In this document: one piece after another, positions 1-64,000 of the stretch | How positions within the stretch are numbered: position 1 is the stretch's first letter | How the letters are laid out: each line of letters begins with the position of its first letter | Origin: Candidatus Parcubacteria bacterium | Lineage (GTDB): Bacteria > Patescibacteriota > Patescibacteriia > Patescibacteriales > BM507 | Direction of reading: 5' to 3' | DNA length: 64,000 bases | Assembly: GCA_002869265.1 (NCBI GenBank) | Contig: PKTH01000005.1 | Location: 1,423 to 65,422, forward strand | Notes under the pieces: generated by a model | The model's input: the letters and a program-made list of their open reading frames with translations, nothing else | Database searches by the model: none | Told to the model about the DNA's origin: nothing | Program-made: the position numbers and the translations under genes

Positions 1-1
1 T

Positions 2-697
2 AAAAGGAATGGTGAAAAAGAAAAAATTGAAACCGACATTATCATCATTGCCACTGGAGTAAAGGCAAATAAAAAAATTGCTGAAGACGCTGGTATTACT
101 TGCGGGCGGTCTGGAATTATTGTTGATGAGAAAATGAGAACCAATGTTAAAAATGTTTATGCCTGCGGTGATTGTGTCATGCCGGTTTCTGCCATAACAG
201 GAGAAAACACCGTCAGCCAACTTGCAAGTACTGCTATTCATCAATCCAAAATAGTCGGCTACCAAATAGCTGGATTCCCTATAAAATACCAAGGAACAAC
301 TAATGCTTTTGCTTTTAAATTTTTAGGTCGTGATTATGGACAGGTTGGTTTGAATGAAACTGAAGCTAAAAAGAAATTTAAAATAGTTGTTACAGGATCA
401 GCCGAATCAACAAATATATACCAAGACCTAGATGCCAAAAAGCCACTAAACTTTAAACTAGTCTTTGCTGGACCCAAGCTAAGGTTGGTTGGTGCTATGG
501 GTTATGGAAATGGCATCACTGGTTTCCTTGAAGTCTCCAGTATGGCAATTGGACTTAAAATGAGTATATTGAAAGTAATGAAATATAATTACATAGCCCA
601 CCCTTCCTTAACTCCTTGGCCTTTTATGAACCCAATAGTAATGGCGAGCGAAGATGCCATGGGAAAAGTAATGAATTTTTTTAAAAGAAAAAAATAA
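2..697 (+). CDS. FAD-dependent pyridine nucleotide-disulfide oxidoreductase (NADH oxidase / CoA-disulfide reductase-like), C-terminal part; 5' end outside window
   Basis: The frame is open from base 2 (KRNGEKEKIETDIIIIATGVKAN...GIIVDEKMRTNVKNVYACGDCV). Track ORF 134..697 is only the ATG-trimmed tail. It has a YAxGD-type FAD motif followed by a dimerisation-type C-terminal domain, and a hairpin terminator follows. Confidence 0.7.
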   Translation, partial: KRNGEKEKIETDIIIIATGVKANKKIAEDAGITCGRSGIIVDEKMRTNVKNVYACGDCVMPVSAITGENTVSQLASTAIHQSKIVGYQIAGFPIKYQGTTNAFAFKFLGRDYGQVGLNETEAKKKFKIVVTGSAESTNIYQDLDAKKPLNFKLVFAGPKLRLVGAMGYGNGITGFLEVSSMAIGLKMSILKVMKYNYIAHPSLTPWPFMNPIVMASEDAMGKVMNFFKRKK

Positions 698-706
698 ATC
701 TCTATA

Positions 707-750
707 AAAAAGGAAAAAGGGAGACGGACATTGTGTTCGTCTCCCTTTTG
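707..750. terminator. Bidirectional intrinsic terminator
   Basis: Stem GGGAGACG (719-726) / CGTCTCCC (738-745), flanked by an A-run upstream and a T-run downstream. It serves the + CDS ending at 697 and the minus-strand RNA unit coming from ~1274. Confidence 0.75.
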
Positions 751-1017
751 TTGGGGTTAATTTCCGCCTGGCCGCCTACATGGCGCCGGCACCGTTGTTG
801 TAATTACTCATCTCTATTTGGGCTGTTTGTAAAACGGGACTGCCTCGAGTCTTCGGCATTTTTGCCTCCTGGCGATGTCGGTGTTTACGATCTGCGCGTT
901 CCGCGCGGGCGAAATGAGAATACTTGGGGCGAACTGGTCACGATAGACCTCCTTTGTCAAATCACCCGAGCATTCTCTGCCTCACCACTGCTGGGTGAGA
1001 CAAGAAAAAAAGATCAT

Positions 1018-1119
1018 CTTTGGTGGAAGACAAAGAATTTTTACTAGAAGATATCTAGCCGTAGCCAGATCAATCCCTAGTGCCAACCCTCATGCTTGTC
1101 GTGCCTTCCCCCACCAAAG
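1018..1119 (-). repeat. RNA module A (homologous to module B)
   Basis: Minus-strand read: CUUUGGUGG-GGG-AAGGCA ... UGUCUU-CCACCAAAG closing helix (9 bp + 6 bp). Internal blocks GGCACGACAAGCAU, GGCUACGGCUAG and AAUUCUUUG are identical to module B. Confidence 0.55.
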
Positions 1120-1143
1120 GGGACCTTTTATTTTAAATCAACT

Positions 1144-1242
1144 TATACGGGCAGGCAAAGAATTATTGTTAGAAACCAACTAGCCGTAGCCGGTAAAATA
1201 GCCCAAACGCAAATCCCTATGCTTGTCGTGCCTCCCCGTATA
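1144..1242 (-). repeat. RNA module B (homologous to module A)
   Basis: Minus-strand read: UAUACGGG-G-AGGCA ... UGCCU-G-CCCGUAUA closing helix (8 bp + 5 bp around one G/G mismatch). It has the same three conserved internal blocks as module A. The outer helix sequence differs from A but pairing is preserved. Confidence 0.55.
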
Positions 1243-1280
1243 AAATGACTTAATATTTAATGTTCAATTCAAGACCTTTT

Positions 1281-1309
1281 AATATATCACAGTTATAAAT
1301 ATTTGTCAA
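1281..1309 (-). promoter_or_regulatory. Sigma70-type promoter for the structured RNA unit
   Basis: Minus strand: TTGACA (1309-1304), 17-nt spacer, TATATT (1286-1281). Confidence 0.55.
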
Positions 1310-1336
1310 TAGTAAATAAGCCCTATTTTAAAATAT

Positions 1337-1367
1337 AAAAAAACATCATTATATTTGATGTTTTTTA
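1337..1367 (-). terminator. Intrinsic terminator after the MFS gene
   Basis: Hairpin AAACATCA / TGATGTTT with flanking A/T runs, just downstream of the minus-strand stop at 1386. Confidence 0.6.
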
Positions 1368-1385
1368 TTTAATTTTAGCTATTAT

Positions 1386-2597
1386 TTAATCCACCAAGAC
1401 ACTTTCCTTGGAAATAAATATAGTCAAAAAGAATGTTAAGATTCCAGCGAATACCAATACTGAAATTAAAGATTGGACAATGCTAAACTTAAATAGAAGT
1501 ATTGCAAATAGGCCTAATGAGAAAAACCTGCCTACATGCAAGTAAACCTCTCGATTCATTATCCTGTTTGCTACATCATCCTTTGACCACCTAAAAAATC
1601 CAGCATTTAATGACAGGTGGACCAAGCCACCAAAGATACCCCCCATTGTCTGAAATGTAGTTAGGCTAATTATAGTTGTTGCAAATGCTCTAAGTATCAT
1701 AGAAAGACCATGTCCGGCTGCTCCAATTCTTACGATTTTATGAGATCCGTTCTTATCTATTATTCTGCCACTAAAATTGGCTATAATGGCGTAGGCGAGA
1801 TTTGAAAATAAATATAGAACTCCCATTGAAATCAATTTAACTGAAAGATAAAAGAGAAGCAGCGGCCAAATAAGACCAGTAGAAGAATAGCCCATCCCCT
1901 GTATGACATAAATAATGTTTTTTCTATATCCCCTTCTATCAAATATTTCTCTTATATTTAGATTTACATTTATTGGCTGAATTTTTTCAGAAAAGAATAA
2001 AAAGAATGAGGCTATTAACAAGAAGAGAGAACTAACGACAAAGCTAGCTTGGAAATTAAAATTAGTTATTAGGATACTACCCAGAAAAGGACTGATAATG
2101 GCCACCATCGTAGGGATGGAGCTCATAATTGCTAATTTTTTACCTGCATTTTCTTTTTCGACAGAACTAATAAAATAAACGTGGTGAGCGGTCCAATACA
2201 AAGTAATGGCCACAACGTTTAAAAATCCCAAAAGAACTAAAAATAAAATCATCCCTATTTTTGAAAATAAAATATCTGTACAAAACAAAACAATATAAAA
2301 TAAAATGTTTACGAAATAGCTTGATGTAAGAGTTCTTTTAACTCCCCAATTATTAATATTACTTAAAATAAAATAATGCATCGGGACAGTTGCCAAAAAA
2401 ATACCTAACTCAAAAAAAGCAATATGGAAAATGCTAAATCCTGATTCGATTAAAAAAATAGGGACAAAAAGAGAAATCATTGATAGAGCCAAAAGCCGAA
2501 GAACGTCTGCCATCAAAAGATCATTATATTTATCTTTTAAAAACTTAGCTAAGTGAAGATGCTTGTCTATTTGCATCTCGTGGTGATATTTATCCAT
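1386..2597 (-). CDS. MFS-type multi-pass membrane transporter
   Basis: 403 aa, about 12 hydrophobic helices in a two-halves MFS-like layout. Substrate unknown. Confidence 0.55.
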   Translation of the reverse strand: MDKYHHEMQIDKHLHLAKFLKDKYNDLLMADVLRLLALSMISLFVPIFLIESGFSIFHIAFFELGIFLATVPMHYFILSNINNWGVKRTLTSSYFVNILFYIVLFCTDILFSKIGMILFLVLLGFLNVVAITLYWTAHHVYFISSVEKENAGKKLAIMSSIPTMVAIISPFLGSILITNFNFQASFVVSSLFLLIASFFLFFSEKIQPINVNLNIREIFDRRGYRKNIIYVIQGMGYSSTGLIWPLLLFYLSVKLISMGVLYLFSNLAYAIIANFSGRIIDKNGSHKIVRIGAAGHGLSMILRAFATTIISLTTFQTMGGIFGGLVHLSLNAGFFRWSKDDVANRIMNREVYLHVGRFFSLGLFAILLFKFSIVQSLISVLVFAGILTFFLTIFISKESVLVD

Positions 2598-2602
2598 TGT
2601 GC

Positions 2603-3598
2603 TTAAACTAAATTAATTAAATTTTCATCGAAATAAGCATTTATATTCTGTCCAGTAGTCTCAAGAATTCGCAGCAGAGCTTCTTGACTATAAAAAGCTA
2701 TGTGGGGTGTAAAGACGACATTGTCTTTATTTAAAAGCAAGTGATCTTTTATTAAATATCCTAATGACTCTGTTTTTTCTTTATCATACAAAAGCTGCTT
2801 CTCTTCTTTTATTAGCTCTTCACCCTCTATAACATCTAAACCAGCACCGGCGATTATCTTTTTATCAAGTGCTTCAATCAAGGCATCAATATCTACCAAA
2901 CCACCACGCGAAGTATTTATAAGAATCGCCCCCCTCTTTATTTTAGAAATATTATCCATGTTTATCATGTGGTGAGTATATTTGTTGTGTGGAGCATGCA
3001 AAGAAAGTATATCTGACTCTTTTAATATTTGCTCAAAACTAGCATATTCAAAGCCTAAAACATCTGCCATAAAGGGGTCCTGATTAACATCAAAAACCAA
3101 AACTCGCATACTGAATGCCCTGGCCATTCTTATAACGTGCATTCCGATTTTCCCAGCGCCTATTATGCCAATTGTTTTGCCTTTTAAGTCAAAACCCTTC
3201 AATCCCTCTATACTGTAATCATTTTTTTGCGACCGCATATATGACTTATGAATATTTCTTGAAAGAGACAAGATAAGGGCAAAAGTGTGTTCCGCTACTG
3301 TATTTTCACCGTAACTCGGAACATTGCATACTGGAATTTTTCTTTTAGAAGCCTCTTTTAAATCTATATGGTCAAATCCGGTTGATCTAGTGGTAATTAA
3401 CTTTAATTTGGGAAGATTAGCAATAACCTTTTTGTTTACTTTTGAATAAATAAACACAGAAACTATATCAAATCCTTTTATTTTAGAAACATTATCTTCA
3501 CTTAAGGCTTCTTCAAAATAAAAAAGCTGATGCCCTTTTAACTGTTTGTTTAGGATTTTTTTCTCCCATCCCTTTATCTCAAAAAATGCAATTTTCAT
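2603..3598 (-). CDS. D-isomer-specific 2-hydroxyacid dehydrogenase (D-lactate dehydrogenase-like)
   Basis: 331 aa. NAD-binding GIIGAGKIGMHV Rossmann motif, catalytic-domain blocks (TSRGGLVD, GAGLDV..GE, FTPHIAF). Confidence 0.8.
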   Translation of the reverse strand: MKIAFFEIKGWEKKILNKQLKGHQLFYFEEALSEDNVSKIKGFDIVSVFIYSKVNKKVIANLPKLKLITTRSTGFDHIDLKEASKRKIPVCNVPSYGENTVAEHTFALILSLSRNIHKSYMRSQKNDYSIEGLKGFDLKGKTIGIIGAGKIGMHVIRMARAFSMRVLVFDVNQDPFMADVLGFEYASFEQILKESDILSLHAPHNKYTHHMINMDNISKIKRGAILINTSRGGLVDIDALIEALDKKIIAGAGLDVIEGEELIKEEKQLLYDKEKTESLGYLIKDHLLLNKDNVVFTPHIAFYSQEALLRILETTGQNINAYFDENLINLV

Positions 3599-3653
3599 AT
3601 ATTATTTTTTATAACATTTAAACCTTCTTATATTATAGCGAGTTTTATACAAT

Positions 3654-3685
3654 ATAAAAAGCTTGAGAATGTTGATTTCAAGCTT
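3654..3685 (-). terminator. Intrinsic terminator after the HAD gene
   Basis: 8-bp stem AAGCTTGA / TCAAGCTT with a T-rich tail on the minus strand. Confidence 0.55.
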
Positions 3686-3708
3686 TGTGTTTTGGTTAAA
3701 CCTTATAC

Positions 3709-4407
3709 TTATTTTATAGCGAAACCATGTTTAGCTTCGGCTTGAGGCTCTTTTATTGTTCTTGGAATGTTGTTAACTTCCTCAAAAAATTGATAGCCAC
3801 TTTCTTCTGCAGATTCTTTTTCTGAATGTATTCCTTTAACTATTTTCACTTCGCATCTTTCTGCTTCGCCTTCCTGTCCTTCTTTGTTTAGGACACTAAC
3901 CATTTTCTTGGTTTCTCCAATATTGTCGTTTATTATGACAAAGTCACCATCTTGTCTAGAAAGTTCGACAAGGTAATCAGAGCCTGCCTTGTCTTTCTCT
4001 TCGTAACAAATCTCATCAAACAAACCTTTCAATGATCCCAATCTATTAATTTTTTCTTTTTGCCAAGACTCTTTACCAAGAGTAATCAAAATAACTTTAT
4101 TGCCCTTTGCTTTTTCTGACAAAACTAAATCTAGAGCTCCATCGTAAAGTAAATGATCCATAGAACTTAGTTCTTCGTCAAACTTTTTTCTTAAGGCCTG
4201 AAGTTTGATATCTGAATTTATTGAACCCACATCCCTTAAGGCCCGAAGATGATCTTCAAAAGAATATTTAACTCCTTTGCTTGTGAAATTTTCTCTATAG
4301 CTTTTATCAAATTCTTCTTCGCTCATTTCTAATATTTCACAAATTTTTTCTTTGAGCACATTTGTATTTAAGAGTGTGTGGTCGAGATCAAATATTACTG
4401 TTTTCAT
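3709..4407 (-). CDS. HAD-superfamily hydrolase/phosphatase
   Basis: 232 aa. N-terminal DLDHTL (DxDxT) motif I and HAD-like downstream blocks. Overlaps the upstream gene by 20 nt. Confidence 0.65.
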   Translation of the reverse strand: MKTVIFDLDHTLLNTNVLKEKICEILEMSEEEFDKSYRENFTSKGVKYSFEDHLRALRDVGSINSDIKLQALRKKFDEELSSMDHLLYDGALDLVLSEKAKGNKVILITLGKESWQKEKINRLGSLKGLFDEICYEEKDKAGSDYLVELSRQDGDFVIINDNIGETKKMVSVLNKEGQEGEAERCEVKIVKGIHSEKESAEESGYQFFEEVNNIPRTIKEPQAEAKHGFAIK

Positions 4408-5374
4408 ATTTATTATTTAATATTTTTTCGAGTATCTTGGCGAGCTTTTGTTTATCATGCCTAATTATCTGCTCTGAGTCATCAAGGATATCAGTTTTGA
4501 TATATTTTGTCTTTTTGTCTTTTTTTTCTATCGGGGAGACAAAAAAAGCCTTTTGCTCTTTGTATAGATTTAAAACCTTATCCTCTGGCCTTCTTTCGTT
4601 TTGAACTACCATGTTTATTTTTTGACCAATAGTTTCTTCTACTAAGTCTACAAAATCTTTTATTTCAAAAGAGTCACTCTCACCAAATTTGGTCATTATA
4701 TTTGTTATATATATAATCTTAGCCCTACTTTCCTTTATGGCTTCTTTTACCCCTGGGACTAAAAAGTTCGGAATTATACTGGTGTATATATCACCCGGGC
4801 CCACTATTACATAATCAGCGTTTTTTATATAATCAATAACTGGTGGATGTGCTTTTATCTCACTAGTATGATGAGGGCTTAAAAAAGTTTTTACAATTTT
4901 CTCCCTTTGGTCTCCTCTTGGTATATCAATTGCTGCCTCACCAAAAATCCTTTCACCATTACTAAGTTCGGCTACCAAGGTTGCTCTATTTGTAGTCACT
5001 GGCAAAACCCGGCCTTTAATGTTCAGGATTTCACCCAAAGCTTCTATACCATCTGAAAAACTCCCAGAATACTGAGATAATACCGACAAAAGCATATTCC
5101 CGGCATTGTGTCCTTTTAGTTTTTTGTTTGATTTAAATCTAGCCTGTAAAAGTTTGCGGGCACTTTCTCTGTTCGGAGAAAGGGCTAATAAACACTTCAA
5201 AACATCTCCTGGGGGCAAAATTCCCAACTCATCTCGTAGCCTTCCTGTGCTACCTCCACTGTCAACCATGGAAACTACAGAGCTTATATCTAGATTTTTT
5301 ATATCACGAAGCGAAGACAGCAAGGCAAATTGCCCTGACCCCCCTCCTATACTTGTTACTTTTATTTTTTTCAT
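4388..5374 (-). CDS. yvcK: YvcK / CofD-superfamily protein (gluconeogenesis factor-like, UPF0052)
   Basis: 328 aa. SIGGGSG near the N-terminus and SMVDSGGSTGRLRDELGILPPGD, the hallmark YvcK block. Confidence 0.75.
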   Translation of the reverse strand: MKKIKVTSIGGGSGQFALLSSLRDIKNLDISSVVSMVDSGGSTGRLRDELGILPPGDVLKCLLALSPNRESARKLLQARFKSNKKLKGHNAGNMLLSVLSQYSGSFSDGIEALGEILNIKGRVLPVTTNRATLVAELSNGERIFGEAAIDIPRGDQREKIVKTFLSPHHTSEIKAHPPVIDYIKNADYVIVGPGDIYTSIIPNFLVPGVKEAIKESRAKIIYITNIMTKFGESDSFEIKDFVDLVEETIGQKINMVVQNERRPEDKVLNLYKEQKAFFVSPIEKKDKKTKYIKTDILDDSEQIIRHDKQKLAKILEKILNNKYENSNI

Positions 5375-6048
5375 TTTCTATTTAAATAAGCTCTTGCCCT
5401 CTCAAGACCTTCAATATCATTTATCTGTATCCAAAAGTTTGCTTTTTTTATTTTTATATCATCATCCCGAAGAACAGAGATAATTGTTTGGGGTAATCCA
5501 TATTCTTCTCTACCGGGTATTTTAACTAAATCATAATTAAATATATCAGCATGCATTTTATAAACACCAACATTCACTAGATCACCTCTTTTGTGATCGC
5601 CCTCTACTATCTCCACCAGTTTATCAGATTGATCTACATTAATTTTTCCCCCAGAAAAGTCACTTTCAGCTTCTTTGCTTAATATAGAAAATTTATATGG
5701 AATTAGTTTTTCAATGTCTTCTTTAGCAAAAAGATCATCGCTATTTAAAACCAAAAAATCATCTGGTAAGTATTCTTTGCAGGTGTATAGGGCATGTCCT
5801 GTCCCTAAAAGTTCTTTTTGTTCAACATATCTTACCCCTTTACCAGCATATTCGCTACCCAGAAAATCAATAATAGCATCTGACATGTATCCTACAACAA
5901 TTATATATTCATCAACTATCTTTTTTACTAAGTCTAGGTTGTGCTCAAGAAGTGTTTTCCCGTTTACTCGGAGAAGTGGTTTGGGGGTTTTGTCTGTTAG
6001 GGGTTTAAGGCGTGAACCTCTCCCTGCGGCTAATATTACTGCTTTCAT
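5371..6048 (-). CDS. Sugar-phosphate nucleotidyltransferase (NTP-transferase family)
   Basis: 225 aa. MKAVILAAGRGSRLKPLTDKTPKPLL signature. 4-nt overlap with yvcK. Confidence 0.75.
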   Translation of the reverse strand: MKAVILAAGRGSRLKPLTDKTPKPLLRVNGKTLLEHNLDLVKKIVDEYIIVVGYMSDAIIDFLGSEYAGKGVRYVEQKELLGTGHALYTCKEYLPDDFLVLNSDDLFAKEDIEKLIPYKFSILSKEAESDFSGGKINVDQSDKLVEIVEGDHKRGDLVNVGVYKMHADIFNYDLVKIPGREEYGLPQTIISVLRDDDIKIKKANFWIQINDIEGLERARAYLNRK

Positions 6049-6122
6049 AATTATATCTTACATATGTATTTAAGCATGTTTTTAAAATAAAAAAAAGGCA
6101 TGCTTTTACATGCCTTGGGGAG

Positions 6123-6746
6123 TTATCTTGCGGGAACGTACCTAAAAATTTTTTTGATGGCACGATCAATTTTTTCTGAAACCAGCTGACCATACAAAAT
6201 GTCAGTTTTCTTGTAGTGCCCAACCTGATTCCACAAACGATCTTCATCTGTGAAGTCTAGATACGAAAATGTATTTCTCCCACCATCTCCACCATTGTTG
6301 ACCACAACATCTGGATTAGCTCCAAATATTTCATAAGAAAAAACCGAATCAAAACACCTGCTTTCCTCTCTATCGTGGGGGAGAAGAAAATAAACGATTC
6401 CTGAGATATCTGTCTTTTCAATATATCCTTCTTTTCTACAAGAATGAAGTTTATTTCTGAAGTGAGACTTTAAGAAAAATACTCGTTTCCAATCACCAGA
6501 TTCAAGGCCGCCTATATAATGCTTAGAGAATTCTCTAAAACGATTTTTATCTCCTTCCATTGAGTTAAACTCAAAAGAAAGCATTATTGGCTTTTCAATT
6601 GAAACATCATTTTCCAGAACATAGGATTTGACCATGTACACATAGAATGTTTCAGAACTATCTGAACCTTGACCAATCATAACAGCAAATGAAATGCTTG
6701 GAATCAAAATCATGGACAAAATTAAAAATGCAATATACTTTTTCAT
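6123..6746 (-). CDS. Secreted hypothetical protein
   Basis: 207 aa. N-terminal signal peptide (MKKYIAFLILSMILIPSISFA), SD-like AAGGAGGAA upstream, terminator downstream. No recognisable domain. Confidence 0.5.
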   Translation of the reverse strand: MKKYIAFLILSMILIPSISFAVMIGQGSDSSETFYVYMVKSYVLENDVSIEKPIMLSFEFNSMEGDKNRFREFSKHYIGGLESGDWKRVFFLKSHFRNKLHSCRKEGYIEKTDISGIVYFLLPHDREESRCFDSVFSYEIFGANPDVVVNNGGDGGRNTFSYLDFTDEDRLWNQVGHYKKTDILYGQLVSEKIDRAIKKIFRYVPAR

Positions 6747-6802
6747 TTCTTCCTCCTTGTGAGAAATGGATTATTAATGTACGAACAAGATACTAATATA
6801 AC

Positions 6803-6845
6803 ATAAAAATAAAAGGAGGTCAAGCGTATAATACGTTTAACCTCC
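6803..6845 (-). terminator. Intrinsic terminator after the small ORF 6873..7028
   Basis: Long hairpin GGAGGT...ACCTCC (6815-6845) followed on the minus strand by a U-rich run. Confidence 0.6.
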
Positions 6846-6872
6846 AAAATAGGTCTTCATGATTTCTCCATT

Positions 6873-7028
6873 TTAGGCTAGAGTTTCCTGTTCTCGCTCT
6901 TCACGTTTTCTTTTAATCCAATCTTTAAGCTTGTCACATGCTGTCATAAATGACAAGACAAGAATGCAAAAAAGAACCGCAACAGCGAGGCGACCAAGAT
7001 CATCTTGACTCAAAATTTCATATCCCAT
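6873..7028 (-). CDS. Small single-pass membrane protein (51 aa), not in the ORF track
   Basis: ATG preceded by AAGGAGGTG with good spacing. Translation: MGYEILSQDDLGRLAVAVLFCILVLSFMTACDKLKDWIKRKREEREQETLA. Has its own promoter and terminator. Confidence 0.5.
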   Translation of the reverse strand: MGYEILSQDDLGRLAVAVLFCILVLSFMTACDKLKDWIKRKREEREQETLA

Positions 7029-7083
7029 GATTCACCTCCTTGAAAGAGCTTTTATAGACATAATTGTCTATATGTATGCTTTT

Positions 7084-7112
7084 ATATTACCATAAAATAA
7101 CAAAAAAGTCAA
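7084..7112 (-). promoter_or_regulatory. Sigma70-type promoter for the small ORF
   Basis: Minus strand: TTGACT, 17-nt spacer, TAATAT. Confidence 0.45.
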
Positions 7113-7130
7113 TATAACAAAAATATTGAC
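7102..7130 (-). terminator. Intrinsic terminator of the 23S-5S unit
   Basis: 8-bp stem GTCAATAT / ATATTGAC followed on the minus strand by TTTTTT, about 115 nt after the 5S 3' end. Confidence 0.6.
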
Positions 7131-7243
7131 TAATGTTGGTGAATATTAAAATTATCTTAATAAATCATTTAAGTCTAGTAAATCTTGGACTTTTTGCCTT
7201 TTTCCACAGTTTTTCCACAATTTTGTACAAAAAAACACCATTA

Positions 7244-7359
7244 TTCTGGCGGTGACCTACTTTCCCAGGGCTCAGGCCCAAGTATCATCGGCGCTAAGAG
7301 GCTTAACTTCTGAGTTCTGTAAGGGATCAGGTGTGACCCTCCTGCAAGGACCACCAGAA
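7244..7359 (-). rRNA. rrf: 5S ribosomal RNA
   Basis: The reverse complement reads TTCTGGTGGTCC...CAGAACTCAGAAGTTAAGC...GCGCCGATGATACTTGGG...GGGAAAGTAGGTCACCGCCAGAA, the canonical bacterial 5S pattern. Confidence 0.93.
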
Positions 7360-7427
7360 TAATGGCGTCTTTTAAATAAGACCAAATAAATACTTAACAA
7401 GTTAAAATCAATATTGTGAGAAAATCA

Positions 7428-10572
<3,145 letters not shown>

Positions 10573-10761
10573 TTTTCTCACACTATTGACTTCAACAGTG
10601 TTTGAAATCGACTATCAGCAAAATTGATAGTCTAAATTTAAAATTGCAATATTGCAAATTTTAGATGCTTGTTAAGTATTTAAATGTCAAAGGTCTTATT
10701 AGAATTTTTATCAGCAATTTAATTTCTTAAATTACTGAACCAATCTTCTAATTTTTTAACA

Positions 10762-10785
10762 AACAAAAAACCGCTTTTAGCGGTC
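10762..10785 (-). terminator. Terminator-like hairpin inside the rRNA leader
   Basis: Minus strand: ACCGC-UAAAA-GCGGU followed by UUUUUUG. It lies between the consensus promoter at ~10.9 kb and the 23S 5' end. Confidence 0.45.
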
Positions 10786-10882
10786 TAAACACTGGACACT
10801 GTATTCGTAGTGCTAGCCGCAAATGAGTTTACTTAATTTGTTTATTTTTATCATGTTTTTTAGTTTCGTAAAACTGTTCTTT

Positions 10883-10910
10883 ATTATATATTAAATCCAA
10901 ATTATGTCAA
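10883..10910 (-). promoter_or_regulatory. Consensus sigma70 promoter (candidate 23S-5S promoter or small-RNA promoter)
   Basis: Minus strand: TTGACA (10910-10905), 16-nt spacer, TATAAT (10888-10883). Confidence 0.5.
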
Positions 10911-11047
10911 GCCTTTTTGCCTAATATTAAAAAATAACCTAATAATATCTATTTTTCGCTAAAAATAAAGAAAATCCATATATTATGGATCTTCTTTTAT
11001 CTACAGTTTTTGCCCTTTAGTTAACAGATTATTAACAGCTCTTTTTT

Positions 11048-12094
11048 TTATTTCAATTTTTCAATTAATTCCGGGTTGTCCATATAAGCTTGAGCCTCAG
11101 TTTTTTCAATTAATTTCTCTTTGTACAGTCTCTTGATGTCTTGATCTATACTTACCATTCCCTCTTTTGAGCTTGTTTCAATAACTGTTTTTAGTTGTGC
11201 AATTTTATTTTCACGAATCAAATTTGAAACTGCTGGATTGTTTATCATTACCTCTCTGGCAGCCACTCTGCCACCGTCTATCTTATGCAAAAGTCTTTGT
11301 GAGACAACACCAGCCAAAGTATTAGCAACTTGCATTCTCACTTGATTTTGTTGATGGGGAGGGAATATGTCAATAATACGATCAACTGTTTGAGCGGCGT
11401 TGTAGGTATGAAGAGTAGCTAAAACTAAATGTCCTGTCTCAGCCAAAGTTATGGTGGTTGCAATAGTTTCCAAATCCCTCATCTCTCCAACCATGATAAC
11501 ATCAGGGTCTTGTCTCAGAGCATGCTTTAAGCCATTGTTAAAACTCATCATGTCTCTTCCTAATTGTCTTTGAATAATGACACTTTTATCGGCCTTAAAC
11601 TGATATTCAATTGGATCTTCAAAAGTAATAATATTTGCTCTTCTGTTTGTGTTGATATAATTAATCATTGCAGCCAAGGCGGTTGACTTACCACAGCCCG
11701 TAGGTCCTGTTACCAGTATAAGACCATGTTTTAAATCTAAAAGGTTATAAACTATCTCGGGCATTTGAATTTCTTCCAAAGTAGGCATCTTGTCTGTTAT
11801 AACTCTTGCCACCAAGCCAATATTTCCTCTTTCATAATGAATATTAACTCTAAATCGATAATCTCCTAGTTCCGTACCAAAATCTAGTTCTTTATACTCC
11901 GTAAATTTACTTTTTTGTTCGGCATCTAAGGAGCTTAAAACCATTGTTTCCATGTCTTTTTCCCCAAGCTCCTTCTCTCCTTCTATATCTACAAGCTCTC
12001 CATCAATTCTTAGAAAGGGTGGCCTACCCACAACTAAATGCAAATCTGAAGCCTTTTTCTCAATTGCTATTTTAAATAAGTCTTTTAATGTCAT
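11048..12094 (-). CDS. pilT: Type IV pilus retraction ATPase PilT
   Basis: 348 aa. Walker A GPTGCGKST, Asp/His boxes, and PilT-size secretion ATPase blocks (MVGEMRDLETI, GHLVLATLHT). Confidence 0.85.
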   Translation of the reverse strand: MTLKDLFKIAIEKKASDLHLVVGRPPFLRIDGELVDIEGEKELGEKDMETMVLSSLDAEQKSKFTEYKELDFGTELGDYRFRVNIHYERGNIGLVARVITDKMPTLEEIQMPEIVYNLLDLKHGLILVTGPTGCGKSTALAAMINYINTNRRANIITFEDPIEYQFKADKSVIIQRQLGRDMMSFNNGLKHALRQDPDVIMVGEMRDLETIATTITLAETGHLVLATLHTYNAAQTVDRIIDIFPPHQQNQVRMQVANTLAGVVSQRLLHKIDGGRVAAREVMINNPAVSNLIRENKIAQLKTVIETSSKEGMVSIDQDIKRLYKEKLIEKTEAQAYMDNPELIEKLK

Positions 12095-12191
12095 ATGTTT
12101 TTATTAGTTTTTATATAATGTAGTATCTCAATTTTATCATTTTATACGCAAAAATAAAAGAAAAGACCTACTGTTGTAGGTCTTTGTTTTC

Positions 12192-12584
12192 TTAGGTCTC
12201 CATCATGTCAACACTAATCCTGCCCTCTGCTTCAGGTATTTGAGCTAAAAGAATCTCTGAGGTTGTTTTGGCCTCTCCCCAGGTGTCAAACCTATGCGCT
12301 TTTGACCGATCAGCAGATATATAAAACCTCTCTCTATTCATTGTCACAAATGTTAAATCTGGATCATGAGGAAAAGCTATTGTCGACATGTAGCCCTCAG
12401 CCACATCTACTTTAATGTCGTTTATAAAAAATCCATCTGGCAAAACTTCTTTCGCTTCCAGCAGGGCTTCTTCATCAGAATCAAAGCGGTGAGCGCACTC
12501 CCTGTCTGTTACCCAAAAGCACATTTCCATACACTCAGAAAGATAATGTTTTAGATTACCATCAAAATAGAATGCTATTACCAT
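12192..12584 (-). CDS. Hypothetical protein with an internal duplication
   Basis: 130 aa, GGAG SD upstream and hairpin terminator downstream. Two copies of an F[WY][VI][TS]xDRxxAHRFDxxxEA block. No family recognised. Confidence 0.5.
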   Translation of the reverse strand: MVIAFYFDGNLKHYLSECMEMCFWVTDRECAHRFDSDEEALLEAKEVLPDGFFINDIKVDVAEGYMSTIAFPHDPDLTFVTMNRERFYISADRSKAHRFDTWGEAKTTSEILLAQIPEAEGRISVDMMET

Positions 12585-12629
12585 TTTTAACTCCTCTCTA
12601 AAAAGAACTTATTGGGTTCAGGAAAAAAA

Positions 12630-13322
12630 TTACCACTTTTTCTTTTTTATTCCCTTCTCCGCTGCATCTACCTGAGCTTCTTGTTTTGAGCTTCCTTTTC
12701 CCTTAGCAACAAGGTCTTCACCTAAATACAATCCAACTTCAAAAGTTTTGTCGTGGTCAGGTCCGCTCTCTCCCAACACTCTATAGTGTGGAGTCGTTTT
12801 TATCTTTTCTTGAGATAATTCTTGAAACTTTGATTTGGGATCAAGATACAATTTATTTTCTAAAATATTATCAAGCTTAGAAAGCATATATTTATGAACA
12901 AATTCACTGGCCTTTTTTATCCCCTGATCAAGATATATAGCACCAATCAAGGCCTCCACTGCATTTGCCATTATATATTGTCTTGCTTTGGTATTTTTGT
13001 CCTTAGCTTCACCCTTGGATAAATAAAGATAACTCTCAAGGTCAATCTCTTCTGCCACAACGGCTAACATTTTAGAGTTAACCAAAGATGCTCTCCAGTT
13101 AGTAAGATCTCCTTCTGGGGTTTCTGGGTAGTTTTTGTATAAAAATTCTGTCACCACTATCTCCAAAACAGCATCCCCCAAAAATTCAATTCGCTCATTG
13201 TGCGGCAAATGAAATTCGGGATGCTCATTTAAATAAGAACGGTGAACCACAGACTGCTTTAAGTAGTCTGGATTTTTAAACTTAACATTTATTAGGTCCT
13301 CCAACTTTGAAAAATTTTTCAT
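12630..13322 (-). CDS. rnc: Ribonuclease III
   Basis: 230 aa. RNase III signature ERIEFLGDAVLEIVV plus a C-terminal dsRBD. Confidence 0.9.
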   Translation of the reverse strand: MKNFSKLEDLINVKFKNPDYLKQSVVHRSYLNEHPEFHLPHNERIEFLGDAVLEIVVTEFLYKNYPETPEGDLTNWRASLVNSKMLAVVAEEIDLESYLYLSKGEAKDKNTKARQYIMANAVEALIGAIYLDQGIKKASEFVHKYMLSKLDNILENKLYLDPKSKFQELSQEKIKTTPHYRVLGESGPDHDKTFEVGLYLGEDLVAKGKGSSKQEAQVDAAEKGIKKKKW

Positions 13323-13394
13323 TGTTTCAAAATTGCTAGATTATGAATTGTTAAATTGATAAACAATATAACAATAGAATAATGTAACAATACT

Positions 13395-13865
13395 TTATTT
13401 GTTATCTTCTTTTTTTGTTTCCTCCCTTTTTTCTTCAACAAAGCCTTCGCTTGATTGAATGTCTTTATAGATAGCGCCTAAAACTCCATTAATAAATTTA
13501 CCAGAAGCTTCTCCGCCAAAAGCCTTTCCTATTTCAATCGCTTCATTAATAGCTACTTTAGCGGGGATGTCATCATTCATTTTGAGTTCATAAACACCTA
13601 TGCGCAAAATATTTCTATCAACTACTGTTATCTGATCAAGGGGCCATTCAGTAGCATATTTAGTAATATTCTTATCTATTTCAGATAAATTTTCAGTAAC
13701 TCCCTTTATGATATTTTTAGAAAATCCTTGGTCATCAAAACTTGGTGCAAAGTTATCAAACATTTGCTTTAGCGAATCTCCAAGATCAATGTCTTTTTTC
13801 CCGTGAAAATCCCAAAGAAACAAAGTTTGCATTGCTATTGTTCTTGCTAAGTGTCTATTAGCCAT
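13395..13865 (-). CDS. nusB: Transcription antitermination factor NusB
   Basis: 156 aa. R..AR..A.Q.LF N-terminus and a NusB-fold helical pattern. Confidence 0.8.
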   Translation of the reverse strand: MANRHLARTIAMQTLFLWDFHGKKDIDLGDSLKQMFDNFAPSFDDQGFSKNIIKGVTENLSEIDKNITKYATEWPLDQITVVDRNILRIGVYELKMNDDIPAKVAINEAIEIGKAFGGEASGKFINGVLGAIYKDIQSSEGFVEEKREETKKEDNK

Positions 13866-13892
13866 AGTTTTTCTAAAAAAACAAAAAGCGTT

Positions 13893-14093
13893 TTATTTTT
13901 CGCTTTTTGCTGTTTTCTCCTTAATTTTGATAATTTCTCTTTCTCGATAAGTTCCACAAAATGAACAAGCCTTGTGTGGCTCAACGGATTTACCGCATTT
14001 TGAACATTTTATTAAAGAAACTGTTTTAAGAGCGTGATGAGATCTTCTTCTTCCTACCGAGCTGGAAGTCCTTCTCTTTTTAGGTACAGACAT
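13893..14093 (-). CDS. rpmF: 50S ribosomal protein L32
   Basis: 66 aa. MSVPKKRRTSSSVGRRRSHHAL plus a CxxC...CxxC zinc ribbon. Confidence 0.9.
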   Translation of the reverse strand: MSVPKKRRTSSSVGRRRSHHALKTVSLIKCSKCGKSVEPHKACSFCGTYREREIIKIKEKTAKSEK

Positions 14094-14176
14094 AGTTTAT
14101 ATTTCTTCTTTTAATTGTTATTAAACATCATTTGTATAATATAGTATTAACTTATTTTTATCCAATAGTCAAGTAT

Positions 14177-14205
14177 TTGACTTTTTTAGTTTGTTTGACT
14201 ATTAT
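14177..14205 (+). promoter_or_regulatory. Sigma70-type promoter
   Basis: TTGACT, 17-nt spacer, TATTAT, ~50 nt upstream of the ATG at 14253. Confidence 0.5.
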
Positions 14206-14252
14206 TATCTATTATCCTCAGTTCTTTTCACTCTTGAATACGGAGGCGTGGT

Positions 14253-14762
14253 ATGACAAAAAATAATCCCGTTGATCAATTTTTGATGTCAAGATTTCAA
14301 TGCTTTGCAAACATCTCTTTAAAATATCTAAAAGTATCCTGGGTCACTTGGGGACAGCTCTTGTGGATTTTAATTTCATACTTTGGTGTGAGATCTATGC
14401 TCCTTTTTATCTCAGCCCAATTTCACCTTCCATTTGATGTTTTTTTATGGACCCTTCCTTTCGCAGTCGCTATGTCTTTTCCTGTCGTTGCTGGATTGAA
14501 TAATTTCTATCAGGATCTCAAATCTGAAACTTCAATAGTCTACAACGGAAGTAAAACGGATAAATTTAGATCTGATCGTAGGGGGCATATCCAGATTATG
14601 TTTGTTTTTTCTGTATTAGTTTACCTCATGGGGAGATTCCCGTCTGAAAGCTATATTGTCCCACCAATGATGCTGGAAGCACTTCTTAGCATTTCAATAA
14701 CCTTCTTCTGCTTTAGCCTTTATGTTCATATGGTTGCTTGCGACTATGTGCCTCAAAAGTAA
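14253..14762 (+). CDS. Hypothetical membrane protein (about 4 TM)
   Basis: 169 aa, GGAGG SD, hairpin terminator (CCCCTGG...CCAGGGG) right after the stop. No family recognised. Confidence 0.5.
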   Translation: MTKNNPVDQFLMSRFQCFANISLKYLKVSWVTWGQLLWILISYFGVRSMLLFISAQFHLPFDVFLWTLPFAVAMSFPVVAGLNNFYQDLKSETSIVYNGSKTDKFRSDRRGHIQIMFVFSVLVYLMGRFPSESYIVPPMMLEALLSISITFFCFSLYVHMVACDYVPQK

Positions 14763-14827
14763 AAATAATATCACCCCTGGTTAATACAGCCAGGGGTTTT
14801 TGTTTTAAATGTTGGCTTGTTTTACCA

Positions 14828-14856
14828 TTGACAAAAAATAAATAATATGTTAATAT
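14828..14856 (+). promoter_or_regulatory. Sigma70-type promoter
   Basis: TTGACA, 17-nt spacer, TAATAT, upstream of the ATG at 14909. Confidence 0.5.
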
Positions 14857-14908
14857 AATTTCATATTTTTTGTTCTTTCTAGGAAACTACTATACTCGGA
14901 GGTAAATC

Positions 14909-15463
14909 ATGAAAGAAAAAACCATTTATAGTGTAAGAAAAAACATAATCGATCGCGGCTCTCTTCTAATGAACCGATCATTAGGTTTTTCCGATTCAGT
15001 AAAAGTGTCAGCTGAAGTTATTGATGCGGTGAAAAACAAACTCATTAAGTGGGAAGAGCTGGGCTTCAACAAGGAAGCTCTCAGGGCTTATGTCAATCTG
15101 GCCTTCGCTCTCGAACAGATTGATGGTCTCAAAAAACACAATCTCCTTTGGGATATTGCCATTAATGTCGCCAACGACATCTATTCAGCCATTAATCTGG
15201 GCTTGATCACCTGGGACGATCTCGGTATCCTTTCTGGAGATCTCTCATATGATGTTAAAGAATGTGGTCGAAACCACGCCATCAAACTAACAAAAGATTT
15301 GATTGAGGGAGTGTATTCAGGAACCGTGAGACTAGATGTGGTCGATGAAGTCAATCGTGCAATTGACGGAAAGGTTACTTCAGTAGCCACTATTTCCAGG
15401 GTCTTAAAGATTGACGCTGAGAAAATAAAAGAACTGATTGAAATAGAAACTATACTGAATTAA
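14909..15463 (+). CDS. Hypothetical soluble protein
   Basis: 184 aa, GGAGG SD, visibly higher G+C than the neighbours. No motif recognised. Confidence 0.5.
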   Translation: MKEKTIYSVRKNIIDRGSLLMNRSLGFSDSVKVSAEVIDAVKNKLIKWEELGFNKEALRAYVNLAFALEQIDGLKKHNLLWDIAINVANDIYSAINLGLITWDDLGILSGDLSYDVKECGRNHAIKLTKDLIEGVYSGTVRLDVVDEVNRAIDGKVTSVATISRVLKIDAEKIKELIEIETILN

Positions 15464-15489
15464 AAACCCGATTAAGCTAGGAGAAAATT

Positions 15490-15612
15490 ATGGCTCAACT
15501 TGTTTGTTCAGAACATGGCTGTTTCTATGTTCACCATCGACTTCACGGGTACGTTTGTCCGGTCTGTTTAAGAAACCTTGAGGCCATTTTAAAAAAAATA
15601 CGTGGCCACTAA
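15490..15612 (+). CDS. Small Cys/His-rich (zinc-ribbon-like) protein, 40 aa, not in the ORF track
   Basis: AGGAG SD 7 nt upstream. Translation: MAQLVCSEHGCFYVHHRLHGYVCPVCLRNLEAILKKIRGH. A terminator hairpin follows. Confidence 0.4.
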   Translation: MAQLVCSEHGCFYVHHRLHGYVCPVCLRNLEAILKKIRGH

Positions 15613-15619
15613 AAAAACA

Positions 15620-15648
15620 ATGGAGACGATTAATCGTCTCCATTTTAT
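15620..15648. terminator. Bidirectional intrinsic terminator
   Basis: Perfect stem ATGGAGACGAT / ATCGTCTCCAT with an A-run before and a T-run after. The T-run overlaps the queA stop. Confidence 0.7.
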
Positions 15649-16691
15649 TTTATAAACATAGCGTCTCCGTAAGAATAAAAACGATATTTTTTTTCAATTG
15701 CTTCTTTGTAGGCTCTTTTTACTTCTTCTTTCCCCGCCATTGCACTTACCAACATTATAAGAGTTGATTTTGGAAGGTGAAAGTTTGTAACTATCGAATC
15801 AACATTTTTAAACTGATACCCAGGATAAATAAATATATCCACCCAAGCACTAAGAGCATCACTATTACCAAGCGCCTCTAAAGACCTGGCGCTGGTTGTG
15901 CCAACCGCAATAATCTTGTTCTTATTATTTTGTGTTTCTCTTATTTTTTTAACTGTTTTTGAACTTATTTCAACCCACTCAGCATGCATCTTATGACTCT
16001 CTATATCATCTACTTTTACAGGCGCAAAAGTCCCCATTCCAACATGAAGGGTAATGTACTCTATGTTCACTCCTTTGTTTTTGATCTTTTCTAAAAGCTC
16101 TGGGGTGAAATGAAGTCCAGCTGTTGGGGCTGCGACTGAGCCCTGCTTATCGGCTTCTGCAAAAACAGTTTGATAATCTTTCTTGTCTTTTTCGGTATTA
16201 TATTTTTTATTGTCTAGCTTTCTTTGCTTTTCTATATAGGGGGGGAGGGGAATCTTGGCATTCATCTCTAAGAAGCCCATCAACCCTTTTCCTTCCATGG
16301 GAAGTTCAACCAGCCAAGTCCCATCTCCATTTTCCTCTCTGACTAGCACCTCAAAATAATCTGTTATTTTTATTGTCAGCCCTTCTTTTATTTTCTTCCC
16401 GCCAATCAAGCACTGCCACCTATATTTAGTTTGAGGATGCAAAAGAAAAACTTCTATTTTCCGCTCACTTTCTTTCACTTTCCCTAATAATCTAGCTGGA
16501 AAAACTTTTGAATTGTTTAAAACCAGCAAATCTCCCTTTTCAAAATAATCCAAAATATCATAAAACCTTTTATGAGATATTTCTCCGTTTTCTTTATCCA
16601 AAACCAACATTCTCGAATGATCACGAGGACTTATTGGGCTGGTGGCAATTAAATTTTCGGGTAAATCAAAATTAAAATCAGAAACTTTCAT
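15645..16691 (-). CDS. queA: S-adenosylmethionine:tRNA ribosyltransferase-isomerase
   Basis: 348 aa. DFNFDLPENLIA..P...RD.SRMLVL N-terminus and the VGTTS block. Confidence 0.9.
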   Translation of the reverse strand: MKVSDFNFDLPENLIATSPISPRDHSRMLVLDKENGEISHKRFYDILDYFEKGDLLVLNNSKVFPARLLGKVKESERKIEVFLLHPQTKYRWQCLIGGKKIKEGLTIKITDYFEVLVREENGDGTWLVELPMEGKGLMGFLEMNAKIPLPPYIEKQRKLDNKKYNTEKDKKDYQTVFAEADKQGSVAAPTAGLHFTPELLEKIKNKGVNIEYITLHVGMGTFAPVKVDDIESHKMHAEWVEISSKTVKKIRETQNNKNKIIAVGTTSARSLEALGNSDALSAWVDIFIYPGYQFKNVDSIVTNFHLPKSTLIMLVSAMAGKEEVKRAYKEAIEKKYRFYSYGDAMFIK

Positions 16692-16781
16692 CTATTGACA
16701 ATTATTTAAAAAAATGTTATCTTGGTTTTGTTCTTTAAGAAAAAAAATCATAGTTGTTTTCTATTTCAGAAAGGAAATCAA

Positions 16782-16979
16782 ATGATCAAAGCAGTGATAA
16801 AGATTGTCTTAAGTCTGGTTGCGATGTACTGTTGTGTTTGGGCTATTACTTTTGTCCAAGATCATCCCCAATTGTTTTCACTCAAGGATGACTACCTGTT
16901 TTTTACCGTCCTTATTGGGGTCTTTGTTGCCTCTATCTCCTGTGCAATAAACGGAGTCTGCTCTTTCAGAAAAAAATAA
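16782..16979 (+). CDS. Small two-TM membrane protein
   Basis: 65 aa from the ATG at 16782; the track ORF starts at an upstream TTG. A TTGACA-17-TATCTT promoter lies upstream and a terminator hairpin follows. Confidence 0.4.
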   Translation: MIKAVIKIVLSLVAMYCCVWAITFVQDHPQLFSLKDDYLFFTVLIGVFVASISCAINGVCSFRKK

Positions 16980-17045
16980 TTTCCAAAGGTCACCTAGGTG
17001 ACCTTTTTATTTTAGAAGAAAAGACCATTAAAATGGTCTTTTTTA

Positions 17046-17228
17046 TTAATTTGGACATATGCCAAAATGCAATTTACTTTTCGCTGCCTCCGAGTGGGCT
17101 CTTTCTATTTTTTGTATGAATCTTCTAACTGCCCGATACAGATCTGGGTCAACTCTTACACTTATTGGTTCTGAAACATGAACACCAGACTGCCTTAGCC
17201 TATCAAAAAAATCCTTATTAAATGCCAT
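17046..17228 (-). CDS. Small hypothetical protein (60 aa)
   Basis: AAGGAG SD, terminator hairpin downstream. No family recognised. Confidence 0.4.
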   Translation of the reverse strand: MAFNKDFFDRLRQSGVHVSEPISVRVDPDLYRAVRRFIQKIERAHSEAAKSKLHFGICPN

Positions 17229-17268
17229 TGTTTTCTCCTTTTTTTAAATGGTCCAATAATGAACAAAA

Positions 17269-18270
17269 TTATTTTAACCTCTTTTTCCCTAAATGTCTAT
17301 ATGCGATATCAGTCACAATCCGTCCTCTAGGAGATCTATCTATAAATCCCAGTTGCATTAAATAAGGCTCATATACGTCCTCTACTGTAGAGACATCTTC
17401 TCCCGTAGTGGCGGCAATAGTATTTAGTCCAACTGGACCTCCATCAAACTTATCAATAATAGTCTCGAGAATCTTTCTGTCTATCCAATCGAGGCCATGT
17501 TCATCCACTTCTAGCATTTCAAACGCAGAAAAGCAATTTTCTTTATTTATAGTCCCGTCAGATTTCACCTCACAATAATCTCTCACTCTCTTTAAAAGTC
17601 TATTGGCAATACGAGGAGTTCTTCTAGACCTTCTGGCTATCTCTATAGCTGATGATTCGTCTAGACTGGTATTTAGGATTCCAGAATTTCTTTTGATTAT
17701 TTTTTCAATATCTGCGTGTTCATAAAAGTTCAAGTGATGAATCACACCAAAACGATCACGCAATGGAGCTGACAACAAACTAACCTTTGTGGTCGCTCCA
17801 ATTATAGAAATTTTAGGTAAATCAATTCTAAGTGTTCTGGCGGATGGCCCCTTACCGATTATAATATCAAGTACATTATCTTCCATTGCAGGGTAGAGTA
17901 TTTCTTCGATGGTTTTGTGCAATCTATGAATCTCATCAATAAACAAAATATCTCCATCACTAAGATTAGTTAGTATAGCAGCTAGATCACCTGATTTTTC
18001 TATTGCTGGTCCAGAGGTCACTCGGATGTTTGCTCCCATCTCATTAGCTATAATATGAGCCAGGGTTGTCTTTCCCAGTCCTGGTGCGCCATAAAGAAGC
18101 ATGTGTTCGATCGGCTCTCCTCTTTTTTGAGCTGCCTGAACTGTTATATTGATGTTCTCTTTTATTTTGTCTTGTCCAATATAGTCTTCGATTTTTTTTG
18201 GCCGAAGAGCATTCTCCGTCGGCTTGTCGTCATTTGACTCTGTTGGATCTACTAATCTTTCTTCTTCCAT
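17269..18270 (-). CDS. ruvB: Holliday junction branch-migration helicase RuvB
   Basis: 333 aa. Walker [18 protein letters not shown], and a winged-helix C-terminus. Confidence 0.92.
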
Positions 18271-18274
18271 ATTT

Positions 18275-18868
18275 TTAAAGTAATTTTCTTGGTTTTAGTA
18301 AAAGCCCAAAAAATGATATTAAGGCCAAGCTTGCCATAGAAATAAATAATATATGAAAACCAAGGTACTTAACTATATATCCACCAATCAAAACTCCAGA
18401 CGCTGACACTAAATTAGCAATTAATGTCCACGTAGAGTATTCTCTCATATGAATATTTTTATCAAGATGTTCAGCAAAAATTGTGTTAAAAGCTGGCGTG
18501 CCTATAGCCTCACCAATACCAATAATAACCTGTACAAGTATTAACTGATATATGTTTGTTACAAAAATAAATGAAATCCATGCAATCGCCCTCAGTAGCA
18601 TTCCTCCCATTAATAAAAATTCCTTTTCTTTAACCCCATCACCATTTCTTCCTACTATAATTGTAGCTATTGTGGATGCTATTAAAAAGGCTGCCCATGA
18701 ATAACTTACAGCCAGAACTCCATCTACTTGTGATTCAACAAAAAAAGCATAAAGGGGGCCCAAAAGACCTGCCCCTAAAACGAAAATACCATTATAAAAA
18801 AATAAAACTTTCAATGATTTATTATACATATTTAAATAATAGTGGAATAAGCTTCTTTTGGCAATCAA
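18275..18868 (-). CDS. Six-TM membrane protein resembling one half of an MFS transporter
   Basis: 197 aa, six hydrophobic helices, MFS N-half-like pattern. Could be a half-size transporter or a truncated gene. Confidence 0.4.
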
Positions 18869-19863
18869 AGCTGGGCAATCAAAATACTGAATTTGGTCGG
18901 GCTATTTTCTCCACTTTCTCTGTTTTTTTTATTTATTTCAACAAGCTCCCTCAAAATCCCCTTCAAAAACTCCAGACTATAGTGTCTAACTTGATTAATG
19001 CTTTTTTGAGCAACGAAGGGATGTATTTTTAAATCACTGATTATTTTTCTCTGATTAGCCCCCAGGTCTAGGGCCTGTCTTACTTGTAACAATCTTTTAA
19101 ACTGCCAAATTGTCATTGTAAGAAGATAGTCAAAAGAAACTCCATTTTGTAATTGCTCTTCAAAAAGTTTCAATGCCAATTTTTTATTTTTTGATCCAAT
19201 AGCATCAGTTAAGGCAAAGATATTATCATCAAATGAACCAACGCTCATTGCTTCAACATCATCTTTGGTTATTTCAAGTTTTCCACCCGCTAAAAGCTTC
19301 ATGCCCTCTTTGTAATTAATAAGCTTCTCTAGTTCGCTCTTTATACGCCACAGATCATTATCTAGAACAGAGGCCAGCTCAGCAGAGACTGGCATGCTTA
19401 TATTTGCTCCCAAGGATTCAGCTTCTTTTTTTATCCAGGCGGTAATTTCTGTGTTTGAAAGTTTTTTAAATTCCTGCGAAACACTTCCAGAGCCAAGGAG
19501 AGCCCAAAGGTCTTTTTTCACTTTTGTTGGATGAGGTCCAATCCCGGACTCATGAAATATTATTATATTTCCTTCCTTGGGGTCTTTGTCTTTTGTCTCT
19601 TCATTTTTTAAGAAATCAAGAACGGATTTAAATATTTCTTTATCCTTATTTAAAAAGAAATTCTCTACAACGACCATTCTCCTTCGCACAAAAAGAGAGC
19701 CTGAATTTACAGCCTTGTTTAATTCATCCATGCTAAGCTTTTCTCCATCAATACTTGAAATAGCTTCCCCGCTTGGATCAACGTCTTTTTTAAATTTCTC
19801 TTTCAGCTCTGACAATTTTCTTTTTATTCGAAAATCGTCTTCACCATATAAAAATATTATCAT
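18865..19863 (-). CDS. holA: DNA polymerase III delta subunit
   Basis: 332 aa. LYGEDDF start and clamp-loader delta-like helical C-terminus. Overlaps murD and the downstream gene by 4 nt. Confidence 0.65.
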   Translation of the reverse strand: MIIFLYGEDDFRIKRKLSELKEKFKKDVDPSGEAISSIDGEKLSMDELNKAVNSGSLFVRRRMVVVENFFLNKDKEIFKSVLDFLKNEETKDKDPKEGNIIIFHESGIGPHPTKVKKDLWALLGSGSVSQEFKKLSNTEITAWIKKEAESLGANISMPVSAELASVLDNDLWRIKSELEKLINYKEGMKLLAGGKLEITKDDVEAMSVGSFDDNIFALTDAIGSKNKKLALKLFEEQLQNGVSFDYLLTMTIWQFKRLLQVRQALDLGANQRKIISDLKIHPFVAQKSINQVRHYSLEFLKGILRELVEINKKNRESGENSPTKFSILIAQL

Positions 19864-21179
19864 TTCAATTTTTCAATTTCTTTCTTAAATTTTTCTCCCC
19901 TCTCTTTATAATTCTTAAAAACACCAAAGCTAGCACAGGCAGTTGAAAGTAAAACAACATCTCCATCCTCTTTAATTTTTTTCAGCTTTTTAAAAGCCTC
20001 TTCCATGCTACCCACGAAAGAAATTTTTTTGAAAGGGTATTTTACTTTAAGAAGTTCTTTTTTTATTTTTGTACTTCCCTTGCCATTAAACAATATTATA
20101 TACTTTACTCTTTTTTTTAGTTCTCGTGCAAGGCCTAAAAAATTTGCCCCTTTATCAGCTCCTCCAGCCAAAGCAATAATCGGTCCCTTAAAAGATTTTA
20201 GGGCAGTAATGGTTGCCTCTGGGGTGGTCGCAAAACTGTCGTTGTAAAATTCTACGTTATCAATCTTTCCAGCAAGCTCTATTCTATGTTCAAGCCCCAT
20301 ATACTTTTTAACTGCTCTCCTAACCACCTCCTTGCTTATTTTCAAAACCTTGGCTACCTCGACAGCGGCGGCAATGTTTTCTTTGTTATGCTCCCCAATC
20401 AACCCAGATTCTATATCTGATTTATGGAAAAATATTCTCTCGGCTAGTACCGGTTCCTTTTCAAGTCTCTTGGCCACTTTGATATTTGCTATAAATTTAT
20501 CTGATTTTCTTTGGTGAGCAAAAATATTCTTTTTGGCTAGCCAATATGCTGCTAGGCTTTTGTGATAGTTTGGGTTATTGGGGTCTGCTGGGCTTAAATG
20601 TTCTTTATAGAAATTTGTAAAAACAGCTACTTTGGGACTCTGGTCTAGGTCTTCAAGCTGAAAACTAGATAATTCCAGGACTACCCAGTCGTCCTTTTTT
20701 ATTTTGGTGACAAACTCAAAGGGAGCATTCCCAATATTACCACCAAGCCATACTCTTTTGCCTGCCTCTTTTATTATCTGATAAATCAAAGTACTGGTAG
20801 TGCCCTTCCCCTTGGTCCCAGTTACTCCTATTATGTTTTTTGATGGACATGTTTCAAAAAACATTTTCATCGGACTGCTCACCACCACTCCGTTCTTTTG
20901 AGCCTTGGATATTTCTTCATCAAACAAAGTCCAGCCGGGAGATCTAAAAATAATATCAAAATCAGAATAATTATATTTCTGTTTACCTAGGTTCCAAAAA
21001 ACATTTGTGTTCTTTTTATACTTAAGATATCTATTACCAAGTGCTTTTTCATCCCTTGAATCAAAAACTGAAATATTGCATTCTGTTTTTTTGTTTATTA
21101 TATAGTCAATTAGGGCTATATTTTCAACGCCCAAACCCAACACAGCTATGTTTTTATTTTTTAATTCTTTAATTGACAT
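19860..21179 (-). CDS. murD: UDP-N-acetylmuramoylalanine--D-glutamate ligase
   Basis: 439 aa. Mur ligase P-loop GVTGTKGKGTT and the MurD-type N-terminal Rossmann domain. Confidence 0.85.
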   Translation of the reverse strand: MSIKELKNKNIAVLGLGVENIALIDYIINKKTECNISVFDSRDEKALGNRYLKYKKNTNVFWNLGKQKYNYSDFDIIFRSPGWTLFDEEISKAQKNGVVVSSPMKMFFETCPSKNIIGVTGTKGKGTTSTLIYQIIKEAGKRVWLGGNIGNAPFEFVTKIKKDDWVVLELSSFQLEDLDQSPKVAVFTNFYKEHLSPADPNNPNYHKSLAAYWLAKKNIFAHQRKSDKFIANIKVAKRLEKEPVLAERIFFHKSDIESGLIGEHNKENIAAAVEVAKVLKISKEVVRRAVKKYMGLEHRIELAGKIDNVEFYNDSFATTPEATITALKSFKGPIIALAGGADKGANFLGLARELKKRVKYIILFNGKGSTKIKKELLKVKYPFKKISFVGSMEEAFKKLKKIKEDGDVVLLSTACASFGVFKNYKERGEKFKKEIEKLK

Positions 21180-21247
21180 CTTTTTTAAATGATGATATTA
21201 ATAATAATTATTTGTTCTTTCCCTAATTTAAACATGGAGGTGTTTAT

Positions 21248-21556
21248 ATGGTTTCACATGAGAAAGCTCTTATAACTGTGTGTTCTAAATATGTCGCTTG
21301 TTTAAAGATTCTAATTGACTTTCTTATTTCCGACAACATTATGGAAATTATGGCATCTGAAGAAGATGCTGGAGATCAGCTCAAAAAAATTACTATTCAA
21401 AACGGATATTCATTTAAGCTAAGAGCTTTAATGGGGGAGCCAAAGTCCAAATCGCTTAGTGAACTAATTGAAACCGCCAAGGCTCTTCGCACCTTCTCTT
21501 TAGAAATTGGGGAAATTGAAATACTTCCCCCCAAACTACTTAAAGGGCGTCTTTAA
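21248..21556 (+). CDS. Hypothetical protein
   Basis: 102 aa, GGAGG SD, terminator hairpin AACGAACCG/CGGTTCGTT after the stop. No family recognised. Confidence 0.45.
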   Translation: MVSHEKALITVCSKYVACLKILIDFLISDNIMEIMASEEDAGDQLKKITIQNGYSFKLRALMGEPKSKSLSELIETAKALRTFSLEIGEIEILPPKLLKGRL

Positions 21557-21590
21557 ACCTCAATAACGAACCGTAATATCGGTTCGTTTT

Positions 21591-24419
21591 TTATTCCATC
21601 TCTTTCCAATTTTTGCCTTCCTTATAGTCAACTATTAAAGGAACTTTCAGTTTAAAAACATTTTCCATTAATCCTTTTATTTCTTTTGTAAAATTACTCT
21701 TTACTTTTTCATCCACTTCAAATAAAAGCTCATCATGGACTTGCAATAGCATTTTTACATCATCCTTGTTGTATTTAATATTTATAAAATCATAAACATC
21801 AACCATCGCCTTCTTTATTAGGTCAGCGGCTGTTCCCTGTATGGGTGTATTGATAGCCATCCTTTCAGCTCCTTTTCTAACCATGGCCATTGAAGAGTTT
21901 ATTTCCGGTAAAAGTCTTTTTCTACCCAGCATTGTCTCTACACAACCGTCCACTCGAGCCTGCTCAATCACCTTGTCTAGATATTGTCTAACTTTTTTAT
22001 ATGAATCAAAATACTGGTCAATAAATTCCTTGGCCCTAGCATATGAGATATCAACATTTTGTGCTAGGCCATGAGGCCCTTGTCCATAAAGGACTCCAAA
22101 ATTAACCGCCTTTGCTTCTCTTCTCATTTCACTTGTAACCTCATCTATTTTAACTCCATTTATTTCAGCTGCCGTCGCCGTATGAATATCCACCTTATCT
22201 TTAAATGCCTTAATCATCTTTGTATCTCCTGAAAGATGAGCCGCTATCCTTAATTCTATTTGAGAATAATCAAACGCCACAAAGACTTTACCTTCTTCGG
22301 CCACAAAAGCTTTTCGAATATTTCTTCCCAGCTCAGTCTTAACCGGTATGTTCTGCATATTTGGATCAGTAGAAGATAGTCTGCCAGTCGCAGCCACAGT
22401 CTGATTATAGCTCGTATGAATTCTGCCCGTCTTTTCGTTTACTAGTTCAGGCAGGGTGTCTATATATGTGCTTATTAGTTTGTTCAACTCTCTGTATTCT
22501 TGAATCAAGGGAATTATTTGGTGTTGTTCTTTTAGCTTCTCAAGTTCATCAGCTGAGGTTGAAAACCCTGTCTTGGTTTTTGAAATGCCAAAAGTAGAGA
22601 TGGCAAGTTTTTCGAAAAGGATAACTTTCAGTTGTTTGGTAGAGTTTATATTAAAATCTTCTCCCGCCTCTTTCCAAGTCTTTTTCTGAATACTTTCAAG
22701 TTTTTTATGAGTATCTGCACCAAGTTTTTTTAAAAACCCCACATCCAGTTTTATCCCACTTTGTTCCATGTCAGCTAGTATTCTTATTAGAGGAATTTCT
22801 AGATCGTTAAATAACTTAGTAAAATTATTTTTTTTGATTAGTTTAGAAAGCTTTAAATATAATTTGTTTGTAAAATCAGCATCTTCACATGAATAAATTC
22901 CAAGAAGCTCTGTATCAAGCTCTGAAAATGTTTTTTTATCTTTACCACTACCCAGAAGCTCGGCTGTTGATATTTTCTCAAACCCCAGCTCAGAAAAAGT
23001 AACAACGTCAAGATTGTGTTGACGAGAGCTAGAATTCAAAATAAAAGAAGCCAGCATAGTATCAAAATCTATTCCCAAAACATTAACCCCATTGTTCATC
23101 ATTACTTTCATGTCAAATTTCATATTATGAGCACATTTGCCAATATTTTTATTTTCGAAAATTGGTTTTAATTTTTCAAGCCATGGATGAACTGACTTGG
23201 TTTTTGTTTCTACAGGATTTGAATAATTAAATAAATTCACTTCCTTGTCCACTCTCTCTTCACCCGCGACAACCAAGTAAAAAGCTTCGTCAGCCTTCCA
23301 GGAAAAACTAATTCCCAAAAGCTCCGAGCTTATTGGGTCGAAACCGCTAGTTTCTGTATCAAAACTAAAATGTTTTTGCTTTTTTAGCTCTTTCAAAAAT
23401 TTGTTAAACTCTTTTTCTGTTTCAACTATTATATATTTAAAAAGACTTTTATCTCTTTCAAATTTATTAGCACTGGTTTCTTTGGTCTCTTTTTTTGAAA
23501 GTTCTTGGACTCTTGGCAAAAGGGATTTGAACTCTAGCTCACTAAATAACTCTAAAATTTTATCTAATTCTAAATTACCAAAACGAGCCTTTTCTAAATC
23601 AAATTTTATATCAACATCAAGCTTAATTGTTGCCAAACTTTTACTCAGAATTGCATCTTCCTTGTGCTCTATTAAAAGATTTTTTATTCTTTCAGTAAAA
23701 ACATTATCTAGATCATTTTTTAAAATGCTTTTATCAATTTTTTCTTTTTTACCTTCAAGATAATTATAAAGATTGTCCAAATTGCCAAATTTTTGGATTA
23801 TCTCAACAGCTGTCTTTTCACCAACCCCTCTAACACCAGGTATGTTGTCACTAGGGTCGCCTCGTAGAGCCTTGTAGTCGATTACTTGCTCAACCCCTAT
23901 GCCGTATTTTTCCTTTACCGCAGTCTCGTCATAAATAACTGAGTCTGACATCCCCCGGCTCATAGTATAGACTTTTGTACTATCATCTATTAACTGCAGA
24001 GTATCCATGTCACCAGTTAATATTATCTTATCTATGGTGCCGTCAGTGGTCTTTGAAATTGTTCCGATTAGATCGTCTGCTTCATACCCTGATTTTTCAA
24101 AAATTGGAACTCCAAAAGCTTTGGCTATCTCTTTTACCCTAGGAAACTGAGAATAAAGTTCGTCCGGCGCCTTTTCTCTCTTTGCTTTATATTCACTAAA
24201 CTCTTCATGTCTAAATGTTGGTCCTTTTTTATCTAGAGTTAAAACAATATATTCAGGACTGAAATCCTTAATAGCTTTAATTAAAACACTAGTAAAGCCA
24301 TACACAGCATTGGTGGGCTCACCCTTCTTTGTTTGAATGCTTGGCGGAAGAGCATGAAAACTCCTATGAATCAAGGCATTTCCGTCAATAATAATTAGTT
24401 TTTCTTTGTGTTTGCTCAT
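21591..24419 (-). CDS. polA: DNA polymerase I
   Basis: 942 aa. 5' nuclease domain (LIIIDGNALIHRSFHA), 3'-5' exonuclease-like middle, family-A polymerase motifs (DYSQIELR, QVHDEL). Confidence 0.93.
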   Translation of the reverse strand: MSKHKEKLIIIDGNALIHRSFHALPPSIQTKKGEPTNAVYGFTSVLIKAIKDFSPEYIVLTLDKKGPTFRHEEFSEYKAKREKAPDELYSQFPRVKEIAKAFGVPIFEKSGYEADDLIGTISKTTDGTIDKIILTGDMDTLQLIDDSTKVYTMSRGMSDSVIYDETAVKEKYGIGVEQVIDYKALRGDPSDNIPGVRGVGEKTAVEIIQKFGNLDNLYNYLEGKKEKIDKSILKNDLDNVFTERIKNLLIEHKEDAILSKSLATIKLDVDIKFDLEKARFGNLELDKILELFSELEFKSLLPRVQELSKKETKETSANKFERDKSLFKYIIVETEKEFNKFLKELKKQKHFSFDTETSGFDPISSELLGISFSWKADEAFYLVVAGEERVDKEVNLFNYSNPVETKTKSVHPWLEKLKPIFENKNIGKCAHNMKFDMKVMMNNGVNVLGIDFDTMLASFILNSSSRQHNLDVVTFSELGFEKISTAELLGSGKDKKTFSELDTELLGIYSCEDADFTNKLYLKLSKLIKKNNFTKLFNDLEIPLIRILADMEQSGIKLDVGFLKKLGADTHKKLESIQKKTWKEAGEDFNINSTKQLKVILFEKLAISTFGISKTKTGFSTSADELEKLKEQHQIIPLIQEYRELNKLISTYIDTLPELVNEKTGRIHTSYNQTVAATGRLSSTDPNMQNIPVKTELGRNIRKAFVAEEGKVFVAFDYSQIELRIAAHLSGDTKMIKAFKDKVDIHTATAAEINGVKIDEVTSEMRREAKAVNFGVLYGQGPHGLAQNVDISYARAKEFIDQYFDSYKKVRQYLDKVIEQARVDGCVETMLGRKRLLPEINSSMAMVRKGAERMAINTPIQGTAADLIKKAMVDVYDFINIKYNKDDVKMLLQVHDELLFEVDEKVKSNFTKEIKGLMENVFKLKVPLIVDYKEGKNWKEME

Positions 24420-24642
24420 GTAAACATTACATCACACTGATGCTAATTTTACAAGAAAATTCATTTTTGAAAATATCCCAGTTTTTTTAAAAATAGCTTA
24501 AAATTTAAAAAACATTCTATAAAACTTCTATCAAATATGCCAAAAATAAAAATTCAAGAAAGCAGTTAAATTAATTACTTTAAGCATATTCTCAATTAAC
24601 AAAAAAAGCTCACTAAAGGGAGCTTTTTTATTTTTAAATTGA

Positions 24643-25395
24643 TTATTTTCCCTTTTCCCCAAAGCTTTCAAACGCTCTAAGTATCTCCAATGGAACTGCA
24701 AAAACTATAGTATTTGATTGATCAGAGCTTATATCGTTTATTGATTGCAAAGTTCTTAAGTGAAGTGCCCCCTTAGACTCAGATAAAGTATGTGCTGCCT
24801 TGGACATGTTGTTGGCGGCCATTACTTCACCCTCTGCCTTAATGATAATTGCTCTTTTTTCTCTTTCAGCCTCAGCCTGCTTTCCTATTACTCTTTTCAT
24901 TTCTTCTGGGAGAGTAATGTCTTTGAGTTCAACATTAATAACTTTTATCCCCCATGGGTCTGTAGCTTTATCAATTATGTTTTTTATATTGTTTGAAACT
25001 CTTTCTCTCTGAGAGAGAAGCTCATCTAAATCAACTTCACCCACAGCATTTCGCATAGTTGTTTGTGCTAGCTGAGAAATTGCATAATAAAAATCTTCAA
25101 CTTCTATTATAGCTTTATTCGCATCTTCAACCTTATAATATATAACTGCATTTACGCTAACTGAGATATTGTCCTTGGTTATCGCTTCTTGATGAGCTAC
25201 ATCCACTGCTTTCACACGGAGATCTATATTTTTATATGTCTGGATTATGGGGAAAACAAGTCTCCATCCAGGTTCCATCAATCCTATGTATTTTCCAAAC
25301 ATAAACTTAACTCCTTTTTGATATTGATTAATCTGCCTGATAGAAACAACAATAATTGCTCCAATCACAAAAATAACCCATAAGAAAATATCCAT
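24643..25395 (-). CDS. SPFH/band-7 (stomatin/prohibitin-like) membrane protein
   Basis: 250 aa. N-terminal TM plus SPFH-domain blocks (LRTLQ, coiled-coil EAEREKRA). Confidence 0.8.
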   Translation of the reverse strand: MDIFLWVIFVIGAIIVVSIRQINQYQKGVKFMFGKYIGLMEPGWRLVFPIIQTYKNIDLRVKAVDVAHQEAITKDNISVSVNAVIYYKVEDANKAIIEVEDFYYAISQLAQTTMRNAVGEVDLDELLSQRERVSNNIKNIIDKATDPWGIKVINVELKDITLPEEMKRVIGKQAEAEREKRAIIIKAEGEVMAANNMSKAAHTLSESKGALHLRTLQSINDISSDQSNTIVFAVPLEILRAFESFGEKGK

Positions 25396-25501
25396 ATTAT
25401 TTAGTTTTAATAATAACTATTCATACTATATTACAGGTATATTAAAAATTTATTAAATTATAAGCACAAAAAAAAGACTGTCTTAAACAGTCTTTTAAAT
25501 G

Positions 25502-25575
25502 TGGACGCACAAGGACTCGAACCTTGGACCCCTTCGGTGTAAACGAAGTGCTCTAGCCAACTGAGCTATGCGTCC
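25502..25575 (-). tRNA. tRNA-Val (anticodon TAC)
   Basis: Reverse complement folds as a cloverleaf: GGACGCA-TA-GCTC-AGTTGGCTA-GAGC-A-CTTCG-TTTACAC-CGAAG-GGGTC-CAAGG-TTCGAGT-CCTTG-TGCGTCC-A. CCA is not encoded. Confidence 0.9.
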
Positions 25576-25586
25576 GTATTTGCCTG

Positions 25587-25670
<84 letters not shown>

Positions 25671-25697
25671 AATAGATCTTTGGGCAGGTATTCTATA

Positions 25698-26096
25698 TTA
25701 ATCTAGCTTTGTTTCTTTCAATCTCTTTTTATATCCTCTTCTCAAGAAAAATAGTTTTGCTCTTCTTACTCTAGCCTGTTTTTTAATCTCAATCTTATCG
25801 ATTGTAGGCAGATTTAGAGGGAAGATCTTTTCGACTCCAACTCCATTTGAAATTTTTCTTAGAGTAATTGTTCCACCAGCTTCATCACCGTGTTTTTTGG
25901 CAATAATCATCCCTTCAAAGTACTGGATTCTTTCCTTTTCATCGCCCTTAATATTAAGCTCCTTAATTTTTTGATAAACACGAACAGTCATTCCAGGCTT
26001 TAATTTTGCTGGATCAACATTTTTGCTATCTTTTTTGTCCTTTGACTCTTCTACTTTTACTTCTTGAGTCTTGTCTTCTGTTTTTACTTCAGTCAT
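25698..26096 (-). CDS. rplS: 50S ribosomal protein L19 (with a K/E-rich N-terminal extension)
   Basis: 132 aa. L19 core: [13 protein letters not shown]...[15 protein letters not shown]...[19 protein letters not shown]. Confidence 0.88.
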
Positions 26097-26155
26097 ATTT
26101 TTAAATATAAAAATAGAACCACCGGCTCTACTTGTACTTCTTTAAGTCTTTAAAA

Positions 26156-26184
26156 ATATTATAATAATTATTAATATTTGTCAA
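26156..26184 (-). promoter_or_regulatory. Sigma70-type promoter for rplS and the tRNAs
   Basis: Minus strand: TTGACA, 17-nt spacer, TAATAT. Confidence 0.5.
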
Positions 26185-26240
26185 TACAAGAAAAAGAGGC
26201 TGTAAAAAGCCTCTTTTTTCTTTATTTTTAGCTAAATGCT

Positions 26241-26360
26241 CTATGATTCTTGGTTAACCATTGGAACCCCGCAGCAAACCAATTCTCCAGCTCCAGTTTC
26301 TATTACCTTGACGACGTTTCCACAAATTTCGCATTTGTATACTTCGTTTTCTTTTGTCAT
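26241..26360 (-). CDS. Desulforedoxin (39 aa), not in the ORF track
   Basis: [39 protein letters not shown]. This matches the desulforedoxin pattern YKCxxCGNxVxV...G.LxCCGxxM (compare D. gigas Dx). Confidence 0.85.
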
Positions 26361-26376
26361 ATTATATTTTTAATAA

Positions 26377-26508
26377 TTAATCGCTCCATTTTAATGGTAA
26401 AATCTCCATAACTTCACCACAACAATAAATATCTCCATCGCCGTTTTCAATAACCTCTATAAGATTACCACAAATTTCACATTTATATTTACCGTCTTTT
26501 ACTGTCAT
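26377..26508 (-). CDS. Desulforedoxin paralog (43 aa), not in the ORF track
   Basis: [43 protein letters not shown], with the same CxxC...CC iron-binding pattern. Confidence 0.8.
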   Translation of the reverse strand: MTVKDGKYKCEICGNLIEVIENGDGDIYCCGEVMEILPLKWSD

Positions 26509-26514
26509 ATGTTT

Positions 26515-27048
26515 TTAATAATTTTCTGCTTTTATTTCAAAATGTGCCTGAGGATGTTTGCAGGCCGGGCATGATTCTGGCGCCACTTTTCCAAAATGTA
26601 AGTAACCACAGTTATTACATTTCCACATCACATCACCATCTGCCTCAAATACCATATTGTCCTCAATATTCTTTAATAGTTTTAAATATCTTTCTTCGTG
26701 TGCTTTTTCAACCTCGGCCACCTTTCTAAAAGCCTCAGCAATTTCAGTGTGCCCTTCTTCTTCAGCCTCTTTTGCCATTCTAGGATACATCTCCGTATTT
26801 TCTTCATGCTCTCCTTCAGCGGCAGCAGCTAAATTTGCTTTTGTGTCTCCAATAAGCTCTAAATATTTTGCCCAAAGCTTAGCATGTTCTTTCTCGTTCT
26901 CGGCCGTTTCCATAAACAGGTTGGAAATTTGAATGTAGCCAGCTTTTCGAGCAACGCTGGCAAAATATGTGTATTTATTTCTTGCCATAGACTCTCCAGC
27001 AAAAGCCTCTTCAAGATTTTTTTTAGTTTTTTCACCTAGTTGTGCCAT
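26515..27048 (-). CDS. rbr: Rubrerythrin
   Basis: 177 aa. Ferritin-like diiron domain (ExxH pairs) plus a C-terminal rubredoxin-like CNNCGY...CPACKHP. Confidence 0.88.
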
Positions 27049-27058
27049 AAATTTATTC

Positions 27059-27475
27059 TTACTTATTAAAATGTTCTTTATCTATTACTTTTTGATAAGA
27101 GTCTATACACTCATTTTTCATTTTTATTATAACCTTCCCTTGAAACTCTTGATCGTTTGTTGTGAGCTCTTTCATTTTGTCTAACTCCTCCTTAGAAAGG
27201 AAGTATTTATCGGCTACTTTTTTTGTCTCACTCATTACAGTAATGATATCATCTGCTACTTCCGCCTCCATCAGCATGCAAGTTAAATCAGTTTCAAAAT
27301 CTAAATATCTCTCCTCTAATGTTTTATCGCTAGTTGAACTAATTTGAGTTTCATCGTCCTGTGTTTCATTATCTGTATCTGGATAATAATCTGGTGTATT
27401 ATTTTGCGTGGAATTGCTGCAAGCAGTTAAAATAAAAACTGAAACAAAGAAAGATAAAAGAAGTAATTTTCGCAT
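27059..27475 (-). CDS. Hypothetical lipoprotein
   Basis: From the ATG at 27475: [19 protein letters not shown], a lipobox. The track ORF begins at an upstream TTG inside the preceding gene. Confidence 0.5.
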
Positions 27476-27476
27476 A

Positions 27477-28652
27477 CTAATTATTTTCAATTTTACTAAT
27501 AATTTTTTCAATCAGTTTCGAAATTTCATCCAAGTCGTTTGTTTTTGGCAGTCCTTTTATCATGATTGGTTCAAAGTATTCTTTTTCCATGTCTCCAAGG
27601 GCATTCTCGATTGTCTCTATTGTTCTTCCTCCCCAACCATAAGAACCTATAATCCCCACAAATTCTATCTTTGATTTTAACAATCTTATCACATTCATAG
27701 TCAGGACGACAAGTGGGTGGGCTTCATTCAGCATGGTTGGGGTCCCCACAATCACAAAACGTGAGTCAACCAAATGCTCTACAATACCAAGCATTCCTTC
27801 TTTTTCAATATCAACTACCACAGCTTCAATGTTTTCTGCTCTTAGCTTTTTCTCTAGATCTCTAACCAAAACTTCTGTGCTGCCATGCATGCTAAGATAA
27901 GGAATAAGAACTTTGTCTTTGTTTTCTCCTGTGGTCCAGCTTTGATAAGCGTTTAAAATAAGTTCAGGGTTTTTATATATTGGACCATGACTTGGTGCAA
28001 TCATTTCCAATTCCAGACTATTTACTTTTTCAAGATTACGTTTTATCAGTTCCCTAAAAGGCATCATGATGGCCGCGAAATATATTTTTGCTTGCTTTAT
28101 TACGTTTTCAGATTCATTGTCTGATACAAAAATATTTTTATTTGACATGTGCGCTCCAAAAAAATCACAAGAGAATAATATTTTTTCTTCTATTAAATAA
28201 GTCGAAAAAGTCTCTGGCCAATGAACCCATGGCGTAAAAATAAATCTCAAGGTTTTATCACCAAGGGAGACTTCTTGATTTTCAACGACCAACTCAAAAG
28301 AATCTTCTCTTATATGCAAAAGGTCTATTAACATGCTCTTGCAATATGCTGTTGTTAATACTTTTGCTTCTGGGTATTTTTTTAAAACCTCTCTAAGAGA
28401 ACCGGAGTGGTCTTGCTCAGCATGATTCGCTACAATATAATCAATTTTTTTTACCTGTTTTAAATTTTTTAGAAGCTCTTCGCTTTTAATATGGTCGACA
28501 GTGTCAATCAAAACGGTTTTTTCACTCCCTTCTATTAAATACGAATTATAACTAGTCCCTTCACTTAATGGTAAAAATGCATCAAACATTTTACGACTAG
28601 TATCGTTTACCCCTACATAGAAAACGTTTTTTGCTATTGGTTCTAATTTCAT
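27477..28652 (-). CDS. Flavodiiron protein (FprA / rubredoxin:oxygen oxidoreductase-like)
   Basis: 391 aa. Metallo-beta-lactamase-like diiron domain (NHAEQDHSG) fused to a C-terminal flavodoxin domain. Confidence 0.85.
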   Translation of the reverse strand: MKLEPIAKNVFYVGVNDTSRKMFDAFLPLSEGTSYNSYLIEGSEKTVLIDTVDHIKSEELLKNLKQVKKIDYIVANHAEQDHSGSLREVLKKYPEAKVLTTAYCKSMLIDLLHIREDSFELVVENQEVSLGDKTLRFIFTPWVHWPETFSTYLIEEKILFSCDFFGAHMSNKNIFVSDNESENVIKQAKIYFAAIMMPFRELIKRNLEKVNSLELEMIAPSHGPIYKNPELILNAYQSWTTGENKDKVLIPYLSMHGSTEVLVRDLEKKLRAENIEAVVVDIEKEGMLGIVEHLVDSRFVIVGTPTMLNEAHPLVVLTMNVIRLLKSKIEFVGIIGSYGWGGRTIETIENALGDMEKEYFEPIMIKGLPKTNDLDEISKLIEKIISKIENN

Positions 28653-28656
28653 TTGA

Positions 28657-29376
28657 TTAATTTAGTGCTTTATCGACTGCCGCCTTCATCTGTGAAAAAG
28701 GCACAGCTCCTTTAAGTTCTTCTCCATTTACAAAATTGCCAGGCGTCCCGCGAACTCCTCTTTCCTGTCCTTCAGATAAATCGGCCGCTACTTTTTCACT
28801 ATATCTTCCTGAATCTATACATGCATTAAACTGATCAACATTTAAACCAATCTTTATGGCAACCTTTTCAAATATATCTGCGTTAAGACTTTTTTGATTT
28901 GCATACAGCGTGTCAATATAGTGCCAAAAATCTTCTTGCTCTCCTGCACACTCTGCTGCTTCCGCTGCTTTTCTGGCATATGGGTGTAGTGAATCTAGAG
29001 GGAAGTGCTTATACTCCCACTTTACTTGATTTGGATATTCTTCCATGACTTGTTTTAAAGTTTCATGGTGCTTAGCACAATATGGGCATTGAATATCTGA
29101 ATATTCCGTAATTGAAACCAAAGCTTCCGTATTGCCTCGAACCCAAACACCAGCAACCCTTTCTTCATGGAGATCGATCCTTTCAACACTTATTAGTCCG
29201 TCACCTGCTCTATCATCAACTTTGACTATTTTCTCACTATCCAATTCATTTCTCACTAACTCCACTTGGTTGTTTTTAAGGTAAAGCACCCCGAGAACAA
29301 TCAATCCTAGTAAAGAAATTGCCGCTACTCCGACAGAGAGGCCGACGGCGAACGCAAGTTTTTCGTTTTTTTGCAT
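28657..29376 (-). CDS. Membrane-anchored DsbA-family thiol:disulfide oxidoreductase
   Basis: 239 aa. N-terminal TM and a thioredoxin fold with a CPYC active site. Confidence 0.8.
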   Translation of the reverse strand: MQKNEKLAFAVGLSVGVAAISLLGLIVLGVLYLKNNQVELVRNELDSEKIVKVDDRAGDGLISVERIDLHEERVAGVWVRGNTEALVSITEYSDIQCPYCAKHHETLKQVMEEYPNQVKWEYKHFPLDSLHPYARKAAEAAECAGEQEDFWHYIDTLYANQKSLNADIFEKVAIKIGLNVDQFNACIDSGRYSEKVAADLSEGQERGVRGTPGNFVNGEELKGAVPFSQMKAAVDKALN

Positions 29377-29386
29377 ATATATATTT

Positions 29387-30754
29387 TTATGAGTTAATTA
29401 AGTTTAAAATTTCATCTCTTTTTTCTTCCATGGTTTTTTTGTCTACTGCTTCCAGATTTAGTCTAAGGAGGGGTTCTGTGTTAGACTTTCTGATGCTAAA
29501 CCAATATTCTGGAAAAGCAATATATATTCCATCAAGTTCATTTATTTCTCCCTTTGAATATTTTGTTTTTATATTCTGCATTATTTTTTCAGGATCATCC
29601 ACAATACTATTATGCTCTCCAGAATGAAAATATTTTCTATACTTATTTGCATGCTCTGCCATCGTTTCTTCCCCCCTCGAGAGCTCCTCTAAGACTTTTA
29701 ATGTTATTAGTGTCGGCACTTCGTAACAGCCCTCGTCTTTCATGTTGAAATAAAAATGGCCTGTGGCCTCCGTAGAGAAAAAGATGTCTTCTCTAAGAGC
29801 TTGTTCTTTTATAAGGGAGTGGCCAATTTTTGTTGGAACAGGGATTCCTCCGTTCTCTCTTATTACGTCTTCTGTTATTTTCCCTGGTCTTATGTCGTGT
29901 CCAATTTTTTTGCCAGCATTTCCTTCTAAAAATATTTTACTCAAAAAAGCCTTTGTCACTCCTGACTCAACAATCTCTCCTTCGTTGTCAACGAAAAATA
30001 TTCTATCCCCATCACCATCCGTTGAGATGCCTAAATCTGCTTTTTCTTTTTTCACTGCCGCACAAAGCTCTTGCATATTTTCTGGTTTTAAGGGGTCTGC
30101 CTCATGTGCTGGGAAAGTGCCGTCTAAATCCCAATTGATTCTAACTAGCTCGCAAGGTAAATATTTAAATAATTCATCAAAATATTGAGCTCCCATTGCA
30201 TTAGCAGGATCAATAACGATCTTCATTTTTTTAATATTTTCCGGATTGGCCATTTTTAAACGAACCTTTATCTGGTCTGCAAGAACCCCTTCTTTTTTTA
30301 TACTCTCCCCACCCGAAATCTTTTCACCAAAATCATTTTCCAAAACCATATCCCGCAAAGTTAAAATGCCAGTATCTCCACTAAGGGGCACTGCCTTGGA
30401 TCTAACCATTTTAAATCCATTATATTGTCCCGGATTATGAGAAGCTGAAACCAAAACTCCACCATCATAAGAATAATATGAAACTGCAAAATAAAAGCTT
30501 GGGGTTGAAGACAGGTCAATATCAACAACTGTTAAACCCTCGTCAAGTAATCCTTCAATAAGCTTCTCCTTCAACACAGGAGATGATAAGCGCATATCAG
30601 AACCAACAACTATATTTAAGTTTCTTTTATCAAGCTCTTTTTTTCTTAATTGTCCGTAAGCTCTCCCTAGCTTATAAGCCATCTCTTCATCAAAATCTTC
30701 CTTATAAACGCCTCTAATGTCATAAGCTTTAAATATTGATGGATTAATTTTCAT
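29387..30754 (-). CDS. Phosphomannomutase/phosphoglucomutase (alpha-D-phosphohexomutase), copy 1
   Basis: 455 aa. Active-site SASHNPGQYNGFK and metal-binding TDGDGDR. Confidence 0.88.
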   Translation of the reverse strand: MKINPSIFKAYDIRGVYKEDFDEEMAYKLGRAYGQLRKKELDKRNLNIVVGSDMRLSSPVLKEKLIEGLLDEGLTVVDIDLSSTPSFYFAVSYYSYDGGVLVSASHNPGQYNGFKMVRSKAVPLSGDTGILTLRDMVLENDFGEKISGGESIKKEGVLADQIKVRLKMANPENIKKMKIVIDPANAMGAQYFDELFKYLPCELVRINWDLDGTFPAHEADPLKPENMQELCAAVKKEKADLGISTDGDGDRIFFVDNEGEIVESGVTKAFLSKIFLEGNAGKKIGHDIRPGKITEDVIRENGGIPVPTKIGHSLIKEQALREDIFFSTEATGHFYFNMKDEGCYEVPTLITLKVLEELSRGEETMAEHANKYRKYFHSGEHNSIVDDPEKIMQNIKTKYSKGEINELDGIYIAFPEYWFSIRKSNTEPLLRLNLEAVDKKTMEEKRDEILNLINS

Positions 30755-30759
30755 AATAT

Positions 30760-32142
30760 TTATTTTTCGTTATTTATATTTCTTAAAAATTCTAAAACTT
30801 CATCTCTTTTTATTTCCATAATCTCTTGTTCAATCGCCTCTAGATTTAATCTCAAAAGAGGCTCTGTGTTTGATTTTCTAACATTGAACCAATAATCAGG
30901 ATACTCAATAGTGATCCCGTCTAAATCGTTTTGCTTTGCCTCCTTATGAAGTTCTATTAGCTCGCGAATCTTTCCTTCTGTATCTTCTACAACACTATTA
31001 ATTTCTCCGGAATTATGGTATCTTTTATATTCTTTTACATAATCAGAAAAAGACACCCCAGCCTCAGATAACTCTTCTAATAACTTTACTGTCGCAATGA
31101 CTGGTATCTCATAGCAACCCGCCTCCATGTTTAAGAAAAAGTGTCCAGATGACTCACCAGCAAAGACAGCCCCTTCTCGCACGGCGTGTTCCTTGATAAG
31201 CGAGTGTCCAACTTTGGTCACTATTGGCTCACCGCCATGTTCTTTTATTATATCATGAGTTATTTTCCCTGGTCTGATATCATAAGCAATTTTTGCTCCA
31301 GGGTTTTCTCGTAAAAATATTTTTGAAAAAATTGCACGAGCAATCCCAGACTCTACGGGCTCTCCTGTATTGTCTACAAAAAATATTCTATCTCCATCTC
31401 CATCTGTTGTTATACCGATGTCTGCTTTTTCTCTCTTTACCGCCTCTGATAGTTCAACTAAATTTTCCGGCTTAAGGGGATCAGCTTCGTGAGCAGGAAA
31501 GCTCCCATCAAGTTCCCAATTTATTCTCACAAGTTCACAGGGGATGTTTTTAAATAATTCATCAAAATAGGTAATTCCCATTGAATTTGCCGGATCAATA
31601 ACTATTTTAAAAGGCTTTATTTTTGAAATATCAGCATAATCAATATCATGTTCAATTTGTTTTCTAAGATAATTATCGTTTTTTTCTTCACTTCCTTTTC
31701 TTTCAGCTGAACTGTAATTTCCATAAATTACCATTTCTCTTAAAACATCCATTCCAGAATCTTTACTAAAAGGTTTCGCCTTCTCTCTAACCATCTTAAA
31801 CCCGTTATATTCCCCAGGATTATGAGAGGCTGTAACAATAATACCCCCATCAAAATTATTGTGAGCTACCGAATGATAAAATGTTGGAGTAGAAATAAGA
31901 CCAGCGTCAATCACATTTATTCCAGCATCAATCAAGCCTTCTATTAGTCTTTTTTTAAGGGCGGGAGATGAGATCCTCATATCAGATGCAACCAACAGAT
32001 TAATACCATCAACTTTTCCGAGTTCTACTTTCCTCATTTGGGCAAAAGCGAGACCTATTTTATAGGCCGTCTCGTCATTGAAGTCTTTATTATAGATCCC
32101 CCTTATATCATAAGCTTTAAAAATTCCTGGATTGATTTTCAT
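30760..32142 (-). CDS. Phosphomannomutase/phosphoglucomutase, copy 2 (tandem paralog)
   Basis: 460 aa. TASHNPGEYNGFK and TDGDGDR. Collinear with copy 1 over its full length. Confidence 0.88.
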   Translation of the reverse strand: MKINPGIFKAYDIRGIYNKDFNDETAYKIGLAFAQMRKVELGKVDGINLLVASDMRISSPALKKRLIEGLIDAGINVIDAGLISTPTFYHSVAHNNFDGGIIVTASHNPGEYNGFKMVREKAKPFSKDSGMDVLREMVIYGNYSSAERKGSEEKNDNYLRKQIEHDIDYADISKIKPFKIVIDPANSMGITYFDELFKNIPCELVRINWELDGSFPAHEADPLKPENLVELSEAVKREKADIGITTDGDGDRIFFVDNTGEPVESGIARAIFSKIFLRENPGAKIAYDIRPGKITHDIIKEHGGEPIVTKVGHSLIKEHAVREGAVFAGESSGHFFLNMEAGCYEIPVIATVKLLEELSEAGVSFSDYVKEYKRYHNSGEINSVVEDTEGKIRELIELHKEAKQNDLDGITIEYPDYWFNVRKSNTEPLLRLNLEAIEQEIMEIKRDEVLEFLRNINNEK

Positions 32143-32272
32143 ATTTTTCTCTAATATTTATGTCTTCCTATTATATTAAAGTTGACTAGTAATAACAAGG
32201 CCAAAATCAAAAAAATTATTGACTTAATATTTTATATATGGTCTATTATACTAACAAGAAAAATTGATTCAA

Positions 32273-33880
32273 ATGAATAATAAAACAAACAAAACTGAAT
32301 ATATTATAAAACTTCTTCTTAATGATAATATTAAATCTCGAAACGATTTAATGAATCAAAAAAGGAAAATTGCCAAATCCCTGAAGATAAACATTCCACA
32401 AAACTCTGAATTACTAAAAAGCTACGCTAAATTAAAAAAAGAAAAGCAAATAAAAGAAGATATTGAATTTGAGAAACTTCTCAGAAAAAGAGCTGTTCGC
32501 ACCATGTCAGGGATTGCTCCTGTGGCTGTATTGACAAAACCTTGGCCCTGTCCAGGTAATTGTGCTTATTGCCCAACTGAAAAAGACGTTCCTCAAAGTT
32601 ATCTTTCAAACGAGCCAGCTGTTATGAGGGCAATCCGCTGTGACTACAATCCGTACATCCAAACACAATTTAGACTAAAAGCCTTAGAAAATAACGGGCA
32701 TCTACCCACAAAAATTGAATTAATAGTGATAGGGGGTACCTGGAGTTATTTGCCTATAAAATATAAATTTTGGTATATAAAAGAATGCTTTCGAGCTGCC
32801 AATGATTATTACAGAAAATCTCCTGCAAAGTCCCCAAAAGTTAGTGCAAAAATTGAAGATTTAAAGGAGGCTTTAAAAAAAGAACAAAAAAGAAATGAAA
32901 ATACAAAATACCAAATAATTGGACTTACCCTTGAGACTAGGCAAGACTATATAAATGAAAAAGAAGTATTGGAAATGCGTGAACTAGGATGCACTAGAGT
33001 AGAACTTGGGGTTCAAGCAATAGATGATGAAATTCTCCAATTAAATAGAAGGGGGAATAAAAATTCCGAAACGATTAGAGCCACTAAAATGCTACGTGAC
33101 TTTGGTTTTAAAGTAACCTATCACCTAATGCCAGGCCTCCCAGGTTCCACCCCAAAAAAAGATCTGGTAATGTTCAGAGAACTTTTTAGCTCTCCGAATT
33201 ACCAGCCCGACCAAATAAAATTCTACCCAACCGTTGTTACAAAGGGTAGCCTTCTTTACAAGTGGTGGAAACAAGGAAAATACAAACCATATTCCGACAA
33301 AGTTTTACAAAGCTTGATTATTAAATGTAAAGAACTTGTGCCCACCTATGTAAGAATAATAAGATTAATTCGTGATATCCCAGGAGAGTCCATAGAGGCA
33401 GGCAATCTAATAACAAACCTAAGACAAATCATGAAAGACCAGGGAGTTAAGTGCTCATGCATCCGCTGTCGAGAAATAAAAGATTCAAAATATAAATTAG
33501 GGGATATAAAATTGAATATCCAAGAATACCCTGCTGGCGGGGGAAGAGAATTTTTTATCAGCTATGATTCAAAAGACAAAAAAAATCTCTACGCCTTCTT
33601 GCGTTTGCGATTGAATAATAATGAAAATTGTTTTTCTAAGTTGCTCTCAGCTTCAGCTATTGTAAGAGAACTTCATGTTTATGGAGAATTAACATCCATC
33701 GGTGATAAAAAAAGAATACAACACTCTGGCTTGGGCCAAAAACTAATAAAAAAAGCTGAAGAGATTGCTCAAAAAAATGGCTACAAAAAAATGACTATTA
33801 TCTCCGGTATAGGAGTTAGATCATACTATAAAAAGTTTGGATATAAACTGTCTAAAACTTATATGCAAAAAAATATTTGA
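32273..33880 (+). CDS. elp3: Elp3-family radical SAM + GNAT acetyltransferase (tRNA U34 cm5 modification enzyme-like)
   Basis: ~535 aa from the ATG at 32273 (track start 32264 is a TTG). Radical-SAM cluster CPGNCAYCP, the Elp3 central domain, and a C-terminal GNAT (QHSGLGQKLIKKAEEIA). Confidence 0.8.
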   Translation: MNNKTNKTEYIIKLLLNDNIKSRNDLMNQKRKIAKSLKINIPQNSELLKSYAKLKKEKQIKEDIEFEKLLRKRAVRTMSGIAPVAVLTKPWPCPGNCAYCPTEKDVPQSYLSNEPAVMRAIRCDYNPYIQTQFRLKALENNGHLPTKIELIVIGGTWSYLPIKYKFWYIKECFRAANDYYRKSPAKSPKVSAKIEDLKEALKKEQKRNENTKYQIIGLTLETRQDYINEKEVLEMRELGCTRVELGVQAIDDEILQLNRRGNKNSETIRATKMLRDFGFKVTYHLMPGLPGSTPKKDLVMFRELFSSPNYQPDQIKFYPTVVTKGSLLYKWWKQGKYKPYSDKVLQSLIIKCKELVPTYVRIIRLIRDIPGESIEAGNLITNLRQIMKDQGVKCSCIRCREIKDSKYKLGDIKLNIQEYPAGGGREFFISYDSKDKKNLYAFLRLRLNNNENCFSKLLSASAIVRELHVYGELTSIGDKKRIQHSGLGQKLIKKAEEIAQKNGYKKMTIISGIGVRSYYKKFGYKLSKTYMQKNI

Positions 33881-33923
33881 TATTATTTTATTAAAAGTAT
33901 AAAATTATAGAGAATTATATAGC

Positions 33924-34625
33924 ATGAAGAAAATCAACGAATTAAAAAAAGAATTAGAAGAGCTATCTAACAAAAAGCAAAAGGAAATATCTCAAAAATT
34001 CTTCAAAACTGGAAAAGGTGAATATGCTGAAGGAGATATCTTCTTAGGAATTAAGGTCCCTGTAATGAGGGCCTTGGCTCGTGGTTTTTATGATCTCTCC
34101 CTTAATGACTTGCAAACTCTCTTAAAAAGCAAAATCCATGAACATCGTTTTATAGCACTGGTGATTCTTTCAGAAAAATTCAAAATAGCTGACCTGGAAT
34201 ACCAAGAAGCAATTTACAGACTCTACCTAGAAAATACCAAAAACATAAATAATTGGGACTTGGTTGACATCTCTGCTCCTAATATCGTTGGGGCCTATCT
34301 AAAAGACAAGGACAGAAGAGTTCTCTACACATTGGCTGGTTCAAAAAATCTTTGGGAAAGAAGAATTGCTATAGTTTCAACCTTTACTTTTATTAGAAAT
34401 AATGATTTTTTCGAAACAATTACTATCTCGGAACTCTTAATAAACGACCCCCATGACCTAATTCACAAAGCCTCTGGCTGGATGCTTAGGGAAATGGGGA
34501 AAAAGGACGAAAAGACATTAAAGAAATTTTTAAATAAATTCAAAGAAAAAATGCCCCGCACGATGCTTCGCTACGCCATAGAGAAATTCAAGCCAGAAGA
34601 GAGAAAAAAATATTTAGCAAAATAA
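33924..34625 (+). CDS. DNA alkylation repair protein (AlkD/AlkC-like HEAT-repeat glycosylase family)
   Basis: 233 aa. Pattern FFKTGKGEYAEGDIFLGI.VP..R...W..RRIA typical of this family. Confidence 0.7.
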   Translation: MKKINELKKELEELSNKKQKEISQKFFKTGKGEYAEGDIFLGIKVPVMRALARGFYDLSLNDLQTLLKSKIHEHRFIALVILSEKFKIADLEYQEAIYRLYLENTKNINNWDLVDISAPNIVGAYLKDKDRRVLYTLAGSKNLWERRIAIVSTFTFIRNNDFFETITISELLINDPHDLIHKASGWMLREMGKKDEKTLKKFLNKFKEKMPRTMLRYAIEKFKPEERKKYLAK

Positions 34626-34626
34626 A

Positions 34627-34658
34627 AGATCAATTTCACAGTAAATTGATCTTTTTTT
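34627..34658 (+). terminator. Intrinsic terminator
   Basis: 10-bp stem AGATCAATTT / AAATTGATCT followed by a T7 run. Confidence 0.8.
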
Positions 34659-34811
34659 GACTTTTTGTGCTTTTTTTAATACACTTTTAACTAAGTAAAA
34701 CTTTCCTATCTTTTTCTTGCCAGTCTTTCCCCAAAGACTAGCAACACAAACAGAAAGGAGGATAAAGTATTTGGGGATTTGTTTCTTCCACTCTCACGTA
34801 AGGAGGATTGG

Positions 34812-35240
34812 ATGAATCGTTTCATTGTTTTGCTCTTTATCATTTTTGCCGCCTTCCTTGTGGTAACGCAGGTCGTAATCGCAGCTGACACCGCGCAGGG
34901 CGATATGCCCGTGGTTATTGCGAATATCGACAACACTCCTACAAATGCATCGCAGTCATTTGAGGACATGAACGCCGATCGCTTTTTCGCCAGTCTCTTC
35001 AACCCTGCAGAAAACCTTATCCTGACCGACAACCAAGCATTGACCTGCCGTAACGGAAATCTGATCTCGCCTGGCCTTATCAATCCTGAACAAAATTCCA
35101 TACTGATGGCAAAAATCAAGATTGCAATCGCAGGCGGCGATAACACGGTAATGGCCCACGAGGCAAAACTCCGGGTAAATAGCCCAACCATTGTGCTCAA
35201 CCGGCACTCAATTCGAGCCGGGCTGCCTCTCTTGGCCTAA
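34812..35240 (+). CDS. Orphan secreted protein in a G+C-rich islet
   Basis: 142 aa from the ATG at 34812 with AAGGAGG 6 nt upstream. Signal peptide MNRFIVLLFIIFAAFLVVTQVVIA/AD. Composition is clearly richer in G+C than the flanks. No family recognised. Confidence 0.5.
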   Translation: MNRFIVLLFIIFAAFLVVTQVVIAADTAQGDMPVVIANIDNTPTNASQSFEDMNADRFFASLFNPAENLILTDNQALTCRNGNLISPGLINPEQNSILMAKIKIAIAGGDNTVMAHEAKLRVNSPTIVLNRHSIRAGLPLLA

Positions 35241-35267
35241 AATCGAACGGTCCAGAGGACAGTAACA

Positions 35268-35306
35268 AATCCCTCCTAATTCATATATTGGGAGGGATTT
35301 TTTCTT
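35268..35306 (+). terminator. Intrinsic terminator
   Basis: Stem AATCCCTCC / GGAGGGATT followed by TTTTTTC. Confidence 0.75.
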
Positions 35307-35317
35307 TTGCCACTCTT

Positions 35318-35346
35318 TTGACAAGTCAAAATATTTACCCTAATAT
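35318..35346 (+). promoter_or_regulatory. Sigma70-type promoter for glyA-folD
   Basis: TTGACA, 17-nt spacer, TAATAT, ~30 nt before the glyA ATG. Confidence 0.55.
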
Positions 35347-35374
35347 TAAATTATAATTATTAAATAATTTTAAT

Positions 35375-36622
35375 ATGGACTACAAAAATCTTGAAAAAAC
35401 TGATCCTGACACACTCGCAATAATACAAAAAGAAGAAAAGAGGCAAGAAACAGAGCTAGAAATGATTGCTTCTGAAAACTATGTTTCTTCAGCTGTGCTT
35501 GAAGCTATGGCCTCGGTCCTAAATAACAAATATTCTGAAGGCTATCCTGGGAAAAGATATTATGGGGGCAATCAGGTTATAGACGAAATTGAAATATTGG
35601 CTCAAACCAGGGCAAAAAAGATATTCGGCGCAGAACATGTTAATGTCCAACCACTATCCGGCTCTCCAGCTAACGCAGCTGTCTATATGGCATTTCTAAA
35701 ACCAGGAGACAAGGTGTTAGGGCTTAAACTTGACCACGGGGGGCACCTTTCACATGGACATAAAGTAAATTTTTCTGGGATGCTATATGATTTTGTTCAA
35801 TACGAAGTAGATGAAAAAACAGGCTATATCGACATGGACGAAGTAGAAAAACTTGCCTTAAAAGAAAAACCAAAAATGATTGTAGCTGGCTTTTCTGCAT
35901 ATTCAAGAGAAATTGATTGGGAAAGATTTAAGGAAATAGCTGACAAAATTGGAGCTTACACCTTTGCTGATATCGCCCATACAGCAGGGCTAATCGCTGC
36001 TGGTGTTATGAAAAATCCAGTTTCATATTTTGATGTAGTCTCAACCACAACACACAAAACCCTTAGGGGCCCAATAGGAGCAATGATTATGTGCAGGGAA
36101 GAACATGCCAAAAAAGTAGACCGAGCTGTGTTCCCTGGAATGCAGGGTGGTCCTCATGAACATATTACAGCCGCTAAAGCAGTTTCTTTTTTAGAGGCTG
36201 ATACTGAAGATTTTAAAAACTATGCTAAACAAACAATTCTAAATGCTCAAGCCCTCAGTAATGAAATGATAAAACTTGGATATAAAGTTATTTCGGACGG
36301 GACTGACAATCATTTAATTGTAGTAGATATGAATTCCAAATCTCTTTCCGGAAAGGAAGCTGAAGTTGTTTTAGAAAATATTGGTATTTCTGTTTCAAGA
36401 TCAACTATACCAAATGATCCAAACCCACCTATGAACCCTTCGGGTATAAGAATCGGGACTGCTGCCCTAACAACCAGGGGAATGCAAGAAAAAGAAATGA
36501 AGCAAATCGCCAAATGGATTGATTCTTCAGTGGGGAACAAGGAAAATCCTGAATATTTAGAAAATATAAAAAAAGACGTGGAAAAACTCAGTAAAGAGTT
36601 TCCACTTCCAAGCTCGAAATAA
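35375..36622 (+). CDS. glyA: Serine hydroxymethyltransferase
   Basis: 415 aa. EMIASENY, the PLP-lysine block TTTHKTLRGP, and GGHLSHG. Confidence 0.93.
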   Translation: MDYKNLEKTDPDTLAIIQKEEKRQETELEMIASENYVSSAVLEAMASVLNNKYSEGYPGKRYYGGNQVIDEIEILAQTRAKKIFGAEHVNVQPLSGSPANAAVYMAFLKPGDKVLGLKLDHGGHLSHGHKVNFSGMLYDFVQYEVDEKTGYIDMDEVEKLALKEKPKMIVAGFSAYSREIDWERFKEIADKIGAYTFADIAHTAGLIAAGVMKNPVSYFDVVSTTTHKTLRGPIGAMIMCREEHAKKVDRAVFPGMQGGPHEHITAAKAVSFLEADTEDFKNYAKQTILNAQALSNEMIKLGYKVISDGTDNHLIVVDMNSKSLSGKEAEVVLENIGISVSRSTIPNDPNPPMNPSGIRIGTAALTTRGMQEKEMKQIAKWIDSSVGNKENPEYLENIKKDVEKLSKEFPLPSSK

Positions 36623-37455
36623 TGTCTAAATTAATTGACGGAAGAAAAATTGCCGAAAAAATAAAAGACAATATCACAAAAGAAATTTTTGCAATAAAAA
36701 AAAGGCCCAATCTGGCAATTATTTTGTTTGCTGGTCGAAGTGATTCGGAACTATATGTTAGCTTAAAAGAAAAAGAAGCAAAAAAAGTTGGTATTGATAC
36801 TCATCTCTATAAAATGGCAAGTGAAACAAGTGAAGAGGAGCTTCTGAACACTATTACCTATCTAAATAATGATGACCTGATTGATGGAATTCTAGTCCAA
36901 CTACCCCTCCCAAAACACATTGATACAGACAAGGTGATTAGGGCTATCTCACCGAAGAAAGATATAGACGGATTTCATCCAGAAAACATAAAAATTCTAG
37001 ATAGTGACAACCCAGAAGTTTTGTCACCTGTTTACGGGGCGATTATTGAGATGTTGAATGATATTAAATATGAACTAAAAAACAAAAAGGTTGTTATTAT
37101 TTCTAATTCTAATATTTTTGGAGATGGCTTAGTGAAAGTTTTACAAAGACTTGGCGCCAGTGTTCAATCCTGTCATCCGGACGATAAAGATCTTAAAAAA
37201 ATATCAAAAACTGCAGATGTGTTAATTTCTGCTGTTGGTAAACCACGTTTTATTAAAAAAGATTTTATTAAAAAAGATTCTATTTTAATTGACATAGGAA
37301 TAACCAAGGAAAACAAATCAGTAAGGGGGGATTTTGATTTTGAGGACGTAGAAAACTATTGCGCCTATATCAGTCCAGTCCCCGGAGGAGTTGGACCACT
37401 TACCATAGCAATGACTTTTCAAAACACTCTAAATTTTTTTAAGAAAAAACAATAG
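36622..37455 (+). CDS. folD: Bifunctional methylenetetrahydrofolate dehydrogenase/cyclohydrolase
   Basis: 277 aa. GILVQLPLP and PVPGGVGP(L)T motifs. The start overlaps the glyA stop. Confidence 0.9.
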   Translation: MSKLIDGRKIAEKIKDNITKEIFAIKKRPNLAIILFAGRSDSELYVSLKEKEAKKVGIDTHLYKMASETSEEELLNTITYLNNDDLIDGILVQLPLPKHIDTDKVIRAISPKKDIDGFHPENIKILDSDNPEVLSPVYGAIIEMLNDIKYELKNKKVVIISNSNIFGDGLVKVLQRLGASVQSCHPDDKDLKKISKTADVLISAVGKPRFIKKDFIKKDSILIDIGITKENKSVRGDFDFEDVENYCAYISPVPGGVGPLTIAMTFQNTLNFFKKKQ

Positions 37456-37480
37456 CTCATTTCATCAAAAGGAGGAAATT

Positions 37481-37813
37481 GTGGAAATTTTAGGAATTGA
37501 TTCATTTTACATGTATTGGTTTGGCTTTGTGCTTGGCTGTATTATGCTTTCATTTGGAATAGGCGGCCTAGTCTACACTGGCAAAGAATTGTCTATTCGC
37601 CCTATGATCTGTTCAGTTATGGGTGGGATCACTGGAACAACCCTATTATTACTCTCGCTTTACCTCGGCAGGGCCTACCCATCTCCAATAACCGAACTAA
37701 AAGAAATTCTGACTATTATTCTGTTCTGCTCTTGCTTTATCATTCTACTTAGTTCGGGATCTATTTGGAAAAACTTCTTTCTCGTAGATGTTACTCAGAA
37801 AAAAACAATTTAG
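37481..37813 (+). CDS. Small membrane protein (3-4 TM)
   Basis: 110 aa, GTG start with AAAGGAGG 6 nt upstream. No family recognised. Confidence 0.45.
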   Translation: MEILGIDSFYMYWFGFVLGCIMLSFGIGGLVYTGKELSIRPMICSVMGGITGTTLLLLSLYLGRAYPSPITELKEILTIILFCSCFIILLSSGSIWKNFFLVDVTQKKTI

Positions 37814-37822
37814 CAAAAATTC

Positions 37823-37853
37823 AAAAAAGCTGTCGATTCTTCGACAGCTTTTA
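37823..37853. terminator. Bidirectional intrinsic terminator
   Basis: 10-bp stem AAGCTGTCGA / TCGACAGCTT with an A-run before and a T-run after. Confidence 0.75.
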
Positions 37854-37871
37854 CGTTTGTTAAGTAATTCT

Positions 37872-38903
37872 CTATTTTATTTTTCCGTTGGCAGAAAACA
37901 TTATTGCCAGACCTTGAGTGCGAGGAATTTTTGCTAAAATAATATTTATAATTACCATTATCGGAATGGACAAAAACATTCCAACCACTCCCCAAACAGA
38001 ACCCCAAAGACCCAAAGACAGAATAATCACTAAAGGACTTAGGTTAAGGCTCTTTCCCATTAATTTCGGTTCTAAAATATTTCCTACCAAAACCTGCACT
38101 GAAACCAAAAGGCCAAGCAGAAGAAGAAAAGTCCCCACGCTTGCAAACTGAACCAGAGAAAGAATCAATGGAAATATTACTGCAATTATTGAACCAATAG
38201 TTGGTATATAATTTAGAATAAATATAAGCATCGCCCAAAAAAGTGGAAAGTCCAAGCCAAGAACAATAAGAACAATGTAGCTCAAGACGGCTGTCAGGAG
38301 ACTCATGCCAGTTTTTATCGAAATATATGTTTTTATATCAGTGTCGATCTTTTTAACTACTTCGCAAAATTTATTATATTTTTCATTATTATTTAAAAAC
38401 AACTCAATCTTTTTATTAAAAATTTTGTATTCCAAAAATATTAAAACTAAATATATCAAAGTCATACCAGCATAGCCAGTCAAATTTCTTAAAAGATCAG
38501 TCATGATGCTCAAAAGCCTTGAAAAACTAACTGCATTAATAATATTGGAAACACTAGGCAATTCACTAACCCCCACCCAAGTCAAAATTGAGGCCAACAA
38601 AGCTTGTACTTTTTCTTGATACTCAGGCGCTCTCACTATCATTTTCCCAATATTAAACTCTAAAATTGAACCAAAAACCCAAAGCACTAGACCAATAAAG
38701 AAAAAAGCTAGCGTTAGTGAAAGAAAATTTGGAATTTTTTTATCTGCAATCTTTATTTTCCCCAAATAACTAGAGATTGCTATTATTACATACCAAAGCA
38801 CTGCAGCAATAACCAAGGGCAGCAAAAGAGACTTCCCTAAAACTAAAATATAAAAAATAACAAGCAAGGACACCAAAAATGACGCGACTTTTGTTAATGA
38901 CAT
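37872..38903 (-). CDS. AI-2E family transporter (PerM/YhhT-like permease)
   Basis: 343 aa, 7-8 TM. C-terminal blocks IP.IGS and G..G...G.P typical of the family. Confidence 0.7.
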   Translation of the reverse strand: MSLTKVASFLVSLLVIFYILVLGKSLLLPLVIAAVLWYVIIAISSYLGKIKIADKKIPNFLSLTLAFFFIGLVLWVFGSILEFNIGKMIVRAPEYQEKVQALLASILTWVGVSELPSVSNIINAVSFSRLLSIMTDLLRNLTGYAGMTLIYLVLIFLEYKIFNKKIELFLNNNEKYNKFCEVVKKIDTDIKTYISIKTGMSLLTAVLSYIVLIVLGLDFPLFWAMLIFILNYIPTIGSIIAVIFPLILSLVQFASVGTFLLLLGLLVSVQVLVGNILEPKLMGKSLNLSPLVIILSLGLWGSVWGVVGMFLSIPIMVIINIILAKIPRTQGLAIMFSANGKIK

Positions 38904-39016
38904 AATATTATTTTAATAATTTATTGTATTTATTAAATACTACCATAAAAACTGTCTATTTCAAGCATTTACTAAAACTTTGTAATAAGATAATATTGAC
39001 TTGTAAGAAATATCAA

Positions 39017-41125
39017 ATGAATATAAATAATAAACTCTCAGACGCAAAAGAATTACTAAAAATTCACTTTGGACACAAGGAACTTATACCTGGACAAGAA
39101 GAAGCAATCACAAACGTCCTGAATTCAAATAACACCGTTATCATAATGCCCACGGGTGGTGGGAAGTCTATGTGCTATCAACTACCTTCGTTGGTTCTTG
39201 ATGGAGTAACTCTTGTTATATCTCCTCTTATTTCTTTAATGAAAGACCAGGTAGACGCTCTCCTAAAGAACGGCGTACCAGCTACATTTATCAATAGCTC
39301 TCTTAGTGTTTCAGAGACCGCCAATAGAATAGAAGAGATAAAATCTGGCAAACATAAAATAATCTATATCGCTCCAGAACGTTTTTATAACAAAGAATTT
39401 TTTGAAATGATAAAAGAGGTGAATGTCTCCCTCTTTGCGGTTGATGAGGCCCATTGTATCTCACAGTGGGGTCACGACTTTAGACCAAGTTATAAAAGGT
39501 TGGGTTCAATCGCCGAAAATCTAGGGTCTCCACCCATTATCGCCCTAACCGCCACGGCCACCCCTGAGGTAAAAGAAGATATCGTCAAACAGCTAAAACT
39601 AGATAAGCCAAAGGTTATAATAACTGGCTTCGCCCGAGAAAATTTACAGTTTGGAGTTTTTAATACCTCCAAAAACATGAAGAGCAAACTTATCCTAGAC
39701 GCAGTAGATGGTATCCCAGAAAAGTCTGGGATCATATATGTTGGAACAAGGCAAAAAGCGGACGAGATAGTCCAAAGTTTATTAGATAGAGGCGTTGAGG
39801 CTGCTTCTTATCATGCTGGCATGGATCAAGAAAGTAGAAAGTGGGTTCAAGAAGAATTCATGAAAAATAAATTTCAAGTCATTGTCGCAACAAATGCCTT
39901 TGGAATGGGGATAGACAAAGAAGACATTAGATTCGTTATTCATCATGATCTGCCTGGCACTCTAGAGGCATATTATCAAGAAGCAGGAAGGGCAGGACGT
40001 GACGGTAAAGAGTCGTACTGCCTTCTATTATATTCATCATCGGATAGATATCTTCGTGAGTTTTTTATTAAAGGTGATAATCCCTCTCAATATATAGTAG
40101 AAGAAGTATATGATCTCTTAAAGAGCTATGAGAGTGACACAGTTTTAATAACTTACTCTGAGCTAAAAAAATCACTCTCAGAGGATGTTCCCGAAATGGC
40201 AGTTGGCACTTGCATAAAAATTCTTGAACATGAAGGTTTTATAAAAAGATCCAGTGAAAAAACAAGCAGCGCTTTCATTCGAGTCCTTGAACCATTTGAA
40301 AGAATCTTTGACAAAATAGGAACAAGGGCCAAAGTGCAAATAAGGATTCTTGAAAAACTTCAAAAAAGGTTTGAAGCTGAATTACTTAATGGCTGGGACT
40401 TGAATCTTGAAGAAATAGGCGAAATAATTGAAGAGAAAAAAGATTCCATTCAAAGAGTAGTAAAAAAGTTATCTGAATTAGAGCTCTTGGAATACCGGCC
40501 ACCATTCAGAGGAACAGAGTTAAAAATCATCAAGAGAGTAGAGATAGATGAAATGGACATAGATTTTAGTCTCCTAAAGGAAAAAGCTAAAAGCGCTTAT
40601 ATAAAACTAGACAAAATGGAGGAATATGTTTATGAAGATAGGTGCAGACAAAGATATATTTTAGAATACTTTGGTGATGACGACAAACACAACTGTGGTC
40701 GTTGTGACCTCTGCATCAGCAAAGGAAATGTTATAAACAAGGGTTTCCAACAAAAACAATCAAAAACTTTTTATAGGAAAAAAGAAGTTAAAGAAGTAAG
40801 TTTTGACGCCCCCGTTGCCGGAGCGAATCTCTCAACCAAGCTCACTCAGTTTGAAACCCTGGATTTATACAAAAGCGGCTTAGATATAGACGATATGGCA
40901 ATGACTAGAAATCTTAAACCTGATACCATAGTAGAACATCTATGTTTTTTAATAGAAAAAGGAATGGATGTAAACATAGACAAGTTTGTAACGCATAAAA
41001 AACAAAAGGAAATAAAGAAAATAAAAGAGGAAATAGGCAATTCAAAACTAAGCATAGTCAAGGAAAAACTTGGAAATGATTTTACGTGGAGAGAAATTAA
41101 ACTAACAATTTCAACTTTAAAATAA
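39017..41125 (+). CDS. recQ: ATP-dependent DNA helicase RecQ
   Basis: ~702 aa from the ATG at 39017 (track start 38924 is a TTG). PTGGGKS, DEAHCISQWGHDFRPSY, a zinc-binding CxxC cluster, and a C-terminal helix-rich DNA-binding-like domain. Confidence 0.9.
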   Translation: MNINNKLSDAKELLKIHFGHKELIPGQEEAITNVLNSNNTVIIMPTGGGKSMCYQLPSLVLDGVTLVISPLISLMKDQVDALLKNGVPATFINSSLSVSETANRIEEIKSGKHKIIYIAPERFYNKEFFEMIKEVNVSLFAVDEAHCISQWGHDFRPSYKRLGSIAENLGSPPIIALTATATPEVKEDIVKQLKLDKPKVIITGFARENLQFGVFNTSKNMKSKLILDAVDGIPEKSGIIYVGTRQKADEIVQSLLDRGVEAASYHAGMDQESRKWVQEEFMKNKFQVIVATNAFGMGIDKEDIRFVIHHDLPGTLEAYYQEAGRAGRDGKESYCLLLYSSSDRYLREFFIKGDNPSQYIVEEVYDLLKSYESDTVLITYSELKKSLSEDVPEMAVGTCIKILEHEGFIKRSSEKTSSAFIRVLEPFERIFDKIGTRAKVQIRILEKLQKRFEAELLNGWDLNLEEIGEIIEEKKDSIQRVVKKLSELELLEYRPPFRGTELKIIKRVEIDEMDIDFSLLKEKAKSAYIKLDKMEEYVYEDRCRQRYILEYFGDDDKHNCGRCDLCISKGNVINKGFQQKQSKTFYRKKEVKEVSFDAPVAGANLSTKLTQFETLDLYKSGLDIDDMAMTRNLKPDTIVEHLCFLIEKGMDVNIDKFVTHKKQKEIKKIKEEIGNSKLSIVKEKLGNDFTWREIKLTISTLK

Positions 41126-41844
41126 TGGACAATAATACTGAAAAAAGATTACTAAATATAGTCAAATCAAACTACGATATTATTGGTAAACATTTTTCCG
41201 AAACAAGAAAGAAAGAAATTTGGCCCGAATTAAAGAAAATTGCCAAGCAGGTAGAAGAAAACTCAAAGATTCTAGATTTAGGTTGTGGCAATGGAAGACT
41301 ATTAAGAGCCTTTGATTCTAAAAACCTAGAATATTTTGGGATCGACCAAAGTGAATCATTAATAGAAGAGGCTATGAAACAATTTCCAAATGATCATTTT
41401 TTAGTTGGAGACATTTTAGACCTTAGTAAAATTGATTTAAAGAAGAATAAACTTCCAAAAAAGTTTAACTTTATTTTTTCTATAGCTGTTTTGCAACATA
41501 TCCCAGGAAAGAAAAAAAGAATAGAATTTCTCAGAACACTTAAGAATTACTTGGAACCAGATGGAGTGATTGTGTTTTCCAATTGGAATATGTGGGAAAT
41601 CCCAAAATATAAAAAGCTAGTCTATAGAACATTTTTTTTAAAAATACTGAGAAAAAATTCCTTAGACTTTGGCGATGTTCTCTTTGATTGGAAAAATAGC
41701 AAAGGAGAGACAGTGAGCCAAAGATATTATCATGCTTTTCGAAAATACGAACTTCGTTCTCTTTTTAAAAAAGCGGGCTACAAAGTAAGGAAAAATTACA
41801 AAGATAAATTCAATTTTTATACAATTTTATCAATTAAGACCTAG
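41125..41844 (+). CDS. Trm9/ALKBH8-like class I SAM-dependent methyltransferase (putative tRNA mcm5U34 methyltransferase)
   Basis: 239 aa. Blocks are collinear with yeast Trm9 as I recall it: HFSETRKKEIWP (HFSQTRYKPWP), LDLGCGNGRLL (IDVGCGNGKYL), FSIAVLQHIP (ISIAVVHHWS), RYYHAFRKYEL (RYYHLYREGEL). The start overlaps the recQ stop. Confidence 0.65.
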   Translation: MDNNTEKRLLNIVKSNYDIIGKHFSETRKKEIWPELKKIAKQVEENSKILDLGCGNGRLLRAFDSKNLEYFGIDQSESLIEEAMKQFPNDHFLVGDILDLSKIDLKKNKLPKKFNFIFSIAVLQHIPGKKKRIEFLRTLKNYLEPDGVIVFSNWNMWEIPKYKKLVYRTFFLKILRKNSLDFGDVLFDWKNSKGETVSQRYYHAFRKYELRSLFKKAGYKVRKNYKDKFNFYTILSIKT

Positions 41845-41922
41845 ATTAATGGTCTTGATTAATTTCAAATGTCGTGTTAACATATTTTTAGCTCCTGGGT
41901 AGGAGTTTTTGCTTTCAGATAC

Positions 41923-41996
41923 GCACTTGTAGCTCAATTGGATAGAGCACTTGGCTTCGGACCAAGGGGTTGTGGGTTCGAGTCCTACCGGGTGCA
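41923..41996 (+). tRNA. tRNA-Arg (anticodon TCG)
   Basis: GCACTTG-TA-GCTC-AATTGGATA-GAGC-A-CTTGG-CTTCGGA-CCAAG-GGGTT-GTGGG-TTCGAGT-CCTAC-CGGGTGC-A. Confidence 0.88.
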
Positions 41997-42008
41997 CACA
42001 ACATATTT

Positions 42009-42082
42009 GGCAGGGTAGCTCAGCTGGTTAGAGCGCGACACTCATAACGTCGAGGTCGCGGGTTCAAGCCCCGCCCCTGCTA
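42009..42082 (+). tRNA. tRNA with CAT anticodon (elongator Met, or Ile2 if lysidinylated)
   Basis: GGCAGGG-TA-GCTC-AGCTGGTTA-GAGC-G-CGACA-CTCATAA-CGTCG-AGGTC-GCGGG-TTCAAGC-CCCGC-CCCTGCT-A. It lacks the initiator features (no C1:A72, no GGG/CCC anticodon stem). Confidence 0.85.
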
Positions 42083-42114
42083 CTAACAATGTCACAAGCA
42101 ATTGTGGCATTTAT

Positions 42115-42187
42115 GCGCTGTTAGCTCAGTTGGTAGAGCAGTTGCCTCTTAAGCAAACGGTCGCAGGTTCGAATCCTGCACGGCGCA
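42115..42187 (+). tRNA. tRNA-Lys (anticodon CTT)
   Basis: GCGCTGT-TA-GCTC-AGTTGGTA-GAGC-A-GTTGC-CTCTTAA-GCAAC-GGTC-GCAGG-TTCGAAT-CCTGC-ACGGCGC-A. Confidence 0.9.
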
Positions 42188-42547
42188 CAGAAATATAAAC
42201 CCGTTTTTACGGGTTTTTATTTTTGGGTGATGTGCATCGTGAGAACCTGCCTTGCGACAAGTGCCAGGATAGAGTGGTGCTTTGCTTCTAGGTAGGAATA
42301 CAAAATATAATAACAAACACTTACGATTTGGGTGTTAGGGTTTACTCTTTCGAATCCTGCACGGCGCACAATAATAAAGTCCACCTCTTGTGGGCTTTTT
42401 TGTTGGGATTGTGCAGATGAGAACTTGCTCTGTGATAAAGAGTAAAGACTATAAGAACGTTGCTTGTCAGCAGGAAGTTTGCTCAAATAGATGTTTGTCC
42501 GATTAGGGCGTTGGGATTTAATCCCTTCGAATCCTGCACGGCGCACA
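42168..42547 (+). repeat. Tandem ~180-bp array carrying three identical copies of the tRNA-Lys 3' end
   Basis: TTCGAATCCTGCACGGCGCACA occurs at 42168-42189 (inside the tRNA), 42349-42370 and 42526-42547. Each copy is followed by its own hairpin+T-run. The two inter-copy segments are recognisably related (TTGGGTGATGTGCATCGTGAGAACCTGCC vs TTGGGATTGTGCAGATGAGAACTTGCTC). Confidence 0.8.
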
Positions 42548-42680
42548 ATAAAATCGTAGTGAAGGCAACGGTTTTTTATTAGAAAATTTCTCAAATATTA
42601 TAAAATAAACAACTTCAAGCACAACAAAGCTAGAGTTTTTTCTAAGTGATATACATTTACCACATTCCCACTCTGAGAAA

Positions 42681-42708
42681 TTGACAAAAATAAAATATAT
42701 GTTATATT
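42681..42708 (+). promoter_or_regulatory. Sigma70-type promoter for the NUDIX gene
   Basis: TTGACA, 16-nt spacer, TATATT. Confidence 0.5.
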
Positions 42709-42772
42709 GTTATGTCGTTCATTTTACTTCCAAGACAGTAATTATTCTCAATAAATAAAAGGAGAAAAAATA

Positions 42773-43447
42773 ATGACTACTCTGATTAAGACGATAAAAG
42801 CAGATGAGCAAGACAAGAGAAGTTGGACAGTTGAACTAAATGGAAAAAGACTTGAAGAAGTTGAAACCGTAAGAATATTTAATGAAAATTTTGGAGAACT
42901 AAATTACGGCATGACAATTCCTGGCTATGACGGTATTTCTTTTCATGAGAATTCTGGAGGAGGTGTCGTGTGTGTTCCTTTTGTGGTCATTGATGGAAGA
43001 TTGTACATTGGTATGGTTCAGCAGGAAAGACACAATCAAGGAGGAAAGGTCTGGAACCTACCCAGAGGTTTCATTGACCCCGGAGAAAACCACTTTGAAG
43101 CCATGGCGAGAGAATTTGAAGAGGAGATTAGATACTCTTCTCCTGATAAAATGGTAAAACCACTTTCAGGTGATCCGTGTAATCCGAATAGCGCCTTCTT
43201 CGAGACCCCCAACAAAAATGAGGGGGTAAAATTTTTCTCAATTGAGGTGTTACCGAAACAACTAGAGCTGGAAAGTATCTCTGGAGGCTTTCGCTTTCGA
43301 TCTGGAATTCTGAAGCCCCTAACAAAAGCTGCAGAACAAATATATTCTTGTCGCTTTTTCCCATGGAGGGAAACCTCCTGTTCCTCTGATATGTTTACAG
43401 TTGCTGGCATAGCAAGATTGCTATCTTCTCAATTTATTAGCCTTTAG
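42773..43447 (+). CDS. NUDIX hydrolase
   Basis: 224 aa. NUDIX box GGKVWNLPRGFIDPGENHFEAMAREFEEEI (Gx5Ex7REUxEExGU). AAAGGAG SD and a terminator hairpin follow the expected positions. Confidence 0.8.
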   Translation: MTTLIKTIKADEQDKRSWTVELNGKRLEEVETVRIFNENFGELNYGMTIPGYDGISFHENSGGGVVCVPFVVIDGRLYIGMVQQERHNQGGKVWNLPRGFIDPGENHFEAMAREFEEEIRYSSPDKMVKPLSGDPCNPNSAFFETPNKNEGVKFFSIEVLPKQLELESISGGFRFRSGILKPLTKAAEQIYSCRFFPWRETSCSSDMFTVAGIARLLSSQFISL

Positions 43448-43619
43448 GCACACCTTATGAGCTGGGTATTAAAATTCCCAGCTCTTTTTTTTAGAAGTTT
43501 TAAAAACTCGAGATGTAACCAAAATTCTATAGTCCTTATAGATTTTGTAAAAATTCTCAAACAAAAAACTCTAAGCTAAAACTTAGAGTTTTTTTATAAA
43601 ATCTTTTTTGTTTTTAATT

Positions 43620-43946
43620 TTACTCTCCTTCAGTGTATTCGTTGGTTTCCTGAGGCGCTTGGTCAAGTTTTCCCTTTAAAGCGTCTTTTAGGGTTTTGCC
43701 AGTTTTAAACTTAGCAACTTTTACTTCAGGAATTTCAATCCTTTCACTTGGGTTTTGTGGGTTTACACCACCTCTAGCATGTCTAGTTCTAGCCAGAAAA
43801 GTTCCAAAGCCAGTAATTGTTACTTCATTACCTTCTTTAAGCTCTGAAATAATGATGTCCACTAAGGACTCTAGCATGCTTTCTGCTTGTTTTTTGTTTA
43901 CCGATGCTTTCTCGGCAATTTTTTCAATCAAGCTTGCTTTATTCAT
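43620..43946 (-). CDS. hup: HU-family DNA-binding protein (with an acidic C-terminal tail)
   Basis: 108 aa. MNKASLIEKIAEK...GFGTF..R.R.AR.G.NP.. Confidence 0.9.
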   Translation of the reverse strand: MNKASLIEKIAEKASVNKKQAESMLESLVDIIISELKEGNEVTITGFGTFLARTRHARGGVNPQNPSERIEIPEVKVAKFKTGKTLKDALKGKLDQAPQETNEYTEGE

Positions 43947-43995
43947 AAGTTTAGATAAAAGCTAAAATGCTTTTATATTAATTGCTTATTGTAAA

Positions 43996-44793
43996 CTATT
44001 TAATCGTTAAGTTTTTATTAATTCTTTTTATTTTTTTTGCTTTTCCACTCTTTGAATCAATTTCTACCAAAACTGCATTCATCATTGCTTTCCCACTGTC
44101 TGGTATTTCGTGGCTTGACCTCATTTGGCTTAAAAATGTTTCGATAACTCCCTCGCATTCTATCCCTATACAACCATCACTGTAGCCAGACATGCCAACG
44201 TCACTAATATAAGCTGTTCCCTCTTTACTAACCTGTTCATCCGCTGTCATAACATGAGTATGAGAGCCTAAAACCGCACTTACCCGGGAATTTGCATATC
44301 TAAACATAGCTATTTTCTCAGATGTTGCTTCAGCGTGTATATCAAGAATTATAGCAGAAAATTTTTGTTTTGCAAAGTTAGCCAAAATTTCGTCCAATTT
44401 ATGGAATGGACAGTCATAATCCATTTTCATAAACACTCTGCCAATAAGACTTATAAACAAAACCCTACTCTTTCCTTTATTTATAACAACATAACCATCT
44501 CCTGGAGCATTTTTAGAAAAATTTGCCGGTCTAAGTATGGGATATTTGCCCCCATAAACTTCTTCTAGCTGGTGTTTTTCATCAAAAGAATGATCTCCTC
44601 CAGAAAAAGCATCAACCCCACCTTCCATCAATTCATTTAGTATGTTTTCATTAACCCCTCTACCGTGAGCAGCATTTTCAGGATTTGCAATTACTAAATC
44701 TATTTTATTTTCTTTTATTATTCCTGGTAAAGCCTTTTTAACAATTTCCCTTCCTGGCCTACCAACAATATCTCCAATAAATAATATTTTCAT
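43996..44793 (-). CDS. ymdB: YmdB-family metallophosphoesterase (2',3'-cyclic-nucleotide phosphodiesterase-like)
   Basis: 265 aa. MKILFIGDIVGRPGR start and GDH/GSHTHV metallophosphatase motifs. Conserved position downstream of rny. Confidence 0.85.
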   Translation of the reverse strand: MKILFIGDIVGRPGREIVKKALPGIIKENKIDLVIANPENAAHGRGVNENILNELMEGGVDAFSGGDHSFDEKHQLEEVYGGKYPILRPANFSKNAPGDGYVVINKGKSRVLFISLIGRVFMKMDYDCPFHKLDEILANFAKQKFSAIILDIHAEATSEKIAMFRYANSRVSAVLGSHTHVMTADEQVSKEGTAYISDVGMSGYSDGCIGIECEGVIETFLSQMRSSHEIPDSGKAMMNAVLVEIDSKSGKAKKIKRINKNLTIK

Positions 44794-44866
44794 ATTTTTA
44801 TGCTAACATAAGTTCATTTTTTAGGCAACAAAAAACACATTCCTTAAAATGTGTTTTTTGAATATT

Positions 44867-46381
44867 TTATCTAGCGTATTCAATGACTCTCATTTCCCTA
44901 ATAACATTCACTTTTATTTCTCCTGGATATTTTAGTTCTCCCTCAATCTTTTTAGCAATATCCTTTGCCATGTTATGTGCAGCTAGGTCATCTATGTTTT
45001 CAGGGCTAACAAAAACCCTAACTTCTCTACCAGCCTGAATTGCATAAACCTTTTCCGTCCCGTCAAAAGAACCAGCAATTTTTTCAAGCTCCTCTAGTCT
45101 TTTGATATATCTTTCATAAGTGTCTTGTCTAGCTCCTGGTCTAGCCGCTGAAATTGCGTCAGCCACCTTTACTATAACCGAGATAATGCCCGCTGGCTTA
45201 TCATCATGGTGTGTTTCGATTGGATCAATTATTTCTTGAGGTAAGCCAAATTTCTTTGCAATGTCTCTTCCGATTTCTGGATGAGTTCCTTGAACCTCGT
45301 GGTCGACCGCCTTACCAATATCGTGTAGTAGACCACCCTTCTTAGCTAAGGTAACATCAACACCAAGTTCACTAGCAATTAGGGCTGATAAGTGAGCAAC
45401 CTCTATTGAGTGGGCCAGGGCGTTTTGGCCATAGCTTGAACGATACTTAAGTCTTCCGATTATCTGAATTAGTTTTGGATCAAAACCAGTTATACCAATA
45501 TCATACATAGCCTCTTCACCAGCCTTTTTAATGTCTAGAGCAAGCTCTTTTTTGGCAGTTTCAATTGCCTCTTCAATCTTTGTTGGATGAATCCGACCGT
45601 CTAGAACCAATTTCTCTAAAGCCTTCTTGGCAATGTGTCTTCTAATTGGCGAAAACCCTGAAACCGTGATTACGTTAGGGGTGTCGTCAACAATAATCTC
45701 TGTTCCTGTTAGTCTTTCGATTACTTTAATATTTCTTCCTTCCCTACCAATGACTCTTCCTTTTAATTCATCATTTGGTATTTCAACAGAAGTTGTAGTC
45801 ACCTCTGACGTGTAGGAAGACACGAGTCGCTGCATCGATGATGTTATTAATTCTTTTGCTTTTTCATCAATAACCTCATACGATTCGCTTTCAAGTTTTT
45901 TTATTCTGCTCATCAAATCATCTTTTGACTGCTCTTCAATGTTTTTGAAGAGGACATTCCTAGCTTCATCTTGAGTCATGGCGGCAATTTTTTCTAATTT
46001 TTCAAATTGCTCTTCTCTAATTTTTTTGATTTTTTCCTTAGCTTCCTCAATTTGATTTAGCTTGTCATACATTTTTTGCTGTTTGTCTTGAAGCTCGAGT
46101 AATTTTTGAGAGAATGAATTTTCTCTTTTCTCAAGCCGACCTTGCATCGTTTTGATTTCTTGATGCCTTCGACTTTCTTCTTTTTTTGCCTCTTCAATAA
46201 TTTTCAATGCTTTTTCCTGGGCCGCTAATAGTGATTGTGATTGTTTGGATTTTGCATCTAATAGAATTTTTTCTGCTCTTTCTTCAGCTGACTTCACCTT
46301 TGATGAAACTCTCTGTTTTCTAACAAAATAACCAACAAAAAAACCGCCTATAAGCAACACAGAATACAATAAATATTCCAT
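44867..46381 (-). CDS. rny: Ribonuclease Y
   Basis: 504 aa. N-terminal TM, coiled coil, KH domain (GRVIGREGRNI), HD domain (LLHDIGK). Confidence 0.92.
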   Translation of the reverse strand: MEYLLYSVLLIGGFFVGYFVRKQRVSSKVKSAEERAEKILLDAKSKQSQSLLAAQEKALKIIEEAKKEESRRHQEIKTMQGRLEKRENSFSQKLLELQDKQQKMYDKLNQIEEAKEKIKKIREEQFEKLEKIAAMTQDEARNVLFKNIEEQSKDDLMSRIKKLESESYEVIDEKAKELITSSMQRLVSSYTSEVTTTSVEIPNDELKGRVIGREGRNIKVIERLTGTEIIVDDTPNVITVSGFSPIRRHIAKKALEKLVLDGRIHPTKIEEAIETAKKELALDIKKAGEEAMYDIGITGFDPKLIQIIGRLKYRSSYGQNALAHSIEVAHLSALIASELGVDVTLAKKGGLLHDIGKAVDHEVQGTHPEIGRDIAKKFGLPQEIIDPIETHHDDKPAGIISVIVKVADAISAARPGARQDTYERYIKRLEELEKIAGSFDGTEKVYAIQAGREVRVFVSPENIDDLAAHNMAKDIAKKIEGELKYPGEIKVNVIREMRVIEYAR

Positions 46382-46624
46382 ATTTTTTCTTGTTGTTAGG
46401 AGGTTTTGCTTTTAAAATTTACACTAAAAAACAACCAAAGCTATCTGGTTTTTATTACTAATTATGAAATTTTTATAGTATTTACCTTTCACAATTTAGC
46501 TAATTTTAAACAATTTTCCAAAAATTCAAACTCTCCCAACGCTTCATTATATTTTTATAAACAATTTTATCAATACATTCGTTTTGATGGTTTTATCCTA
46601 ACATATAAACATACCAATGGCAAA

Positions 46625-49600
46625 TTATTGTCTGTTTTGAGAGTAGGGTAGATATACTGAGAATTCGCTTCCCTCACCTTCAATGCTCTTCACCTTAATG
46701 CTCCCATTATGAGCTTCAACTATCCACTTGCATATTGAAAGACCCAGACCTGTCCCCCCCTCAGCTCTAGATCTCGCCTTATCAACTCTATAAAATCTTT
46801 CAAAAATATTATTTAACTCATTTTCCGGGATACCTATTCCTGTATCCCAAATTCTTATCAAAACACCCTCATCTTCTGGCTCGATAAATATTTTTACCTG
46901 GCCATTTTCGTCAGTATATTTGATAGCATTTCTTACCAAGTTCATAAAAACCTTATCTAGGCCGGCTTCGTCACCTGTTAACACGACCTCGTCAGCAGGG
47001 GCTACAAGCCCCAGATCAATTTCCTTATCCTGAGCAATAACTGACAAAGACTTAACTACAGACTCAATTAAGCTAACTAAATGAACTTCATCTAAACTAA
47101 TTTTTTCAATCTCAGAATCCGCATTTGTCAACATGGTTAAATCTGATATTATCCTACTCATTCTCTCGATTTCGTCACCTATGTCATCATACACACTTAT
47201 TATTTCTCCGGACCCTTCTTTTTGATCAATAGACAATAAATCTAAATTACCTTTCATTATAGTTAGCGGAGTACGAAGTTCATGTGAAGCGTCTGAAATA
47301 AATTTTAATTTTAGATCAAGTGCTCTGTTTAATTTTTTATTAGCCAAATCTAGCTCGGAGGTTCTTTTTTTCACCTTCTTTTCCAACTCCTGATTCAAAA
47401 CTTCTATCCTATTTTTATAAATCGTTGGTTCGGTGTTGTCTACCGCCATAGAAATTGCTCCCTCTACTCTGTTGCTAGAATCAAAAAGCGGAGCAGCAAT
47501 TATATTTAAAAATCTTTTTTCTCCATCTGCTTTGCTTTTGTACTCTAGGTTTGTGTACTTAAAGGACTCTCCATTTTCAAGCAATCTTTCATATAGGTTT
47601 TTTAATTTAGTGTTTTTTCTAATTTCTTTGGTATCATCAAGCATCCTCCCTGAAGCATCCTCCCCCATTAGCTCCTGCGCATGCTTGTTCATAGAAATAA
47701 TCTTTCCCTTTTTGTCGATTATTATAATACTAATTGGAACATTATTAAGAACTCTTTTTTTGAATTCATCTAGTTTTCGAATCTCTTCCTCTGCTTCTTT
47801 ATTCTCTGTGATGTTTGAAATTGTTACCACTGCCTGATAAACCTCTTTCACTCTATTGCGAGAGGGTGATATGTCAATTTTATAATAAAATGTTTTTTTG
47901 CCTTTGGCCGCTTTTTTTTCATAAGTCACAAACTCTCCTCTTTCTAAAACCTCTTTTAACAATACTTCAAAATTGCTTTTTTTTGTTTTAATATTTTTAA
48001 ACAAGTCGTTTTCATATAGGGGCAAGATTTTTTGATACTTCTTGTTTTTTATTTTCTCTACCTGAAGACCAACCTTTTCAGCAAAAACTTTATTATAACT
48101 AACTATGTTATTTTTTTTGTCTATAACTAAAATACCGTCCCGGATTGTATCCACCACTCCAAGATAATGTTTCTTTGTTTCAAACATTTTCTGTTCAGCT
48201 TTCTTGGCAGCGCTTATGTCCCTAATAATTGCCTGAATTGCTATTTTTTTGCCATTCTTTATTATAGGGCTAAGGCTGGCACTAACAAAATTGTTTTTTA
48301 ATTCTGACTTTGTTCTAAATTCAGCCTTTATTCCTTTATCATTTTTAATTAGCTTGTCTATTAGTTTTTTTACTGCTTCTTTATCTTTTTCGCTCACAAT
48401 ATCAAAAAATTGATTATTGGGCAGTTTAACTGAAGAAAAACCGACATCAAAAGACCTGTTGGTGAAAACTATATTACTATCCAAATCAAGCATAACAAAC
48501 ATATCGCTAGCGTGGTCTACGAGATCTCTATACTTTTCCTCACTTTTAGCTAGTTCCAATTTATTTTTTTCTCTATCAATGGCACCAGAAAAAATATGGC
48601 TCACCGCTCTAAAATATTCTATCTCTATTTTTGAAAGCTTTCTGTTGGATCCAGAGGCTTTAAAACACAAAGAACCGAAGATATTTTTTTTATAGGTAAG
48701 TGGAAAACAAAACTGATTTATTTTTTTAGCAAATTTCTCGCTACTCTTTTCTGAAACCTCATCACCATTGTGCTGATTTTTTACCATAGAAACAAAGGCA
48801 CATATTTCCTGAGAATTTATATTACACTCTTTTAATGCCTTTTTAGGAAAATCTTTGCTTGAATATAGATACACTTTTTCACCTTCTTTTTCTGGCAACA
48901 ACCTAAAACAAGCACTCACTAGATTTTTTGTCCAAAAAACCTCAAGAGAAGTGTTTAATAATTGCTCTAGCTTTTTGTTTAGAGGGATGTCTTCTATTGA
49001 TATTAATAATAACTTATTAAGCTGAGTCTGGTTTTCATTTATCTTGAACAATCGCTCTTCGGCTTTCTTTTCTCTGCTAATATCACTTATGATAACAAAC
49101 CACTCCTCTTTATTAATATTTCTGCTCACCTTCAGCTTTATTGGCTTAATTGTGCCATCTTTGCATGCTATTTTTGTCTCATACTCCCTAGGAGCTTCTT
49201 CAGAGTTTTTATCTTCGAGTCTCTCTTTAACATAGACATCTATTCTTTTTCTTTCGTCTTCTGCAAAAAGAGCTATATAGTTCATTTGCAATAACTCATC
49301 CTTTGTATAGCCCGATATGCTGGCCAGAGCTTTATTGACTTCAATAAACTTTTTCTTTCTTCCGTTTAGTACATAAAATCCTTCGTCTGCGTTCTCAAAA
49401 ATATCACCAAACATTTTTTCAGATTTCCTAAGTTCAGAAAACAAGAGAGCACTAGAAACACTTCTGGAGATAGCCTTTACAAAAACATCAAAAACATCAA
49501 TATAGCTTTTGTCTAGCTTGTCTGATAAAAAATCAAAATAAGCAATCAGCTGACCCCTCACCTCAAAAGGACAAACTATTGAATCAAGGCTCACACTTTT

Positions 49601-49984
49601 AGAGCCCTTATCCTCCTCGATGAAAAGTTTTCTATTTTTGAAATAGTGAGAAGAGCCTTCTGTGTAGTACTTTGAAAATTTATGCTTTTTATTCCTTTCT
49701 ATTTCATTGCTTAAAAAATCGTAACCTATTGATTTTCTTATGATTTTTTTATCTGTAACATCATTGAGGAATCTTACTCTCAAATATTTAGCATCTCCAG
49801 TCAGCATATTGAAAATCAAAGATATTCCCTTTGTCTCTAGTGCTTTGGAGATTTCTAAAAAATACTCGTCTAGATTAAAATCTTCACCAGTTTCATCGAT
49901 AGTCTTAATAAGAGAAATAAGGATATCAAGTAGTTCGTTGAGCTCTTTATTCTTTTTCTTGTTTTTTAATTTTACCAATTCCAT
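46625..49984 (-). CDS. Large cytoplasmic multi-PAS/GAF sensor histidine kinase
   Basis: 1119 aa with no obvious TM. Several PAS-like repeats, H-box SHELRTPLT, and N/G1/G2 ATPase boxes (RNAIKYT, DTGIGI, GGTGLGLSI). Confidence 0.88.
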   Translation of the reverse strand: MELVKLKNKKKNKELNELLDILISLIKTIDETGEDFNLDEYFLEISKALETKGISLIFNMLTGDAKYLRVRFLNDVTDKKIIRKSIGYDFLSNEIERNKKHKFSKYYTEGSSHYFKNRKLFIEEDKGSKSVSLDSIVCPFEVRGQLIAYFDFLSDKLDKSYIDVFDVFVKAISRSVSSALLFSELRKSEKMFGDIFENADEGFYVLNGRKKKFIEVNKALASISGYTKDELLQMNYIALFAEDERKRIDVYVKERLEDKNSEEAPREYETKIACKDGTIKPIKLKVSRNINKEEWFVIISDISREKKAEERLFKINENQTQLNKLLLISIEDIPLNKKLEQLLNTSLEVFWTKNLVSACFRLLPEKEGEKVYLYSSKDFPKKALKECNINSQEICAFVSMVKNQHNGDEVSEKSSEKFAKKINQFCFPLTYKKNIFGSLCFKASGSNRKLSKIEIEYFRAVSHIFSGAIDREKNKLELAKSEEKYRDLVDHASDMFVMLDLDSNIVFTNRSFDVGFSSVKLPNNQFFDIVSEKDKEAVKKLIDKLIKNDKGIKAEFRTKSELKNNFVSASLSPIIKNGKKIAIQAIIRDISAAKKAEQKMFETKKHYLGVVDTIRDGILVIDKKNNIVSYNKVFAEKVGLQVEKIKNKKYQKILPLYENDLFKNIKTKKSNFEVLLKEVLERGEFVTYEKKAAKGKKTFYYKIDISPSRNRVKEVYQAVVTISNITENKEAEEEIRKLDEFKKRVLNNVPISIIIIDKKGKIISMNKHAQELMGEDASGRMLDDTKEIRKNTKLKNLYERLLENGESFKYTNLEYKSKADGEKRFLNIIAAPLFDSSNRVEGAISMAVDNTEPTIYKNRIEVLNQELEKKVKKRTSELDLANKKLNRALDLKLKFISDASHELRTPLTIMKGNLDLLSIDQKEGSGEIISVYDDIGDEIERMSRIISDLTMLTNADSEIEKISLDEVHLVSLIESVVKSLSVIAQDKEIDLGLVAPADEVVLTGDEAGLDKVFMNLVRNAIKYTDENGQVKIFIEPEDEGVLIRIWDTGIGIPENELNNIFERFYRVDKARSRAEGGTGLGLSICKWIVEAHNGSIKVKSIEGEGSEFSVYLPYSQNRQ

Positions 49985-50042
49985 ACAAAAAAAATTAGAA
50001 CTTAAATTCCTTTAATTAGAATTTTATATAGTAAAACATTTT

Positions 50043-50735
50043 TTAAGTTTTTGGAAGCCCTAAGCCTTTATCCTGTATTTTATAGCCAACATCTCTCACG
50101 GTGTGTATTAGCTTATTTCTAAATCCCTTATCAACTTTTCTTCTTAAGTAACTAATATAAACATCAATCACATTTGAGTCGTCTGTAAAATTGTATCCCC
50201 AAATATGCTCCCCAATCATTGTTCTGGTGCAAACATGCCCCGGCCTTCTCATCATATAATCAAGCAGTCTGTATTCCTTACTAGACAATTTAAGTTCTTT
50301 CCCTGCCCTACTTACATCGTGCGTAGCTGGATCTAATATTAAGTCATCAATTTGCAACTTAGTTGATTTAACTGTCTTTTCTCTACGTAGGAGAGCCCTA
50401 ATTCGTGCAACCAGCTCACCAAAAGCAAATGGTTTCACCAAATAATCATCAGCGCCAGCATCAAGACCTTTTACTCTGTCCTCGATAGTGTCTTTAGCGG
50501 TTAACATAATGACCGGAGTCTCAATTTTATCATCACGCAACTGTTTAACAACGTCTATTCCTGACTTCTTGGGAAGCATAATATCTAGAATTATAAGGTC
50601 ATAAGAGTTTAACTCGATCTTTTCAATAGCATCTTCTCCATTATATGCAACATCAACAGTATAGTGCTCCATCTCTAGACCCCTCTTTATAAACCTAGTT
50701 ATTTTTACTTCATCTTCTACTACTAAAATAGTCAT
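50043..50735 (-). CDS. OmpR-family response regulator
   Basis: 230 aa. Receiver domain (DD...D..MP...K) plus a winged-helix trans_reg_C (RLLDYMMRRPG...TVRDVGYK). Confidence 0.92.
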   Translation of the reverse strand: MTILVVEDEVKITRFIKRGLEMEHYTVDVAYNGEDAIEKIELNSYDLIILDIMLPKKSGIDVVKQLRDDKIETPVIMLTAKDTIEDRVKGLDAGADDYLVKPFAFGELVARIRALLRREKTVKSTKLQIDDLILDPATHDVSRAGKELKLSSKEYRLLDYMMRRPGHVCTRTMIGEHIWGYNFTDDSNVIDVYISYLRRKVDKGFRNKLIHTVRDVGYKIQDKGLGLPKT

Positions 50736-50798
50736 AAAATTGATAATTAATTATATGACTATAATATATTATAAAAAGATTAAAAACAAATTAAATTA

Positions 50799-51386
50799 TT
50801 AATAAAATATAACATCTTTAAAAGTTTCCTTTACTCTGTCCTCCTTTTTATATATAACATTAAGCAAAAACTTAAAGTAAAGAAGAATAACTGCGATATA
50901 GAATACAAGAAAACTAAAGTTCCAAATATTTTCATTTGCTACTCCAAAAACAGCCAAGAAACCGACAGAAACGTATAAAATATAAAATACCAGTAATGCT
51001 CTCAAGAATGAACTCCTAGCGCTTGTTTGTTTGTCTATCTCAGATGAGATTCTGGCAATGGAAACCTGGATTGCCCTAAATAAAAATAAGAAAAGTATAG
51101 CCCTAAAGCCCGTATTGTCTTTAATTAGATAATCAAGAAAAAAAACGAGGAAAACTCCTCCAAAAAAGAAGGAGGACAAATAGGAGAACAGCTCTCTTTT
51201 TATCCTTAGAAATAAGGCTTGGTTTATGAAAAAAAAGAATAAAAGGAAAAAAATCTCAAAAAAAGCAAAAGAAATTATTTTATCAAAAAATAAGTCAAAG
51301 TTAATTGAAGCCCTGCCTAGCAATGCAAAAAACAGGCCAGCAGACACAAAAAACGCTAATTTTTTTACTATCTTTTCTAAAGTCAT
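50799..51386 (-). CDS. Hypothetical polytopic membrane protein
   Basis: 195 aa, 5-6 hydrophobic helices. The start abuts the upstream gene's stop (2-nt gap, 51386/51388). Confidence 0.45.
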   Translation of the reverse strand: MTLEKIVKKLAFFVSAGLFFALLGRASINFDLFFDKIISFAFFEIFFLLFFFFINQALFLRIKRELFSYLSSFFFGGVFLVFFLDYLIKDNTGFRAILFLFLFRAIQVSIARISSEIDKQTSARSSFLRALLVFYILYVSVGFLAVFGVANENIWNFSFLVFYIAVILLYFKFLLNVIYKKEDRVKETFKDVIFY

Positions 51387-51387
51387 T

Positions 51388-52575
51388 TTATTTCTTTTTT
51401 AAGTGTATTATTTCTCTCCAAACCTTTTGTCCAGGACGTCCATAGACAATCCCTCCTTTTTGGCTAAGTGAGAACATGTTGTTCTTTAGATACTCCTGGT
51501 TTATCAAGGGAACAATTTCAAACCCACTGTGATTTATTTTATCTAGAAATAGCTTTTTCTTATCTCCAGCCCGGGAAACAAAAACTGGCCAAACCATAAC
51601 GACATCTGCGCCCTTTTTTAAACATTGATAAATTGATTTTAAGCTATCTGAATATAAATTCTCTAGCTCTGACACTGTTTTATGCAAATCATGCTCTCCT
51701 CTCTGTGGACCTAAATATGGCTCGGTTACAACAGCATCAATTTCTTCTTCTATGATCTCAGACACTTTTGTAGCACTTATTTTATGTAATTGAAAATTTG
51801 CATTATACCTCTCGTCTCTTTGTAGCCAGTTCAGATTTTTTCTAGAATCATCAATCGCCTTTTGGGAAATGTCAGTTCCATATATTTTTTTTACACCCAT
51901 GACTGAAGCTTCAGCTAATATTGTCCCCGAACCACAAAAGGGATCTAGAAAAACAGTTTTCTCCTTCACTTGAGCAATATTTAACATAATTTGAGCTAAT
52001 TTTGGTGGTATCATCCCTGATTCATCGTCCCTTTCTGGCCTCCCATAATCTCTTCTAGATAAGCCCTTAAAATCTTGAACTGCTAAAGTTTTTCCTAAAT
52101 AAAAAATATTTCCTATCTTAAATACACAAAAATCTACCCCCTTTTCAACAAGTTTGTTTTGCTCAACAATCACGCTTGAAAGATCGTTTTCTTTACTGGT
52201 AACCCACCTAGAAGAAACCCCATCTTCCTTTAAATACTTTTTAAATTCCATTGCAAAACGATTAATGTTCATTCTCACCTGACTATAAACTGAAAAACCA
52301 AACTTGTACTTAAAATCAATGTTTGCTGTCCCGGCTGTTTGAATAAAGTCAGCAATGCCTAGATTGTTTTTCTCCATCGATATTATTCCTATTTTTATAG
52401 CTCCTCCCATTTTTTTTACAAGCTCAGCGCAGTTTATTTCTTTTTTTGTTTCAATAAAAACGAATCTTCTGTCATGGGCTTGAACTTTTTGAAAATTATC
52501 ATCGTTTCCTGAAATAGCAAGAATCTCTGCTAAGGACAAGCTTGGGTTTGAACCTAATATTAAAAAATATTTCAT
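51388..52575 (-). CDS. Putative RNA (guanine-N2/adenine-N6-type) methyltransferase, Trm11/RlmL-like
   Basis: 395 aa. N-terminal RNA-binding-like domain, SAM motif I LDPFCGSGTILAEA, and motif IV-like VVTEPYLGP. Confidence 0.5.
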   Translation of the reverse strand: MKYFLILGSNPSLSLAEILAISGNDDNFQKVQAHDRRFVFIETKKEINCAELVKKMGGAIKIGIISMEKNNLGIADFIQTAGTANIDFKYKFGFSVYSQVRMNINRFAMEFKKYLKEDGVSSRWVTSKENDLSSVIVEQNKLVEKGVDFCVFKIGNIFYLGKTLAVQDFKGLSRRDYGRPERDDESGMIPPKLAQIMLNIAQVKEKTVFLDPFCGSGTILAEASVMGVKKIYGTDISQKAIDDSRKNLNWLQRDERYNANFQLHKISATKVSEIIEEEIDAVVTEPYLGPQRGEHDLHKTVSELENLYSDSLKSIYQCLKKGADVVMVWPVFVSRAGDKKKLFLDKINHSGFEIVPLINQEYLKNNMFSLSQKGGIVYGRPGQKVWREIIHLKKK

Positions 52576-52639
52576 ATTTATTTTATTCTATATACCCCTA
52601 AATTAGCATAAGTGGGATGGTCTTGCAATTTTAGAAAAA

Positions 52640-52782
52640 CCATGATAAGCTTCCAATGAAATTTAAAACCTTTTCCATGCGCTTGAAAGAGCGCGATTTC
52701 AACGAAAGAATTGAAATCATGGGTATCTATTTTTATATACCCGGGGAAGTCCGGTTTTTTTATTTATTAATTTAATATAAAT
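52640..52782 (+). promoter_or_regulatory. Structured 5' leader of the rpsF-ssb-rpsR operon (candidate ribosomal-protein autoregulatory leader)
   Basis: Three-way junction: CCATG(52665-69)/CATGG(52708-12) enclosing hairpins GCGCT-TGAAAG-AGCGC and GATTTCAA-CGAAAGAA-TTGAAATC. Next come GGGTAT/ATACCC and a terminator-like CCGG-GGAAGT-CCGG plus T7 (52731-52751). There is no SD before the rpsF ATG. Confidence 0.4.
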
Positions 52783-53364
52783 ATGTCGAGAACAAAAAAA
52801 ACAACTTTACCGCATTATGAGCTTCTTTATATTGTTTCAAACAAGTATACAGAGCAGGAAGTAAAGCCAATTGCGGAAAAAATTGAAAAACTTATCACCG
52901 ATGCTAAAGGTGAGATTAATTACAAAGAAGAATGGGGAAAGAAAAAATTTGCTTACCCTATAAACCATTTTAATCATGGATATTACTTTTTAATCGAATT
53001 TGATTTAGCTGGAGTCGACCTAAAAGAGGTAGACACTGAAATCAAACACATGCACGAAGTGTTAAGACATCAAATTATTACAAAAAGAAAAAGAAGTCTA
53101 GAGGAAATAGAAGACGAAAAAAGAATTCTTGCTAAACAAGCAAAGAGGGCAGAAGAAAAAAGAGCGGAACTAGAGTCAGGAGCCGAAAAAAAACCAGAAG
53201 CAAAAGTAAAAAAATCTGCAGAAGTTGCTAAGGAAGCAAAAAAAGAAGAAAAAGAAAAGGTTAAGCCAGCAGAGAAAGAAAAAAGTAAAGAGGAGGTTCA
53301 ATTAAACTTAGATAAACTAGATGAAAAACTAGACAAGATTCTAGACACAGATGATTTATTATAA
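52783..53364 (+). CDS. rpsF: 30S ribosomal protein S6 (with a long K/E-rich C-terminal extension)
   Basis: 193 aa. S6 core: YELLYIV...WGKKKFAYPI....GYYFLIEF. Confidence 0.88.
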   Translation: MSRTKKTTLPHYELLYIVSNKYTEQEVKPIAEKIEKLITDAKGEINYKEEWGKKKFAYPINHFNHGYYFLIEFDLAGVDLKEVDTEIKHMHEVLRHQIITKRKRSLEEIEDEKRILAKQAKRAEEKRAELESGAEKKPEAKVKKSAEVAKEAKKEEKEKVKPAEKEKSKEEVQLNLDKLDEKLDKILDTDDLL

Positions 53365-53385
53365 TTAATACTTAACTCTAATACT

Positions 53386-53823
53386 ATGAATTTAAACAAA
53401 GCTATGGTTATCGGGAATCTAACCAGAGACCCGGAAATTAAAACAACTCCATCTGGTCAATCAGTAGCGTCTTTCTCAATCGCAACAAACTTCGTCTGGA
53501 CCGATCAAAGCGGACAAAAACAAGAAAGAGCAGAATTCCATAATATCGTTGCTTGGAGAAGGTTAGCTGAAATTTGCGGTCAATATCTAAAAAAGGGTTC
53601 TAAGATTTATATCGAAGGAAGACTACAAACAAGAGATTGGGTTGGCCAAGACGGCATTAAAAGATATCGGACAGAAATCATCGCTGAAAACATGATTATG
53701 CTAGATAGCAAAGGCGGAGCTCCTTCTAACTTCCAGGCACCAAGCCAAGAAGCTAATGAACCAGTTATCAATGTCGACGAAGATCCAAAAGATGAAATTC
53801 AAGTAGAAAATATTCCATTCTAA
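53386..53823 (+). CDS. ssb: Single-stranded DNA-binding protein
   Basis: 145 aa. [19 protein letters not shown] fold and an acidic C-terminal tip ending in IPF. Confidence 0.92.
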
Positions 53824-53837
53824 AATTAACTAAAAAT

Positions 53838-54050
53838 ATGATTACTCAAGAAAAATACTGTCACTTCTGTGTGAACAACTTAAAAGAAATTGATTATAAA
53901 AATACTCAATTACTACAAAGATTTATTAATAGCTACATGAAAATTAAACCAAGAAAAAGAACTGGTACTTGTTCTTGGCACCAAAGAAAATTAGCTACTG
54001 CCATCAAAAGAGCTAGAATAATGGCCCTGCTACCATTTGTAAGTAAATAA
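53838..54050 (+). CDS. rpsR: 30S ribosomal protein S18
   Basis: 70 aa. IDYKN..LL.RFI...KI.PR..TG.C..HQR.L..AIKRAR. Confidence 0.9.
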   Translation: MITQEKYCHFCVNNLKEIDYKNTQLLQRFINSYMKIKPRKRTGTCSWHQRKLATAIKRARIMALLPFVSK

Positions 54051-54053
54051 ATT

Positions 54054-54611
54054 ATGTTGAGCTTAAATGAAATCAAGGTAGGGAAGGTTTTGGAAATCAA
54101 CAACGAGCCCTTTATCGTTATTAAAGCGGATCACCATAAAATGGGAAGAGGAGGGGCGGTCCTAAAAACCAAACTAAAAAGCCTCATTTCAAATAATGTC
54201 TTAGAAAAAACTTTCCAGGGGAATGATAAGGCTGATGAAGCGGAGATCGAAAGAAAAAAAGCGAATTTCATGTATATGGATGAAAATGAGGCTCACTTTA
54301 TGGATAACACAGATTTTGAACAATTCAGTCTCCCCCTAGACCAAATTGGGACAAAAACAAAATTCCTTAAAGAGGGAACAGATGTAGATGTTCTACACTT
54401 TTCAGGAAATCCAGTGTCTATTGATTTGCCTATAAAAATTACTCTAAAAGTAACTAGTGCGCCCCCAGGAGTAAAGGGGAATTCAGCTGGTAATGTTACT
54501 AAACAAGTTGAGCTAGAAACTGGCGCCTCTATAAATGCCCCCTTGTTTGTTAACGAGGGTGACAATATTGTTATCAATACAGACTCGGAGGAATACGTTG
54601 AAAGAGCTTAG
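54054..54611 (+). CDS. efp: Elongation factor P
   Basis: 185 aa. KVGKVLEINNEPFIVIKADHHKMGRGGAVLKTKLK and the three-domain EF-P pattern. Confidence 0.92.
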   Translation: MLSLNEIKVGKVLEINNEPFIVIKADHHKMGRGGAVLKTKLKSLISNNVLEKTFQGNDKADEAEIERKKANFMYMDENEAHFMDNTDFEQFSLPLDQIGTKTKFLKEGTDVDVLHFSGNPVSIDLPIKITLKVTSAPPGVKGNSAGNVTKQVELETGASINAPLFVNEGDNIVINTDSEEYVERA

Positions 54612-54621
54612 CTTTCCTAAC

Positions 54622-54650
54622 AAAAAAACTGCCCTAGGGCAGTTTTTTTG
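54622..54650. terminator. Bidirectional intrinsic terminator (efp / recA)
   Basis: Palindrome CTGCCCTAGGGCAG flanked by A7 and T7 runs. Confidence 0.8.
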
Positions 54651-54662
54651 TTTTAGAAATTT

Positions 54663-55694
54663 TTATATATCTTCTCTGCTTTTTGCTTCAGCTAGTATTT
54701 TCTTTCTTATCTCTTTCATTAATTTTTTATCAGCCTTTAAAAATCTTTTTGCATTTTCTCTGCCCAAACCTAATTTTACATCTTCAAAAGAATAAGAATT
54801 ACCAGATTTAGAAATAACCCCGAAAGATGTTCCAAGGTCTAAGAGATCGCCGGAAATTGAAATACCCTCGTTATACATTATGTCGAACTCACAAGACTTA
54901 AATGGGGCTGCAACTTTGTTTTTTACAATCTTACATTTAATCCTATTACCAATTATTTTTTCAGCCTGCTTGATTTGAGCGGCCCTTCTAACCTCCACTC
55001 TTAAAGACGCATAAAATTTCAGAGCATTCCCACCAGTGGTTGTTTCTGGATTGCCAAAGAAAACTCCAATCTTCATTCTGATTTGGTTAATAAAAATGAC
55101 CACTGTTTTTGATTTTGCAATAACCCCGGTCAACTTTCTTAAGGCCTGGCTCATTAGTCTGGCCTGTGAGCCCATTTGCGAATCACCCATATCTCCCTCA
55201 ATCTCTTTTTGAGGAACTAGAGCAGCAACACTGTCAACGACAATAACATCAACCGCGTTTGAACGGACTAAGGTTTCTACAATCTCTAGAGCCTGCTCTC
55301 CGGTGTCAGGCTGAGAGATCAACATGTCTTTAACATTTACTCCAATCTTTTGAGCGTATTCTGGATCTAGAGCATGCTCAGCATCAACAAAAGCAGCAAT
55401 TCCACCCATCTTTTGCACTTCTGCAACAATGTGTTGAGCTAAGGTGGTTTTACCAGATGATTCTGGACCGTAAACCTCTATAATTCTTCCACGCGGAACC
55501 CCACCTATCCCCAGGGCCATATCCAAAGAAAGGCAGCCAGTTGGTACAGCATCAACATTTACTTTTTTTGCTTCACCAAATTTCATTATTGCTCCCTCAC
55601 CAAATTTTGTTTTAATTTGTTCCATTGCGGTGTCTGCCGCCTTTTGTTTTTCATCAAGCTCAGACGAATTATTTGTTTTTTTATCTTTTGACAT
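54663..55694 (-). CDS. recA: Recombinase RecA
   Basis: 343 aa. [11 protein letters not shown] Walker [10 protein letters not shown], and the L1/L2 loop blocks. Confidence 0.95.
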
Positions 55695-55784
55695 ATTATT
55701 AATTTATTTCGGAATAAAAAAAGATTTATTTTAATAAACCTCCTTTTATAAGCATATATTATATTCATTTTTAAAGCAATATAG

Positions 55785-56453
55785 CTATTTTACCAAAATC
55801 TGCCTTTTAATTATGTTAGTTTTACCGTATTTTTTACTTGCTTCTATAATAATCTCATTTATCCCCTCCTTTAATTTAAGCTCTTTTTTAAAGCTAGAGT
55901 CGAGATTAACAAGAATGCTTTCCCCATTAATACTAATTTCAGCATCATTTTCAGTATAACCCTCTATTATTATGCTTTTTTCTTCTGTTATAAAATCTTC
56001 CGCCGGCTGGATCAAAACGAGTTCTGGCGCTGACCTAATATCCTGAAAACTATAGGCCAGGTAAGTAAAAAAAGAAGCTACAATCATTAAAATAAAGATA
56101 TTCCTAAAAAGAGCTGGTAGAGAAAGAAAATACTTATTATTTACAACTTGGTTTGAAAATAATTTTTTCCCGGTTTTCTTGTTTTTGTTGTCTAGTTGAT
56201 CAAAAGCCTCCAAGATCGTATCTATATTTAATGAGAGAAACTTAGCATACTGTTTTAGAAACTTTCTAGCATAAAGGCCGCTCGGTAGTGCTGAAAAATC
56301 TCCACTTTCTATTGCCCTAAGATATTTTAAATTTATCTTTGTTTGTCTAGAAACTTCTTCAAGACCAAGTCCCCTTTCCTCTCTAGCCCTTTTAAGGTCT
56401 TTGGCTATTAAATCATAATCTGTTTGAATTTCGCTTTTGCTGAACTGGTTCAT
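55785..56453 (-). CDS. RodZ-like HTH (XRE-type) membrane-anchored protein
   Basis: 222 aa. N-terminal HTH (LKRAREERGLGLEEVSRQTKINLKYLRAIE), one TM, extracytoplasmic C-terminal domain. Confidence 0.65.
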   Translation of the reverse strand: MNQFSKSEIQTDYDLIAKDLKRAREERGLGLEEVSRQTKINLKYLRAIESGDFSALPSGLYARKFLKQYAKFLSLNIDTILEAFDQLDNKNKKTGKKLFSNQVVNNKYFLSLPALFRNIFILMIVASFFTYLAYSFQDIRSAPELVLIQPAEDFITEEKSIIIEGYTENDAEISINGESILVNLDSSFKKELKLKEGINEIIIEASKKYGKTNIIKRQILVK

Positions 56454-56458
56454 TCTTT

Positions 56459-56857
56459 TTATTTAGACTGATTCCACTCTCCAAAAGGACCAGACTTGTA
56501 ACCGAGTGCGGTCATTGTGTATTGAATAATTAGAAAACTAGAAAATATAATTATAAGACCAATAATTGAGTTTATAAGTATCTGTTTTCCTTTAGTAACT
56601 TTTTCAGCGCTCCCTCCAGAAATTAGAAAGGTTACACCGCCATAAACAAAATACAAAAGAGCAATAGAGCCAGATAGCCCTAAAAGAATATCTGTTATGT
56701 TAACAGCTGTCTGAACGATTTGGTTTATAGTGCAATTTCCTTGATCTAAACATTCTGAATTTATCCCCTTAAATATCCCATTGTCAGCAGACACAAATCT
56801 CAGTGGCAATAGGAGAACAAACAACAGGGCAGGACTAATGATTTTTTTTATTTTCAT
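56459..56857 (-). CDS. Small secreted 2-TM protein, possibly a TrbC/VirB2-like pilin
   Basis: 132 aa. Signal peptide, a Cys pair, then two long hydrophobic helices separated by a short basic loop. The topology resembles VirB2-type pilins; the assignment is tentative. Confidence 0.35.
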   Translation of the reverse strand: MKIKKIISPALLFVLLLPLRFVSADNGIFKGINSECLDQGNCTINQIVQTAVNITDILLGLSGSIALLYFVYGGVTFLISGGSAEKVTKGKQILINSIIGLIIIFSSFLIIQYTMTALGYKSGPFGEWNQSK

Positions 56858-56861
56858 ATTC

Positions 56862-58292
56862 TTATTTTTCGTTTATCGTTTGTTGAATTTTTTTTGCCGC
56901 TAAGTTTATTATACCTTCTAGGTCGTCCTGGCCATAATTTACACTATCAACAAGATCGCCTATATAGCCTTCCGCCGCAGTGGCATTATTCCCCCTATAC
57001 CAACTTCGAGCTGTTAAAACTTGATCAGCGAAAATTCCAATATCAAGATCGTCAATCTGCTCATTAACCAACTCTCGCAGAGCTGTTGGTTTTTTTGTTT
57101 TTTCTATATACAGCTTAGCTTGATTTGCCTTTGTAATAAATTGAACAAAGTCCCAGGCAACATCTTTTTCTTTGCTTTTATTTGAAACAACCTCAACCCA
57201 ATAATTTGCTAAATTAACAGACTTATCATTTCCTTCAATTTGTGGAAGTTTTGAAAGACTAAAATCAAGTTTAGGGTTTTTAGCTTTTATTGTTGGTAGT
57301 TGATAGGAATAGGCAAAAATCATCGCTACTTTACCGTCTGCGAAAAGATCAATTGAATTATCCATTTCATCATTCCAACTGTAGACCTCTTTTCCTGGGT
57401 TAGCAAAATCAGTGTAAAACTGCACAGCCCCAAGTCCTGGGTTATAACTTCTGTCCTGAATATCCTCAGGAATAGTATTAAATTTAACCCTGCCAAATTC
57501 ATCAATCATCTCAGTCCCATTTTGCATCATTAAGGCAGCTAAAATATCAGAATACCGATCAATATTATCACTGCCACCCAGGGCAACCCCGGACTGGATA
57601 ATATTGCCACGAGCATCTTGTTTTGTAAGTTTTTTTACATCCTGTTGAAACTTTTTATTCCAGTACTGAGAGGGAGCAGTTATGCCTGCGTTGTTAAAAA
57701 GATCTCTATTGTAATACATTGCTAGAGTGTCTACAAAAAGAGGCAGACCGTAAATATCATACCTAACCTTACTTGTCTCCTTGTCTGTCTCTTTGTACAC
57801 CACGTCATCATAAACAGCGTCAACAAAGGTGTTTTCAATATCTCTAGAATTTAAGCTTTTTCTCGTCCTAAGCTCGGGTACAATTTGTTTTTTTATAGTT
57901 CCTTGAATTGTCGGATAGGCCATAGTAATTTGAGACGGAAGGGGGGTGATAAATTCTTTTGTTTTGTATTTCCCAACCCAAGTATTATGAATCGAAAATA
58001 TGTCTGGCCCCTTGTCGGTAGCAAATGCCTCTAATAATTCCTGTTCATACTCATCATATCTAAGTTTTTTATAGCTGATTGTCACAAAAGGATGAATCCG
58101 ATTATAGGCCTCAATTAAAGGAGCCATCACATCCGCCCCATCATAGACACGCCAATATGTCAGCGTTACCGGCTTCATTAGGGCTTGGGTTTTCTGAGTC
58201 TGAAAGGCACTTAATGATATTATTGTGAAATATCCTCCTCCAATTAAAATAATTACTAATAATATGATTAAAATTGCTTTTTTGTTTTCCAT
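56862..58292 (-). CDS. Extracellular solute-binding protein (ABC family-1, sugar-type)
   Basis: 476 aa. N-terminal TM/signal anchor and a periplasmic-binding-protein-like sequence pattern. No adjacent permease or ATPase genes. Confidence 0.6.
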   Translation of the reverse strand: MENKKAILIILLVIILIGGGYFTIISLSAFQTQKTQALMKPVTLTYWRVYDGADVMAPLIEAYNRIHPFVTISYKKLRYDEYEQELLEAFATDKGPDIFSIHNTWVGKYKTKEFITPLPSQITMAYPTIQGTIKKQIVPELRTRKSLNSRDIENTFVDAVYDDVVYKETDKETSKVRYDIYGLPLFVDTLAMYYNRDLFNNAGITAPSQYWNKKFQQDVKKLTKQDARGNIIQSGVALGGSDNIDRYSDILAALMMQNGTEMIDEFGRVKFNTIPEDIQDRSYNPGLGAVQFYTDFANPGKEVYSWNDEMDNSIDLFADGKVAMIFAYSYQLPTIKAKNPKLDFSLSKLPQIEGNDKSVNLANYWVEVVSNKSKEKDVAWDFVQFITKANQAKLYIEKTKKPTALRELVNEQIDDLDIGIFADQVLTARSWYRGNNATAAEGYIGDLVDSVNYGQDDLEGIINLAAKKIQQTINEK

Positions 58293-58343
58293 AAAAATAT
58301 TTATTTCCCTATTATTATACTATAATAAGCAACAGTTTCCAAA

Positions 58344-59864
58344 TTATACACTCTTTGCCCTGTACTGTAAGGCTTCACTTAAATGTTCTAGAGAAATGTT
58401 AACACTGGCCTCTAAGTCTGCTATCGTTCTAGCTATCTTTATAATTCTAAAATAGGACCGGGCAGAAAAATGTAAACTCTCTGATGCTTTTTTCAAAAGT
58501 TTTTTGCTCTCATTATTCAATACACAAAAATTCTCAACAGCCTTAGAGTTCATTTCAGAATTTGAAACATATTTTGATTTTGCAAATCTTCTTATCTGAA
58601 TATTCCTAGCAGCCTGAACACGCTTTTGAATTTCTTCTGAGCTCTCTTCCTTTCTTTCAGAGGCCAATTTTTCATAGCTGATCCTGGGAACTTCTACGTG
58701 TAGATCAACTCTATCCAAAATTGGACCAGATACCTTTTTATTATAATTTATAACCTGAGAAGATGAACAAATACACTCTTTTTCTGGATCACCAGAATAA
58801 CCGCAAGGGCAAGGATTAGTTGCAGCAATTAATATGAATTTTGAAGGAAAGCTAACGTTGCCAGAAGCTCTGCTAACATTAACCATTCCATCTTCCAGGG
58901 GCTGACGTAGGTTTTCTAGGACTGATCTAGAAAATTCACCAAACTCATCTAAAAACAATACCCCTCTATGAGCCAAGCTAATTTCGCCTGGTTTTGGCCA
59001 AACTCCTCCGCCAACCAGCGAAACCCCAGAAGAGGTGTGATGAGGCGCCCGAAATGGCCTATTTAACATCAGATTATTTTTATCATTTAGTTTTCCGGAC
59101 ACGCTGTATATTTTTGTCACCTCCATCGCTTCGCTTTCGGTCATGTTTGGCAATATGCTTGGCATAGTTCTTGCTAATAAGGTCTTTCCTGACCCAGGAG
59201 GACCACTCATTAACATATTGTGAGCACCAGCAGCGGCAATCTCTAAGGCCCTTTTTGCAAAAGCCTGGCCCTTAACATGCGACATATCATATTCAAGGTC
59301 CTGTTTTTTAAAAACTATCTTTTCTGCTACCTCATTTTTTATGGTTTGCTTGTTATTCAAGTGGTCCACTATTTCCAAAAGGTTGTTTACAGGATAAATA
59401 TTTATGCCCGAAATAAGCGTCGCTTCTTTTTTGTTTTTACTGGGTATAAATATGTTTTTATATCCTTTTTCACGAGCCAAGATTGCAATTGACAAGACAC
59501 CATTTACAGGACGAACCTCTCCGGATAATGCCAATTCACCAACAAAAAGGCTGTTTTCTAAATATTCACTCTGCTTCACCCTCCCCACTGCCATTAAAAC
59601 GCTTATCGCTATTGGAAGATCATAGCCTGGTCCTTGTTTTTTTATGTCTGCTGGAGCGAGATTCACAGTGGTTTTTACTCTTGGGAACTGAAAACCAGAA
59701 TTTTTTATTGCACTCCTTATTCGTTCCTTCGACTCAGAAACAGCAGCATCAGGGAGTCCAACTATGGCAACCATACCAAAATCACCACCGCCAGTATCAG
59801 CTTCCACTTCTACTAGCTCAGCATTGAGACCTAGTATTGCTGCTGTGTATATTTTTGAAGACAT
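58344..59864 (-). CDS. comM: YifB/ComM Mg-chelatase-like AAA+ ATPase
   Basis: 506 aa. N-terminal Lon-protease-like domain, Walker A GPPGSGKT, LFLDEF, and a C-terminal ChlI-like domain. Confidence 0.88.
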   Translation of the reverse strand: MSSKIYTAAILGLNAELVEVEADTGGGDFGMVAIVGLPDAAVSESKERIRSAIKNSGFQFPRVKTTVNLAPADIKKQGPGYDLPIAISVLMAVGRVKQSEYLENSLFVGELALSGEVRPVNGVLSIAILAREKGYKNIFIPSKNKKEATLISGINIYPVNNLLEIVDHLNNKQTIKNEVAEKIVFKKQDLEYDMSHVKGQAFAKRALEIAAAGAHNMLMSGPPGSGKTLLARTMPSILPNMTESEAMEVTKIYSVSGKLNDKNNLMLNRPFRAPHHTSSGVSLVGGGVWPKPGEISLAHRGVLFLDEFGEFSRSVLENLRQPLEDGMVNVSRASGNVSFPSKFILIAATNPCPCGYSGDPEKECICSSSQVINYNKKVSGPILDRVDLHVEVPRISYEKLASERKEESSEEIQKRVQAARNIQIRRFAKSKYVSNSEMNSKAVENFCVLNNESKKLLKKASESLHFSARSYFRIIKIARTIADLEASVNISLEHLSEALQYRAKSV

Positions 59865-59914
59865 AAATTATATTTAAAAGAGCCTCAAGCGAGGCTCTTT
59901 GTTATATGAACTTG

Positions 59915-62551
59915 TTATCTATCTACCGAGCTTGCTTCTTCCAACTTTACTGAAAGTAATTTTGATATTCCATCATCCCCCATTGTGACACCGTAGAGAA
60001 TACTTGCTCTCCTCATTGAAGCTCTATTGTGGGTAATAACAATAAATTGAGTTTTGTGTGATAAATCATCAAGAATCTGGGCAAGCCTTTCTGAATTTGC
60101 TTCATCCAGAGCCGCATCAACCTCATCTAAAACAACGAAAGGTGATGGATTAGCTGAGATTATGGCCGAAATCAAAGCGATCGCAGTGAGAGCTCTCTCT
60201 CCTCCAGAAAGCATAGAAATAGAAGAAATCTTTTTACCGGGCGGAGTAGCTTGTATTTCTATTCCGGCTAGTCCAGTTGCGTTGTGTTTTTGTAGAAATT
60301 TTATTTTCTTTACATCTATCGCAGACTGAAAAGCCTTTTTATTTTCTTCTTTGTTTTCTTCGGTTTTTTCAGACTCTTCTTTATCCTCATCCTTGTCCAT
60401 CACCTTAATAATCTTTGCTTTCCCACCATTAAACAAAATTTTAAAATACTCTTCAAATTTTGACTGGATTATTTTAAATTCTTTATCGAATATTTCCTTT
60501 ATGGTTAAATCAAGTTCTTTGATTATTTTTTCTAACGAATGGATTGTCTCAACAAGATATTTAACTTGTCCCGAGATAAAGTCATATCTCTCTTTCGTAT
60601 TAATATATTCGTTCTCAACTTCAGGATCAATTCCTCCAATATGCTCTAAATGCTTTTTGATGTTTCTTATTTTTTCTTTTAACTCCTCCAAGTTTACTTC
60701 TCCCTCTTCTCTTTTATCCCTAACCTCTCTCATACCACCGAGATCTTGTCTGATTTCAATCTCCAAGTCTTCCAATTTAGTCTCTCTCCTGGTGGAGTTT
60801 ACTTTTATGTCGTTTAGCTTATTATTTACAATGTTTATCTCATTTTGTAGTGCTTGAATATTCCTTTGTAGACTAAAAAGCCTGCTTCTTTTTTCTTCTT
60901 CAGCTCTAGAAATATTTTCAATTTTCAACTTTACATCAGATATTTTTTTATCAACCTGGCCCAACTCTTTGTTGTTTTTTTCAAGCCCCTCAATTATTTC
61001 AGACTTAGTCATCTTATTAGCACTTTGTTCTAGTCTTTCCTTAACTTGAACCTCTTCCTCTTTAACTTGATTTAGGTTTTCCTTTTTTAGGTTTAGGCGC
61101 TCCCTTTTTGAAGCAACGGCTAGATTTATTTTTGAAATTTCAGTTAAAACATTTTCCTTTTCTTCAGAATACAGTTTAATCATGGCCTCAGCCTCTGCTA
61201 AAAATTTCTGATACTCTTCGTCATCATTTTCATCGGAAGAGAGTTTTTTTAACTCTGTTCTAGTCTTTGAAATTATTTCCTTTATTTTTTTTATATCATC
61301 AGAAGTCTCAGCCTCCTTTAGATCACTAATGGCCAAACTAATCACTGCCTTCATTTCTTCACTTCCCTTGTTTTTATTTGAAGATGAAGAAGAAAACATT
61401 TTTGAATTTATTTCAGACACCCTTTGATCTAAGTTTTGTTTTTTATTATTTAGCTCCCCCAGGCCAGCACCCTCTTTTTGAATTTCACTCTCAATCTGCT
61501 CTATCTCTTCTAAAATTGCCTCTGATTCTTTTTTTAAGTCTGATGCTTTCCCGGTCAAAAACGACAAATCAAATTGGCCACGAGATTCAAGGTCTACTTC
61601 ATTTTCAGCTTCTAATCTAGCTATTTTTTTATTTAAATTATTTTTTTCAACTTGAAGTCTATTCAGTTCTCTTTGCAATTGATTAAACTCTTCACTGACA
61701 GTATTTTCAGCCTCCAAAACCTCTAGATCTTTATTTAGTTTTTTCATCGACTCATCCTGACTGCTCTTTTCTTTCTCTACTTCTAAATACTGTTTATTAT
61801 ATGAAGAAAATTCATCATTTATTGTGTGCCAAACCTTTCTATAGTAAACAAGACGCATAGCCCTTAACTCCTTTTCAAGCTCTTCCTTCCTCTGAATTTT
61901 ATTAACCTGTCTGGTAAGACTCTTTAACCTGGGTTCTATTTCTACTAAAAGCATCTCAGCCTGATTTAAGTTGTCATAGCTGGCTCTCAATTTATTTAGA
62001 GCCTCGTCTCTTTTTATTTGAAACTGTTTAACACCAGTAGCTTCATCGAAAAACTCCTTCCGCTCTGCCAAAGAAGAGTTCAGAAAGCCCTCAACAGTTC
62101 CTTGTCCGATTACTGAATATGTTTTTTGGCCAAACTTTGCCTTAGCCAAAAGCATTTGAACATCGGATAATCTAACCCGAGCATTGTTTATCAGATATTC
62201 ACTATCTCCATTTCTATACAGCCTTCTTGTTAATACTAATTGAGAATAATCAATTGGCGCCTTCTTGTCTTCATTATTTAAATGAAGAGATACTTCTGCC
62301 ATTCCTAGTTTTCCCTTTTTGTCTGATCCAGAGAATATAACATCTTCGCTTTTTTTACCACGCAAAGACTTCATGCTCTGCTCCCCAAGAGCCCAGCGAA
62401 TAGCATCAGCCACGTTTGATTTGCCAGAGCCATTTGGTCCAACAACAGCTGTTAGGCCTCTTTTGGTTTTATCAAGCATTCCAACAAAAACAAGTTCGTT
62501 TTTGTTTGCGAACGATTTAAATCCCTGAACTGTTAATTTCTCTAAATACAT
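59915..62551 (-). CDS. smc: SMC-like chromosome segregation ATPase, short form without a recognisable hinge
   Basis: 878 aa. N-terminal head FKSF...GPNGSGKSN. C-terminal head LSGGERALTAIALI and VLDEVDAALD. About 500 aa of heptad-rich K/E sequence lie between them, with no globular hinge block visible. Confidence 0.8.
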   Translation of the reverse strand: MYLEKLTVQGFKSFANKNELVFVGMLDKTKRGLTAVVGPNGSGKSNVADAIRWALGEQSMKSLRGKKSEDVIFSGSDKKGKLGMAEVSLHLNNEDKKAPIDYSQLVLTRRLYRNGDSEYLINNARVRLSDVQMLLAKAKFGQKTYSVIGQGTVEGFLNSSLAERKEFFDEATGVKQFQIKRDEALNKLRASYDNLNQAEMLLVEIEPRLKSLTRQVNKIQRKEELEKELRAMRLVYYRKVWHTINDEFSSYNKQYLEVEKEKSSQDESMKKLNKDLEVLEAENTVSEEFNQLQRELNRLQVEKNNLNKKIARLEAENEVDLESRGQFDLSFLTGKASDLKKESEAILEEIEQIESEIQKEGAGLGELNNKKQNLDQRVSEINSKMFSSSSSNKNKGSEEMKAVISLAISDLKEAETSDDIKKIKEIISKTRTELKKLSSDENDDEEYQKFLAEAEAMIKLYSEEKENVLTEISKINLAVASKRERLNLKKENLNQVKEEEVQVKERLEQSANKMTKSEIIEGLEKNNKELGQVDKKISDVKLKIENISRAEEEKRSRLFSLQRNIQALQNEINIVNNKLNDIKVNSTRRETKLEDLEIEIRQDLGGMREVRDKREEGEVNLEELKEKIRNIKKHLEHIGGIDPEVENEYINTKERYDFISGQVKYLVETIHSLEKIIKELDLTIKEIFDKEFKIIQSKFEEYFKILFNGGKAKIIKVMDKDEDKEESEKTEENKEENKKAFQSAIDVKKIKFLQKHNATGLAGIEIQATPPGKKISSISMLSGGERALTAIALISAIISANPSPFVVLDEVDAALDEANSERLAQILDDLSHKTQFIVITHNRASMRRASILYGVTMGDDGISKLLSVKLEEASSVDR

Positions 62552-62693
62552 TGTTTAATTACAATAAAAAAGGTAACCTTGGTTACTAAATGATATTAAC
62601 ATTATACTACAAAGAGCCAATCCTTACAAAGCTAGTCTATAAAACAAAAAACCCGCCAGGCGGGTAATTGAGTGTGGGGACTTTTGATAATAT

Positions 62694-63698
62694 TCAACCT
62701 GTATAAAATTTAAATATTCTCTTGATGACAATAAAAATTAGAAAAAAGATTGCGATAAATAGAAAAAACGGGTGTTTTAGAAGAAATATTAGAATACTTA
62801 GAAAAAACAAATATGCTTTAGGCAAGATATTGGAAAAAAAGATGCTCATCTTGCTTTTGGCCTCTAACTCCTTAAGCTCTCTAGGGCTATGCTCTTGACC
62901 ATCCAAGACGCTCTGTTGTGATTTTATTGTATCTAGCTTTTGCCCTGAAGTGCCTAGCCTATTCTCTATTTCTTCTTTTTTCTCAGATAAATAATCTATC
63001 TTCTCTCCACCAATACTATCTACAATCTGGTCAATTTTGTTATTAGTCACCTTATTCAAAAAACCAACTACAGACTGGTCTAATTTGTCACTCATTTTTT
63101 CGACGGTCTGATCATTACTAAGCTCTATCTCATTACTCTTATCAGAAGAAGTGCTAATGACATGATCCACCATAAAGGGGTCAGAGCCTTCAGCAATTTC
63201 ATCAAGATCTGAAACCCCGTCATTGTCATCATCGTCATCGTCTACGTTACCAATACCATCTTCATCGTTATCACTATCAATGAACACCTTACTTTTAGCC
63301 ACTTGTGTATCTGAAAAATCAATTTGTTCCACGACCTCATCTTGGGAGTTTACTGCTGAAACATTTTTTATTTCAGCGCTAATTTCTATATCACCCTTTT
63401 CGGCCACCCACTCAATTGAAACATCTTGTGTGCCCGACCCTGCTGGTAGCTCTATATTTGTTTTGCCAATTTGCTTTTCATTATTAAAGAAATGCAGCTC
63501 AGCTGAAATGTTGTATTGACTGTTATTATACAGGGCAGTAAATATTTTAACCTCATCATCAACGAAAACTGGGTATTTAGAAAACCAAATCGGGCCGGGA
63601 ACAAAACCAGCATTTTCTATATTCTCTATTGCTGCCGAGGCCGGATTAGAGAAAAAAATTAAAAGTAAAAGTAAAAATATTTTTATCTTCATCACCAC
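62694..63698 (-). CDS. Secreted/anchored protein with an acidic Asp-rich calcium-binding-like segment
   Basis: 334 aa. Signal peptide, beta-rich N-domain, DSDNDEDGIGNVDDDDDDNDGVSDLDE (thrombospondin-type-3-like D-x-D repeats), coiled segment, C-terminal TM. Confidence 0.5.
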   Translation of the reverse strand: MVMKIKIFLLLLLIFFSNPASAAIENIENAGFVPGPIWFSKYPVFVDDEVKIFTALYNNSQYNISAELHFFNNEKQIGKTNIELPAGSGTQDVSIEWVAEKGDIEISAEIKNVSAVNSQDEVVEQIDFSDTQVAKSKVFIDSDNDEDGIGNVDDDDDDNDGVSDLDEIAEGSDPFMVDHVISTSSDKSNEIELSNDQTVEKMSDKLDQSVVGFLNKVTNNKIDQIVDSIGGEKIDYLSEKKEEIENRLGTSGQKLDTIKSQQSVLDGQEHSPRELKELEAKSKMSIFFSNILPKAYLFFLSILIFLLKHPFFLFIAIFFLIFIVIKRIFKFYTG

Positions 63699-63723
63699 TA
63701 TTGTATCAAAAATTATTTAATAC

Positions 63724-63754
63724 CAAAAATGCCGCCATTTGAGTCCGGCGGCAT
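63724..63754 (-). terminator. Intrinsic terminator in the leader upstream of 62694..63698
   Basis: Minus strand: AUGCCGCC-GGACUCAAAU-GGCGGCAU followed by UUUUU. It ends ~25 nt upstream of the ATG at 63698. Confidence 0.6.
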
Positions 63755-64000
63755 CTTGGAAACGCTAAAGTTTAAAACCCTAACATTTTAAATCCCCATG
63801 CACGACCCACCGCCGCAAAGACGATGAATCATGTGTGAGAGCTAAGTAAAAAATTTACCTTGCTAGTTCCTTTTTTGCTTAGCTCATTATTTTTTAAAGA
63901 GCAATCGTTTTAGTCTATTTTAGACTAAATTTTTATGATCTTTCTTATTTTAGATCATAGGAAAATTTTCAAATAAAAACTTTCCCCTAATCTAAATAAA

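Follow-up and report, generated by a model that had tools for sequence, protein, structure and literature searches.

Near the start of the window (the whole 64-kb stretch of DNA that was analysed, from a Candidatus Parcubacteria bacterium), a plus-strand Pyr_redox gene ending at 697 converges on a minus-strand gene at 1386..2597, which was identified as an MFS transporter by its Pfam MFS_1 match. A neighbouring protein is 100% identical to one recorded as 'Candidatus Parcubacteria bacterium', which backs the attribution to Patescibacteria. The earlier note on this DNA, made from the sequence alone, had described the interval between the two as conspicuously G+C-rich and had doubted the two plus-strand ORFs called across it (733..1047 and 995..1183). 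Both points were borne out: G+C content was 0.45-0.53 over 750..1200 versus 0.20-0.38 in the flanks, and neither ORF gave a Pfam match. The annotation is corrected here, in that ORFs called across the RNA region are spurious. The 566-nt region folded with z = -5.5 relative to shuffles. The near-consensus minus-strand promoter that had been proposed was also recovered, as the best site in the region, with 11 of 12 consensus matches and a TG extension (Table 1). Between this promoter and the MFS transporter gene stands an A/U-flanked hairpin, the putative terminator of that gene. A hairpin with a U-run had also been claimed at the opposite end of the region; it is present, generic terminator-containing Rfam models aligned to it on both strands, and it is predicted to terminate transcription in both directions, that of the convergent Pyr_redox gene included, but it is probably not the end of the RNA unit as proposed, the U7 run at 1011..1005 being the probable end instead. 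A simple terminator scan missed this hairpin because its loop is longer than 8 nt.

Table 1. Features between the Pyr_redox and MFS transporter genes, in window positions.
Feature	Position	Strand	Basis or remark
Hairpin GGGAGACG/CGUCUCCC with A-run and U-run on its flanks	714..748 (hairpin 745..719)	.	Sequence and fold
G+C-rich 3' region; contains short GC hairpins and two micro-ORFs in diverged form	749..1004	-	Outside the RNA family
AUG mini-ORF, 27 aa, MPKTRGSP..., AGGAGG upstream	776..859	-	Counterpart of M[AT][KQ]NKGQP.. of relatives
GUG mini-ORF, 18 aa, ..FRPRGTRRS-stop, AGGAGG upstream	885..941	-	Possible diverged counterpart of ..RRPRDR[LI]-stop of relatives
U7 run directly 3' of the copy 2 closing helix	1005..1011	-	Probable intrinsic terminator
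RNA copy 2 (module A of the earlier note), full-length	1012..1125	-	Covariance model R2, 80.6 bits, E 1e-18
Apical tetraloop UACG of copy 2	1060..1063	-	Sequence and alignment
Invariant bulge CGACAAGCAU of copy 2	1092..1101	-	Sequence and alignment
RNA copy 1 (module B of the earlier note), full-length	1137..1249	-	Covariance model R2, 82.8 bits, E 3e-19
Apical tetraloop UACG of copy 1	1185..1188	-	Closed by conserved G.U, G-C and C-G pairs
Bulge CGACAAGCAU of copy 1, one-sided and invariant, flanked by GGCA/UGCC and the G.U-rich helix	1219..1228	-	Alignment
Promoter of the tandem RNA unit	1281..1309	-	-35 TTGACA 1309..1304, 17-nt spacer with TG, -10 TATATT 1286..1281
A/U-flanked hairpin 3' of the MFS transporter gene	1337..1366	-	Seen in sequence; putative terminator

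Downstream of the promoter, minus-strand positions 1249..1012 encode two members, in tandem, of a family of stand-alone, rod-shaped small RNAs of ~113 nt that had not been described before and is found in Parcubacteria-type CPR bacteria. The note had described two homologous, stem-closed modules here, and they are real: the modules aligned with 71 of 110 columns invariant, the three internal blocks reported as identical in both were confirmed by pairwise alignment, and the long closing helices were recovered as written, each module folding into a long hairpin (a single one in the predicted fold of copy 1). A covariance model built from relatives recovered both modules and matched nothing else over the 64 kb. 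Copy 1 has no U-run after its closing helix. Since single-copy relatives have the same terminator arrangement as copy 2 and its U7 run, the tandem unit probably ends at that run and not at 719; both copies would lie on a single transcript of ~270 nt, from ~1274 to ~1005.

Tandem pairs were found in three further genomes, represented by loci L024, L067 and L071. The window copies match their L024 counterparts (79% identity for copy 1 and 82% for copy 2) better than they match each other (60%), and on these identities the tandem pair is therefore an old duplication, common to at least the four related genomes. A third copy lies in the same genome as the window, 830 nt beyond the window start, adjoining a VanW gene. 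The contigs of several relatives end close to the expected position of RNA copies; repeats of the RNA would account for the tendency of assemblies of related genomes to break here.

Altogether 34 copies were gathered from ~20 metagenomic or MAG lineages, with covariance model scores of 64-117 bits. All are rod-like hairpins of 108-115 nt; they occupy syntenic positions, and their identities of 50-82% go with compensatory changes. A search of L027-L030, Pyr_redox homolog loci with 56-61% identity, found no RNA copy. The common architecture, read from the 5' end inward, is a 21-bp closing helix that covaries freely across the family, a bulge, a helix in which G.U pairs are conserved, a middle part that varies, and a tip with the tetraloop UACG, UUCG, UCCG or UAAG. 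The bulge, CGACAAGCA(U), occupies 9-10 nt of the 5' strand only and faces 0-1 nt on the 3' strand. In the alignment, which comprises 29 of the 34 copies, CGACAAGCA is identical in 29/29, including 9 copies found by synteny and the model and not by sequence pattern; part of the apparent invariance of bulge and tip is ascertainment, because the other 20 copies were retrieved by a pattern demanding most of the bulge and the tip hairpin. The distance from bulge to loop is held at 26-30 nt (28 nt in 15/29) despite diverged helix sequences.

The conserved fold that the note had read from the two modules alone, with pairing kept while sequence changed, is upheld by covariation over the 29 aligned copies. 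Paired cells make up 87.0% of the alignment versus 70.8% after shuffling, and 34 of the 45 base pairs show double changes; in the outer 15 bp of the closing helix, compensatory changes occur in 14-15 pairs. The covariation score was 0.519, compared with 0.228 for shuffled alignments, and was reached by none of 500 shuffles; slid controls gave at most 0.206. G.U outnumbers A.C by 152 to 59 and the reverse strand scored only 12-14 bits, so that the signal is at the RNA level and strand-specific.

Most lineages have the RNA once, under a TTGACA promoter of its own and with a terminator. At least 13 other copies have a near-consensus sigma-70 promoter of the form TTGACA-17/18-TAnnnT, with the hairpin following 22-37 nt downstream, and in most single-copy relatives the closing helix is followed by 6-8 U; closing helix and U-run together are the predicted terminator in most copies. 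With its own predicted promoter and terminator and a covarying structure on one strand, the RNA has the attributes of a stand-alone small RNA gene, as far as sequence can tell. The next gene is convergent in most lineages and is usually VanW. An RNA copy was present in 7/7 distinct VanW-syntenic loci examined, one of which was reached via a VanW protein recorded as Candidatus Falkowbacteria. A terminator shared with VanW was considered as the cause of this synteny and rejected, VanW having a hairpin of its own between its stop codon and the RNA. No same-strand downstream gene is conserved across lineages; L012-type loci and L018 have a small same-strand ORF after the RNA, and these ORFs are unrelated to each other. 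Nor was any gene for an RNA-binding protein found consistently adjoining the RNA copies across loci.

The same surroundings could be taken to mean that there is no RNA gene at all, and that the hairpins are a MITE-like DNA palindromic repeat or an elaborate bidirectional terminator: many copies are long imperfect palindromes with A-run and T-run flanks lying between convergent genes, and the contig ends mentioned above fall near expected copy positions. We consider this extremely unlikely. Both the excess of G.U over A.C and the invariant bulge, present on one side only, belong to the RNA level. The hairpin has dedicated consensus promoters directed into it, and the VanW terminator hairpin is a separate element that adjoins the RNA. 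Moreover, instead of near-identical dispersed repeats, the copies occupy syntenic positions and are set apart by compensatory changes, and the window holds only the tandem pair.

The G+C-rich 3' region that follows the tandem unit is of a different character. A blastn search with 749..1004 found no similarity to any locus, the closest relative included; six-frame translation gave no plausible protein, and no Rfam model matched. Folded alone, the region had z = -2.2, a fold only modestly better than that of shuffles. The note had pointed to two mini-ORFs here (941..885 and 859..776), each preceded by AGGAGG and associated with 4-bp hairpins. They are present, and in relatives there is codon-level conservation, but the window versions are diverged and the ORFs belong to one clade only. 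Micro-ORFs led by a Shine-Dalgarno sequence (SD) lie downstream of the tandem in all four tandem-bearing genomes, two of them being conserved at the codon level in three, and were absent from all lineages outside this clade. The SD-AUG island of the AUG mini-ORF is the only stretch of the 3' region conserved with L024; the motif M[AT][KQ]NKGQP.. was found in L024, L067 and L071, and the length of the AUG micro-ORF varies among the genomes (10, 10, 27 and 27 aa). Correspondence of the GUG mini-ORF with ..RRPRDR[LI]-stop is uncertain, because only an R-P-R core is common to both.

In L067 and L071 a separate promoter, TTGACAG-17-TAGTAT, stands between the tandem and the micro-ORFs. In L024, L067 and L071 the second tandem copy has no U-run, and read-through into the micro-ORF region is therefore possible there. 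Overall, the 3' region would be a separate, fast-evolving element with micro-ORFs and not an expression platform. Its origin as a decayed protein gene was rejected, there being no convincing frame, no Pfam match and similarity limited to the one SD-AUG island. A disrupted rpmH or rpmI gene, with the two micro-ORFs as its N- and C-terminal ends, was also considered by comparison with L34 and L35 sequences; this too was rejected, the resemblance being weak and the middle motifs missing in all frames.

These observations bear on both layouts put forward in the earlier note. A single ornate RNA of ~0.5 kb is contradicted by the ~113-nt size of the conserved unit, by a 3' part without similarity in the closest relative and by the separate promoter in L067 and L071. 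The other layout, tandem ligand-binding aptamers with an expression platform controlling translation of the downstream mini-ORFs, could appeal to the conservation of the tandem arrangement in four related genomes, to the SD-led micro-ORFs that follow it in each of them and to the second copies that lack a U-run in three relatives. It is nevertheless highly improbable. Most lineages have a single copy with its own promoter, which ends in the closing helix and U-run and is followed by a convergent gene, and the riboswitch reading is not supported because no same-strand downstream gene is conserved; the micro-ORFs themselves are confined to one clade. The closing helix is itself the terminator stem and hence leaves no alternative-pairing platform, in the window the U7 run stands between copy 2 and the ORFs, the micro-ORFs of L067 and L071 have the promoter of their own, and the rod fold has neither a multi-helix junction nor a pocket.

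The note had matched the region to no known consensus, and the Rfam covariance-model search that it had called for agreed: no Rfam 15 family matched the RNA in window positions 650..1400 or in five homolog loci. Riboswitch aptamer models gave no match. A tmRNA had been suggested by the faintly tag-like end of the 3' ORF (..NYNNGAGAM-stop) and was ruled out by ARAGORN, which found none in the window, and by Rfam, which gave no tmRNA match. A template/variable repeat pair of a DGR was rejected, since the differences between the modules are not adenine-specific. Phage origin was likewise set aside, scans of viral contigs having returned 0 matches and then 36 pattern matches, 0 of which passed the covariance model. 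A full-text search of the literature on CPR non-coding RNAs found no description of the RNA.

A highly divergent SRP 4.5S or 6S RNA, missed by the Rfam models in this lineage, deserves separate mention. At ~113 nt the rod-like hairpin has nearly the length of E. coli 4.5S RNA (114 nt), it has a strong predicted promoter and a conserved tip, and it is present in every syntenic locus tested; 6S RNAs, moreover, are difficult to find from sequence and may occur in duplicate. We regard this reading as very unlikely. Over 650..1400 and the five homolog loci, SRP RNA was found neither at the gathering score nor at E up to 10, and 6S RNA gave no match at E up to 10. The tip is UNCG or UAAG and not the GNRA of SRP helix 8, and the region below it is variable, without conserved loops, symmetric or asymmetric, beside the tip. 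The sole conserved loop is one-sided and lies ~27 bp from the tip, in place of the two-sided central bubble of 6S RNA, and 113 nt is far below the ~160-200 nt of known 6S RNAs.

For the function of the family, we give about an even chance to a stand-alone rod-shaped RNA, duplicated here, that works in trans as a small RNA on which a protein docks or as part of an RNP. The looped-out invariant bulge, together with the G.U helix next to it and the tip at its fixed distance, would be what a partner recognises, much as with 4.5S, 6S or Y RNAs, although the RNA is a member of none of those families. The main rival is a set of sibling base-pairing sRNAs, in which the bulge CGACAAGCAU, exposed between two helices, would act as a seed and pair with a conserved target AUGCUUGUCG (containing AUG) in one or more mRNAs, the copies being additive as in Qrr and PrrF. 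The invariant single-stranded 10-mer fits a seed equally well: it stays constant while the helices drift, some lineages have 2-3 copies per genome, and each gene has its own predicted promoter and terminator. We nonetheless judge base pairing unlikely and favour protein docking. A search of 207 kb of loci and of the window turned up no consistent site of complementarity; matches to the seed complement ATGCTTGTCG, with at most 1 mismatch or with G.U allowed, occurred at chance level and in unrelated places, and the window's 23S and 5S rRNA had none. The one recurrent match, in the YACGDC codons of Pyr_redox in relatives, is absent from the window's own gene. A seed would also leave the fixed bulge-to-loop distance, the conserved G.U pairs and the conserved tip unexplained.

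An extended form of the protein-docking reading is offered tentatively, as something we think possible though short of probable. The RNA would be a subunit of a new RNP, or a regulator, specific to Parcubacteria-type CPR bacteria, with bulge and tip as the two contacts of a dedicated protein; one clade would have triplicated it, beside a separately transcribed element encoding translated micro-peptides of 8-12 aa (..RRPRDR[LI]). If the RNP reading is true, the RNA would be conserved across a large part of the Parcubacteria-type radiation, because it lies beside VanW in every syntenic locus tested. The CPR, or Patescibacteria, account for a large share of bacterial diversity and have tiny genomes, and to our knowledge almost nothing is known of their non-coding RNAs. 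The helices have diverged fully, and through this the RNA has kept a strong predicted promoter, the 9-nt bulge without change and the same geometry; it is likely to matter in cells as reduced as these. All CPR genomes and metatranscriptomes can be searched with the covariance model and alignment, and the RNA could serve as bait for its partner.

Among known systems, tandem riboswitches such as the glycine riboswitch share with the window's pair the presence of two homologous structured units in one transcript. The present units differ in being junction-less rods that are mostly single-copy, do not lie upstream of genes and use the closing helix as a terminator as well. The sRNAs Qrr1-5 and PrrF1/2 offer paralogous copies, an invariant single-stranded stretch with the rest diverged, a tandem pair and intrinsic terminators. 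In contrast to them, the candidate seed of the present RNA is a bulge inside a 50-bp rod and not a 5' end or hairpin loop, the overall geometry and the tip are conserved as well, and no target was found. The 6S RNA (RF00013 and relatives) is comparable in being largely double-stranded, abundant-looking and stand-alone, in having two long helices with a stretch of the 5' strand left unpaired between them, and in occurring as paralogous copies in some genomes. Besides being shorter, the present RNA has a one-sided bulge and no open-promoter-like bubble, and its closing helix is not long enough to imitate DNA as far as the -35 region. With the 4.5S SRP RNA (RF00169) it has in common a single rod of ~113 nt, a stand-alone gene, a strong predicted promoter and a conserved, tetraloop-capped tip; it lacks the domain IV motif, with its GNRA loop and the symmetric and asymmetric loops by the tip, and has as its conserved element a one-sided 10-nt bulge; some genomes have up to three copies of the RNA. 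Like the 4.5S precursor, which carries a 5' leader, its primary transcript probably begins with a leader of ~20-30 nt.

Two tandem copies of a rod-shaped hairpin RNA of ~113 nt are encoded on the minus strand of the window, between the MFS transporter and Pyr_redox genes (table). The features by which the earlier note had singled out this region held up: a promoter, two homologous modules (its B and A, here copies 1 and 2) that each fold as a single long hairpin, a G+C content of 0.45–0.53 over the RNA region versus 0.20–0.38 in the surroundings, and plus-strand ORFs across it that had no match in Pfam. When the two copies were aligned, 71 of 110 columns were invariant, including the three identical blocks reported before.

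Coordinates of features in the window and in loci of relatives (L numbers)
Feature	Location	Strand	Remark
MFS transporter gene	window 1386..2597	minus	hairpin and U-run 3' of gene
Promoter TTGACA-17-TATATT	window 1309..1281	minus	11/12 matches, plus TG
A/U-rich leader, ~30 nt	between promoter and copy 1	minus	read from the sequence
Hairpin units, copies 1 and 2	window 1249..1137 and 1125..1012	minus	
U7 run	window 1011..1005	minus	after copy 2
G+C-rich stretch, ~255 nt	window 1004..749	minus	beyond U7 run
Strong A/U-flanked hairpin	window 748..714		between G+C-rich stretch and Pyr_redox stop
Pyr_redox gene	stop codon at window 697		convergent
23S rRNA match	window 7416..10579	minus	3164 nt
5S rRNA	window 7244..7358	minus	after 23S rRNA
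Third copy	L001 8604..8717	plus	84.8 bits
135-aa called ORF	L001 8752..9159	plus	between third copy and VanW
Two copies	L006 6946..7058 and 6563..6673	minus	
Copy in mobile-element-like context	L018 1410..1521	minus	
Shared hairpin and micro-ORF region	L024 1081..1500		
Shared hairpin and micro-ORF region	L067 12440..12000	minus	
Shared hairpin and micro-ORF region	L071 7524..7085	minus	
93–97-aa conserved protein	L012 3334..3618; L016 3301..3594; L020 469..750; L026 336..55	same as RNA	after RNA

Relatives were first sought with a sequence pattern that combined the bulge and tip blocks; it gave one true match and two chance matches in coding sequence among 185,579 species-representative genomes, 18 true and three chance matches among metagenome contigs, and none among viral contigs. 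A covariance model of 45 base pairs (R2) was built from the pattern-search matches. It scored copies 1 and 2 at 82.8 and 80.6 bits, found no other copy in the 64-kb window, and recovered second copies that the pattern had missed in two relatives, forming a tandem pair in L024 and lying 270 nt from the first copy in L006. Syntenic loci were fetched via the neighbouring VanW protein (53–69% identity); all seven distinct loci carried the RNA (80–90 bits), directly convergent with VanW. One was reached via a VanW protein named Candidatus Falkowbacteria RIFOXYB2_FULL_34_18 in its source record, and a VanW protein 100% identical to that of the window genome is named Candidatus Parcubacteria bacterium; these names support attribution to the CPR. 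JGI contig Ga0102541_1104642 (L001) exactly matches window 700..1400, the 701 nt that were compared, and an ENA contig encodes an identical MFS protein and the same two module sequences. R2 gave 34 matches in total, of which 29 were aligned.

Family members are 108–115 nt long. The closing helix P1 (15 + 6 bp) has a conserved inner GGCA/UGCC and an outer part that covaries completely. It is followed by a one-sided bulge of CGACAAGCA plus one extra nucleotide (U in 25 copies, C in three, A in one) with 0–1 nt opposite, by P2 with conserved G.U pairs (GGGGAUUU/AAAUUUCUU), by a variable middle with small internal loops, and by a tip in which G.U, G-C and C-G close a UACG (15), UCCG (6), UUCG (5) or UAAG (3) loop. 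The bulge-to-loop distance is 26–30 nt, and 28 nt in 15 of 29 copies. Pairing was seen in 87.0% of cells (70.8% when shuffled), both sides had changed in 34 of 45 pairs, and the covariation score of 0.519 was reached by none of 500 shuffles (0.228) and fell to at most 0.206 with the partner slid by 1–3 columns, all figures flattered by an alignment fitted to R2. Minimum-free-energy folds of each sequence independently agreed with the modeled architecture. Although the search pattern, which demanded most of the bulge and tip, was the source of 20 of the 29 copies, CGACAAGCA was exact in all nine found by synteny and model, and the tips of those nine show compensatory substitutions or altered loops (GGU-UUCG-ACU, UAAG loops). 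The excess of G.U over A.C pairs (152 vs 59) and the weak reverse-strand R2 score (12–14 bits) place the signal at the RNA level on the promoter strand; a DNA-level repeat or a plain terminator is a very improbable explanation.

In at least 13 copies a TTGACA-17/18-TAnnnT promoter, often with TG, ends 22–37 nt upstream of the hairpin, and in most copies 6–8 U directly follow the closing helix, which can be extended by the A-rich leader. The next downstream gene is convergent in most lineages (VanW in many, a 245-aa protein in one group, Pyr_redox in the window), and the small same-strand ORFs that follow the RNA in L012-type loci and L018 encode proteins unrelated to each other. These signals and neighbours exclude cis regulation as the general role, and hence also the tandem riboswitch aptamers proposed earlier; a riboswitch model is quite unlikely. 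The 93–97-aa protein found after the RNA is 44–100% identical inside its single lineage group and absent from other lineages. The L018 copy, among a helicase, a MerR-like HTH protein and small ORFs, lacks both a consensus promoter and a U-run, and a 97-aa ORF follows 8 nt downstream of it. In L006 a clear promoter is present on the upstream copy only, and the downstream copy is bracketed by a 19-nt inverted repeat, TTAATTAATCTGTGGGTCT/AGACCCACGGATTAATTAA (18/19 matches).

Between the window and L024, copy 1 is 79% and copy 2 82% identical, whereas copies 1 and 2 of the window share only 60%; the duplication is thus older than the divergence of these genomes, which have retained both copies. 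Copy 1 lacks a U-run and copy 2 has U7, and the likely product is a predicted two-copy transcript of ~270 nt ending near 1005. In L067 and L071 a tandem pair also lies across the Pyr_redox gene from the VanW-side copy. The third copy in L001 lies 830 nt outside the window, past position 1. It carries a TTGACA promoter and a U7 terminator of its own and is convergent with VanW and divergent from Pyr_redox, so the window genome has at least three copies, in one orientation, on both sides of Pyr_redox. The 135-aa ORF beside it has no Pfam match and may be spurious, the same gap in relatives holding only a terminator hairpin. Four contigs from relatives (L068, L074, L075, L076) end within ~100 nt after Pyr_redox, short of the expected tandem copies, in what look like assembly breaks near a repeated RNA gene.

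The G+C-rich stretch beyond the U7 run had no blastn similarity to any locus, L024 included, folded modestly better than shuffles (z = −2.2) and held no convincing reading frame. The corresponding gap in L024, L067 and L071 is 570–1157 nt long, with ORFs of at most 74 aa, no Rfam match, 72% identity over the first ~200 nt and a common conserved hairpin downstream of the tandem; in L067 and L071 a second promoter (TTGACAG-17-TAGTAT) immediately follows the tandem. Two micro-ORFs led by Shine-Dalgarno (SD) sequences are conserved there: M[AT][KQ]NKGQP.. in its first eight residues, and ..RRPRDR[LI]* in a core of seven codons. Every one of these codons varies between the three relatives; in six the changes are all silent (AGA to CGC for arginine is one), and the stop is TAG throughout. 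This near-exclusively synonymous variation suggests that peptides of 8–27 aa are translated in the relatives. The SD-led mini-ORFs of the earlier note (MPKTRGSP.., ..FRPRGTRRS*) look like diverged versions of these micro-ORFs, in opposite order, after a terminator and lacking the second promoter. With the motifs also limited to the tandem-bearing clade, the stretch is treated as a separate neighbouring element, putatively decaying or diverging fast in the window genome.

The fold is conserved, the bulge invariant, the geometry fixed, the promoter and terminator signals dedicated, and the RNA was present in every syntenic locus tested; we infer that it acts in trans. We give an even chance to the reading that it would be a docking site for a protein, or part of an RNP, recognized by a structure-reading partner. 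The conserved bulge-to-tip helical distance, the tip itself and the G.U pairs adjacent to the bulge favour this, being traits that such a partner would select and that a pairing seed does not require. Seed pairing to a target is a serious rival of lower probability, but no target was found.

Rfam 15 at gathering thresholds recognized only 23S rRNA, 5S rRNA and tRNAs in the 64-kb window; at E up to 10, window 650..1400 gave only terminator-type or generic hairpin noise, as did five homolog loci and four related loci, and ARAGORN found no tmRNA. The Rfam check proposed earlier thus matched no known family here or in relatives, and a divergent SRP or 6S RNA is unlikely. The 23S rRNA match exceeds its 2925-position model, suggesting ~240 nt of insertions; a 16S gene is absent anywhere in the 64 kb, and the rRNA genes may be unlinked. 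The RNA family was found neither in Rfam 15 nor in a full-text literature search. It is real and well supported: its kind, a stand-alone structured small RNA, is familiar, and the family itself is new.

Follow-up and report, generated by a model that had tools for sequence, protein, structure and literature searches.

Linked genes for Elp3 and a Trm9-like methyltransferase in Patescibacteria: a probable wobble-uridine modification pathway in bacteria

Introduction

Can a bacterium modify its wobble uridines with Elp3 and a Trm9-type methyltransferase, and does such a route take the place of MnmE and MnmG? This question is raised by a 64-kb stretch of a Patescibacteria/candidate phyla radiation (CPR) contig assigned to Candidatus Parcubacteria (the window), in which an elp3 gene and a gene for a Trm9-like methyltransferase had been observed together, an observation confirmed by the present analysis. 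Reviews place MnmE and MnmG in most bacteria, restrict bacterial Elp3 to a single clade, Dehalococcoides, and report no detectable bacterial homologues of the Trm112-dependent enzymes Trm9 and Trm11 (PMC7663514, PMC5372719). These statements are contradicted by the linked Elp3/Trm9-like pair, often accompanied by a Trm11-like gene, that occurs in hundreds of species of Patescibacteria. No paper describing an Elp3/Trm9-like pair in CPR was found, and no relevant literature emerged from searches pairing Elp3 or Elongator with either Patescibacteria or the candidate phyla radiation.

The contig is bacterial, as it carries a bacterial 23S rRNA gene (2502 bits) together with genes for RNase Y, MurD, PolA, RuvB, RecA, EF-P, and HU. 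A 155-aa open reading frame (ORF) lying within the 23S rRNA gene lacks coding-like features and was taken as spurious.

A stand-alone bacterial Elp3

The elp3 gene occupies positions 32273..33880 of the forward strand and encodes a stand-alone Elp3 of 535 aa with radical-SAM and GNAT/KAT domains. The mechanically defined ORF extends over 32264..33880 (forward strand), opening at a TTG codon at 32264; the ATG at 32273, chosen as the start in the initial annotation, gives the same 535-aa product as the gene callers. The protein matched TIGR01211 with 551.9 bits (cutoff 350) over model positions 3-522 of 522, and the Pfam domains Radical_SAM, Radical_SAM_C, and GNAT (Acetyltransf_1, E 1.8e-5) were all recognized. 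In the 535-aa numbering, the cysteine triad of the radical-SAM cluster, CPGNCAYCP, is found at residue 93, aligned with PCPGKCIYCP of the Dehalococcoides enzyme (DmcElp3), the prokaryotic Cys3 zinc motif CSCIRC at residue 394, and the acetyl-CoA motif QHSGLG at residue 483. The initial description of a full-length Elp3 with a CPGNCAYCP cluster and a C-terminal GNAT domain thus stands.

The closest solved structure is that of DmcElp3 (5l7j; E 2e-118, 399 bits), followed by Elp3 of Methanocaldococcus infernus (6ia8; E 1e-116). DmcElp3 and the CPR protein share domain order and motifs, but DmcElp3 lacks a long basic N-terminus and is weakly active (PMC7663514), whereas the CPR protein has an archaeal-like extension of about 72 aa, with 19 K/R residues in its first 72 aa. 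A further difference is that no partner Trm9 has been described in Dehalococcoides. The view that bacterial Elp3 is known from scattered lineages agrees with the literature, but it understates the distribution seen in the data, as Patescibacteria very commonly possess Elp3, which automatic pipelines already annotate in their genomes. In one assembly from the same population, elp3 is interrupted by a nonsense mutation.

A Trm9-like methyltransferase

The second gene (41125..41844, forward strand) encodes a class I SAM methyltransferase of 239 aa, here proposed as a tRNA cm5U34 carboxyl O-methyltransferase. Its matches in Pfam and NCBIfam are generic; since neither collection contains a Trm9-specific model, the assignment to Trm9 rests on one solved structure and on residue mapping. 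Among 177,635 PDB sequences, the best match by sequence was Trm9 of Yarrowia (5cm2_Z, E 2e-15), with the runner-up at E 1.6e-6. The four sequence blocks on which the resemblance to Trm9 had originally been based align with 5cm2_Z over residues 27-234, well past chance. A profile built from the CPR family retrieved the same structure from the PDB with E 8e-24, the runner-up (1e-11) being matched over the Rossmann part only. The AF2 model (pLDDT 90.8) also had 5cm2_Z as its top Foldseek match (E 7e-18, TMt 0.83).

Comparison with E. coli enzymes on the same scale points in the same direction. The CPR family profile scored 86.5 bits against Yarrowia Trm9 over the full length, versus 32.6 for UbiG, 23.2 for CmoM/SmtA, 20.2 for CmoB, 13.6 for UbiE, and 12.6 for CmoA, all five of which were matched over the Rossmann core only. 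The C-terminal, substrate-binding half of the methyltransferase aligns with Trm9 alone. Residues R28, D51, H125, W154, W189, R200, Y202, and N230 correspond to R29, D72, H116, W145, W168, R241, Y243, and N271 of Saccharomyces Trm9 (ScTrm9), eight positions at which alanine substitution abolished or strongly reduced activity (PMC4678810). The counterpart of ScTrm9 H115 is a Gln in the CPR enzyme; the H115A mutant retains partial activity (PMC4678810). In an alignment of 82 sequences (80 GTDB species, the window, and Yarrowia Trm9), each of the eight essential residues was kept in 75-82 of the sequences. The sequence comparisons therefore support a methyltransferase nearer to Trm9 than to UbiE/SmtA-type enzymes over its full length, as the initial annotation had proposed.

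Eukaryotic Trm9 requires Trm112. Neither CxxC nor motif scanning revealed a Trm112-like partner in the window. A Trm112/YcaR-like ORF was likewise not detected in related loci totalling 1.4 Mb (best phmmer E 0.18 with the E. coli YcaR query; no motif match). Clustering of all ORFs from the 80 loci revealed no conserved family of small neighbouring ORFs.

Genomic linkage of the two genes

The methyltransferase gene lies downstream of elp3 at a distance of 7.2 kb, in line with the roughly 7 kb first estimated. Between them lie, on the forward strand, glyA (35375..36622; serine hydroxymethyltransferase, Pfam SHMT), folD (36622..37455; methylene-THF dehydrogenase/cyclohydrolase, Pfam THF_DHG_CYH and THF_DHG_CYH_C), and a gene for a RecQ-family helicase (39017..41125), as well as an opposite-strand gene and terminator-like hairpins. 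The helicase has 702 aa according to the gene callers, its ORF reaching back to a TTG at 38924; it scored 451 bits against TIGR00614 recQ_fam (cutoff 219.8) and contains the Pfam domains DEAD, Helicase_C, RecQ_Zn_bind, and HTH_40. The ATG of the methyltransferase gene shares one base with the recQ stop codon (TAATG), which bears out the translational coupling previously suggested; the same coupling occurs in one related locus (L035). The partner in this coupling is recQ, not elp3.

Relatives of the methyltransferase are encoded by at least 516 species genomes. Within the fetched flanks, recQ was upstream of the methyltransferase gene in 63 of 80 related loci and was its immediate neighbour in most of them. 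The glyA gene was present in 47 of the 80, mostly between elp3 and recQ, and folD, a member of the same conserved CPR cluster, in 51. An elp3 gene was located upstream within 10 kb of the methyltransferase gene in 35 of 57 informative loci, and no elp3 was found within that distance in the other 22. The two genes are co-directional in 28 of the 35 linked loci, 12-13 of which show a contiguous elp3-glyA-folD-recQ-methyltransferase cluster. In six of the 35 the genes are instead arranged head-to-head, 15-424 bp apart; these pairs come from metagenome-assembled genomes (MAGs) labelled as Saccharibacteria, Gribaldobacteria, Portnoybacteria, and Kuenenbacteria, and in the three such loci inspected more closely the remaining neighbours differ. 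To judge from contigs of matching length, the two genes also occur together on 13 or more additional contigs.

Inherited gene order, not selection, could account for much of the same-strand synteny. A functional link is argued from the presence of Elp3 within 10 kb in 35 of the 57 loci and in two different, independent arrangements, which also upholds the original pairing of Elp3 with the Trm9-like enzyme. The pair is conserved and linked across Patescibacteria and is not peculiar to this organism. The genes for Elp3 and Trm9 are likewise clustered in Sulfolobus (PMC6144793). Through the recurrent elp3-glyA-folD-recQ-trm9 operon, wobble modification may be linked with one-carbon metabolism.

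A Trm11-like gene in the window

A candidate for a THUMP-type tRNA guanine-N2 methyltransferase, of 395 aa, is encoded on the reverse strand at 51388..52575. The initial annotation described it as Trm11/RlmL-like, and by fold it is indeed Trm11-like. The three best PDB matches of its profile were archaeal Trm11 enzymes (E 5e-14), and the top five Foldseek matches of its AF2 model (pLDDT 90.5) were again archaeal Trm11 (E 7e-26 to 1e-23), aligned over the full length (about 400 columns), with TrmN, Trm14, and RlmL ranking behind. JGI labels homologues of the product 'tRNA G10 N-methylase Trm11'. The likeness to archaeal Trm11 (6zxw, 5e71; TMt 0.75-0.80) is thus one of full-length fold and of best profile match, but sequence identity is only about 17-18%. 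As the protein scored 97.3 bits against TIGR01177, under the cutoff of 316.55, it is called Trm11-like and not a confirmed member of the family. According to the reviewed literature, G10 of bacterial tRNA is unmethylated (PMC5372719).

Proposed pathway and alternative explanations

The window probably encodes an Elp3-dependent wobble-uridine pathway of the archaeal and eukaryotic kind, in which Elp3 is predicted to form cm5U34 and the Trm9-like enzyme to convert it to mcm5U34. As expected from its family membership, the stand-alone Elp3 would bind U34 tRNAs, aided by its basic N-terminal extension, and its GNAT domain would hydrolyse acetyl-CoA; the [4Fe-4S] radical-SAM site would generate a 5'-deoxyadenosyl radical, and radical chemistry would join C5 of U34 to the carbon derived from the acetyl group, giving cm5U34. 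The Trm9-like enzyme would then use SAM to esterify the carboxylate of cm5U34 to mcm5U34, a step suggested by the conserved active site and by the gene linkage. In this scheme the carboxylate would be kept in position by R28 and H125, and the uracil would be recognized by N230 and stack with W154.

It might be argued that the methyltransferase serves RecQ or some non-tRNA substrate, its closeness to elp3 being inherited and its likeness to Trm9 a generic class I trait. The frequent position of recQ directly upstream, the coupling of the two genes in the window and in L035, the generic nature of the Pfam and NCBIfam matches, and the diverse names given to the protein by JGI (UbiG, UbiE, SAM-MT) would fit this explanation. 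It is nevertheless quite unlikely, as the similarity extends into the substrate-binding C-terminal half, all eight Trm9 residues contacting cm5U or SAM are kept, and the six lineages with the methyltransferase gene head-to-head with elp3 have no adjacent recQ. An even more improbable proposal is that Elp3 acts alone, ending at cm5U or ncm5U, and that the methyltransferase esterifies another carboxylated wobble nucleoside, such as cmo5U, in the manner of CmoM. E. coli CmoM does carry out the same chemistry in a bacterium, and weak NCBIfam matches to CmoM, CmoA, and CmoB were obtained; the family profile, however, scores CmoM at 23 bits against 86.5 for Trm9, neither a cmoA nor a cmoB gene lies in the window, and the conserved neighbour is elp3, not a cmo gene.

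Whether the predicted Elp3/Trm9-like pathway replaces the bacterial one is a separate matter. Genes for MnmE, MnmG, and MnmA were absent from the 64-kb window, and tblastn found neither MnmE nor MnmG in related CPR DNA totalling 1.40 Mb; in this search, of low power, about 1.5 matches per gene would be expected if MnmE and MnmG were universal and randomly placed. Literature searches turned up nothing on MnmE/MnmG in CPR either way. A bacterial-type MnmA gene adjoins the methyltransferase gene in three related loci (L055, L059, and L067), and the pathway therefore looks like a mosaic of bacterial and archaeal components rather than a wholesale import. This proximity of MnmA also makes mcm5s2U on split-box tRNAs of CPR plausible. 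A Patescibacteria-wide mosaic, in which mcm5U34 formation by archaeal/eukaryotic-type Elp3 and a Trm112-independent Trm9 replaces MnmE/MnmG and is combined with thiolation by bacterial MnmA and an additional archaeal-style methylation of tRNA by a Trm11-type enzyme, may be put forward tentatively, at a little under an even chance.

The two routes might instead coexist, with MnmE/MnmG encoded elsewhere in the genome and Elp3/Trm9 acting on a subset of tRNAs, so that nothing is replaced. This arrangement, a serious though rather doubtful possibility, would accord with the small part of the genome in view, about 64 kb out of roughly 1 Mb, and with the MnmA genes of related CPR loci, which suggest that bacterial wobble enzymes are kept, at least in part. 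The lack of MnmE/MnmG in the window and in the 1.40 Mb of CPR DNA is weak evidence against it, and a second C5 pathway for one and the same U34 would presumably be redundant in genomes so reduced.

Comparison with known systems

The closest known system is that of archaeal Elp3 and Trm9, represented by HVO_2888 and HVO_1032 of Haloferax volcanii and by the clustered genes of Sulfolobus solfataricus (PMC5372719, PMC6144793). As in archaea, the CPR Elp3 stands alone, without Elp1, 2, 4, 5, or 6, and has the CX4CX2C cluster, the Cys3 zinc motif, and the basic N-terminal extension; the gene for a small Trm9-type methyltransferase, likewise a separate protein, clusters with that for Elp3. The differences are that the CPR host is a bacterium, and that archaeal Trm9 binds Trm112 (PMC6144793), of which none was found in the CPR DNA searched. 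Distribution also differs: a 2017 review detected archaeal Trm9 orthologues in Sulfolobales and Halobacteriales only, whereas the breadth of the CPR family runs to hundreds of species genomes.

With the eukaryotic Elongator and Trm9-Trm112/ALKBH8 the CPR pair shares the predicted chemistry (cm5U to mcm5U) and the essential active-site residues of Trm9, but it lacks the Elp1-6 scaffold subunits, an AlkB or RRM fusion, and a detected Trm112, and its likely thiolation partner is the bacterial MnmA, not Ncs2/Ncs6. The bacterial enzymes MnmE/MnmG (cmnm5U34) and CmoM (mcmo5U34) target the same tRNA position, and CmoM performs the same carboxyl methyl-esterification; however, these enzymes and their cofactors are unrelated to those of the CPR pair.

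If active, the pair would deprive mcm5U of its value as a marker for archaea and eukaryotes, and the history of wobble modification would need to be revisited, either as ancient inheritance or as early transfer between CPR and archaea. An active pair would also give biochemists a bacterial Elp3 of full length and a Trm9 that naturally works without Trm112. Should the mosaic system hold true, decoding in a large part of bacterial diversity would rely on a modification that bacteria are thought to lack. The proposal lends itself to direct testing: the pair occurs in some Saccharibacteria-labelled MAGs (L061 and L078), and Saccharibacteria are amenable to co-culture and genetic manipulation (PMC10187176).

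tRNA genes in the window

Two tRNA genes with U34 were identified in the window by ARAGORN and Rfam. One, tRNA-Arg(UCG), lies directly 3' of the methyltransferase gene (41923..41997, forward strand) and is a possible substrate. It belongs to an Arg(UCG)-Met-Lys tRNA cluster that is found near the methyltransferase gene, in either orientation, in the sublineage of the window only; with its synteny so confined and its orientation variable, the cluster was rejected as evidence. The other, tRNA-Val(UAC), is located on the reverse strand at 25501..25575 and might, by inference, also be a substrate of Elp3.

The Trm9-like methyltransferase

The methyltransferase gene (41125..41844, + strand), 7.2 kb downstream of elp3, encodes a protein of 239 aa, and its ATG shares one base with the TAA of recQ, in agreement with the translational coupling proposed in the initial annotation. 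Searches of Pfam and NCBIfam gave generic class I methyltransferase matches alone, none of them close to a curated cutoff. Among all PDB sequences, the top match was Trm9 of Yarrowia lipolytica (5cm2_Z, E 2e-15, residues 27-234), the runner-up reaching 1.6e-6 over the Rossmann part only. This gap was wider with a profile built from 28 homologues of the candidate phyla radiation (CPR), which retrieved Trm9 at 8e-24 and the runner-up at 1e-11. Trm9 was also ranked first by Foldseek (E 7e-18, TM 0.83 on target) when the AlphaFold model of the protein (pLDDT 90.8) was used as query. On a common scale, Trm9 obtained 86.5 bits with the family profile, the match extending over the whole protein, against 32.6 for UbiG, 23.2 for CmoM/SmtA, 20.2 for CmoB, 13.6 for UbiE, and 12.6 bits for CmoA of E. 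coli; these values argue against a grouping with UbiE/SmtA-type enzymes, the alternative considered at the outset.

Alanine mutants of yeast Trm9 at R29, D72, H116, W145, W168, R241, Y243, and N271 resist zymocin and are either inactive or strongly impaired (Létoquart et al., PMC4678810). A HMMER alignment places them opposite R28, D51, H125, W154, W189, R200, Y202, and N230 in the protein encoded by the window. They are conserved, in the same order, in 82, 82, 80, 81, 76, 82, 75, and 81 of 82 sequences, a set comprising 80 GTDB species representatives, the window protein, and Y. lipolytica Trm9. The sole notable difference in the active site is a Gln at the position of yeast H115, a residue whose mutant retains partial activity (PMC4678810).

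The Elp3 protein

The elp3 gene (ORF 32264..33880, + strand) starts at the ATG at 32273 and codes for 535 aa, with matches in NCBIfam, Pfam, and PDB. The protein was correctly recognized from the start as a full-length Elp3: it scores 551.9 bits on TIGR01211 (ELP3, cutoff 350) with the entire model covered, has the Radical_SAM, Radical_SAM_C, and GNAT domains of Pfam, and keeps the cysteines of the radical-SAM site (CPGNCAYCP), a Cys3 zinc motif specific to prokaryotes (CSCIRC), and the acetyl-CoA loop (QHSGLG). Its closest solved structures are the Elp3 proteins of Dehalococcoides mccartyi (E 2e-118) and Methanocaldococcus infernus (E 1e-116), followed by eukaryotic ones at about 1e-94. It differs from the D. 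mccartyi enzyme in that its N-terminus is extended by about 72 residues, among which 19 are Lys or Arg; such an extension is found in most archaeal Elp3s and is important for tRNA binding (Lin et al., PMC6367351).

The window elp3 bears no sign of decay. In one JGI assembly from this population, a G-to-T substitution at position 33761 of the window (position 2637 of that locus, L001) introduces a stop codon, yielding a 496-aa Elp3 truncated within the GNAT domain; the gene is intact in the ENA and Logan assemblies as well as in the window, and the stop may reflect variation in the population or a sequencing error. Beginning 44 bp past elp3 is a gene of AlkD type, named “DNA alkylation repair enzyme” (33924..34625, + strand; PF08713, E 2e-63), which was seen only in the window's own assemblies. 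Animals have an ALKBH8 fusion, and the position of the AlkD-type gene is in this respect curious, although probably a coincidence.

Homologues of Elp3 are abundant, the best 120 being 61-79% identical to the window protein, and many of these, in Patescibacteria, have been automatically named Elp3 (NCBI) or “elongator complex protein 3” (JGI). The NCBI product name for TIGR01211 begins “tRNA uridine(34) 5-carboxymethylaminomethyl modification”. The product of Elp3 is cm5U and not cmnm5U, and this automatic name, which thousands of CPR proteins have received, is misleading about the chemistry.

Distribution and genomic linkage

Relatives of the methyltransferase are widespread: 922 homologues were detectable in a word-indexed search, 670 clusters at 50% identity matched the profile at E <= 1e-30 in an exhaustive profile search, and, with one genome scanned for each GTDB species, at least 516 genomes proved to encode a relative. 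The best 120 of the 922 homologues are all about 230 aa long, those with names all being from Patescibacteria, and the best 80 of the genomes are all CPR-type metagenome-assembled genomes (MAGs). Many of the representative MAGs (L015, L018, L022, L028, and about 30 more, from the binchicken TPA set) carry the title “uncultured Gammaproteobacteria bacterium”; around recQ and the methyltransferase gene, both the gene content and the synteny fit Patescibacteria, and these titles look wrong.

When window proteins were compared by tblastn with the 80 loci fetched around these relatives, 35 loci had Elp3 upstream of the methyltransferase at a distance of 10 kb or less, 22 lacked it with 8 kb or more of sequence available on that side, and the other 23 were too short to judge. 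The two genes are co-directional in 28 loci, of which 12-13, from CPR species, have a contiguous same-strand cluster elp3-glyA-folD-recQ-methyltransferase, with glyA encoding SHMT. In L035 the five genes lie at 4396..6018, 6083..7333, 7297..8133, 8169..9983, and 9980..10678, respectively; the cluster also occurs in L036, L043, L064, L065, L071, and L081. The window region 32273..41844 is an expanded version into which the AlkD-like gene, small ORFs, and an opposite-strand AI-2E transporter gene are inserted, with terminator-like hairpins dividing it into separate units. The cluster brings wobble-uridine enzymes together with genes of one-carbon metabolism and a RecQ helicase.

In six other loci, from MAGs labelled Saccharibacteria, Gribaldobacteria, Portnoybacteria, Kuenenbacteria, and others, the two genes are arranged head-to-head, 15-424 bp apart. 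The remaining neighbours differ among the three of these loci compared (L078, L088, and L089), and elp3, glyA, and folD stay together in L088 although the methyltransferase gene is divergent. Since the pair is kept in two unrelated arrangements at 37-54% methyltransferase identity, it is hard to ascribe its association to inherited gene order alone. At least 13 other contigs have both genes, as judged by contigs of equal length in the two homologue lists; two of them were examined directly. A parallel is provided by the Elp3-Trm9 gene cluster of Sulfolobus (PMC6144793).

Proposed pathway

The co-occurrence of Elp3 and a Trm9-like methyltransferase on one contig was thus borne out. In the best-supported reading, Elp3 would convert U34 of some tRNAs into cm5U34 through its known radical SAM and acetyl-CoA chemistry, and the methyltransferase would then methylate the cm5U34 carboxylate to give mcm5U34. 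This two-step route is probable: the two proteins are shown to belong to their families, to keep their catalytic residues, and to be linked in the genome, and the chemistry and substrates are inferred. The initial annotation had proposed a complete route in place of MnmE/MnmG. The route is upheld as probable; as for the possible replacement, no mnmE, mnmG, or mnmA gene occurs in the 64-kb window, and E. coli MnmE and MnmG had zero tblastn matches in 1.40 Mb of CPR DNA, a weak negative because only about 1.5 matches per gene would be expected there by chance placement. An E. coli-type MnmA (43-45% identity) is encoded 1-4 kb from the methyltransferase in three CPR loci (L055 11787..12794, L059 13162..14169, and L067 5665..6669, all on the - strand). 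This proximity suggests a mosaic mcm5s2U pathway, in which 2-thiolation would be carried out by the bacterial enzyme. No Trm112-like activator was found in the window or close to the methyltransferase gene in other genomes; either it is encoded elsewhere in the genome or the CPR methyltransferase works without one.

Both kinds of component are already known, and Elp3 is already machine-annotated in CPR genomes. The D. mccartyi protein has been described as “a rare example of bacterial Elp3s” (Lin et al., PMC6367351), and a 2026 paper refers to Elp3 in “numerous bacteria” (PMC13315578). According to a review on Trm112, no bacterial genes resembling Trm112-partner methyltransferases are detectable, and G10 of bacterial tRNA is unmethylated (PMC5372719). 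Literature searches for Elp3/Elongator in Patescibacteria or the candidate phyla radiation, and for MnmG in Patescibacteria, found nothing relevant. A conserved pairing of Elp3 with a Trm9-like enzyme across a major bacterial radiation appears undescribed in the accessible literature; it contradicts textbook-level statements and is directly testable in culturable Saccharibacteria.

A Trm11-like protein

The initial annotation had also pointed to a Trm11/RlmL-like methyltransferase (51388..52575, - strand, 395 aa). The product is Trm11-like by profile and predicted fold, ahead of RlmL, although it falls below the family cutoff (97 bits on TIGR01177, cutoff 316). Its profile retrieved archaeal Trm11 first (5e-14), and in a structural comparison with its AlphaFold model (pLDDT 90.5), archaeal Trm11 led with full-length matches (E 7e-26 to 1e-23, TM 0.75-0.80), TrmN, Trm14, and RlmL ranking lower. 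Homologues are widespread in Patescibacteria, named “tRNA G10 N-methylase Trm11” by JGI versus “DNA methyltransferase” by NCBI. One nucleotide after the gene (region 50799..52575, - strand) is encoded a very hydrophobic 195-aa protein belonging to no Pfam or NCBIfam family; it is not Trm112-like.

Host and other genes of the window

The host is a member of Patescibacteria, within the CPR. The DNA of the window is also present in assemblies of JGI, ENA, Logan, and NCBI, the last assigning it to a Candidatus Parcubacteria bacterium (locus tags C0584_00800 and C0584_00855). The window has a GC content of 35% and encodes bacterial 23S and 5S rRNA together with the housekeeping proteins RNase Y, HU, MurD, PolA, RuvB, RecA, EF-P, and NusB. 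CPR bacteria typically have unlinked, expanded rRNA genes. The 23S rRNA (7244..10579, - strand) extends over 3164 nt and its model over 2925 nt, indicating insertions, and the 5S gene comes next; no 16S rRNA gene lies beside it, the flanking gene (11048..12094) encoding a T2SSE ATPase. ORFs within the 23S gene appear spurious.

Two U34 tRNAs, Arg-UCG and Val-UAC, are encoded in the window and could be substrates of the Elp3/methyltransferase pathway. A tRNA cluster beside the methyltransferase gene, considered as a functional link, reflects lineage-specific synteny only. QueA, the S-adenosylmethionine:tRNA ribosyltransferase-isomerase (15645..16691, - strand), adds another wobble enzyme, of bacterial type (G34, queuosine), alongside Elp3. 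At about 26380..27050 (- strand), two tandem mini-ORFs of 39 and 43 aa come after a rubrerythrin gene, and neither matches more of desulfoferrodoxin than its N-terminal, desulforedoxin-like domain; with the adjoining genes for a metallo-beta-lactamase/ODP-type protein and a DsbA-like thioredoxin, these genes form a small oxidative-stress cluster.

Follow-up and report, generated by a model that had tools for sequence, protein, structure and literature searches.

Directly behind a tRNA-Arg/Met/Lys operon in the stretch of Candidatus Parcubacteria DNA analysed here (64 kb, called the window below) lies a short array that is probably, at odds we would put near 60%, a pair of modules of the kind known from E. 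coli as tRNA-linked repeats, or TLRs. Each module would consist of an intrinsic terminator, a structured domain of ~145 nt and, as its tail, 22 nt that exactly repeat the 3' end of tRNA-Lys. Comparison with related genomes points to a predicted family of such RNA modules in the CPR, with an architecture known from E. coli and new here.

Using ARAGORN and the Rfam tRNA model, three tRNA genes have been identified on the + strand: tRNA-Arg(TCG) at 41923-41997 and tRNA-Met(CAT) at 42009-42083 (65.6 and 64.5 bits), which are the upstream members of the cluster, and tRNA-Lys(CTT) at 42115-42189 (70.6 bits). The last 22 nt of tRNA-Lys, TTCGAATCCTGCACGGCGCACA, run from T-loop position 54 to the discriminator plus CA, and comprise the T loop, the 3' strand of the T stem, the 3' strand of the acceptor, the discriminator and CA. 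This 22-mer occurs three times, without a mismatch and always on the + strand, at 42168-42189 (the tRNA itself), 42349-42370 and 42526-42547, with 181 and 177 nt between successive copies. The earlier note had placed the repeats 181 and 358 bp downstream with no further copy after the next gene, and both statements hold: there is no other match in the 64 kb at up to three mismatches, where shuffled sequence is expected to give none. Tail copies were also sought 3' of tRNA-Arg and tRNA-Met, and none was found, leaving both without units in this genome. A search for a cloverleaf in the units with ARAGORN and the Rfam tRNA model returned just the three true tRNAs, and the units are classed neither as tRNAs nor as tRNA pseudogenes; in an Rfam scan of this array and of related locus L104, only the tRNA family reached its threshold.

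Unit sequence starts 1 nt past the tRNA-Lys tail, on the + strand. Its first element is terminator T1 (42197-42225, +), called by a terminator scan at 42197-42216, in which an 8-bp stem (AAACCCGT/ACGGGTTT) is capped by a 4-nt loop and followed by a T-run; read on the minus strand, the hairpin also scores as a terminator, and hairpins related to it, with compensatory changes, follow tRNA-Lys in L102, L104 and L107. Next comes what we call the anti-motif (GTGATGTGCATCGTGAGAACCTGC in unit A, 42227-42250, +), a diverged reverse complement of the acceptor 3' strand and T arm of tRNA-Lys, reading TGAGAA where the complement of the T arm would read TTCGAA. It was detected as inverted repeat I1 (42-nt arms, 74% complementary) and is paired with the tail in the consensus fold. 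The structured core of unit A (42224-42370, +; covariance model R1, 133 bits, E=2e-28; alignments A3 and A4) folds at -46 kcal/mol (z=-3.0) and holds a GCGACAA block (GTGATAA in the family version), a TGCTT..AGGTA hairpin (42283-42294), CGATT and GTT.GG blocks and a degenerate GC hairpin (42337-42348); tail copy 2 (42349-42370) closes it.

Terminator T2 follows (42376-42404, +; terminator scan call at 42376-42398, 9-bp stem AAAGTCCAC/GTGGGCTTT and T-run), and is identical at 24-25 of 26 nt to terminators of the tRNA-Lys arrays in L103 and L104. Unit B repeats the plan on the same strand, with its anti-motif GGGATTGTGCAGATGAGAACTTGC at 42405-42428 and a core at 42403-42547 (R1, 119.7 bits, E=2e-25; alignment A3) that contains a GTGATAA block, a TGCTT..CAGCA hairpin (42461-42472), CGATT and GTTGGG blocks, the GC hairpin GGGATTTAATCCC (42513-42525) and tail copy 3 (42526-42547). 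The array ends with T3 (42550-42577, +), a weaker hairpin (AAAATCGT...ACGGTTTT) with a T-run that appears in a 486-nt fold and is not called by the simple terminator scan; no anti-motif follows it. The earlier note was thus right that a different hairpin and T-run stand behind each tail copy, T1 and T2 by the scan and T3, more weakly, by folding. It was right too that the segments between the tails are homologous, though not in limiting that homology to both ends: units A and B are homologous end to end, with bodies 53% identical and tails identical at 22 of 22 nt to the tRNA-Lys 3' end, and a single covariance model recognizes both, at 133 and 120 bits.

A promoter scan inside the units gave no sigma-70-like promoter, consistent with expression by read-through. 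A TTGCTT-N18-TATAAT arrangement in unit A was considered as a promoter and rejected, as its spacing varies in other units. A small-peptide reading, in which short ORFs (here 18 and 29 aa) begin at an ATG or GTG within the UGAGAA motif, was rejected as well: the starts, frames and stops differ among units, and a ribosome-binding site is absent.

[quoted passage not shown] The earlier note had not recognized this architecture in the array. In both cases the units lie directly 3' of a tRNA (or, for TLRs, rRNA) gene on the same strand, and each is closed by a copy of the 3' end of that gene, 18-19 bp long in E. coli and 22 nt here; one to five stand in tandem at a locus there and two here, with a unit size of ~178 nt at tyrT against 177-181 nt. 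As regards architecture only, then, position and strand, identical 3' end and number of tandem units are all those of TLRs. The hosts differ, an enterobacterium there and a CPR bacterium here, and the tail here, unlike that of E. coli TLRs, has no CCA, since none is encoded in the tRNA gene. Every unit here has an intrinsic terminator of its own, whereas the tyrT repeats rely on Rho.

The closest structural parallel is with RtT RNA (RF00391; rttR, from the tyrT-tyrV operon). In both, a 5' motif forms a closing stem with the T-stem and acceptor part of the tail (GGGGAAGGAU pairing with AUCCUUCCCC in the Rfam consensus), the last nucleotides of the tail stay single-stranded and a GC-rich hairpin lies immediately upstream of the tail. 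The 5' motif is in both an inverted T arm, GGAUGAGAAC in RtT, with the same UC-to-GA change that turns UUCGAA into UGAGAA in the Parcubacteria units; for RtT, a tandem G-A motif that shows covariation has been reported (bioRxiv 10.1101/2020.02.04.933952). The inner domains are unrelated, and RtT is tied to tRNA-Tyr, the units here to tRNA-Lys and tRNA-Arg. At the E. coli tyrT-tyrV locus, where the 178-nt units end in AATCCTTCCCCCACCACCA, RF00391 scores 133-138 bits; against positions 41850-42800 of the window it gives no match at E<=10 (its gathering threshold is 45 bits), and a model built from the Parcubacteria units gives no score on the E. coli locus. In the absence of sequence homology, the resemblance may be one of convergence.

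RrA, RrB and RrF offer the same layout of gene, first terminator, unit with a copy of the gene's 3' end, and second terminator; these units, flanked by the rrn terminators T1 and T2, are made via read-through and then processed (PMC8144298). There, read-through and processing beside the repeated tail have been shown experimentally (PMC8144298), and here they are predicted by analogy. The rrn repeats come after 5S rRNA, and GGA motifs in them bind Hfq and CsrA, partners not predicted here. No discussion of TLRs outside enterobacteria was found in the literature searched; their architecture now appears among Parcubacteria, in a lineage whose genome is very small.

Syntenic loci were retrieved through the adjoining methyltransferase gene (61-67% identity; L102, L103, L104-L106 and L107-L108). 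The NUDIX gene failed as an anchor, its 57-67% identical relatives lying in sugar-nucleotide clusters without tRNAs. The comparison of tRNA-Lys loci that the earlier note had called for finds the same unit family there: homologous ~180-nt units stand behind tRNA-Lys in the syntenic relatives, in varying number, and in one lineage behind tRNA-Arg as well, while a different unit stands behind tRNA-Met. In L104, three units have an Arg tail, two a Met tail and three a Lys tail. In every case the tail is that of the tRNA directly preceding, switching to Arg or Met accordingly, and the same unit body has been found on tRNA-Lys CTT, tRNA-Lys TTT and tRNA-Arg. There are two units here and one to three per tRNA in relatives, some of whose counts span scaffold gaps; an apparent copy-number polymorphism (two Met units in L104, three in L105/L106) crosses runs of N, and was rejected as untrustworthy for that reason. 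Truncated units in L103 and L061 retain the terminator and anti-motif, with no tail downstream.

Farther afield, tail-ended units were seen at 8 of 44 unrelated tRNA-Lys loci that share the same tail, several of them with a UGAGAA-type anti-motif and a GC hairpin beside the tail; L011 and L078 differ, the L078 array being a plain duplication of the tail and ~35 nt of trailer. A plain 18-mer scan returned 76 stretches, about a third of them chance matches in GC-rich coding DNA. A gapped pattern (tail, N{30,60}, GTGC..GAGAA), which works locally, found no match in the metagenome collection. In the window, a weak model match on the minus strand at 28148-28291 falls within a 391-aa ORF and has been taken as chance.

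The fold has been examined in an alignment of ten units with a mean column identity of 71%. Its 23 consensus pairs are 93% formed across the ten units, against 36-48% with the partners slid; nine of them have changed on both sides, and the covariation score of 0.364 (0.225 in shuffles) is reached in none of 500 shuffles. Four helices are maintained by compensatory changes. The closing stem between anti-motif and tail, eight pairs, is 91.5% formed and has four pairs with both sides changed, all tracking the Arg, Lys and variant-Lys tails; in the Arg-tailed units, three positions of the anti-motif have changed to suit the Arg tail. The long-range stem suspected in the earlier note, from the 5' part of each unit to the tail, is borne out by this pairing and co-variation, and its suggestion of a small-RNA family with a tRNA-like 3' tail gains comparative backing as a prediction. 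G-U pairs occupy 29 of 215 paired cells, which indicates that the fold works only on the + strand, that of the tRNA. The covariation fits pairing of the anti-motif with the upstream or the downstream tail alike, and by modelling it could pair instead with the upstream tail, across the terminator, a fold of -47.8 kcal/mol (z=-6.9). Hints that the GTGATAAA and ACATTTACGATT blocks form one more helix are too weak for it to be claimed; a kink-turn reading of the GA motif could not be fitted with the standard strand polarity.

These data bear on whether the array is a neutral tandem duplication, in which slippage or unequal crossing-over copied the tRNA 3' end with its trailer, the copies drifted and gene conversion kept the tails identical. 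The related genomes do differ in copy number, assemblies break or scaffold over such arrays, and a simple duplication of tail and trailer exists in L078. Overall identity is also near saturation: the unit body is 55-61% identical to relatives, modestly above the 37-57% at saturated fourfold sites of the neighbouring gene, and the case for constraint is carried by the conserved blocks together with a few independent compensatory events. Neutral drift nevertheless seems unlikely, as GTGA.AA, TGCTT, CGATT and GTT.GG are invariant across species in which synonymous sites are saturated, and it leaves unexplained the preservation of the four helices, the re-tuning to the Arg tail and the recurrence of the same architecture in E. 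coli. The tail copy, the UGAGAA closing stem, the terminator in each unit and the compensatory changes to three tails argue together for a layout that is selected rather than accidental.

If the array does consist of TLR-type modules, the analogy with RtT and RrA/B/F suggests how they would be expressed. RNA polymerase reading through the leaky terminator behind the tRNA would transcribe the next module; the stem of anti-motif and tail would resemble an acceptor helix, with ACA overhanging at the 3' end; and the enzymes of tRNA 3' maturation would then excise the module at the same position. By read-through and excision, the level of module RNA would track transcription of the tRNA operon, reduced at each terminator, and it could be scarce since T1 and T2 look like efficient terminators. 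Once released, the RNA might bind some protein; alternatively, the stack of terminators might serve simply to insulate the next gene. A more adventurous and rather unlikely extension is that the modules are self-propagating, tail-capped RNA/DNA units copied from tRNA to tRNA (Lys to Arg, CTT to TTT), which would gain tail and anti-motif by templating at the T loop or terminator palindrome and whose processed RNAs would mimic the acceptor and T arm, titrating a tRNA-binding factor; were this true, TLRs would form a regulatory or parasitic system of great age and wide distribution, common to Proteobacteria and the CPR. With this predicted TLR-type family, the role of TLRs can be approached comparatively, through the constrained positions, the enzymes that recognize the tail and the movement of units among tRNA genes.

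The insulating effect might itself be what is selected, three successive terminators shielding the downstream gene from a very active tRNA operon and the intervening RNA being a by-product. The array does have three hairpin and T-run elements within 400 nt, the near-identity of T2 across species fits, and the rrn TLRs of E. coli are also flanked by dual terminators (PMC8144298). We consider this improbable, given that it explains neither the exact tRNA tail before each terminator nor the conserved, co-varying ~145-nt domain, and that some arrays lack an internal terminator (L078, L019 and L083, where the first hairpin has no T-run).

Selection might also act on DNA rather than RNA, if the units were miniature non-autonomous elements that are bounded by the anti-motif/tail inverted repeats, target tRNA T loops and spread among tRNA genes, either by a recombinase acting in trans or by templated inverted duplication at the terminator palindromes. 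There is indeed an inverted repeat at the bounds of the unit, and the whole surroundings of T1 form an 88-nt quasi-palindrome centred on the terminator loop. The Arg-tailed units of L104 also resemble the Lys-tailed ones of the same genome more closely (63-69%) than the Lys-tailed units of the window resemble those of L104 (57-61%), which suggests spread or concerted evolution inside a genome. Such an element is still distinctly improbable: the model finds just the two units in the window and no dispersed copies there or in 378 kb of other loci, where copies occur only behind tRNAs, no candidate recombinase is linked with the arrays, and the G-U pairs speak for folding as RNA, from one strand. 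Compared with a MITE, the units have the inverted repeat but no flanking target-site duplication.

The remaining reading, raised in the earlier note, is that of scars of tyrosine integrases. The att sites in tRNA genes include a T-loop class, in which the block of identity extends from the T loop to the 3' end. Elements that entered tRNA-Lys serially at its T loop, supplied a new 3' end each time and were then deleted down to their att-proximal ends would leave direct repeats, attL and attR, that begin in the T loop as these do; gain and loss of units among lineages and the one unit body on tRNA-Lys CTT, TTT and tRNA-Arg fit as well. The units here, unlike such elements, are tiny, structured, conserved and tuned to their tails, and lack recombinase, cargo and viral counterpart. 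Serial integration is very improbable, for several reasons. No integrase is found among the genes called from ~4 kb upstream to ~5 kb downstream of the array (the absence of a recombinase noted earlier stands), nor among the 25 families listed, of 60, for 79 ORFs lying up to 3 kb downstream at 51 related tRNA-Lys loci. A search of 2.9 million viral contigs with the tail and with the hairpin-plus-tail gave no match, and no contig carries a pair of distant tail copies that would bracket an element. In every array the tRNA keeps its own acceptor strand, and the units have evolved across species with conserved blocks and compensatory changes that preserve their structure.

The array is identical in two further, independent assemblies (JGI 3300007102 and ENA ERZ794998); a third, Logan SRR5894287, is broken inside the locus, as is expected of a repeat. 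Such arrays call for caution in annotation: they break assemblies, can pass for att sites and yield spurious ORFs. One of these, a 125-aa ORF on the minus strand across the array (42217-42594), lies outside the feature proper; it had already been suspected of being spurious, matches no Pfam family and is interrupted in the homologous arrays of relatives, where the longest stop-free stretch is at most 75 aa. The genes called around the array encode RecQ, the methyltransferase, the NUDIX protein, HU, YmdB and RNase Y. The gene that follows the array is, as previously proposed, that of the NUDIX protein (Pfam E=8e-11), with a putative promoter of its own, a TTGACA-16-TATATT site at 42681-42708.

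Using ARAGORN, a cluster of tRNA-Arg(TCG), tRNA-Met(CAT) and tRNA-Lys(CTT) has been identified at 41923-42188 on the forward strand of the window, which has a low GC content (about 35%) and the character of a bacterial chromosome and carries 23S and 5S rRNA and five tRNAs. NCBI lists the proteins on either side of the array under "Candidatus Parcubacteria bacterium". The 22-mer TTCGAATCCTGCACGGCGCACA that ends tRNA-Lys, from the first T-loop base to the discriminator plus CA (here called the tail), starts at 42168, 42349 and 42526, with 0 mismatches at all three; no further copy was found elsewhere in the 64 kb at up to 3 mismatches, and shuffles gave 0 matches. Behind every copy lies a hairpin and T-run, differing from copy to copy: T1 (42197-42216) and T2 (42376-42398) were detected by terminator scan and T3 (42550-42577) is visible in the fold, all on the forward strand. 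T2 is identical at 24-25 of 26 nt among the window and the syntenic relatives L103 and L104. Mismatch search, scan and fold thus bear out the earlier note's description of an exact triple tail in which each copy has its own hairpin and T-run, and the 125-aa minus-strand ORF across the array is spurious, as it suspected. The array is real and not an assembly artefact, since the JGI and ENA assemblies match it base for base; the Logan assembly breaks within the locus, as is usual for repeats. Another hairpin and T-run, AGCTCCTGGGTAGGAGTTTTTG, lies just 5' of tRNA-Arg at 41888-41912 and has conserved counterparts in L102, L104, L107 and L012; it may terminate the methyltransferase gene or else belong to the leader of the tRNA operon.

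Unit A (42190-42370) and unit B (42371-42547), both on the forward strand and ending in tail copies 2 and 3, can be aligned end to end. In both, the terminator is followed by a 5' motif (unit A, GTGATGTGCATCGTGAGAACCTGC; unit B, GGGATTGTGCAGATGAGAACTTGC), then by a body that includes conserved blocks, and finally by a small hairpin and the tail; no pseudo-tRNA was detected inside them by ARAGORN or the Rfam tRNA model. The 5' motif, or anti-motif, is a diverged reverse complement of the tRNA acceptor 3' strand and T arm, its inverted T loop reading TGAGAA vs the TTCGAA expected for an exact complement. A repeat search reports inverted-repeat arms of 42 nt with 74% complementarity, the T1 loop lying at their centre.

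The fold is conserved, strand-specific and co-varying, with the tRNA tail as its 3' strand. In an alignment of ten long units (mean column identity 71%), the blocks GTGA.AA, TGCTT, CGATT and GTT.GG are invariant, and RNAalifold gives four helices -- the terminator, the anti-motif:tail stem, a TGCTT..AGGCA hairpin and a GC hairpin beside the tail. Across the 23 consensus pairs, 93% of cells are paired, vs 36-48% with the partners slid 1-3 columns, and both partners have changed in 9 pairs; covariation scores 0.364 vs 0.225 in shuffles (0/500 reach 0.364), a statistic inflated by the relatedness of the sequences, which represent few independent events. In the closing stem, anti-motif GUGCA faces tail segment UGCAC in the window, GUACA faces UGUAC in the second Lys unit of L104, and CGGUA faces UGCCG in the first Arg unit of L104, the Arg units also having one more G-C pair switched to A-U. 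These pairs change along with the tail, so each unit retains a 5' motif that complements the tail it carries. G-U pairs occupy 29 of 215 cells, where the opposite strand would show A-C mismatches, so the fold belongs to the tRNA strand. Bodies are 55-61% identical between the window and relatives, only somewhat above the 37-57% at fourfold sites of the adjacent gene, so what speaks for selection is the conserved blocks and the compensatory pairs, not identity as a whole. Searched with a covariance model of the unit, the window yields units A and B only (133 and 120 bits), and the model also detects units in loci L061 and L080 (45 and 30 bits); a weak match at 28148-28291 on the reverse strand (17 bits, E=0.05), inside a 391-aa ORF, was taken as chance.

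Across GTDB genomes and JGI metagenomes the tail identifies 49 tRNA-Lys genes, and one or two downstream copies follow 8 of the 44 that have enough downstream sequence, both CTT and TTT isoacceptors being represented; none follow the 70 other tRNAs at those loci. Short units of 96-115 nt in L012, L019, L020, L083 and L089 have the same plan as the window's: most possess a terminator, and the anti-motif (for example GTGCAGGATGAGAAG or GGATTCGAAG) is joined by a GC hairpin (GGGGCTTCCGCCCC, identical in four loci) and the tail. Relatives L102-L108 share the gene order AI-2E transporter, RecQ, methyltransferase, tRNA-Arg/Met/Lys, and L102 also has HU, YmdB and RNase Y downstream; the methyltransferase gene keeps its position in relatives and the NUDIX gene does not. 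The window has two Lys units and no Arg or Met units. L102 has one Met and one Lys unit and no Arg unit; L103 has no Arg or Met units and, behind tRNA-Lys, only a terminator, an anti-motif and about 25 nt; L107 and L108 have at least one Lys unit, the contig ending inside it, and no Arg or Met units. L104-L106 carry three Arg, 2-3 Met and three Lys units (tails TTCGAATCCTGCCGGGTGCACA, TTCAAGCCCCGCTCCTGCTACA and TTCAAATCCTGTACGGCGCACA, respectively), the exact counts being uncertain for the Met arrays of L105 and L106 and the Lys array of L104 because of runs of N. In every case the tail matches the upstream tRNA, with one terminator-like hairpin and T-run per unit. One body is common to the Arg-tailed, Lys-tailed and window units; the Met units are alike in plan, not in body.

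The closest counterparts are found in E. coli K-12, whose tRNA-linked repeats (TLRs) number 22 and are distributed over ten loci within tRNA or rRNA operons (Egan and Landy 1978; Rudd 1999). Their hallmark is that the last 18-19 bp repeat exactly the 3' end of the gene directly preceding them (PMC8144298). An early connection of one of them, rtT, with amino-acid starvation has been withdrawn; three others, rrA, rrB and rrF, lie between dual rrn terminators, are transcribed via T1 read-through and processed beside the repeated tail, and their RNAs bind Hfq and CsrA (PMC8144298). At tyrT-tyrV-rttR (L094), 178-nt units end in AATCCTTCCCCCACCACCA, and the annotated rttR end is exactly that CCA. 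In the Rfam RtT consensus, GGGGAAGGAU is paired with AUCCUUCCCC; the motif GGGGAAGGAUGAGAAcCUUCG is the T arm of tRNA-Tyr in inverted form, carrying the UC-to-GA change that the Parcubacteria units also have, and RtT has been reported to contain a tandem G-A motif backed by covariation (bioRxiv 10.1101/2020.02.04.933952). The window array has every architectural feature of a TLR. RF00391 (RtT) gave no match on it at E<=10, nor did the unit covariance model match the E. coli locus; judged by sequence, the array is not a member of the RtT family. We conclude that the array probably represents, in a CPR bacterium, a family of TLR-type modules, a variant of a kind of feature already known. The annotated start of E. 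coli tpr (L094:1288-1377, a 29-aa 'protamine-like protein') is the AUG inside the RtT anti-T-loop motif GGAUGAGAAG, which hints that tpr could have arisen as a side product of this RNA motif; in the Parcubacteria units the equivalent AUG/GUG opens short ORFs that are not conserved.

Of the readings put forward in the earlier note, that of small RNAs with a tRNA-like 3' tail is supported by the co-varying fold, the complementarity of anti-motif to the tail carried and the G-U strand bias. A promoter scan found no promoter inside the units, and, by analogy with RrA/B/F and RtT, they would be reached by read-through of the preceding terminator. During transcription the tRNA would fold first and the anti-motif would pair once the next tail emerges, forming a closing stem in which a 2x2 internal loop interrupts the 8 pairs and ACA overhangs at the 3' end; as this would resemble the acceptor helix, tRNA 3'-trimming enzymes would release the module at the same position. 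The anti-motif may pair instead with the upstream tail, giving a long terminator-centred hairpin: pairing back over the terminator gives -47.8 kcal/mol (z=-6.9), and pairing with its own unit's tail gives -46 kcal/mol (z=-3.0) for unit A. Truncated units at L103:4594-4680 and L061:300-360, with a terminator and well-preserved anti-motif after the last tail and no further tail, bear on this choice. The stacked terminators may themselves be the selected function. A DNA-level mechanism may also have carried the units from one tRNA gene to another: the Lys units of L104 are more closely matched by the Arg units of the same locus than by the Lys units of the window. Scars of integrase att sites, the other reading in the earlier note, find no support: in line with its statement, no integrase was called between about 4 kb before the array and about 5 kb after it, where the neighbors are RecQ, methyltransferase, NUDIX, HU, YmdB and RNase Y; neither the tail (exact match) nor a conserved hairpin-plus-tail string occurs in 2.9 million viral contigs; and when 79 ORFs within 3 kb past 51 tail-bearing loci were scanned against Pfam, the 25 families listed of 60 found were housekeeping (RecA, adenylate kinase, DnaB, CysS) with no integrase, which at most one or two loci could conceal.

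Several other features were observed along the way. The 23S rRNA match at 7416-10579 (reverse strand) spans 3164 nt vs the 2925-position model, suggesting one or more insertions, and no 16S rRNA turned up anywhere in the 64 kb; the rRNA genes therefore seem to be unlinked. The NUDIX gene directly after the array (42773-43447) is absent from this position in relatives, so its placement here is lineage-specific; in L102 the tRNA array runs straight to HU, and NUDIX homologues lie elsewhere, in sugar-nucleotide clusters. At L011:5738-6560 (GTDB contig CAZGKM010000015.1), behind each of tRNA-Arg, -Met and -Lys stands an incomplete duplicate of that tRNA's 3' half, starting in the anticodon arm; in each duplicate a common insert of 40-60 nt (consensus GGCTTCGAGATAAGCGCCGAGGAGC) takes the place of the T-stem 5' strand. 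These units form a separate family that shares the T-loop junction. At L078:11568-11663, the unit following tRNA-Lys(TTT) has neither terminator nor anti-motif; it can be read as the T-stem 5' strand (AGGTTC) in direct copy, two inserted hairpins and then AATCCTGC, a trailer of about 35 nt being duplicated too. Several MAGs (L008, L010, L011, L012, L016 and L017) that carry CPR-type tRNA-Lys and the tRNA Arg-Met-Lys cluster are titled 'uncultured Gammaproteobacteria' (GTDB), a title that looks doubtful given this content.
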